This document shows positions 1 through 24,000 of a stretch of 24,000 nt of DNA, in pieces (the stretch's first letter is position 1; every line of letters begins with the position of its first letter). The notes below the pieces were generated by a model that had not been told where the DNA came from, searched no databases, and saw only the letters and a list, made by a program, of their open reading frames with translations. Origin of the DNA: an uncultured bacterium. GTDB lineage: Bacteria; Vulcanimicrobiota; Vulcanimicrobiia; Vulcanimicrobiales; Vulcanimicrobiaceae. Location: contig CAZERJ010000004.1 of assembly GCA_964514445.1 (NCBI GenBank), positions 23,666-47,665 of the forward strand, in the 5' to 3' direction. Made by a program: the position numbers and the translations under genes.

Positions 1-14
1 CGGCGGAGGAACTG

Positions 15-956
15 GTGTTCGCGGCTCCATTCATCTTAAGTGCGCTGACGCTCGCGCCGGCGCCGGCGCCCGACCCGTATCAACTGTTTGCGCACGCGCG
101 CGAGAAATGGGCTGCGCGGCGCTATCCGCATTACCTCGCGTACACGGTCGCCGTTCAAGTCAGCGAAAACGGCGTTGCGAAGAGTAACCACTATCACCTC
201 ACGTTCGATACCACGCTTGGCAAAGTCGACGTGAACCCCATAAGCGACGAAGAACACGCCGCGCCACCGCAAGCCACGGGCGCGACGATTCATCTGCTGC
301 CGAAGCGTCAGGGGAAGGCGATCATCGACAAGCGCGTTGGCGCCGCTCCCGACGCCGTAGATTATTTAGGCGTTCCGGTGATCGCGCCGACATATACATT
401 CGGCATGCTGCCGCATGCGACGATACTTTCGCTTTCCGTGAACGGCATCGACAGCGATGCGCTGGTGCAGCAAATCCGCAATGAGTTTCACGATCCGATG
501 CCGCCCGTGAAAGCCGAACAATTGCAGAATACCGGCACCGTGAAGTCGATCGCTTCCGTCATCTCGACCGCGCGCAGCTACGACGTGACCTATGCGGGCA
601 TGGACGCCGTCGATGGCGTGCAATGCTATCATCTGCTGCTGCATCCCGCTGTTGCGCGCCCATATTTGCGTCTTCGCGAGCTATGGATCGATCCGGCGAC
701 GAATTTGACGCTGCAACTGATTACCGCGGGTAACTTCAGTGTAGCTAATGTTCCATGGCGCGTGAAATTTGCGCATGCGGGCGACGCGACGTACATCCTT
801 TCCGAAGAAGCGCTTGCGCCCGTGGTCTTCAACGAACATCGCTACGAGCACGCGGTGGTTTCGTTTAACGACGTCACAGCCATCGATCGGCCTGCGCGTG
901 CTATCGGAAGTTTTTTCCTCTCGAAAAACCTGATGATGTCTGAGCCGGAGTTCTAG
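15..956 (+). CDS. Hypothetical secreted protein; start uncertain, possibly 5'-partial
   Basis: 942-nt ORF. GGAGGA at 5-10 lies 4 nt before GTG-15, but the frame stays open back to position 3, so the gene may begin upstream of the window. The N-terminus is hydrophobic (FAAPFILSALTLAPAPAP). The segment YHLLLHPAVARPYLRLRELWIDPATNLTLQL is reminiscent of LolA-like lipoprotein-sorting folds, but I cannot confirm this. Confidence 0.55.
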   Translation: MFAAPFILSALTLAPAPAPDPYQLFAHAREKWAARRYPHYLAYTVAVQVSENGVAKSNHYHLTFDTTLGKVDVNPISDEEHAAPPQATGATIHLLPKRQGKAIIDKRVGAAPDAVDYLGVPVIAPTYTFGMLPHATILSLSVNGIDSDALVQQIRNEFHDPMPPVKAEQLQNTGTVKSIASVISTARSYDVTYAGMDAVDGVQCYHLLLHPAVARPYLRLRELWIDPATNLTLQLITAGNFSVANVPWRVKFAHAGDATYILSEEALAPVVFNEHRYEHAVVSFNDVTAIDRPARAIGSFFLSKNLMMSEPEF

Positions 957-979
957 CGCCGCAGCAAGAAAACGGCGCT

Positions 980-3037
980 ATGAAGACTGAACGCTTCGGC
1001 GCTTTTGCTGTTGTTTTTTCTCTGGTTCTCTCGCTCGGCGCAAACGCTGCCTCGCCGGGAATTATCGGGTGGGCTTCCGGTCCGCAAGTTGGCACGGAAC
1101 TTCAGTTCGAGCAAATGATGATGAGCGTTCCGAGTCCGGCGCGCGCGATGGAGATCGAACATCATCTCTCGATGGTGCCGCACCGGGCGGGCTCGCCGGC
1201 CGATTATGCGACGGCGAAGTTCGTTGAAGCGCGGCTGAAAGCCGACGGATTTGAAACGCGCATCGTGCCGTACAGCGTGTGGTTCACCGGCCCGGTCGTG
1301 CAGCAACTCGATCTCGTCGCTCCTACGCCCCATCACTTCGATCTGCTCGAAGGCACCGCGCCGCATACAAAGTGGGAGCGCATGGCGGGTCCCGCGTTTT
1401 TGGAAAACTCAGGCGACGGCGATGTCACCGGACCGCTGTACTACGTCAACACCGCATCGAAAGACGATCTTGCGAAGCTCGACGAGCTGCACGTGAACCT
1501 GCATGGTGCGGTGGTCGTGCTGCGTCTGGGCGCGCCCGGTAGTGCCGGTTTCCGAAATGTCGATCCGAAATTCAATTCATACAAAGAACTCGCTGCGCGT
1601 GGCGTCGCGGCGATCCTCGAGTTTATGGATCCCGCGACGACGGGTTACGGCGGCGGCGCTACGTGGCCGAACGGCAATTACAAGAATTTGAACATGGCCG
1701 AACGCATGGGCGGGCCGAGTCCCGCAAACGGCTTTATGAGTGGTGCGGCGCCGGGCGATCCGACGCTGCCGGGTAAAGCGCCGGTTCCGGGCGCTGCGCA
1801 CTTGCCGTGGAGCGAGGTGCCGCATGCAACGATTCCGGAGCTGAGTATCACCGCCGGTATCGCGCGCACGCTGCTCGCCGGCATGGACGGCAAAACCGTT
1901 CCGCAAGCGTGGCATCCGATGTTCGAGTTCGTGCAACACATCGGCGGCAACGAGCACGTGCACGTGAAAGTGCGCATGACGCGACGCCTCACGACGATTT
2001 GGAATGTGTTCGGCGATATCAAAGGTTCGGAGCAACCCGGCTCGATCGTCATGATCGGCAGCCATCGTGATGCGATGACGTTCGGCGCCATCGATCCCGG
2101 CAGCGGTACCACGGTGATGATGCAAGATGCCGACGCACTGCATAAACTCGTGCAAAACGGTTATCGCCCGAAGCGCACGATCGAGATCGCGTCGTGGGAT
2201 GGTCACGAATTAGGCCTGTACGGATCTGTGTCGTACATTTACCAATACGGTGCAGAGCTGCGTAAGAATGTTTTTCAATACATCAATACCGATCAGCTCA
2301 CCACGGGCACGCCGTTTATCATCAGTTCGACGCCCGGACTTTGGGCGTTCATCAAACAAGCCGCGGATCTGGTTCGCGGACCCGACGGTTTGCCGCTGAG
2401 CGCACACGATACAAAAGACGAGCCGCTGCTTCGAGCGATGGGCGGCGGATCGGATCATCAAAACTTCGCCTACATGCTGGGCGTACCGAGCTCGTCGAAC
2501 GGCTTTTACGGCGCATTCGGTGCGCACCATACTGCCGAAGACAACATCGACGGACTGCGCACGTACGATCCGGGCATGAAAGAAGCCGTTGTTACCGCGC
2601 AAGTGACGGCGCTACAGGCGATGCGCGCGGCGGGAGCAACGGTCGATCCACTGCGGATTTCCGAGATGCCAAAACAGCTGAAGAGCGATTTGCCGGCGTT
2701 CGTGGCGATCGCCGGCGGCAAGGTCAAAACCGATGCCCTAGCATCGGCCCTGAGCGACTTCTCGAGCGCGGCTGCGGCGCAAGATAAGGCCATGGCGGCG
2801 GCCGAGGCGGCCGGCGATGCGCACGCGATGCAGCAGATTGCAGTGAAGGAACACGCGGCGCGCGATGCATTTTTCGTGCCGGCGGGCTTATCGTTCAACG
2901 GCTATTACCACTCGCTGGACCGCGTTTTCACGAGTTTCCCGGAAGTGATTTTCGCCGGGCCTGACGCGAAAGCGCAACAGGACGCCGTCGATCGCTTCAC
3001 GACCGCAGTTCAAAACGCAACCGCGGCGCTTCGATGA
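980..3037 (+). CDS. M28-family metallopeptidase with PA domain and TfR-like C-terminal region (glutamate carboxypeptidase II-like)
   Basis: 685-aa ORF with a signal peptide (FGAFAVVFSLVLSLGANAASP). M28 metal-ligand contexts are present: GSHRDAMTFGAIDPGSGT, SWDGHELGLYGS and GGGSDHQNF. The length and the helical C-terminus match the PA + M28 + transferrin-receptor-like dimerisation architecture. Confidence 0.9.
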   Translation: MKTERFGAFAVVFSLVLSLGANAASPGIIGWASGPQVGTELQFEQMMMSVPSPARAMEIEHHLSMVPHRAGSPADYATAKFVEARLKADGFETRIVPYSVWFTGPVVQQLDLVAPTPHHFDLLEGTAPHTKWERMAGPAFLENSGDGDVTGPLYYVNTASKDDLAKLDELHVNLHGAVVVLRLGAPGSAGFRNVDPKFNSYKELAARGVAAILEFMDPATTGYGGGATWPNGNYKNLNMAERMGGPSPANGFMSGAAPGDPTLPGKAPVPGAAHLPWSEVPHATIPELSITAGIARTLLAGMDGKTVPQAWHPMFEFVQHIGGNEHVHVKVRMTRRLTTIWNVFGDIKGSEQPGSIVMIGSHRDAMTFGAIDPGSGTTVMMQDADALHKLVQNGYRPKRTIEIASWDGHELGLYGSVSYIYQYGAELRKNVFQYINTDQLTTGTPFIISSTPGLWAFIKQAADLVRGPDGLPLSAHDTKDEPLLRAMGGGSDHQNFAYMLGVPSSSNGFYGAFGAHHTAEDNIDGLRTYDPGMKEAVVTAQVTALQAMRAAGATVDPLRISEMPKQLKSDLPAFVAIAGGKVKTDALASALSDFSSAAAAQDKAMAAAEAAGDAHAMQQIAVKEHAARDAFFVPAGLSFNGYYHSLDRVFTSFPEVIFAGPDAKAQQDAVDRFTTAVQNATAALR

Positions 3038-3081
3038 AACATTAAGATCGCAAAGGTTGCGCTTTCCGCGCATTATGACCG

Positions 3082-3101
3082 GCGCTTGACGCGCGCTTGA
3101 C
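3082..3101 (+). repeat. Tandem direct repeat GCGCTTGAC x2 with 11-bp period; a third CTTGAC lies at 3114-3119
   Basis: GCGCTTGAC occurs at 3082-3090 and again at 3093-3101. CTTGAC at 3114-3119 abuts the terminator stem. All copies lie between the peptidase stop and its terminator. Confidence 0.5.
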
Positions 3102-3120
3102 AACGACTGCAAACTTGACC

Positions 3121-3155
3121 GCAAAAGCCCGGTTTTACCGGGCTTTTGCATTTTC
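3121..3155 (+). terminator. Rho-independent terminator of the M28 peptidase gene
   Basis: Perfect 12-bp stem GCAAAAGCCCGG (3121-3132) / CCGGGCTTTTGC (3138-3149), loop TTTTA, followed by ATTTTC. Confidence 0.8.
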
Positions 3156-3322
3156 GGCCGCTTGTTGCGAGCCGCAGTGCGCCCGATAGTCTGTAGAGCA
3201 ACTCAGCGTGCGCGCGCAACCGAGGAAGATGCCGTGACCATTCGTATTTGGGGGCCGAGTCGTTTGTGTGCCACTACGTACACATGCGAGTCGCTCGTAT
3301 AGTCATTAACCGGGAGGGGTTT

Positions 3323-5002
3323 TTGCTTTTCAAACGTTACGCGCCGCTGTTTGCGGTAGCGAGTTTACTCGTTTTAGCGTCAGCGTGCGGCCATGCGTCC
3401 AGTGCGCTGCCGTCCGTTACGAACGCTGTACCGGACGCTCAACTGAGCGACCCAACCGCTACAAATAGCACCATCGCGGCACCTACGACAATGTCGTACT
3501 CGCAAAGTGGTTCGACGCTCACCATAACCGGTCCGATTGCTGCGGTACTGAGCAGCACAAAATTTGAAATTAGCGCAGGCACGGGCTGCGGTTCACTCAA
3601 CGTTACAACGACGTCGTCGACGACGTTCAGTCCGTCCGGCGCGAAGCCGGTCGCCGGTGAAACGGTGACGGCAAAGGGCACCGGAAGCTGTGCCACTTCG
3701 CTTACCGCCACAAGCGTCACGGTCTCGTCGACAACCTCAACGCCGGCGCCCACTCAGCCGGCGAGCTCAACCATCACATCGAGCTACGCGACGACACCGT
3801 TTATGCCCAGCAGCCTTGGCAAGATCAGCGCATTCCAGATCTTTGACCAAACCAGCAACGGCACCATCACCGCGGGTACGGCTGAAGTTGACGGCCTGCG
3901 GTACTCCTCTGTATGGGGTGCTCGTCCCGGCATGGGTTCACCGTGGCGCGTGAGCAACAGCGCGCTCAAAAGCTCTTACTACATGCTGATGGATACCGAC
4001 ATGAGCACCAGCGGGTGGGGCGCCATTGGCCACTCGCTCACGTGGTGGAAGACGTATCATCCGGACTGGATCATGTACGCATGCACGTCCACCGGTACGC
4101 CGACGACCACGCCCGCGTACGATGACGGTTTGCCGAACGTTCCGCTCGATATTCATAATCCCGCGGTCGTTCAGTATCAAGTCGCGCAACAGGCAGCTCC
4201 CTATGCGCATCGCAACGGCTACACGGCACTTGCCTTCGATCAAGTTGATTTCTGGTTCGCCGGCTCAGGCGGTCCCGGATATTACCCGTGCGGCATTTAC
4301 AGCGGCGGCAAGTTCGTGCGCCGTTACACCAGCAAGAGCGATCCGAATTGGGCAATCGATGTCGTGAACTGGGTGAAAGCTGCGCATGCCATTCTGCACA
4401 GCAACTCAACAATCGCACCGTACGGCCTGAAGATGATCGTCAGTCATCCGGGCGAGAACATCACGACGAACGAAATCAATTTGCTCGCCAACACCGATGC
4501 GGTTTTGGACGAAACCGGGTTTACAAACTACGGCAAATATCTGATGCCGAGCGTGGCTCCGGTGGAGCGCGAAGCGAATTGGATGCGGTACGCGCAAGCG
4601 CACGGTACCGCGGTGCTCATCAATAACGATTGGGGATCGATCGCAATGGGCGCAGCGCAGAAAGACTACTCGATTGCCACGTATCTGCTGGGCAACGAAC
4701 AAGCGGCGTCGCTGTTTGCTTCTTCTCATACCGGCTACGGCATCGAAAACTGGTATCCGGAGTACTCCACGACGACGGGTAGGGCATGCGGCGAATACTA
4801 CGCCGGAACGGCACCGGGAATTCTCTACCGGAAATTCGCCGACGCACTCGTCGTGGTCAACGCCGGCGGTAGCGGCACGCAGCGCGCTGCGCTTCCGTCC
4901 GGCCACACGTACGTAGACATCGAACGGCGCAGCGTTAGCAACCCGCTAACGATTGCGCCTAACGACGGCTACGTTTTGAAAACGGTGAACGGCTGCTTGT
5001 AG
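3323..5002 (+). CDS. Lipoprotein with Ser/Thr-rich linker and GH114-like / GHL-type TIM-barrel putative glycoside hydrolase domain
   Basis: The track ORF starts at 3248, but GGGAGGGG (3312-3319) sits just before TTG-3323. That start gives MLFKRYAPLFAVASLLVLASAC-GHASS, a lipoprotein-type signal with a near-canonical lipobox (Ala rather than Leu at -3). A Thr/Ser-rich linker follows (TTTSSTTFSPS...SSTTSTPAPTQPASSTITSS). The C-terminal part (PLDIHNPAVVQYQVAQQAAPYAHRNGYTALAFDQVDFW) resembles the 'DIRNP...GFDG...D..D' core of GH114-like hydrolases. A TATAGT -10-like hexamer lies at 3298-3303. Confidence 0.7.
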   Translation: MLFKRYAPLFAVASLLVLASACGHASSALPSVTNAVPDAQLSDPTATNSTIAAPTTMSYSQSGSTLTITGPIAAVLSSTKFEISAGTGCGSLNVTTTSSTTFSPSGAKPVAGETVTAKGTGSCATSLTATSVTVSSTTSTPAPTQPASSTITSSYATTPFMPSSLGKISAFQIFDQTSNGTITAGTAEVDGLRYSSVWGARPGMGSPWRVSNSALKSSYYMLMDTDMSTSGWGAIGHSLTWWKTYHPDWIMYACTSTGTPTTTPAYDDGLPNVPLDIHNPAVVQYQVAQQAAPYAHRNGYTALAFDQVDFWFAGSGGPGYYPCGIYSGGKFVRRYTSKSDPNWAIDVVNWVKAAHAILHSNSTIAPYGLKMIVSHPGENITTNEINLLANTDAVLDETGFTNYGKYLMPSVAPVEREANWMRYAQAHGTAVLINNDWGSIAMGAAQKDYSIATYLLGNEQAASLFASSHTGYGIENWYPEYSTTTGRACGEYYAGTAPGILYRKFADALVVVNAGGSGTQRAALPSGHTYVDIERRSVSNPLTIAPNDGYVLKTVNGCL

Positions 5003-5024
5003 TTGATCTAAGCCGGCAACGTAC

Positions 5025-5064
5025 AAAAGAAGACGCCGGGCGATTTGCCCGGCGTTCTTTTTTA
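5025..5064. terminator. Bidirectional rho-independent terminator
   Basis: Stem ACGCCGGGC (5033-5041) / GCCCGGCGT (5047-5055), loop GATTT. TCTTTTTT follows on the + strand. AAAAGAAG precedes it, which reads as CTTCTTTT after the hairpin on the - strand. It sits between the convergent + gene (stop 5002) and the minus-strand cluster (small ORF stop 5062). Confidence 0.8.
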
Positions 5065-5229
5065 GTCGATAAGATTTTCGTCGTGGTCGCTGCGTATCAC
5101 CGGCACCGAGCGTTTTACACGGGCCATGTGGTTTTGAATTTCTTCGTCCAGATGCGTGATGTCGGAGCCGAGGCGCTCGAGCCGGCTTCTTATGTCTCTA
5201 AAGTCCAAGTTTTGTGGTTCTGGTGTCAT
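5062..5229 (-). CDS. Candidate small protein (55 aa), absent from the ORF track
   Basis: My own translation of the minus strand gives ATG(5229) MTPEPQNLDFRDIRSRLERLGSDITHLDEEIQNHMARVKRSVPVIRSDHDENLID, with TAA at 5064-5062. The stop directly abuts the bidirectional terminator. An extended -10-like TGGTATTGT (5283->5275, minus strand) lies about 45 nt upstream. The Shine-Dalgarno is weak (GGGA next to the ATG). It is co-oriented with and downstream of the 895-aa regulator. Confidence 0.35.
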   Translation of the reverse strand: MTPEPQNLDFRDIRSRLERLGSDITHLDEEIQNHMARVKRSVPVIRSDHDENLID

Positions 5230-5326
5230 TCCCGAAGTCGCTACCTACAAAAAATTGAAGGCCTGTTGGCGTACACAATACCACATTTTGCGGGCGGCTA
5301 AACCGCAGTAACTACCTAGCGGATGG

Positions 5327-8014
5327 CTAAGCGATCTCGGCGACGAGCGCTTTGAAACCCGCGTCCAACGTTGGACGGACGCCGTGCTCTTTGACGGTGG
5401 CCAGGTACTTGCGATATGCGTGCGCAGCCGCTCGCCTCTGTCCGGTTTGAAGGAGCGCGCGAATCCGTAGCTCCCACGCCGTTTCGTCGCACGGATCGGC
5501 GTCGAACATCATCTTCGCCAGCTCACCGGCCCACAGCGTGTCGTTTGCCTCGATCGCGTCGCGCGCCAGCGCTGCACCAAGCTCCATGGCAAGGTTTTGA
5601 AGCGCGCCGTTCGTTCCGGTAAACCACTCGTAATCGGCAAGGTGCGAGGGAATGCCGTTCATGATACCGCTGTAAAACTCAAACAACTCGTTTCGCTTTG
5701 CACGTAGCAGCTCGTTATCTTTGAACGCCGCTTCACAGATGGGTCGCATGTCGCGAAAATCGCATCCGATATGTTCGCCGATGACGTAACGATTTTTCGA
5801 AATCGCGACGACATTCGGATCGCCCGTCTGGATCCGCGCACGCCGAATCGTCATCTTGAGCGCATTGGCCGCTTCTTGTGGATCTTGGCCCGGCCACAGC
5901 ATCTCGCAGAGTTCGTCGCGCTCGACGGGCCGCTGTTTGACGGCCAGTGCAACCAGTACATCGAAGACGCGCCGCGAGACGTTGATTGCCACCCCCTTGC
6001 GTTCAACAGTGCCCTTGGTAATGCACAGCGCCAAAGGTCCGTCGGCCTCACCTTCGCCCGCCATTGCGCGGTAGTGCTGAACGAGGCCATGCAGCGGCTC
6101 GCCGGGCGCGGGCGATTCGCCGGTCCGAAGCCGCTCGAGGGAAGATCCTAACTTGCCGGACGTCTCCAGACGATCGCAGATCAGTTGCGCCTCTGCAATC
6201 AATGCATCGCGTTTTTGCGGAACGAGCTCCGCGATCGCGGCACGCAGAATAATGCGGCCGATGAGTGCGCCGGAAACGTCGACGTTCTCGAGCGCGGCCG
6301 TCAGGCGAAGCAGCGCTTCATCGACCGAGCCCGAGTAAAACGCTTCCATCGCGTGCATATTCGCGCGCCAGACCGCCGTGCCCAGGCGCGGAACGTCTTG
6401 ATCGAACGGTGCATCGGCGATTGCGGAATACGCGGCAAATTCCCGGACGTTATGGCGTTCTGCAAACGAGCGCAGCGTCTTGCGCGCGTGGTCGGCGGTT
6501 GTGCGATCGCCTGCAAGCATCGCGCCGTTCGCTAATTCATGCATTGCGGCGGCATGTTCGGTTGCGGAGATCGATGCAGCCAAATCGATGCCGCGCAGCA
6601 GAAATGTTTTCTCGGCCTCCCAATTGCCGTCCATGCGTGCGCGCCGGACATTGATGGCGTTGAGCGCCGCTGCAACCTTCGGTAAAGCCGCAAATTCGCG
6701 CGGCACATTCTTCAGAACGTTCGTCGCTTGCGTCAACGAACACCGTAATGTCAGCGCGCTCGCCCACAATGCCGCGACGATCGCATCCGCGGCATTTGTT
6801 GAAACGCCGTCCGGCTCAACTAATGCACCAAATGCCGCGTCGGACTCCTCGAATTCCCCGCTTTCGCCAAGCATGAACGCGACCAGAGCTCGAAGCATTT
6901 TGACGACCTGCGCATCTTCGCTCGCCTCGCACCAAGCCAGCAATACTTGGCCCTCGGCGAGCATAACGTGCGAATCGACGTAGAGCCGGCGGAACGACCA
7001 CGAACCGATCCACAAGCGCGGATTTGCCGTTAGTAAACTTTCCGGTATCGCCTGAAGAATCTCGATCGTGTGCGCATCCGGCTGCAACAATTCGCCGGGA
7101 GCGCGGGCAAGATATTCGGCGGCATCCGCGGGACGGCCGGTGTTGAGCGCAACCGTCGCGGCCGAGGTATAATCTTCGCGCTCGAGCAGTGATTCGATCG
7201 TAGACAACGCATACGAGTGCATGTCTTCAGGGCACAAATCCGCGAGCGTCGCCGATAGCAGCGGCGTAAGAACGAGCCGGCCGTCGCGCTCGATGAGCAA
7301 ACGGCGATGCTGCAAATTTCGCAAGCCGGCGGCGATATTGCAGGCCGGCAGCGCCTCCTGGAGGGCTTCTTCGCGCGTATCACCGATCGCGGAGGCGGTC
7401 ATGAGAACGGCGAGTTCTTCGACGGGCAGCGTTGCGACGATCCGGTTGTACACGAAACGCCGTAGGGGCGAATACGCGTTCGAATGTAAATTGCGCGCGG
7501 CCGATTCGCCTTCAGTGCGCAAAACGCGGCGCAGGAACGCTACGGCGCCGGCATGCCCGCCTGTCTGTTCGAAAGCAAAACGCGCCAGCGACATCGACGT
7601 CGATACTGTGGCGCCACGCAAAAATTCCGCGATTTCGTCGACGGTAAATGCGAGATCGGTGTCGTCGAAAAGACACACCTGCATGGCACTCTTGGAGCGA
7701 AACGGATGCGGCGCTGACGAATCCGTTCCAACGGCAACGGCGAGTTTACCCTGTGCGGGCGATTCCGACAACGCATCATACTGCGCCGCCTCGGCCGCCG
7801 ACAGTTCGTCCCATTTTGGTAAGAGCGAAATGCAACCGTAACCAAACAGTTCAGCCAGCTGGCTCAGAAAATGGCTTCGGCCGGATCCCGGCTGCGCCAC
7901 AATGTACACGTACCGAACCTCTGGGTCCGATACGCGTGCGAGAAGCCGCGCCCGTTTCACACTACACCCCCTAGCCGTGACTAGATCCATGTCCCCCGAA
8001 CGGTTACGCTTCAT
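5327..8014 (-). CDS. Large STAND-like regulator, paralog 1: MalT-like P-loop NOD + helical repeats + C-terminal OmpR/SARP-type winged helix + complete BTAD
   Basis: 895-aa ORF.
- P-loop context: VRYVYIVAQPGSGRSHFL.
- Walker-B-like: QVCLFDDTD.
- MalT-like arm: LRRFVYNRIVATLPVEELAVLMTASAIGD...LQHRRLLIE.
- C-terminal wHTH: INVSRRVFDVLVALAVKQRPVERDELCEMLWP...ANALKMTIRRARIQ.
- BTAD-like end: ADYEWF...DADPCDETAWELRIRALLQTGQRRAAAHAYRKYLATVKEHGVRPT.
- Alternative start: ATG-7990 (MDLVTARG...). Confidence 0.9.
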   Translation of the reverse strand: MKRNRSGDMDLVTARGCSVKRARLLARVSDPEVRYVYIVAQPGSGRSHFLSQLAELFGYGCISLLPKWDELSAAEAAQYDALSESPAQGKLAVAVGTDSSAPHPFRSKSAMQVCLFDDTDLAFTVDEIAEFLRGATVSTSMSLARFAFEQTGGHAGAVAFLRRVLRTEGESAARNLHSNAYSPLRRFVYNRIVATLPVEELAVLMTASAIGDTREEALQEALPACNIAAGLRNLQHRRLLIERDGRLVLTPLLSATLADLCPEDMHSYALSTIESLLEREDYTSAATVALNTGRPADAAEYLARAPGELLQPDAHTIEILQAIPESLLTANPRLWIGSWSFRRLYVDSHVMLAEGQVLLAWCEASEDAQVVKMLRALVAFMLGESGEFEESDAAFGALVEPDGVSTNAADAIVAALWASALTLRCSLTQATNVLKNVPREFAALPKVAAALNAINVRRARMDGNWEAEKTFLLRGIDLAASISATEHAAAMHELANGAMLAGDRTTADHARKTLRSFAERHNVREFAAYSAIADAPFDQDVPRLGTAVWRANMHAMEAFYSGSVDEALLRLTAALENVDVSGALIGRIILRAAIAELVPQKRDALIAEAQLICDRLETSGKLGSSLERLRTGESPAPGEPLHGLVQHYRAMAGEGEADGPLALCITKGTVERKGVAINVSRRVFDVLVALAVKQRPVERDELCEMLWPGQDPQEAANALKMTIRRARIQTGDPNVVAISKNRYVIGEHIGCDFRDMRPICEAAFKDNELLRAKRNELFEFYSGIMNGIPSHLADYEWFTGTNGALQNLAMELGAALARDAIEANDTLWAGELAKMMFDADPCDETAWELRIRALLQTGQRRAAAHAYRKYLATVKEHGVRPTLDAGFKALVAEIA

Positions 8015-8216
8015 GGAAAGCCGTAATGAGCGTTGACTAAACCGATTCTTTTACGCCGCTACTCGCAGCGGACCAGAATCGTAAAGCCAACCGTTCTTAA
8101 CCTTCACGTTAACCGGGGACGTTTGTAATCCTCGGTACCAGCCGAAGTCTACAAACTCTTTGCATGGAATTTACACGACGTCGAAGCGCCGGTGAGCCTG
8201 CGCTGGGACTTATCGC

Positions 8217-8537
8217 CTACGCGCGGTGATCGACGTTATTGTGATAGTAGTACGCGTTGATGAACGGAGGTAACAGTGCGGCAGATTCGCGGCCGACGGC
8301 ATTGACGAGGTCGGCTGCGTGTTTCATGCTATCGCACTCCTGAGCCGCACCCGCAAGCGCCTGCGTGATGAGGTTCGCCGACTTTTCGCCGTATTTCCGC
8401 ACGAAATTTGAAACCTTCACTGAATTGCGCGAGATCATCCACGCGTGAAACCGGACGTCGGCGGCAAAGACGCCGGCGCTGATTTGGTCGCCCAAAGGCG
8501 ATCTCTGATTGGGCATGGTGGTCGAGAAATAAGACAT
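8217..8537 (-). CDS. Hypothetical cytoplasmic protein, 106 aa
   Basis: This is the internal ATG-8537 of track ORF 8217..8729. GGAAGGAA lies about 8 nt upstream, and the start is 17 nt after the stop of the upstream lipoprotein gene (8555). Third codon positions are GC-rich. It begins MSYFSTTMPNQRSPLGDQ... and I recognise no family. The 5' extension of the track ORF overlaps the lipoprotein gene and is Arg-rich junk. Confidence 0.55.
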   Translation of the reverse strand: MSYFSTTMPNQRSPLGDQISAGVFAADVRFHAWMISRNSVKVSNFVRKYGEKSANLITQALAGAAQECDSMKHAADLVNAVGRESAALLPPFINAYYYHNNVDHRA

Positions 8538-8554
8538 CCTGAGTTCCTTCCGTG

Positions 8555-9013
8555 TTACTGCAAAATGTGCAGTGTGAAAACCTGAGTACCGTTTGAACCG
8601 AGAGCTATGTTTTGCGCGCAGTCGCCGGCTGCGCGTGGAAATGCGGAGATGACGACCGTGGGTGTGGTTTGGCCTGAATAGGCGTCCGGCGCGATCAACG
8701 CATATGAAAGCGTTGCGATCGCGCTGCATGGTCCGCTGAGAATACGAGGGTTAGCCGCGGAAAATCCGGCGAGAAACGTTTGCGAGGACGGCACGACGCC
8801 GCCGGTCGGCACGCTATCGACGTAGACGAATTCCATTGCCGGTTGTGCCAATGAAAAGGAAAGCGTTGCCGGTTGATAGCGCACCTGTGCGCTCCATGGC
8901 GCCGCGGGCAGCGACGCGAGTGCGTCGGTTCCGAGCGCGGACGCGGCTCCGCCGCCGCATGCCGGCAGCACGACGAGTGCGAGGAGAAAGACAATCGCGG
9001 CGACCCATTTCAT
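8555..9013 (-). CDS. Lipoprotein of unknown function (152 aa)
   Basis: GGAGGG (9025->9020) lies 6 nt before ATG-9013. That start gives MKWVAAIVFLLALVVLPAC-GGGAAS, a signal peptide with lipobox LPAC. The rest of the protein is beta-rich. Confidence 0.75.
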   Translation of the reverse strand: MKWVAAIVFLLALVVLPACGGGAASALGTDALASLPAAPWSAQVRYQPATLSFSLAQPAMEFVYVDSVPTGGVVPSSQTFLAGFSAANPRILSGPCSAIATLSYALIAPDAYSGQTTPTVVISAFPRAAGDCAQNIALGSNGTQVFTLHILQ

Positions 9014-9093
9014 GAACAACCCTCCGTTGCTGCCATGGTACGCAGGGCCGGGGTCGCCGCGGTGCCGCTTATGGTGTCCTAGGTTTGCTTTTT

Positions 9094-9115
9094 AGTGTCC
9101 GAACCGGCGGACACT
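9094..9115. repeat. Perfect inverted repeat AGTGTCCG-N6-CGGACACT
   Basis: 8-bp arms at 9094-9101 and 9108-9115. The repeat lies 5 nt downstream of the ABM-like gene stop and upstream of the lipoprotein gene. On the transcribed (minus) strand it is followed by AAAAAG, not a U-tract. It contains the GGACAC motif. A further GGACACC (minus strand, 9079->9073) lies 21 bp downstream. Confidence 0.5.
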
Positions 9116-9120
9116 GAGCG

Positions 9121-9429
9121 TCAGGCGCGCGCCGGTGTGCGGTGATGCTCGATGATGCAGGCGCCTTCGTCGAGCGAAACGCGCTTAATTTTCATTTGCG
9201 GATAGTTGCGTTTGACGAACTCGACGGCGAGCTCGTTGGATTCTTTCTCGCCCGCCTCCGTTTCGAAGACGCTGACGGTATCGAGCGTGTCGCTTCCGGT
9301 TTTAATCGCGTAGTATCCGACGAAGCCGCTTACGTGTTTGAGGCGCGGGACGAAATCGTCCTCGAGCCGGTCCTTGAGATCGCGGTAGATTTCGGGCTCA
9401 ACGGTGTACCGGCGAATGGCCACGTGCAT
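9121..9429 (-). CDS. ABM/Dabb-like ferredoxin-fold protein (antibiotic-biosynthesis-monooxygenase-like), 102 aa
   Basis: ATG-9429 with AAGG 6 nt upstream. MHVAIRRYTVEPE...HVSGFVGYYAIKTGSDTLDTVSVFETEAGEKES fits the ABM-domain pattern (M.v.i..y.v......Gf..y......d....vs.fe.....). The 12 extra N-terminal residues in the track ORF are probably not translated. Confidence 0.65.
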   Translation of the reverse strand: MHVAIRRYTVEPEIYRDLKDRLEDDFVPRLKHVSGFVGYYAIKTGSDTLDTVSVFETEAGEKESNELAVEFVKRNYPQMKIKRVSLDEGACIIEHHRTPARA

Positions 9430-9501
9430 AATCGACCTTGCCTTTCCAGAAAGGAAGATAGGCACTGAGTATAGCGCTTCGAACGGGAGGGTGCACGGGG
9501 G

Positions 9502-11841
9502 TTAGGCGGCGGTTTTTATGCCGAGGGCTTCGCTGAGTTCGAGGGCGAGGGATTCGATGGCGGCGTGGGTTCCGATGAACCATTCGTATTCGGCCAAATG
9601 ATGCGGCATCGAGGACGTGACGCGTACGCAAAACTCGAAGATCTGTTCGCGATTGCTCGCTAGCACTGCCGGATCGCGCAGCGCCGCTTCGCAAAGATTA
9701 CGCATGACGCGCAAATCGCATGCCACGTTTGCGCCCAAGCTGTAGCGGCCGTTGGACGTGCAGATGATTTCCGGCTCGCCGCTTTGAAGGCGCGCGCGCC
9801 GTATCGTCATTTTCAGCGCGTTGGCCACGTCGTCGCACGCTTCGTCGGGCCACAGCATCGCGCACAATTCTTCACGAGTGACCGGCCGCGCCCGTACGGC
9901 AAGCGCGACAAGCAGATCGAAGACGCGGCGCGACACGTTAAGCGGAACGCCGCCGCGCTCCAGTGTGCCTTTTGTGATGCACAGCGATAGCGATTGCGGC
10001 GCGTCGCTCGGCGCTGCGAGTTTGCGGAAATGCAGGGCTGCTGCGCGCAGATGTCCGTCCGCGGGCAGTTCACCGGCGCGCAAACGTTCGAGCGCGTCGG
10101 CGACACGCGGTCCCAGATTCACGCTAAGTTCCGATGCTTCGCGCAGCAGATCGTCGCGGCGATTCGGATCGAATTCTGCCACGGCGACGCGAACGATCGT
10201 GCGGCCGAAGGTCCAGCCTGAGTTGTCGAGTTCTTGGAGCGCGCTGGCGAGCCGGGTTTGCGCTTCGTCCGCAGATTGCGCGCGTAGAGCCTGCATCCAA
10301 ACGCGGCTCGCGCGCAAAACCGGCGCTACAAAACGCTCGACCGGCATGCCGATACGCGCTTCGAGCGCTTTCAAACGTTCGCAGGCGTACTCGAACGTGG
10401 TAGCATCGCCCGCGAGTGCGGCTCCGCTTCCAAGTTCGTGCAGCGCGGCGGCTTCGTACACGTAGTGATCGGTCGGGGTGAACTCGACGGCACGCAGCAA
10501 AAACGTCTTTTCGGCTTCCCAGTTGCCGTCGAAGCGCGCCCGGCGCTTGTTGATGTCGTTCATCAGTGAAACGAGTGCAGGCGTTGCCGAGATAGACCCG
10601 CCCACGCCTTTCAAAAGATCCGTCGCGCGTGCGAGATCGCCACGTAACGAAAGTGACGCCGCCCACAGTGCGCGCACCGTGGCGTCCGGTTCGTTCGTTG
10701 CCATCTCGAACTGAGCGTCGGCTTCTTCGAAACGCCCTAACTCGCCGAGCATAAAGCCAAGCAATCCCCGGAGCACTCGCACCGTTGCCGCGTCTTCCGA
10801 ACCCTCGTAGCACGCAAGCAAGCTTTGCGCTTCACCGATCATGATCGGTGCGTCTACCGTTAGGCGGCGAAACGACCAGGAACCAGCCCACGTGCGGGCA
10901 TTCATCGTCAACAGCGCCTCGGGCAGGGCTCGCAGCGCCGCTTTGAGGTCGACGTCGGGACGCAGCACGTCACCGGATTCGAGAACCAGATACGTCAATG
11001 CGTCAAGCGGACGGCCCAGCTGCACGGCGATGCGCGCGGCACATGCGTAATTGCCGCATGCCAGGAACGCGTCAATAGCACTAGCGGCATTCGAACGCAA
11101 ATCTTCGCGGCACAGATCTTGCATCGCAGCTCGAAACATCGGGAAGACGTCCACCGCGCCGCCATTTTCGCGGATGATCCGGCGTTTGACGAGGTTGTTC
11201 AGCAGCGATCGAACGTTGCACGCGGGAAGTGCCTGGCGCAGCGATTCCTCGCGGAAATCTTCGATAGCTGCGGCAGTGAGGAGGGCAGTAAGTTCTTGAG
11301 CCGGCAGCGTGCGCAGGACGCGATCATAAAGGAAGCGGCGCATCGGCGCGTACGCGCTTGATGAGAGATCGCGAGCAACTTCCTCGCCCTCACTGCGCAG
11401 CACTCGCTGCATAAACGTGATTGTACCGGTGTGGCCGGCCGTTTGCTCGTACGCAAAGCGCGGAAACGACGGCGAACACGAATGCCCGAGAATCTCCGTC
11501 ATTTCGGGCAGCGTAAAGGCGAGATCGGCGTCGGTGAAGACTGCAACGCCCATCGGATCTTTATCAGCGAACGGGTTCGGGGCAGCAGGATCGGTCGCAG
11601 TTGCGACTATGAGTCTGCCTTCTTTAGGGTGTGAAAGAAGCAGGCGATACTGCTCTGCCTGTACAGGCGAGAGCGCGTCCCAGTCGTTCAATAGCGACAT
11701 ACTCGCCGGACCATAGATCTGCGCGACGTGCGCCAGCAAGAGAAGTTTGCCGGCACCGGTTTGACCTACGATATAGACGTAACGAACATCGCTGTCTGTG
11801 ATACGCGCCGCTAGGCGGTCTTGAATCATTATCACACCCAC
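9502..11841 (-). CDS. Large STAND-like regulator, paralog 2: same architecture as 5327..8014 but ending inside the BTAD
   Basis: 779-aa ORF, collinear with paralog 1 along its whole length.
- P-loop context: VRYVYIVGQTGAGKLLLL.
- Walker-B-like: VAVFTDADLAF.
- MalT-like arm: MRRFLYDRVLRTLPAQELTALLTAAAIED.
- Shared central motif: NWEAEKTFLLR.
- C-terminal wHTH: LNVSRRVFDLLVALAVRARPVTREELCAMLWP...ANALKMTIRRARLQ.
- It ends at ...AEYEWFIGTHAAIESLALELSEALGIKTAA, about 85 aa short of paralog 1.
- The start is GTG-11841 or ATG-11829. Confidence 0.9.
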   Translation of the reverse strand: MGVIMIQDRLAARITDSDVRYVYIVGQTGAGKLLLLAHVAQIYGPASMSLLNDWDALSPVQAEQYRLLLSHPKEGRLIVATATDPAAPNPFADKDPMGVAVFTDADLAFTLPEMTEILGHSCSPSFPRFAYEQTAGHTGTITFMQRVLRSEGEEVARDLSSSAYAPMRRFLYDRVLRTLPAQELTALLTAAAIEDFREESLRQALPACNVRSLLNNLVKRRIIRENGGAVDVFPMFRAAMQDLCREDLRSNAASAIDAFLACGNYACAARIAVQLGRPLDALTYLVLESGDVLRPDVDLKAALRALPEALLTMNARTWAGSWSFRRLTVDAPIMIGEAQSLLACYEGSEDAATVRVLRGLLGFMLGELGRFEEADAQFEMATNEPDATVRALWAASLSLRGDLARATDLLKGVGGSISATPALVSLMNDINKRRARFDGNWEAEKTFLLRAVEFTPTDHYVYEAAALHELGSGAALAGDATTFEYACERLKALEARIGMPVERFVAPVLRASRVWMQALRAQSADEAQTRLASALQELDNSGWTFGRTIVRVAVAEFDPNRRDDLLREASELSVNLGPRVADALERLRAGELPADGHLRAAALHFRKLAAPSDAPQSLSLCITKGTLERGGVPLNVSRRVFDLLVALAVRARPVTREELCAMLWPDEACDDVANALKMTIRRARLQSGEPEIICTSNGRYSLGANVACDLRVMRNLCEAALRDPAVLASNREQIFEFCVRVTSSMPHHLAEYEWFIGTHAAIESLALELSEALGIKTAA

Positions 11842-11905
11842 TCGTTTGTCATATCGGCGCGGTACGCAGAAAGTTTACGATGCTGGCGCCTGGTAGGGTT
11901 CCTCA

Positions 11906-11951
11906 ACGACACCTCTAGAGACACCGCGGAGACACATGTATCCCGTATCGT
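11906..11951 (+). promoter_or_regulatory. Three direct repeats (ACGACACC / GAGACACC / GAGACACA) at 12- and 11-bp spacing, plus a -10-like TATCGT; candidate SARP-type activator site and promoter of the pilus operon
   Basis: GACAC(C/A) occurs at 11908-11913, 11920-11925 and 11931-11936. TATCGT at 11946-11951 begins 9 bp after the third repeat. The site lies in the 176-bp divergent region between paralog 2 and the SCPU operon. Confidence 0.4.
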
Positions 11952-12017
11952 TAGCGCGTGGCCCGATGCGGCCGCTAAACAATCTCAATCTCTGTGTTAC
12001 AAGGACTTTATTAACTG

Positions 12018-12560
12018 ATGCTATTTTCTGCGCGCCGCATCCGCACGGCGCTCATCGCATGCTCTCTGCTCGGCGCGGCCGCTGCAATGCCGATGGCTTC
12101 TTACGCCGGCACCGCAAGCGGTACGGCTGCCATTTCGGCGAGCGTCATCAACAATTGCGTTTTCGGTACAAACTCGCTCTCGTTCGGCAACTATGATGCC
12201 GTGTCGGCGAATAAAACTGCGAACCTCACCGGCACCGGAACGGTCAACGTAACGTGCACCAGCGGCGACGCGTACACGATTACGGCAGACGCCGGCGCAA
12301 ACGGCACGCATGCCGGAACCGGCTTCACGCGTGCAATGAGCTACACGACGACCGGCACGACGCCGACGACGTACTATCTCAACTACGAGCTGTACATCGA
12401 CAGCGGTATGGCGAACATTTGGAACAGCACGAACAAACTGAGCCAGACGGGCTCGGGCGCAAGCCAGGCGATCAGCTTCTACGGCAAAGTCGGCAGCGGA
12501 CAAAATACCGTTCCGGCGGCCTCGTATAGCGACACCGTCAACCTGAGCATCACGTTCTAA
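12018..12560 (+). CDS. Spore-coat-protein-U (SCPU) domain fimbrial subunit, Csu-type major pilin candidate
   Basis: 180 aa. Signal peptide MLFSARRIRTALIACSLLGAAAAMPMASYA-GT. SCPU hallmarks are present: NNCVFGTNSLSFGNYD, VNVTCTSG, and the C-terminal ASYSDTVNLSITF. It is the first gene of a chaperone-usher operon. Confidence 0.9.
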   Translation: MLFSARRIRTALIACSLLGAAAAMPMASYAGTASGTAAISASVINNCVFGTNSLSFGNYDAVSANKTANLTGTGTVNVTCTSGDAYTITADAGANGTHAGTGFTRAMSYTTTGTTPTTYYLNYELYIDSGMANIWNSTNKLSQTGSGASQAISFYGKVGSGQNTVPAASYSDTVNLSITF

Positions 12561-12571
12561 TCCAACAGATA

Positions 12572-12619
12572 AAGGGCCGCTACTCCCCACTTAGCGGCCC
12601 TTTTCCCTATTTTCTTTTG
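12572..12619 (+). terminator. Intra-operon intrinsic terminator/attenuator between the major subunit and chaperone genes
   Basis: Perfect 11-bp stem AAGGGCCGCTA (12572-12582) / TAGCGGCCCTT (12592-12602), 9-nt loop, followed by the T-rich TTCCCTATTTTCTTTTG. Confidence 0.7.
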
Positions 12620-12640
12620 CAGTTTACTGGAGTATCACAC

Positions 12641-13363
12641 ATGGGCACGAAGCTTCGCGCCTTATCGCTTTTTGCAGCAGCAGCAATACTGTGCGCCGTT
12701 CCGGCGCACGCCGCGACGTTTGCTATCGATCCGACGCGTTTGGTTTTCTCGACGATGACGTCGGGCGACATCGTTGTCAGCAACATCAGCACGCAGCCGG
12801 TGCGCCTGTCGGTGCGGGCATACGACTGGACGCAAGATACGCGTAACGCCGAAATTCGCAATGTGACCGAAGCGGTCGCATTCTTTCCGCAAATCTTCAC
12901 GGTTGCACCCGGCAGCGCGCAACGGGTGCGCGTTGGTGCGCTCGGGGCACCGGCCGCTACGGAGCATGCGTACCGCTTGATCGTGTCGGAACTACCGCCG
13001 ATGCAGCGCGAGCCGATCGCCGGTTCGGGACTGCAAATTTTGACACGTGTTGACCTGCCGGTTTTCATCAGTGCAACGAACACGGCGAACGCGCACGTTG
13101 CGCTCGCGGGCGTGCAGCGGCTGAACGACGGCGTCAGCGTCACGCTGGCGAATAACGGAAACACGCACGCCGAGCAATCGGAGATGCGCGTCGAAGGTTT
13201 GGACGCGAGCGGACGCCATCTGTGGGACGGCAATGCACACGCGTTCTACGTGCTGGCCGGCAGCCGCATCGGCGTTCGGATTAACGCACCCCCGCATCTC
13301 ATGAGCGCTACGCGATCTGTCCGCGTCTCATGGGACCGGCAGCAGTGGTCCGAGCGGCTCTAG
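12641..13363 (+). CDS. Periplasmic fimbrial chaperone (PapD-fold, CsuC-like)
   Basis: GGAG (12629-12632) lies 8 nt before ATG-12641. Signal peptide MGTKLRALSLFAAAAILCAVPAHA-AT. Motifs IDPTRLVF, YRLIVSELPP and LQILTRVDLPVFI match the chaperone N-domain pattern. The gene sits between a pilin gene and an usher gene. Confidence 0.85.
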   Translation: MGTKLRALSLFAAAAILCAVPAHAATFAIDPTRLVFSTMTSGDIVVSNISTQPVRLSVRAYDWTQDTRNAEIRNVTEAVAFFPQIFTVAPGSAQRVRVGALGAPAATEHAYRLIVSELPPMQREPIAGSGLQILTRVDLPVFISATNTANAHVALAGVQRLNDGVSVTLANNGNTHAEQSEMRVEGLDASGRHLWDGNAHAFYVLAGSRIGVRINAPPHLMSATRSVRVSWDRQQWSERL

Positions 13364-15624
13364 CCGCATTCCTTATCGCGGTCCTGAGCTCTGCGCAATG
13401 TCTTGCGCAGAGCGACCGCATTATTGCCGACTTTACCTGGAACGGTGTAGCGCAGCCGCGCGCGCTCGTCGTGCTCAGGGACGGCGATGCCTTGATTTCG
13501 ACGCGCGTGCTCGAGCAATTCGGCGTCGCGGCTAAGGGCCGGTGTCTGCAAACGATCGAGGGCGCGTGTTTCGTTTCGCTCAACGCACTGCGTCCGGCGG
13601 TGACGTATCAGTTCGATATGCAGAACCTTGAACTGAAGGTGCAGACCGCTGCTGCGCTGTTGCCGCGCACGACCGTCAAAGTGATGACCACTCCGGCACC
13701 GTACAGCGATGATTTCGCGGCGGGCGCGAGTATGAATTACTCGCTGCGCAGCGACTTTCAGAACGCGTGGACCGGATCCTTCGATGCCCGCTACGCATGG
13801 CGGCGAAACGCCGTCTTTGAAACGACGGCCGGACGCTCGCTGAGCGGAAACATCGAACGCGGCCTTTCGTCGCTGACCTTCGATGCACCGGGTGCCATGC
13901 GGCGAGCAGTTTTGGGCGACACGATGCTTTCCGCCGGGCCGCTCGACGGTGCGGGCATCATCGCCGGCATTTCGGTGCAGCGAGAATTCTCACTCGATCC
14001 GTATGAAGTCACGTTTCCAACGCCCTCGCTGCGAACCACGGTCACGCGCCCATCGCAAGCCGACGTGTACGTCAATGGCGCGCTTGTGAAAAGCATCGAT
14101 TTACCGCCGGGCGTGTACAACTTGACGGATATTCCGATTGTGTCCGGTTATTCGGACGCGCGTGTGGTGGTGCGCGATGAATTCGGGGCGCGATCGAACG
14201 ATTTACTGCAATACGGTGCAACTTCGCTGCTGCGCCCCGGATTGACGGATTATCATTATAGTGTCGGCTTGATTCGCGGCACGCATGGTCCCAATGGGTA
14301 CGGGACGCCGGCAGCGTCGGCATTTTACCGCATCGGAACGGGCAGTCAGGCCACGTTCGGCGGCGCACTTCAAGCGACGCCGGGTGATTTTACCGCCTCG
14401 TTCCAGATGGATCGTACGCTCGGTTTCGGTGTGCTCGAGAGTTCCGTTGCAGCCAGCCGTGGAAACGACGGCACCGGCGATGCGTTCTCGATCGCGTACG
14501 GGAATAGCGGACGGCACAGCGCGACGGGCATTGAAGCGCAGTGGCAGAGTGCCTCGTACCGCAAGATTACCGACAGCGCGCAGTTCGAAACAATTCTTGC
14601 CGATGCGGCGGTCTCGCAGATGGAGCGGCTTGGAGCGGGCACGACCGTTTCGTTTATCGCGCGCTACAGCAAATATTTACGTGAAGGTATTGTGCGTTCT
14701 GCGAGCGTTGCGCTCACGCAGCGCCTCGGCGCCTGGGATCTGACGGCGCAATACACGCGCGGCATGCAAAGCAGCGGGCTCTCGCGGCGCATCTCGGACA
14801 TTGCGATTTCGATCAACCGCTCGCTCAACGGACGCGATACGCAAACGATGCAGTACGACTCGGCGAGCGGCGATTCCACGATGACCGTCAGTCACACGAA
14901 CAATTCGCCGCTGGGTGTTTCGTATCGCGCGGGTGCCGATGCGCACGGGGCGGTTCCATTCGTTGCGGCGGTCGATGCGGGTCTTCCGTTTGCTACCGTC
15001 CATGCGAACGCGGCGTATATGCGGCACGAGCACGCGCCGTCAGGGAGCCTTGAAGTAGACGGTGGCGTTGTGTATGGCGAGCGGCATCTCTTCTTCTCGC
15101 AGCCCGTGGGCGATGGGTACGCGATTGTCGACGCAGCCGGACTGGGCGGCGCGTCGCTTTCGCTTGACGGCCAAACCGCGGGCAAAACCGGCCGCGCCGG
15201 ATATGCGCTGCTACCGTGGCTCGCGTCGAATCAAGCAAACAGCATCGGCATTTCAAACGCCGGATTGCCGCTCGAAGATATCGTCGACGCGAACGAGCGT
15301 CGCGTCGGCCCCGGTTATCATGCCGGAACGCTGGTGCATTTTTCAACGCAGCGCGTGCATGCGCTGTATGGACGGGTGCAGATTTTGGCCGGCGGCGCGA
15401 CGCGCATTCCGGCGTACGGCGAAATCGATCTCCTCGATGCGAGCGGCAAAACGCTGGCGAGCTCGCCGATCGACGATGAAGGGCGCTTCTTTTTAGAGCG
15501 CGTGAGCGAGGGAACGTATCACGCGGCAATTGCCGACGTTCACGGCGAGTGTGATATGACGCTGAACGTTGCCAATTTCAACACTCCGTCGCATGACGTG
15601 GGAACGCTGGTATGCGGGCGGTAA
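13330..15624 (+). CDS. Outer-membrane fimbrial usher (CsuD-like)
   Basis: 764 aa. Signal peptide AALAAFLIAVLSSAQCLAQS. The body has beta-barrel-like composition. The motif GVYNLTDIPIVSGYSDARVVVRDEFG matches the usher pattern G.f.l.dl...sG...v.v.e..G. The C-terminal domain is beta-sandwich-like (YGRVQILAGG...GTYHAAI). It overlaps the chaperone gene by 34 nt; GTG-13345 is an alternative start. Confidence 0.85.
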   Translation: MGPAAVVRAALAAFLIAVLSSAQCLAQSDRIIADFTWNGVAQPRALVVLRDGDALISTRVLEQFGVAAKGRCLQTIEGACFVSLNALRPAVTYQFDMQNLELKVQTAAALLPRTTVKVMTTPAPYSDDFAAGASMNYSLRSDFQNAWTGSFDARYAWRRNAVFETTAGRSLSGNIERGLSSLTFDAPGAMRRAVLGDTMLSAGPLDGAGIIAGISVQREFSLDPYEVTFPTPSLRTTVTRPSQADVYVNGALVKSIDLPPGVYNLTDIPIVSGYSDARVVVRDEFGARSNDLLQYGATSLLRPGLTDYHYSVGLIRGTHGPNGYGTPAASAFYRIGTGSQATFGGALQATPGDFTASFQMDRTLGFGVLESSVAASRGNDGTGDAFSIAYGNSGRHSATGIEAQWQSASYRKITDSAQFETILADAAVSQMERLGAGTTVSFIARYSKYLREGIVRSASVALTQRLGAWDLTAQYTRGMQSSGLSRRISDIAISINRSLNGRDTQTMQYDSASGDSTMTVSHTNNSPLGVSYRAGADAHGAVPFVAAVDAGLPFATVHANAAYMRHEHAPSGSLEVDGGVVYGERHLFFSQPVGDGYAIVDAAGLGGASLSLDGQTAGKTGRAGYALLPWLASNQANSIGISNAGLPLEDIVDANERRVGPGYHAGTLVHFSTQRVHALYGRVQILAGGATRIPAYGEIDLLDASGKTLASSPIDDEGRFFLERVSEGTYHAAIADVHGECDMTLNVANFNTPSHDVGTLVCGR

Positions 15625-16064
15625 TTCTGGCGCTCGCCATGACGCTTGCGTGTTGCTGTCCGGCGCTGGCGACATGCAGCTTTGGGACGATCGGCGGTCT
15701 TTCGTTTACGTACGATGTTTTGAGCGGCGCGGCGGCGACATCGTCGGCGAGCATGAGCGTAACGTGCGATGCGGCGAGCAGCACGAATGTTGCTTTGAGC
15801 ATTGATAACGGGCTGCACTCGACGACCTCGAATCCGTGGCGCAAGTTGCTGAACAGCTCGAATAATCAGACGCTGCAGTATAATATTTTTACGACGGCCG
15901 GCTACGCCAGCATTTGGGGCGACGGCACGAACGGCACCGTTACGCAGTCGCAGCCACAAACCGCTTCAACGTTTTCACTGACGATGTACGGTGAGATTCC
16001 GGGCGCGCAGAACGTCTCCGCGGGAAATTTTTCCGATACCGTCACGGTGACGATGACGTTCTAG
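15612..16064 (+). CDS. Second SCPU-domain fimbrial subunit (minor or tip subunit candidate)
   Basis: 150 aa. Signal peptide MRAVILALAMTLACCCPALA-TC. Motifs CSFGTIGGLSFTYD, MSVTCDAAS and the C-terminal GNFSDTVTVTMTF. It overlaps the usher stop by 13 nt. Confidence 0.85.
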   Translation: MRAVILALAMTLACCCPALATCSFGTIGGLSFTYDVLSGAAATSSASMSVTCDAASSTNVALSIDNGLHSTTSNPWRKLLNSSNNQTLQYNIFTTAGYASIWGDGTNGTVTQSQPQTASTFSLTMYGEIPGAQNVSAGNFSDTVTVTMTF

Positions 16065-17230
16065 CGGAGCGCTGCCGCCATGCGGTGGACGATCTCCTCG
16101 AGGATCGCGCGGCTGGTGCCCATGTTGATGCGCACGTAGTGCTCGCCCGGTTTTCCGAACGGTGTTCCGGATTGCAGCGCAACACGCCCGTGCGTGAGGA
16201 AATATTGCGCCGCGCTTGTGTCAAGAACGAGTTCCGAACAGTCGACCCAGGCGAGATAACTTGCATCCGGCGGGCGGTAGCGCGTTGCCGGAATGTGTTC
16301 TTGTAGGAGCTGCGCGAGATGCTGACGGTTGCCGTCGAGATATGCGCGCAGAGCATCGAGCCATGCGCCGCCTTCGCGAAACGCGGCGATGTTCGCGATA
16401 ATGCCTAGCAGGCCGACACGATCGCGAATCTCCGTGCGGTGTTCGCGTGCGTACTGCCGCAGGTTGTGGCGCACCTCGTCGTTGACCGCGACGATGATGG
16501 CGCACTTCAGACCCGCGACGTTCCAGGCTTTTGATGCCGATGCTATGGACGTACACTTTTGGTCTTCGCTTGCAACGCGCTGGAACGGCACGTAATCGAT
16601 GCCGGGCATTGTGAGCGGAGCGTGCACTTCGTCGGAGATGACCGCGACCTTGTACGCTTGCGCTAACGTAGCAATGCGCCGGAGTTCTTCTTCCGTCCAG
16701 ACGCGCCCGAGCGGGTTGTGCGGATTGCACAGCAAGAACGCTTGCGCACCGGCTGCAAATGCGCGCTCGATTGATTCGAAGTCGAAAAGCCAACCGGATT
16801 GCGGATCGCCTTGCAACGGGACTTCGACGACGGTGCGTCCGGCGTTGCGGATGGCTTCAAAGAATGGCGGATACACCGGAGGGTTGATCACGACGCCGGC
16901 GCCGGGCTGCGTGAGCACGCTGAGGCTTTCGGTAACGCCGGCCATGACATCGGGGACGGTGAGGATGCGGTTTTCTTCGACGGTCCAGTTGAAGCGGTGC
17001 GAAGCAAAGTGCGCGAAGGCGTTGGCGAGCTCGGCGAATCCGCCGGCGTAGCCGCAGTCGCCCAGATCGATCGCGTCTTGTAGCGCGAGCTTGACGGGCG
17101 GGGCGAGATCGAAATCCATCTCGGCGACGAATGCGGGCAAAACGTCGGCGGGGTAGCTGCTCCACTTTTCACTGCGGCGGCGGCGCAGCCGCGCGAGGTC
17201 GACGTTGTCGAAGGCGGTTTGCGTATCCAT
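16061..17230 (-). CDS. PLP-dependent C-S lyase / aminotransferase of the MalY/PatB type
   Basis: ATG-17230 gives MDTQTAFDNVDLARLRRRRSEKWSSYPADVLPAFVAEMDF, the typical PatB/MalY N-terminus. The PLP-lysine context is SASKAWNVAGLK. The 38-aa Arg/Pro-rich extension in the track ORF is unlikely to be coding. Confidence 0.9.
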   Translation of the reverse strand: MDTQTAFDNVDLARLRRRRSEKWSSYPADVLPAFVAEMDFDLAPPVKLALQDAIDLGDCGYAGGFAELANAFAHFASHRFNWTVEENRILTVPDVMAGVTESLSVLTQPGAGVVINPPVYPPFFEAIRNAGRTVVEVPLQGDPQSGWLFDFESIERAFAAGAQAFLLCNPHNPLGRVWTEEELRRIATLAQAYKVAVISDEVHAPLTMPGIDYVPFQRVASEDQKCTSIASASKAWNVAGLKCAIIVAVNDEVRHNLRQYAREHRTEIRDRVGLLGIIANIAAFREGGAWLDALRAYLDGNRQHLAQLLQEHIPATRYRPPDASYLAWVDCSELVLDTSAAQYFLTHGRVALQSGTPFGKPGEHYVRINMGTSRAILEEIVHRMAAALR

Positions 17231-17313
17231 TGCAACGCAACTTCCGCCGCGGTGTTGAGTTGAGCCTGTCGGAGTGTCGCGGGACTTTATGCGTCGTGGA
17301 GATGCCGGGGGCC

Positions 17314-17342
17314 TCGATACCTCGGCCGTGGTTCGATACCTC
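17314..17342. repeat. Perfect 10-bp direct repeat TCGATACCTC x2, 19-bp period
   Basis: Copies at 17314-17323 and 17333-17342, which read GAGGTATCGA on the minus strand. They lie 84-112 nt upstream of the PatB/MalY-like start. Confidence 0.5.
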
Positions 17343-17359
17343 ACCGTGACACTAGAGCG

Positions 17360-17755
17360 CTAGTTCTTTCCCTTGGAGTTTAGTTTAATGGCGGCGCGGA
17401 TAAGGGCTTTGAAGGCGGGTTCGTTGATTTTGTCGCCTTCGAAGAAGTCGATGGCGCGGCGGATGTTACCGTCCAGGCTCGAGTTGAACAAGTGCTTTGG
17501 ATCGTCGAGCAAAGCGCCTTTCGCGAACGTTACTTTCACGTGCGTTTTATATGTCTCGCCGGTGCATACCATGCCGCCGTCGTACCAAACCGGTACGCCC
17601 CTCCACTTCCAATCTTCGGTGATGTTCGGATCGGCATCTTTGATGAGCTTTCGTATGCGTGCCAACATCTCGCCGCGCCAGTCGCCGAGTTCAGCGATTC
17701 TCGCGTCGATGAGATCGGACGGCGTTTTGTCTTTAACGGTTGCTTTCATCTTCAA
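17360..17755 (-). CDS. DUF1801 (YdhG-like) domain protein
   Basis: 131 aa. IDARIAELGDWRGEMLARIRKLIKDADPNITEDWKWRGVPVWYDGGMVCTGETYKTHVKVTFAKGA is the characteristic DUF1801 pattern. There is a 4-nt overlap with the upstream VOC gene. Confidence 0.9.
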   Translation of the reverse strand: MKMKATVKDKTPSDLIDARIAELGDWRGEMLARIRKLIKDADPNITEDWKWRGVPVWYDGGMVCTGETYKTHVKVTFAKGALLDDPKHLFNSSLDGNIRRAIDFFEGDKINEPAFKALIRAAIKLNSKGKN

Positions 17756-18102
17756 GCTTTCGGTGCTGCTTGACGTAACCCGATGGTGACGCCGTTGGAA
17801 TCTCTGACACTGGCGACCAACAGACCGTAACCCACGTCTGTAATCGGCTGCACGACGTTGCCGCCGGCCGCTTCGAGGCCTTTCACGCTAGCCTCGATGT
17901 CGCTCACATCCCAGTAAACGAGCGCTGAAGATTCACGTTTCTCTGCGTTCGGAATCAGTCCGATTTCCATATTGCCGCTTTTGAAACCAACGTACTGCGG
18001 CCATCCATCGGCGTAAGGGTCGGTGCCGGTGAGCTCGCGAAAGAATCGCTTGGCCGCGTCCGGATCCGCCACGGGATATATGATTAGGGAAACGTCTTTC
18101 AA
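17752..18102 (-). CDS. VOC-family (glyoxalase/bleomycin-resistance fold) protein
   Basis: 116 aa. TTG-18102 with AAGGAG 9 nt upstream. The sequence pattern (...GWPQYVGFKSGNMEIGLIP..., ...GYGLLVASVRDSNGVTIGL) is typical of single-module VOC proteins. Confidence 0.85.
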   Translation of the reverse strand: MKDVSLIIYPVADPDAAKRFFRELTGTDPYADGWPQYVGFKSGNMEIGLIPNAEKRESSALVYWDVSDIEASVKGLEAAGGNVVQPITDVGYGLLVASVRDSNGVTIGLRQAAPKA

Positions 18103-18127
18103 GATTCAGTTCTCCTTCTATCTCTAT

Positions 18128-18155
18128 GACTGATCGATGGCGGCAAAACGTGACC
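18128..18155 (-). promoter_or_regulatory. Candidate ECF-type promoter GGTCACG-N16-CAGTC upstream of the VOC/DUF1801 genes
   Basis: The minus strand reads GGTCACG TTTTGCCGCCATCGAT CAGTC, ending about 25 nt before TTG-18102. It resembles my recollection of the ECF41 target consensus, TGTCACA-N16-CGTC. A second GTCACG-N16-CGGCC lies at 17351->17324. Confidence 0.2.
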
Positions 18156-18175
18156 GGTGATGCGGGAGGGGTTCG

Positions 18176-19078
18176 TTGGAGCATGCGGAGTGGCTTGCCG
18201 AGCGCTTTGAGGCGGCAAGGCCGCGCTTGCGGCGCATTGCGCAGCGCATCCTCGGATCGGCTGCCGAATCCGAAGACGCCCTGCAGGAGAGCTGGCTGCG
18301 CATCAGCCGCGCCGATGTCGCGCGCGTCGAAAATTTCGACGGCTGGCTCACGACTGTTGTTGCACGCGTCTGCCTTGATGCGCTGAAGCGGCGCGAAAGC
18401 CGGCGCGAGGAGTTGACGCCGGACGATCCGCGTCGCGACACAGTGACGATTGCTCCCGGCGAACGTCCCGAGGAAGAGGCTGTTCTTGCCGATTCGATTG
18501 GAGTTGCCGTGATGATTTTGCTTGATACGTTGCCGCCGGCGGAGCGTGTTGCATTCGTGCTGCACGATATGTTCGACGTACCGTTCGACGACATTTCGGA
18601 GATCGTCGGCAGAACGCCCGAAGCTTCGCGGCAACTCGCAAGCCGCGCGCGCCGTCGCGTGCGCGGCGCGTCGGCGGGCCACGATGCTTCCAGGCAGCGC
18701 CGTGATGAAGTTGTGCGCGCATTCCTTGCGGCTTCGCGCAGCGGGAATTTTTCCGCGTTGCTTGCGCTGCTGGATCCGGCGGCAACGCTGCGCGCAGATG
18801 CGGCGGTACTGGCGATGGGCGGCGCGGAGTACTGGCAGAGCGATCGTTTGAAAACCGGCATCCAAGGCGCGGAGACTGTTGCACGAACGTTCGCAGGGCG
18901 TGCGCGTGCGGCGCAGCCTGTGTTTATCGACGGTGAACCGGGAGCGGTGTGGATTCACGAAGGCGAGGTTCGTGTTGCGTTCCGCTTTACGGTAACCGAC
19001 GATCGGATTACGGCGATCGATATGATCGCTGATCGGGATGCAATTGCGCAAGCCGTCATCGAACGTGAGCGCGCATGA
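18176..19078 (+). CDS. ECF sigma-70 factor with fused C-terminal NTF2/SnoaL-like domain (SigJ/ECF41-like)
   Basis: 300 aa. TTG-18176 follows GGGAGGGG. Region 2: EDALQESWLRISR...FDGWLTTVVARVCLDALKRR. Region 4: LPPAERVAFVLHDMFDVPFDDISEIVGRTPEASRQLASRARRRV. A further ~110 aa follows (VVRAFLAASRSGNFSALLALLDP...ITAIDMIADRDAI), typical of the fused regulatory domain. No anti-sigma gene is adjacent. Confidence 0.9.
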   Translation: MEHAEWLAERFEAARPRLRRIAQRILGSAAESEDALQESWLRISRADVARVENFDGWLTTVVARVCLDALKRRESRREELTPDDPRRDTVTIAPGERPEEEAVLADSIGVAVMILLDTLPPAERVAFVLHDMFDVPFDDISEIVGRTPEASRQLASRARRRVRGASAGHDASRQRRDEVVRAFLAASRSGNFSALLALLDPAATLRADAAVLAMGGAEYWQSDRLKTGIQGAETVARTFAGRARAAQPVFIDGEPGAVWIHEGEVRVAFRFTVTDDRITAIDMIADRDAIAQAVIERERA

Positions 19079-20241
19079 GGCTGCCGCCGTTTCCGCTTGA
19101 AGTTTATTTCTCGAAATGGGAGTTTACGGCCCGGTACAACCTTATGGCGTCCGACGCCGAAACGCTTTCGCTTTCTGAGTTGCTCGCGCTGGCGAATGAT
19201 CCGGAACGGGACGCATGGGAGATGCAGCGGCTTGGCTATATTGAAACGCGCGGGACGCCGGAGTTGCGCGCAGCAATTGCCGCAACGTACGATGTCGTGA
19301 CGCCGGACGACATCATCGCATTCGCGGGCGCCGAGGAAGGTCTGTATTGTGCGATGCATGCGTTGCTTGGCGCGGACGATCACGCGATCGTGCTGCTGCC
19401 GAACTACCAGTCGATGGAGATCGTGCCCCGCTCGATGTGCGCGGTGACCGGCGTCGCGCTTGACCGCGATGACAATTGGCGGCTGCATATCGAGGACGTG
19501 CGCGCTGCGATTCGTCCGAATACGCGGCTCGTCGCGATCAATTTTCCGAATAATCCGGCCGGCAAAGTGATCTCGCGCGATGAGTTCCTTGCACTCGTGG
19601 AATTGTGCCGGGAACGCGATATCTGGCTTTTTAGCGATGAAGTGTACCGCGGCATCGAACGCGATGCCTCGCACACGCTTCCGCAGGCGTGCGATTTGTA
19701 CGAACGGGCGCTTTCACTGAACGTTCTTTCGAAGGCGTACGGGCTGCCGGGTTTGCGGGTTGGGTGGATCGCATGCCGGCACGGCGCGCTGCTTGACCGG
19801 CTCGAGCAGCTCAAGCACTATCTTTCGATTTGCAACGCGGGGCCAAGCGAGATTCTTGGGCGTATTGCGCTGTCGGCGCGTGACACAATACTGAAACGCA
19901 ATCGGGAGCTTACTACACGCAATTTGCGTGTACTCGATGAGTTTTTCGCGCGACATCGCGATCTGTTTGCGTGGTACACTCCTGAAGGTGGGTGCGTTGC
20001 GTATCCACGCTACTTGGGTGATGATGGGGTCGATGCGTTTTGCGCAAATCTCGTGCAGAGCAAAAGCGTCGCGCTTCTGCCCGGGTCAATCTTTGGGTCG
20101 AATGTTGGGGATGCGCCGGTGGATCATTTTCGGATCGGTTATGGCCGCAAGGAGATTGAAACGCCGATTGCGCTGGTGGAGGAGTATCTCTTAGCACGCG
20201 TGGCGCAGCAGCGGCGCGTTAGCGTACGTGAGCGTGAGTGA
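19075..20241 (+). CDS. Class I/II PLP-dependent aminotransferase
   Basis: 388 aa. ATGA overlap with the sigma-factor stop. N-terminus LEVYFSKWEFTARYNLMASDAETLSLSELLAL. The PLP-lysine context is LNVLSKAYGLPGLRVGW. Confidence 0.9.
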   Translation: MRLPPFPLEVYFSKWEFTARYNLMASDAETLSLSELLALANDPERDAWEMQRLGYIETRGTPELRAAIAATYDVVTPDDIIAFAGAEEGLYCAMHALLGADDHAIVLLPNYQSMEIVPRSMCAVTGVALDRDDNWRLHIEDVRAAIRPNTRLVAINFPNNPAGKVISRDEFLALVELCRERDIWLFSDEVYRGIERDASHTLPQACDLYERALSLNVLSKAYGLPGLRVGWIACRHGALLDRLEQLKHYLSICNAGPSEILGRIALSARDTILKRNRELTTRNLRVLDEFFARHRDLFAWYTPEGGCVAYPRYLGDDGVDAFCANLVQSKSVALLPGSIFGSNVGDAPVDHFRIGYGRKEIETPIALVEEYLLARVAQQRRVSVRERE

Positions 20242-20304
20242 ACACCATGGTGTGTGAGGCGCGGGAGTCGTTTGGGTTTAGGTTGTACTATCGGAATCCG
20301 ATAA

Positions 20305-20577
20305 GATAATCGGAACTCGAATGGCTTAGACAGTGCGGAAGGCCTCGGTTTTGCTGCATTGCAAGCACGAGATGGCGCATCGATGATACCGACGCGCGAG
20401 TCGATCGCATCTGCGGTGCGCACCGCACGCATGCCGGCGGACGGACGCGTGTCGCTCGTATACCGTCCGAAGTCGTACCCGATCGTCACGTACGAATACG
20501 CCATCGTGCGGCGCTCGCAAGGCGATCCGACGAAAGCACGCGCGATTTCGGACTTCGTGAACTGGTCGATCGACCAT
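20305..20577 (+). pseudogene. pstS: Remnant of a phosphate-binding protein gene (pstS C-terminal fragment)
   Basis: The open frame starting at 20305 translates to ...GLGFAALQARDGASMIPTRESIASAV...SYPIVTYEYAIVRRSQGDPTKARAISDFVNWSIDH. This matches the conserved PstS C-terminal lobe (compare mycobacterial PstS YPI(I/V)NYEYAIV...FL.WA). About 250 N-terminal residues and the last ~35 residues are missing. There is no credible start or RBS. Confidence 0.7.
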
Positions 20578-20639
20578 TGCACCCCCGAAGGTTTGCGTGT
20601 ACGTTATTCTACACCCGCTCGGCGCAGAAAGGCGATGCT

Positions 20640-21242
20640 ATGACGGACGGCGATAGGTTCGGTCTGAGTAAGAGCCGCGTAGAATCGTTTAGTGACGGCG
20701 TCTTTGCGATCGCCGTGACACTGCTGATTTTAGAAGTGCACGTTCCAGCGGTGAACGGGCCGCTAACGGCGGCTCAACAAGCGCACGACCTGATTGCGAT
20801 CTGGCCGCAGTATCTGGTGTATTTCGTAAGTTTCGCCACGATTGGGATCATGTGGCTCAACCAGCATGCGCTGTTTCAAAACGTGCGTTTCGTCTCGCAT
20901 GGCATGGTGGTCGCCAACCCGTTTCTTCTCTCGTTGATTTCATTTCTGCCATTTCCAACCTTGGTGCTTGCGCAGTACGGTCTCACCGGCACCGCAGTTG
21001 CATACTATGGCATCGTCATGACGCTGATCTCAATTGCGTACACGCTTCTGTTCGTCCAGGTGTTGGCGGCTCATCACGTGGCTGCTAGATTAGGGCCGTG
21101 GAGCATCGTGGGCCTGAGCGTGTACCCGATTGCAACGGTCATTGGCTACGTCGCACCTCTCGCCGGCGTTCTTTTCATGGCGCTGCTTGCCGCATTCTAC
21201 CTGCGGCCTAAAAATGTGCGGTCGATCCAAGCGGCGCTATAA
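20640..21242 (+). CDS. TMEM175/DUF1211-family putative K+ channel
   Basis: ATG-20640 with AAAGG 8 nt upstream. The hallmark RVESFSDGVFAIAVTLLILEV is present in TM1. The 200-aa protein has six hydrophobic segments. Confidence 0.9.
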   Translation: MTDGDRFGLSKSRVESFSDGVFAIAVTLLILEVHVPAVNGPLTAAQQAHDLIAIWPQYLVYFVSFATIGIMWLNQHALFQNVRFVSHGMVVANPFLLSLISFLPFPTLVLAQYGLTGTAVAYYGIVMTLISIAYTLLFVQVLAAHHVAARLGPWSIVGLSVYPIATVIGYVAPLAGVLFMALLAAFYLRPKNVRSIQAAL

Positions 21243-21373
21243 CAGCTTACGATAAACGATGAACCCCGAGCGTTCGGCGATGAGATGGCAGGATGCAGTG
21301 TGCCGTTCATGCGAGCCGGGCGTCGTCGTCGGAGACGTGCGCGTAAACCGGCTCGCGATCGAGGGTTCGCGCG

Positions 21374-22317
21374 CTAGGTAACCGTCGACACTTCGCTACG
21401 CTTGAAGAGAATTTTGCCGGGCCTGCCTGGTGTTTCGGCAGCTTTTAGCGCTTCGCGTGCGTCGGCGAGTGGATAGACGCCGCCTGCGGATAGCGGTAAT
21501 TCACCGGCAGCCGCTAACTCACAGACGCGCTTTACTGCGCCCAACATTCGTCCGGAATTTTCTGGACGTTGCGCCCACGTGTACATCCAAAATCCGCGCA
21601 CGGTAAGTTCGCGGTAAATCATTAATCCGGGATCGAGACGCATTGCTTGACCTGAAAGGCCTCCAAAGACGATTAATTCGCCACGAGGCGCGAGCAAACG
21701 CTGGAGCTGCATCGAATCGTGACCGGCGACTGAATCGATCGCGCGCACGATGGGTGCGCCGCCTGTGATTTGCTTGAGTTCTGTTTCCCAGTTGCCTTCG
21801 GTTACAACGACGTGCGGTGCGCCGGAGTCCTGAAGTTGTTGTGCTGTGGCCACGCTTCGGACCAGACCAACCACGTTGATGCCGCGGTCGCGCGCTTCGC
21901 GAATGAGAATTCGTCCGACGGCGCCGTTCGCTGCGTTGATCACGATCCAATCGCCGCTCTGGATGTGCAGGTCGTCCAAGAGGCCGAGTACCGACGTCGG
22001 CATTGCGAGCAATTGACATGCTATATCATCGGGAATGGCGTCCGGCACCGCATACATGCAACGCGCGTGCCGATTTCAATCGCGCCGGCGGCTTCTCCGG
22101 TTTCATCGACAATGCCGACGAGTTCGGAGCCTCCGATTGCGGGCAGCGCGGGCTTCACGCCGTAACCGCCACGAATAGTAGCGATATCGTGGTTATGAAT
22201 GGGCGAGCGAACCAAACGCAAGCGAACCTGTCCGTTACCGGGCTCGGGTCGTTCCATCTCGACGGGGGTAATGACCTCGGCCGCTTCGCCGAACTGCGAA
22301 TATTGAAGAGCCAGCAT
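21374..22317 (-). pseudogene. MDR-superfamily (quinone oxidoreductase / enoyl-reductase-like) gene disrupted by a frameshift with a probable small deletion
   Basis: The N-terminal 98 aa (22317->22021) read MLALQYSQFGEAAEV...IHNHDIATIRGGYGVKPALPAIGGSELVGIVDETGEAAGAIEIGTRVA and then CMRCRTPFPMI*. The remainder (22057->21374) is in another frame: MYAVPDAIPDDIACQLLAMPTS...INAANGAVGRILIREA (Rossmann motif). The combined span is 944 nt, which is not a multiple of 3. Confidence 0.7.
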
Positions 22318-22417
22318 ACGAGCATCATACGACAATAGCGCAGCGCCCACTGCGCAGCTCTTCCATCGGAGGCGTCTTGCGGAAAGGGTCAGGCGTTCGC
22401 TGGGGAATATCACGGTT

Positions 22418-23032
22418 ATGAAACGCGGGAACGCCAAAGCTGCAACCGTTTCAAAAATCTCGTTCAAAGCGACGCTCTGCGAGCCGGCGCAGAATGGAAA
22501 GGCGCCATCATGGGTCTTTCTTACGCTGCCGAAGAACGCAAGTGCTAAGCTGCCGACGCGCGGCATGACGTCGGTTGAAGGCACCATCAATGACGCGCCG
22601 TTTCGAGCGACGCTGGAACCCGACGGTCAAGGAAGTCACTGGCTGAAGGTTGACCGCAAGCTGCGCAACGCTGCGGGTGCCGACGTCGGCGATGTTGTTG
22701 CGCTGGAGATCGCGCTGGCGAAAGAACAACTCGAGCCAAGCGTGCCGGCGGATGTGCGCAAAGCTCTTGCCGCCGCCCCAAAAGCGCATGAGGTATGGGC
22801 TGACATTACACCGGTCGCGCGTCGCGATTGGATTCTGTGGATCACGTCCGCCAAACAAGCAGAGACGCGCGAACGCCGCATCAAGAACGCGTGCGAAATG
22901 CTGGCTAGTGGAAAGCGGCGCGTTTGCTGCTTCGATCGCTCCGGAATCTACAGCAAAAGCTTGAGTGCGCCGGTCGCTAAATCGAGGGTGGTTCCCGTCC
23001 GGCCTAACGGGAGAGGCGACTCGACGCCCTAG
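22418..23032 (+). CDS. DUF1905 + YdeI/OmpD-associated domain protein
   Basis: 204 aa. DUF1905 part: ISFKATL...WVFLTLPKNASAKLPTRGMTSVEGTINDAPFRATLEPDGQGSHWLKV. YdeI-like part: PADVRKALAAAPKAHEVWADITPVARRDWILWITSAKQAETRERRIKNACEMLASGKRR. Confidence 0.9.
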   Translation: MKRGNAKAATVSKISFKATLCEPAQNGKAPSWVFLTLPKNASAKLPTRGMTSVEGTINDAPFRATLEPDGQGSHWLKVDRKLRNAAGADVGDVVALEIALAKEQLEPSVPADVRKALAAAPKAHEVWADITPVARRDWILWITSAKQAETRERRIKNACEMLASGKRRVCCFDRSGIYSKSLSAPVAKSRVVPVRPNGRGDSTP

Positions 23033-23079
23033 CCAAGCATGGCTCAATCGGGCTAAAATTTAGTCCAAAGGAGACCGCC

Positions 23080-23808
23080 GTGCCACGAGCCCTCACGAGC
23101 TATCTATTATTAGCGATGACAGCCGCCTTTGCGCTGGCAGCCTGCGGGGGTGCAGGTTCTGCTCCTTCTTCTATGTCTTCAATAGCTGCGTCACCGGCGA
23201 GCTTAAGTCAAAATCTGTTAGGTGGATCGCCGCAATCGTTTCAGATTGCCCTCACCGGAACCGGTTTGGATGGCTTGCAATGGAGCGCTCCGGATCTTTC
23301 GTTTTTAAGCGTATCGATCGGCTCTGTCACTGCGACGTCGGCGGCGCTCAACGTTGAGTTAACCAGCGCAGGCACGACAACGATAAGCGTGCACACTGCA
23401 AACGGCGCCTCAGTGCAGATTCCGGTGACGAGCGTTGTTTGCGGGCGGCCGGACCTGATGAGTTACGCACGATTAATATTCCCTGCGGACGGCGCGCACG
23501 CCGTGCCAGTAAATACGTCTTCGTATTTCATTGAAGTCGCCGGGATGGCGCCAGCGAGCTCACCGTTCGAACCGGCGCTGCACGCGCATTTTGTCGTGAA
23601 CAACACGTCGACGGTGGACCCGCAGCCATCGCTTTCACCTGCAGTTCCACCGCCGGGCGCCGCAACGCCAAATCCGGCTCCGACCGGCGCGGTCGGTTAC
23701 GAAATGGGAATTATGCCGCAACTTTCCGCCGCCACGACGTACACTGTTTACGTGTACGACGATTCATGTCAGTATCCGTGGAACGCCGGATCGTTCACGA
23801 CGAAATGA
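23080..23808 (+). CDS. Lipoprotein of unknown function with Ig-like beta-rich region
   Basis: AAGGAG lies 7 nt before GTG-23080. MPRALTSYLLLAMTAAFALAAC-GGAGS gives a signal peptide with lipobox LAAC. The rest of the 242-aa protein is Ser/Thr/Ala-rich and beta-like. Confidence 0.75.
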   Translation: MPRALTSYLLLAMTAAFALAACGGAGSAPSSMSSIAASPASLSQNLLGGSPQSFQIALTGTGLDGLQWSAPDLSFLSVSIGSVTATSAALNVELTSAGTTTISVHTANGASVQIPVTSVVCGRPDLMSYARLIFPADGAHAVPVNTSSYFIEVAGMAPASSPFEPALHAHFVVNNTSTVDPQPSLSPAVPPPGAATPNPAPTGAVGYEMGIMPQLSAATTYTVYVYDDSCQYPWNAGSFTTK

Positions 23809-24000
23809 ACGCTACGCGCTCGGTCGTCTTGAACGCTTCTTTGTTAGCAGTTGTGTATTGCGCGATCGCGCCCGCGCGTGTTTCAGCGGCGCAGTGCGCA
23901 GAGCCGAACGCAGAGGCGAAAGCCGTTCACACCGTAACGCCAGCTTATCCGCGGGAAGCCGCTAGTAAGGCACTTGAAGGTGGCGTTACCGTGCGCGTTA
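23805..24000 (+). CDS. Partial ORF (3'-truncated by window end): secreted protein with TonB-C-terminal-like start
   Basis: Not in the ORF track. ATG-23805 overlaps the upstream stop (ATGA). My translation gives MNATRSVVLNASLLAVVYCAIAPARVSAAQCAEPNAEAKAVHTVTPAYPREAASKALEGGVTVRV..., with no stop before the window end. The signal peptide plus the P.YP......G.V.V.V pattern is typical of TonB_C domains. Confidence 0.5.
   Translation, partial: MNATRSVVLNASLLAVVYCAIAPARVSAAQCAEPNAEAKAVHTVTPAYPREAASKALEGGVTVRV

Follow-up and report, generated by a model that had tools for sequence, protein, structure and literature searches.

P1 and P2, two adjacent genes on one strand of the window (the whole 24-kb stretch of DNA analysed here), encode paralogous regulators that are probably lineage-specific duplicates inside a small subclade; the family as a whole is large and uncharacterised. 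In effect, a member of this family would be a MalT whose LuxR DNA-binding domain has been swapped for a SARP domain, that is, an OmpR-type winged helix followed by a BTAD. In the subclade the nucleotide-binding domain (NBD) is decayed and shortened, and P2 has lost the end of its BTAD. The explanation favoured here, which we hold as a whole to be probable, is of duplicate MalT-SARP regulators with an NBD-decayed switch, which would bind phased direct repeats and act on local target genes, with P2 as a modulator.

Genes and domain architecture

P1 (5327..8014, minus strand) encodes an 895-aa full-length STAND-SARP regulator with a degenerate NOD, a helical-repeat sensor, a wHTH and a complete BTAD, and an identical protein is present in public data. 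P2 (9502..11841, minus strand) encodes a P1 paralog without BTAD helices 4-7, of 779 aa by the longest open reading frame or 775 aa in the public gene call, which starts at the ATG at 11829. The list of open reading frames and their translation confirmed both frames. The collinear paralogy put forward in the original prediction was likewise confirmed, since every peptide string quoted for it was found and BLASTP gave 380/801 identities (47%, E=0), collinear over P1 residues 16-816. The winged helix is the best conserved domain of the pair (61% identity); P1 and P2 have one and the same recognition helix in it, which is almost unchanged across the subclade.

The domains of P1, all on the minus strand, begin with a reduced NBD at aa 20-120 (7655..7957), delimited by AlphaFold2 (AF2) secondary structure and alignments. 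The helical domain, winged-helix domain and arm follow at aa 121-345 (6980..7654), as placed by a profile match to MalT 15-414 and by the AF2 model; in this region the family GWP motif reads GGHA in P1. The helical-repeat (TPR/SUPR-like) sensor, with approximate boundaries at aa 346-655 (6050..6979), is modelled as all-helical hairpins. From aa 656 to the end of the protein at aa 895 lies the SARP domain, which is therefore C-terminal. It consists of the OmpR-type winged helix at aa 656-748 (5771..6049), with recognition helix ANALKMTIRRAR, located by Pfam and by response-regulator (PDB) and AfsR alignments, and the complete BTAD of helices 1-7 at aa 749-895 (5330..5770), identified by Pfam BTAD and by Foldseek to the AfsR SARP domain; the seven main helices lie between residues 752 and 894 in the AF2 model. 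In P2, also on the minus strand, the winged helix (9724..9996) was located by Pfam Trans_reg_C, and is followed by a BTAD stump (9505..9723) of helices 1-3 only, which in the P1/AfsR alignment and the AF2 model ends at the AfsR helix-3 end.

At the level of the family profile and of structure, the NOD, winged-helix and BTAD modules are all three unambiguous. A profile built from 45 members matched the MalT NOD (8bob; E=1.2e-37, profile positions 3-388), the AfsR SARP domain (8hvr; E=1.6e-16) and EmbR (E=5.8e-13), and response regulators were also matched. AlphaFold models of P1 and P2 reached pLDDT 90.7 and 91.1, and in Foldseek searches both matched the STAND-TPR structure 6mfv and MalT 8bob (E 4e-8 to 8e-6). 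Over 250 columns, the C-terminus of P1 superposed on the SARP domain of AfsR with rmsd 3.5 (TMt 0.74), and the P2 sensor gave a weak but consistent match to MalT domain III (1hz4; E=5e-3, TMt 0.41). Pfam BTAD was found on P1 at 27 bits, over the cut-off of 22.1, and Trans_reg_C scored 20.1 bits on P1 and 22.1 on P2, both just under the cut-off of 26.2; the AAA_16 match was weak. BTAD was matched in 40/45 family members and Trans_reg_C in 38/45, and GerE (LuxR-type HTH) had no Pfam match in P1, P2 or the 45 members. The profile-HMM and single-protein structure searches thus bear out the predicted placing of a MalT-type STAND NOD at the N-terminus and of a wHTH with BTAD at the C-terminus.

Relation to known regulators

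In MalT, as in P1 and P2, an N-terminal Arg helix, P-loop, Walker B strand, sensor 1 and LAF..E motif occur in that order, followed by the GW motif, winged helix, arm, helical-repeat sensor and then a C-terminal DNA-binding effector. This effector is a LuxR/GerE HTH in MalT, whereas in the P1/P2 family it is an OmpR-type winged helix with a BTAD; MalT also differs from the subclade of the window, in which the ATPase motifs have decayed and ~64 NBD residues are missing. AfsR and other large SARPs of Streptomyces resemble P1 in combining a STAND NOD, a TPR-type sensor and a SARP domain, and by their example the expected sites are direct repeats phased at 11 or 22 bp. However, the SARP domain of large SARPs is N-terminal, the reverse of the order in the P1/P2 family, and the best NOD matches of this family are to MalT and not to NB-ARC. 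Large SARPs are also from Actinomycetota, whereas P1/P2 family members with a named source organism are mostly from Eremiobacterota. The SARP-LAL proteins (PimR, FilR, SanG) have, like P1 and P2, a SARP domain joined to a LAL/MalT-like ATP-binding half without a LuxR HTH (PMC10972967). Their SARP domain is N-terminal and their ATPase half C-terminal, which is opposite to P1 and P2; the latter are therefore a different fusion and do not belong to the SARP-LAL group. EmbR of M. tuberculosis shares the wHTH+BTAD fold (Foldseek TMt ~0.5, besides the profile match) but, unlike P1 and P2, lacks a NOD and has its SARP domain followed by an FHA domain.

Published classifications place the SARP domain at the N-terminus only, in the small, medium, large and SARP-LAL classes (PMC10972967, PMC10936776), and a literature search for 'C-terminal SARP' found no describing paper. 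The suggestion that the architecture is uncommon holds to the extent that the order is absent from the published classes, but it is no local oddity. A full HMMER scan of 1.84 billion representatives gave 970 clusters (at 50% identity) with E<1e-3, 421 with E<1e-10 and 56 with E<1e-30, and nearly all of the 421 are ~900-960 aa long and collinear. The family is thus large and uncharacterised and, among members with a named source organism (Baltobacteraceae and Vulcanimicrobiaceae are among the names), mostly from Eremiobacterota. Of 118 matches confirmed by tblastn, 80 loci were kept, and almost all of these are from Eremiobacterota too. The same domain order also occurs in Actinomycetota proteins, for example one from Cellulomonas xiejunii, and automatic annotation labels family proteins "BTAD/SARP regulator". 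The original prediction had taken a well-characterised family with mostly canonical P-loops to count against it; Walker A is indeed canonical in 88/108 full-length family representatives, but the family is uncharacterised.

Decay of the nucleotide-binding domain

The Walker A motifs of both proteins are non-canonical, as had been noted. P1 has AQPGSGRS (aa 40-47; 7874..7897, minus strand), with Lys changed to Arg, where the family consensus is APAGxGK[ST]; translation and alignments give GQTGAGKL for P2 (11743..11766, minus strand), in which Lys is kept and Ser/Thr is replaced by Leu. The Walker-B-equivalent strand of P1, CISLLPKWD (7808..7834, minus strand), has Pro for the first acid of the family pattern hhhh[E/D]NxE, and at this position MalT LVIDDYH aligns with SLLPKWD in P1 and SLLNDWD in P2. 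Sensor 1, VVLSRN in MalT, is aligned with AVGTDS in P1 and ATATDP in P2, so that the Arg is gone. CLFDDTD in P1 and VFTDAD in P2 had been assigned as Walker B; both strings are present, but the assignment was rejected. CLFDDTD (7655..7675, minus strand) lies past sensor 1, where strand 5 runs into the conserved DLAF..E motif, and aligns with MalT LLEIGSQQ-LAF and family LRxxDLAF.

The P1 NBD has four beta strands only in the AF2 model (E35-39, E62-65, E91-96, E113-116), and ~64 residues, comprising strand 2 and the helical insert, are missing compared with MalT and canonical family members. This deletion is common to the six-member subclade containing P1 and P2, together with loss of the Walker A Lys or Ser/Thr and loss or shift of the Walker B acid; the sensor-1 Arg is lost in all members but possibly one. 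Walker A is non-canonical in 6/6 members (AQPGSGRS, GQTGAGKL, GQPGSGRS, GQAGSGRT, VQPGSGFT, AQRGSGFQ). Three of them (P0003, P0004 and P0006) have the same NBD decay while being the sole family member in their own 9.6-22 kb loci, and a full BTAD is present in these three and in the P0005/P0007 fragments. The degeneracy is ancestral to the subclade and older than the P1/P2 duplication. Since the decayed relatives are single-copy in their loci, complementary decay after duplication, which had been proposed for the pair, is not supported.

With strand 2 and its insert gone, and with the Walker A Lys or Ser/Thr, the sensor-1 Arg and the acid of Walker B likewise lost, the subclade switch very probably does not hydrolyse ATP. 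The NOD might just bind nucleotide, or serve as a nucleotide-independent scaffold. P-loop Lys-to-Arg variants often still bind nucleotide, and the QxGSG glycine-rich loop is kept in the subclade, which counts against the favoured explanation. It is accordingly conceivable, if rather doubtful, that the NOD is a conventional ATP/ADP switch, in which the variant P-loop binds nucleotide and exchanges it on signal, with binding driving activation as in MalT. Such a switch would fit the conservation across the subclade of the glycine-rich loop with its preceding strand (VRYVYIVxQxGSG), the retention of the N-terminal Arg-containing helix, a P-loop contact in MalT, and the activation of MalT and AfsR by ATP binding without hydrolysis (PMC10936776, PMC10427625). 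It is harder to reconcile with the Phe at the Lys position of two subclade members, one of which also has Gln at Ser/Thr, with the absence of the Mg-coordinating Ser/Thr from P2, with an unconserved Walker B acid and a sensor-1 Arg retained by one member at most, and with a domain short of about 64 residues.

The sensor NLRs of paired plant NLRs likewise have a STAND scaffold with decayed Walker motifs. A precedent for a STAND protein with degenerate Walker motifs is KpAvs8, in which, as in the subclade, the scaffold is kept while these motifs decay (PMC13581612). KpAvs8 and NLRs are immune receptors, whereas the output of the subclade is transcriptional and its decay includes a large deletion in the NBD.

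Truncation and possible role of P2

The stop of P2 inside the BTAD was upheld as a real truncation, with no frameshift or recent nonsense mutation and a clean end after helix 3. In the AF2 model the last structural element is a helix at 749-774, whose end is equivalent to that of AfsR helix 3, and about 75 C-terminal residues are lacking compared with P1. No BTAD remnant was found 3' of P2 in any frame by tblastn with the P1 C-terminus as query, and an unrelated small gene begins 36-70 bp past the stop. The AfsR residues L211, E213, R240, L243, D245 and E246, which are required for contact with sigma R4 and the alpha-CTD, all lie beyond the end point of P2, as do the contact residues L247, V249, D250, R252 and L263. 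With the recognition helix of P1 and with BTAD helices 4-7 gone, which in AfsR provide the contacts to sigma region 4 and the alpha-CTD, P2 is most likely a modulator that can bind DNA at the operators of P1 but is defective in activation. In this role P2 could compete with P1 or be a mixed partner, answering a different or additional signal. P2 could also still activate by winged-helix contacts alone, as OmpR-type regulators do.

It appears unlikely that P2 is a decaying duplicate without a function of its own. The residues lost include the AfsR-type activation surfaces and P2 is a singleton cluster in public data, as would be expected of decay, but the frame of 775-779 codons is uninterrupted, family-invariant positions are kept at 47% identity to P1, and the model is confident throughout (pLDDT 91.1). 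The truncation moreover falls exactly on a helix boundary with no remnant after it, and conservation is highest in the DNA-binding domain.

The original prediction favoured a non-hydrolysing or heteromeric pair; loss of hydrolysis is plausible, but the pairing finds no comparative support. An obligate sensor/helper pair, whose complementary defects would confine activity to a mixed oligomer, as in paired plant NLRs with one dispensable P-loop, is correspondingly improbable. The genes are adjacent on one strand, their winged helices are the most conserved part and share one recognition helix, and P2, which has no activation surface, still has the Walker A Lys together with an Asp at the equivalent of MalT D129, while P1 has a full BTAD but Arg and Lys at these two positions. 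SARP domains bind DNA as side-by-side dimers, which makes a P1-P2 mixed dimer on phased repeats geometrically plausible. However, the same decay with full BTADs in relatives that are single-copy in their loci indicates that a P1-type protein works without a P2-type partner and that the decay predates the duplication, and no second P2-like truncated protein was found among the 1.84 billion representatives.

Candidate operators and neighbouring genes

The sites recognised by SARPs are direct repeats at a distance of 11 or 22 bp from one another (PMC10936776). Three GACAC(C/A) direct repeats with 12- and 11-bp spacing form candidate operator 1 (11906..11939, plus strand), which lies 80-110 bp upstream of a SCPU pilus operon and 67-96 bp upstream of the divergent P2. 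Candidate operator 2 (9072..9101, minus strand), of two GGACAC repeats 21 bp apart, is 55-80 bp upstream of a lipoprotein-like gene. The window contains four phased GACAC pairs against 0.28 expected, all in the two intergenic regions adjoining P2, for a motif that was found post hoc and has a core of just 5-6 bp; the triple occurred in 0/300 shuffles, and the background is 5 phased pairs in 1.01 Mb of other Eremiobacterota loci. The phased repeats are non-random and recur in a second genome. There, in the P0004 locus (L083), a triple directly follows the regulator gene, upstream of a PAS-kinase/HD-GYP/GGDEF gene row, and a pair with the same 21-bp spacing is found upstream of the orthologous lipoprotein gene. 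A third locus (L087) has a degenerate pair only, GGTGTCC-4 nt-GGAGTCC, upstream of the same lipoprotein cassette, and the P0006 locus (L084) a single pair between convergent genes with no obvious promoter. The spacing from the repeats to a -10-like element is inconsistent between sites. The phased GACAC(C) repeats are put forward as a candidate operator of P1 and P2.

The lipoprotein-like gene (8555..9019, minus strand; 154 aa, with a VLPAC lipobox recognised by eye) is conserved beside subclade regulators, with 48% identity to the neighbour in L083 and 52% to that in L087, and has no Pfam or NCBIfam match. It is followed in 3/3 loci by a small gene, here of 106 aa (8217..8537, minus strand), whose product is 45% and 32% identical to 83-aa neighbours in L083 and L087 and has no Pfam match. 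Divergent from P2 is a chaperone-usher pilus operon (12018..16064, plus strand) for a SCPU subunit, a PapD-like chaperone, an usher and a second SCPU-like subunit (Pfam SCPU 86 bits, PapD_N 49 bits, Usher 60 bits), the last gene being 34% identical to the first over the C-terminus. SCPU or usher genes were found in 0/80 loci of the wider family, and the pilus operon is a neighbour in this genome only. The lipoprotein and small-protein cassette, which is kept across genomes, and, here, the SCPU pilus operon are the likely local targets, and P2 is likely to be autoregulated too.

Proposed mechanism

If P1 and P2 work in the manner of MalT and AfsR, a signal would reach the helical-repeat sensor, after which the NOD-arm module would shift its conformation or oligomeric state and so release or position the C-terminal SARP domain. 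This domain would then bind GACAC(C) direct repeats phased at 11 or 21-22 bp, and the BTAD would contact RNA polymerase. The scheme involves no new principle; STAND ATPases are the common switch of MalT, AfsR, Apaf-1 and plant, animal and bacterial NLRs.

A more speculative extension, with only a small chance of being correct, regards the subclade as nucleotide-independent 'pseudo-STAND' transcription factors, in which only a signalling scaffold is left of the NOD. Activation would fall to P1, with its full BTAD, and P2 would have the same DNA specificity and more of the P-loop kept, without the RNA-polymerase contact surface. Assembled on phased GACACC repeats as mixed dimers or oligomers, the two would set the expression of the archaic (SCPU-type) pilus and the lipoprotein cassette. 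If this is true, sensor/helper NLR pairs would have a transcriptional equivalent in an uncultured phylum. That P1 and P2 are anti-phage STAND (Avs-like) defence proteins can practically be dismissed, since the structural matches to Avs3 and Avs5 in Foldseek reflect the shared NOD-repeat scaffold, PADLOC gave 0 matches, the effector is of the DNA-binding SARP type, the Pfam matches include no nuclease, protease, SIR2 or TIR domain, and the neighbouring genes are for a pilus, lipoproteins and signalling.

Implications

With a MalT-type switch joined to a SARP domain in an order that the classifications do not list, the view of SARPs as regulators of Actinomycetota with N-terminal DNA-binding domains is widened, and most family members with a named source organism come from an uncultured soil phylum. 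A natural subclade in which the scaffold was kept while the ATPase core decayed and shrank offers a test of a STAND switch without nucleotide hydrolysis. To our knowledge, essentially no transcription factor-operator pair is known from Eremiobacterota, and the GACACC phased repeats, the conserved lipoprotein cassette and the pilus operon make up a concrete candidate regulon for this phylum.

Genes and domain architecture of P1 and P2

The two regulators lie on the minus strand exactly where they had been placed, P1 (895 aa, ATG start) at 5327-8014 and P2 at 9502-11841, the latter comprising 779 aa from a GTG start, or 775 aa in public gene calls, which begin at the ATG at 11829. Their collinear paralogy was borne out by BLASTP, with 380/801 identities (47%, E=0) from P1 residues 16 to 816. 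A probable bidirectional terminator, a strong GC-rich hairpin bearing T-runs on each strand (5032-5056), separates P1 from the convergent gene 3248-5002. Elsewhere in the window, a zinc alcohol dehydrogenase is present as two overlapping minus-strand ORFs (21374-22057 and 22021-22590) carrying ADH_N and ADH_zinc_N between them, which may reflect a frameshift, pseudogene formation or an error of assembly.

Pfam evidence for each protein taken singly is marginal and becomes clear once relatives are added. BTAD was matched in P1 (27 bits, cut-off 22.1) and not in P2, Trans_reg_C fell below its cut-off of 26.2 in both (20.1 bits in P1, 22.1 in P2), as did AAA_16 (18 and 11 bits, cut-off 32.6), and a PDB sequence search with P1 and P2 alone returned weak OmpR-type matches and nothing else. 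Among the 45 sequences of the family alignment A2, BTAD was found in 40, Trans_reg_C in 38, AAA_22 in 29 and AAA_16 in 16. The A2 profile matched the MalT NOD (8bob, E=1.2e-37, profile 3-388), the SARP domain of AfsR (8hvr, E=1.6e-16, profile 719-940) and EmbR (E=5.8e-13) among PDB sequences. AlphaFold2 models built on A2 reached a pLDDT of 90.7 for P1 and 91.1 for P2, with a pTM of 0.71 each, and Foldseek related them to the STAND-TPR protein 6mfv (E=4e-8), MalT 8bob and Avs3; the P1 model also matched the AfsR SARP domain (TMt 0.74, rmsd 3.5 Å, 250 columns) and EmbR, and the P2 model matched MalT domain III (1hz4). Profile searches, AlphaFold2 and Foldseek thus agree on the order that had been proposed, a MalT-type NOD followed by a helical-repeat sensor and a C-terminal winged helix with BTAD, and this architecture and the family placement can be stated with high confidence.

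Family size and distribution

Of 1.84 billion cluster representatives scanned in full by HMMER with a P1 and P2 profile, 970 matched at E<1e-3, of which 421 passed E<1e-10 and 56 passed E<1e-30; most are 880-970 aa long and align from end to end. Other searches recovered less: a word-indexed protein search with P1 returned P1 alone, the same search with the A2 profile returned mainly MalT/LuxR and N-terminal SARP proteins and not the C-terminal-SARP family, and a scan of the genome collection with the two-sequence alignment of P1 and P2 gave no match. With a 10-sequence subset of A2, a scan in which each GTDB species was represented by a single genome yielded 118 confirmed matches, from which 80 loci were kept, nearly all from Eremiobacterota (Vulcanimicrobiota, WPS-2); one MAG accounts for three of the loci, and 98 family proteins occur in 75 loci. 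Cluster look-ups likewise named Candidatus Baltobacteraceae and Vulcanimicrobiaceae MAGs as sources, with pipeline labels of "BTAD domain-containing putative transcriptional regulator", "AfsR/SARP family transcriptional regulator" or "hypothetical protein". Among relatives of P1 whose source is named, P0004, from a Baltobacteraceae MAG, is the closest (41% identical), and a DUF1801 gene near P1 and P2 is 71% identical to a gene of an Eremiobacterota MAG; the window, too, very probably belongs to Eremiobacterota.

In the published SARP classes (small, medium, large, SARP-LAL and AfsR) the SARP domain is always N-terminal (PMC10972967, PMC10936776), and a full-text search of the literature found nothing on a C-terminal SARP. 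In this respect the domain order is undescribed, but it is not rare, given the 421 clusters at E<1e-10 and its occurrence outside the phylum, where an N-terminal AAA module is combined with C-terminal Trans_reg_C/BTAD in Cellulomonas xiejunii (980 aa) and in Acidimicrobiales (1033 aa); JGI proteins labelled "MalT / DNA-binding SARP" are further cases. By sequence inspection, additional N-terminal modules are present in some family members: P0061 has ~200 aa resembling a class III nucleotide cyclase, P0096 (1761 aa) has a further STAND-plus-repeat unit, and P0132 has a multi-pass membrane region. Within the wider family, the main orthologous group is about 47% identical across many MAGs, and the genes that recur beside it in a subset of loci encode Lon protease (26 loci), a small LuxR/GerE protein (21), a fatty-acid desaturase (19) and HSP20 (16). 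These neighbours may reflect a stress-related regulon or plain synteny within one orthologous group, and they look more like the latter.

Decay of the nucleotide-binding module

The family consensus corresponds to MalT element by element, with Walker A as APAGxGK[ST], Walker B as hhhh[E/D]NxE and sensor 1 as CSR, followed by PH, DLAF..E and GWP, and a canonical [AG]xxGxGK[ST] is present in 88 of the 108 full-length family representatives; the 964-aa Vulcanimicrobiaceae protein MGP6158801.1 is one example of a canonical relative. P1 and P2 belong to a subclade of six members, the others being P0003, P0004, P0006/P0270 and the fragment pair P0007/P0005, whose differences were read from an alignment that included MalT. 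In this subclade the stretch from helix 1 to the Walker B strand has lost ~64 residues, which correspond to strand 2 and a helical insert, in agreement with the four-stranded sheet of the P1 model (E35-39, E62-65, E91-96, E113-116). Walker A is non-canonical in all six (AQPGSGRS, GQTGAGKL, GQPGSGRS, GQAGSGRT, VQPGSGFT and AQRGSGFQ), and the Walker B position, LVIDDYH in MalT, reads SLLPKWD in P1 and SLLNDWD in P2 and is without a conserved acid across the subclade. The motifs that the original prediction took for Walker B, CLFDDTD in P1 and VFTDAD in P2, align instead with MalT LLEIGSQQ, just N-terminal to the conserved LAF..E, and represent strand 5. At sensor 1, VVLSRN of MalT is matched by AVGTDS in P1 and ATATDP in P2, and the GW motif is GH in both.

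The P-loops of P0003 and P0004 are seen only once their gene calls are extended upstream of an internal Met; the public calls for P0004 (L083, ~9845-10000) and P0003 (L087, ~3870-4038) lack ~50-55 N-terminal residues and with them the degenerate P-loop, although the frame is open upstream, so that automated domain searches on these short entries would miss the NBD. Sporadic P-loop variants in full-size members outside the subclade (P0010, P0018 and P0045, with APAGYRKT, APAGYEKT and APAGFGKA) indicate that motif decay is not limited to it, and precedent for such decay in a STAND protein exists in KpAvs8 (PMC13581612). From these alignments, hydrolysis has probably been lost in the subclade, a reading that concerns hydrolysis and not nucleotide binding, as the glycine-rich loop is kept throughout. 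That the NOD still works as a conventional nucleotide switch would accord with this loop and sits poorly with the altered Walker A, Walker B and sensor 1 positions; we regard it as unlikely.

The differing P-loops of P1 and P2 had also been read as complementary degeneracies of a heteromeric pair. This comparison has lost its basis, since decay of the NBD is common to all six members and P0004, P0006 and P0003 are each the sole family member in their loci (of 22.5, 14.5 and 9.6 kb, respectively). Every subclade member except P2 has a complete BTAD. Decay shared with single-copy relatives that retain a full BTAD implies that it is older than the P1/P2 duplication, and that a P1-type protein would be able to work without a P2-type partner. 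The subclade comparison thus lends no support to a heteromeric P1-P2 pair, and an obligate heteromer appears distinctly improbable. The feature specific to P2 is its truncation.

Truncation of P2

The truncation of P2 inside the BTAD is genuine, and in the BLASTP alignment P2 ends ~75 residues short of P1. No BTAD remnant or frameshifted remainder was detected in any frame 3' of P2 when the P1 C-terminus was searched against the downstream DNA with tblastn, and an unrelated gene of ~100 aa (9121-9429/9465) begins 36-70 bp after the P2 stop; the truncation is old and clean. By eye, the product of this minus-strand gene (9121-9465) resembles an ABM-like dimeric alpha/beta-barrel, with no match in Pfam or NCBIfam.

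Aligned to AfsR through the family profile, P2 stops where BTA helix 3 finishes. Of the BTA helices in the AfsR transcription complex, 1-3 lie against the DNA-binding domain and 3-7 provide the seat for sigma region 4; the contacts with sigma R4 and alpha-CTD involve L211, E213, R240, L243, D245, E246, L247, V249, D250, R252 and L263, and substitutions of interface residues reduce activation in assays (PMC10936776). All of these contact residues lie past the P2 stop position. Of their domains, P1 and P2 are most alike in the winged helix (61% identity; 40-56% in the others), and the recognition helix ANALKMTIRRAR is the same in both. On the simplest reading, P2 would bind the sites of P1 without the BTAD-dependent contacts to polymerase, and a role as a negative or modulating partner is possible, if tentative. 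Alternatively, P2 may be a dead duplicate, as a regulator lacking part of its BTAD could be, a view to which the conserved winged helix and recognition helix give little encouragement and which we consider doubtful.

Candidate operators

Because SARPs recognise direct repeats with a spacing of 11 or 22 bp (PMC10936776), phased repeats were sought in the intergenic regions. Three plus-strand copies of GACAC, at 11908, 11920 and 11931 (aaCGACACCtct aGAGACACCgc gGAGACACAtg), lie upstream of the divergent pilus operon. The lipoprotein-like gene (9019 to 8555, minus) has two minus-strand copies of GGACAC upstream of it, at 9099 and 9078, 21 bp apart. The whole window, both strands included, holds four phased GACAC pairs, all at these two sites, where 0.28 are expected, and the triple was reproduced in 0/300 shuffles. 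Other Eremiobacterota loci, 1.01 Mb in total, contain just five such pairs, or 0.05 per 10 kb compared with 1.7 per 10 kb in the window.

Independent recurrences of the motif are seen beside subclade relatives. The P0004 locus (L083) has a GACAC triple (12505, 12527, 12538) between the regulator stop and a row of PAS-histidine-kinase, response-regulator-HD-GYP and GGDEF genes, a 21-bp pair (9761, 9740, minus) upstream of a lipoprotein gene whose product is 48% identical to that of the window, and an additional pair (17428/17439) directly after the GGDEF stop, with no obvious promoter. In L084 one pair adjoins P0006, with convergent genes on either side and no obvious promoter, and the divergent intergenic region of L087, the P0003 locus, contains GGTGTCC-4 nt-GGAGTCC. 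The motif is a post hoc find with a short core, and the phased GACAC(C) repeats are put forward as a candidate operator with slightly better than even confidence.

Promoter prediction in the direction of the pilus operon gave no sigma-70-like match. The sequence TATCGT follows the last repeat by 8 bp at the pilus site (11946-11951) and by 2 bp at the L083 lipoprotein site (~9730, minus); it could be a -10-like element, and the SARP-typical spacing of 8 bp fits the former site but not the latter, so that it was not relied on. The window also encodes an ECF-type sigma factor (18176-19078, plus), with regions 2 and 4 in the first ~165 residues and a C-terminal extension of ~135 aa, whose gene overlaps the start of the downstream aminotransferase gene.

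Candidate target genes

A two-gene cassette adjoins the regulator in three genomes, at 8217-9019 (minus) in the window, 8940-9658 (minus) in L083 and 2450-3177 (minus) in L087, where both the lipoprotein and the small gene are present. It encodes a lipoprotein-like protein of ~150 aa and a protein of 83-106 aa, with no Pfam or NCBIfam match, and the small gene of L083 is 45% identical to that of the window (8217-8537). As the cassette recurs with the repeats across loci, it would be what is conserved of the putative regulon, and it is the best candidate for a conserved target.

The four-gene pilus operon (12018-16064, plus) encodes an SCPU (spore coat protein U, 'archaic'/sigma-type) subunit, a PapD-like chaperone, an usher and a second SCPU-like subunit, which is under the Pfam threshold and whose C-terminus is 34% identical to the first. 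Such an operon adjoins the regulator in this genome only, SCPU/usher linkage was seen in 0/80 loci of the wider family, and no discussion of SCPU-class pili in Eremiobacterota was found in the literature searched. Genes for c-di-GMP signalling adjoin subclade relatives in three loci: L083 (12662-17415) encodes a PAS hybrid kinase, an HD-GYP response regulator and a MASE4-GGDEF protein, L084 (7583-8386) an EAL protein, and L087 (3174-3644) a weak, sub-threshold GGDEF-like protein. Together with the pilus operon of the window, these neighbours hint at a surface or biofilm theme.

Proposed mechanism and significance

In the mechanism that we favour on balance, the helical-repeat domain would sense a signal and pass it via the hydrolysis-dead MalT-type NOD to the C-terminal SARP domain, the output module, which would be bound to the phased GACAC(C) repeats; P1 would be the activator, and P2, defective in activation, would act as a modulator on the repeats that P1 binds. 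That P1 and P2 instead form a defence system, a notion for which the structural match to Avs3 might be cited, is extremely improbable, PADLOC having given no useful match; NCBIfam gave none either. Compared with the MalT/LAL and SARP STAND regulators, the P1/P2 family is assembled from known parts, is sizeable and has most of its named members in one phylum; its significance is that of domain shuffling rather than of a new principle.
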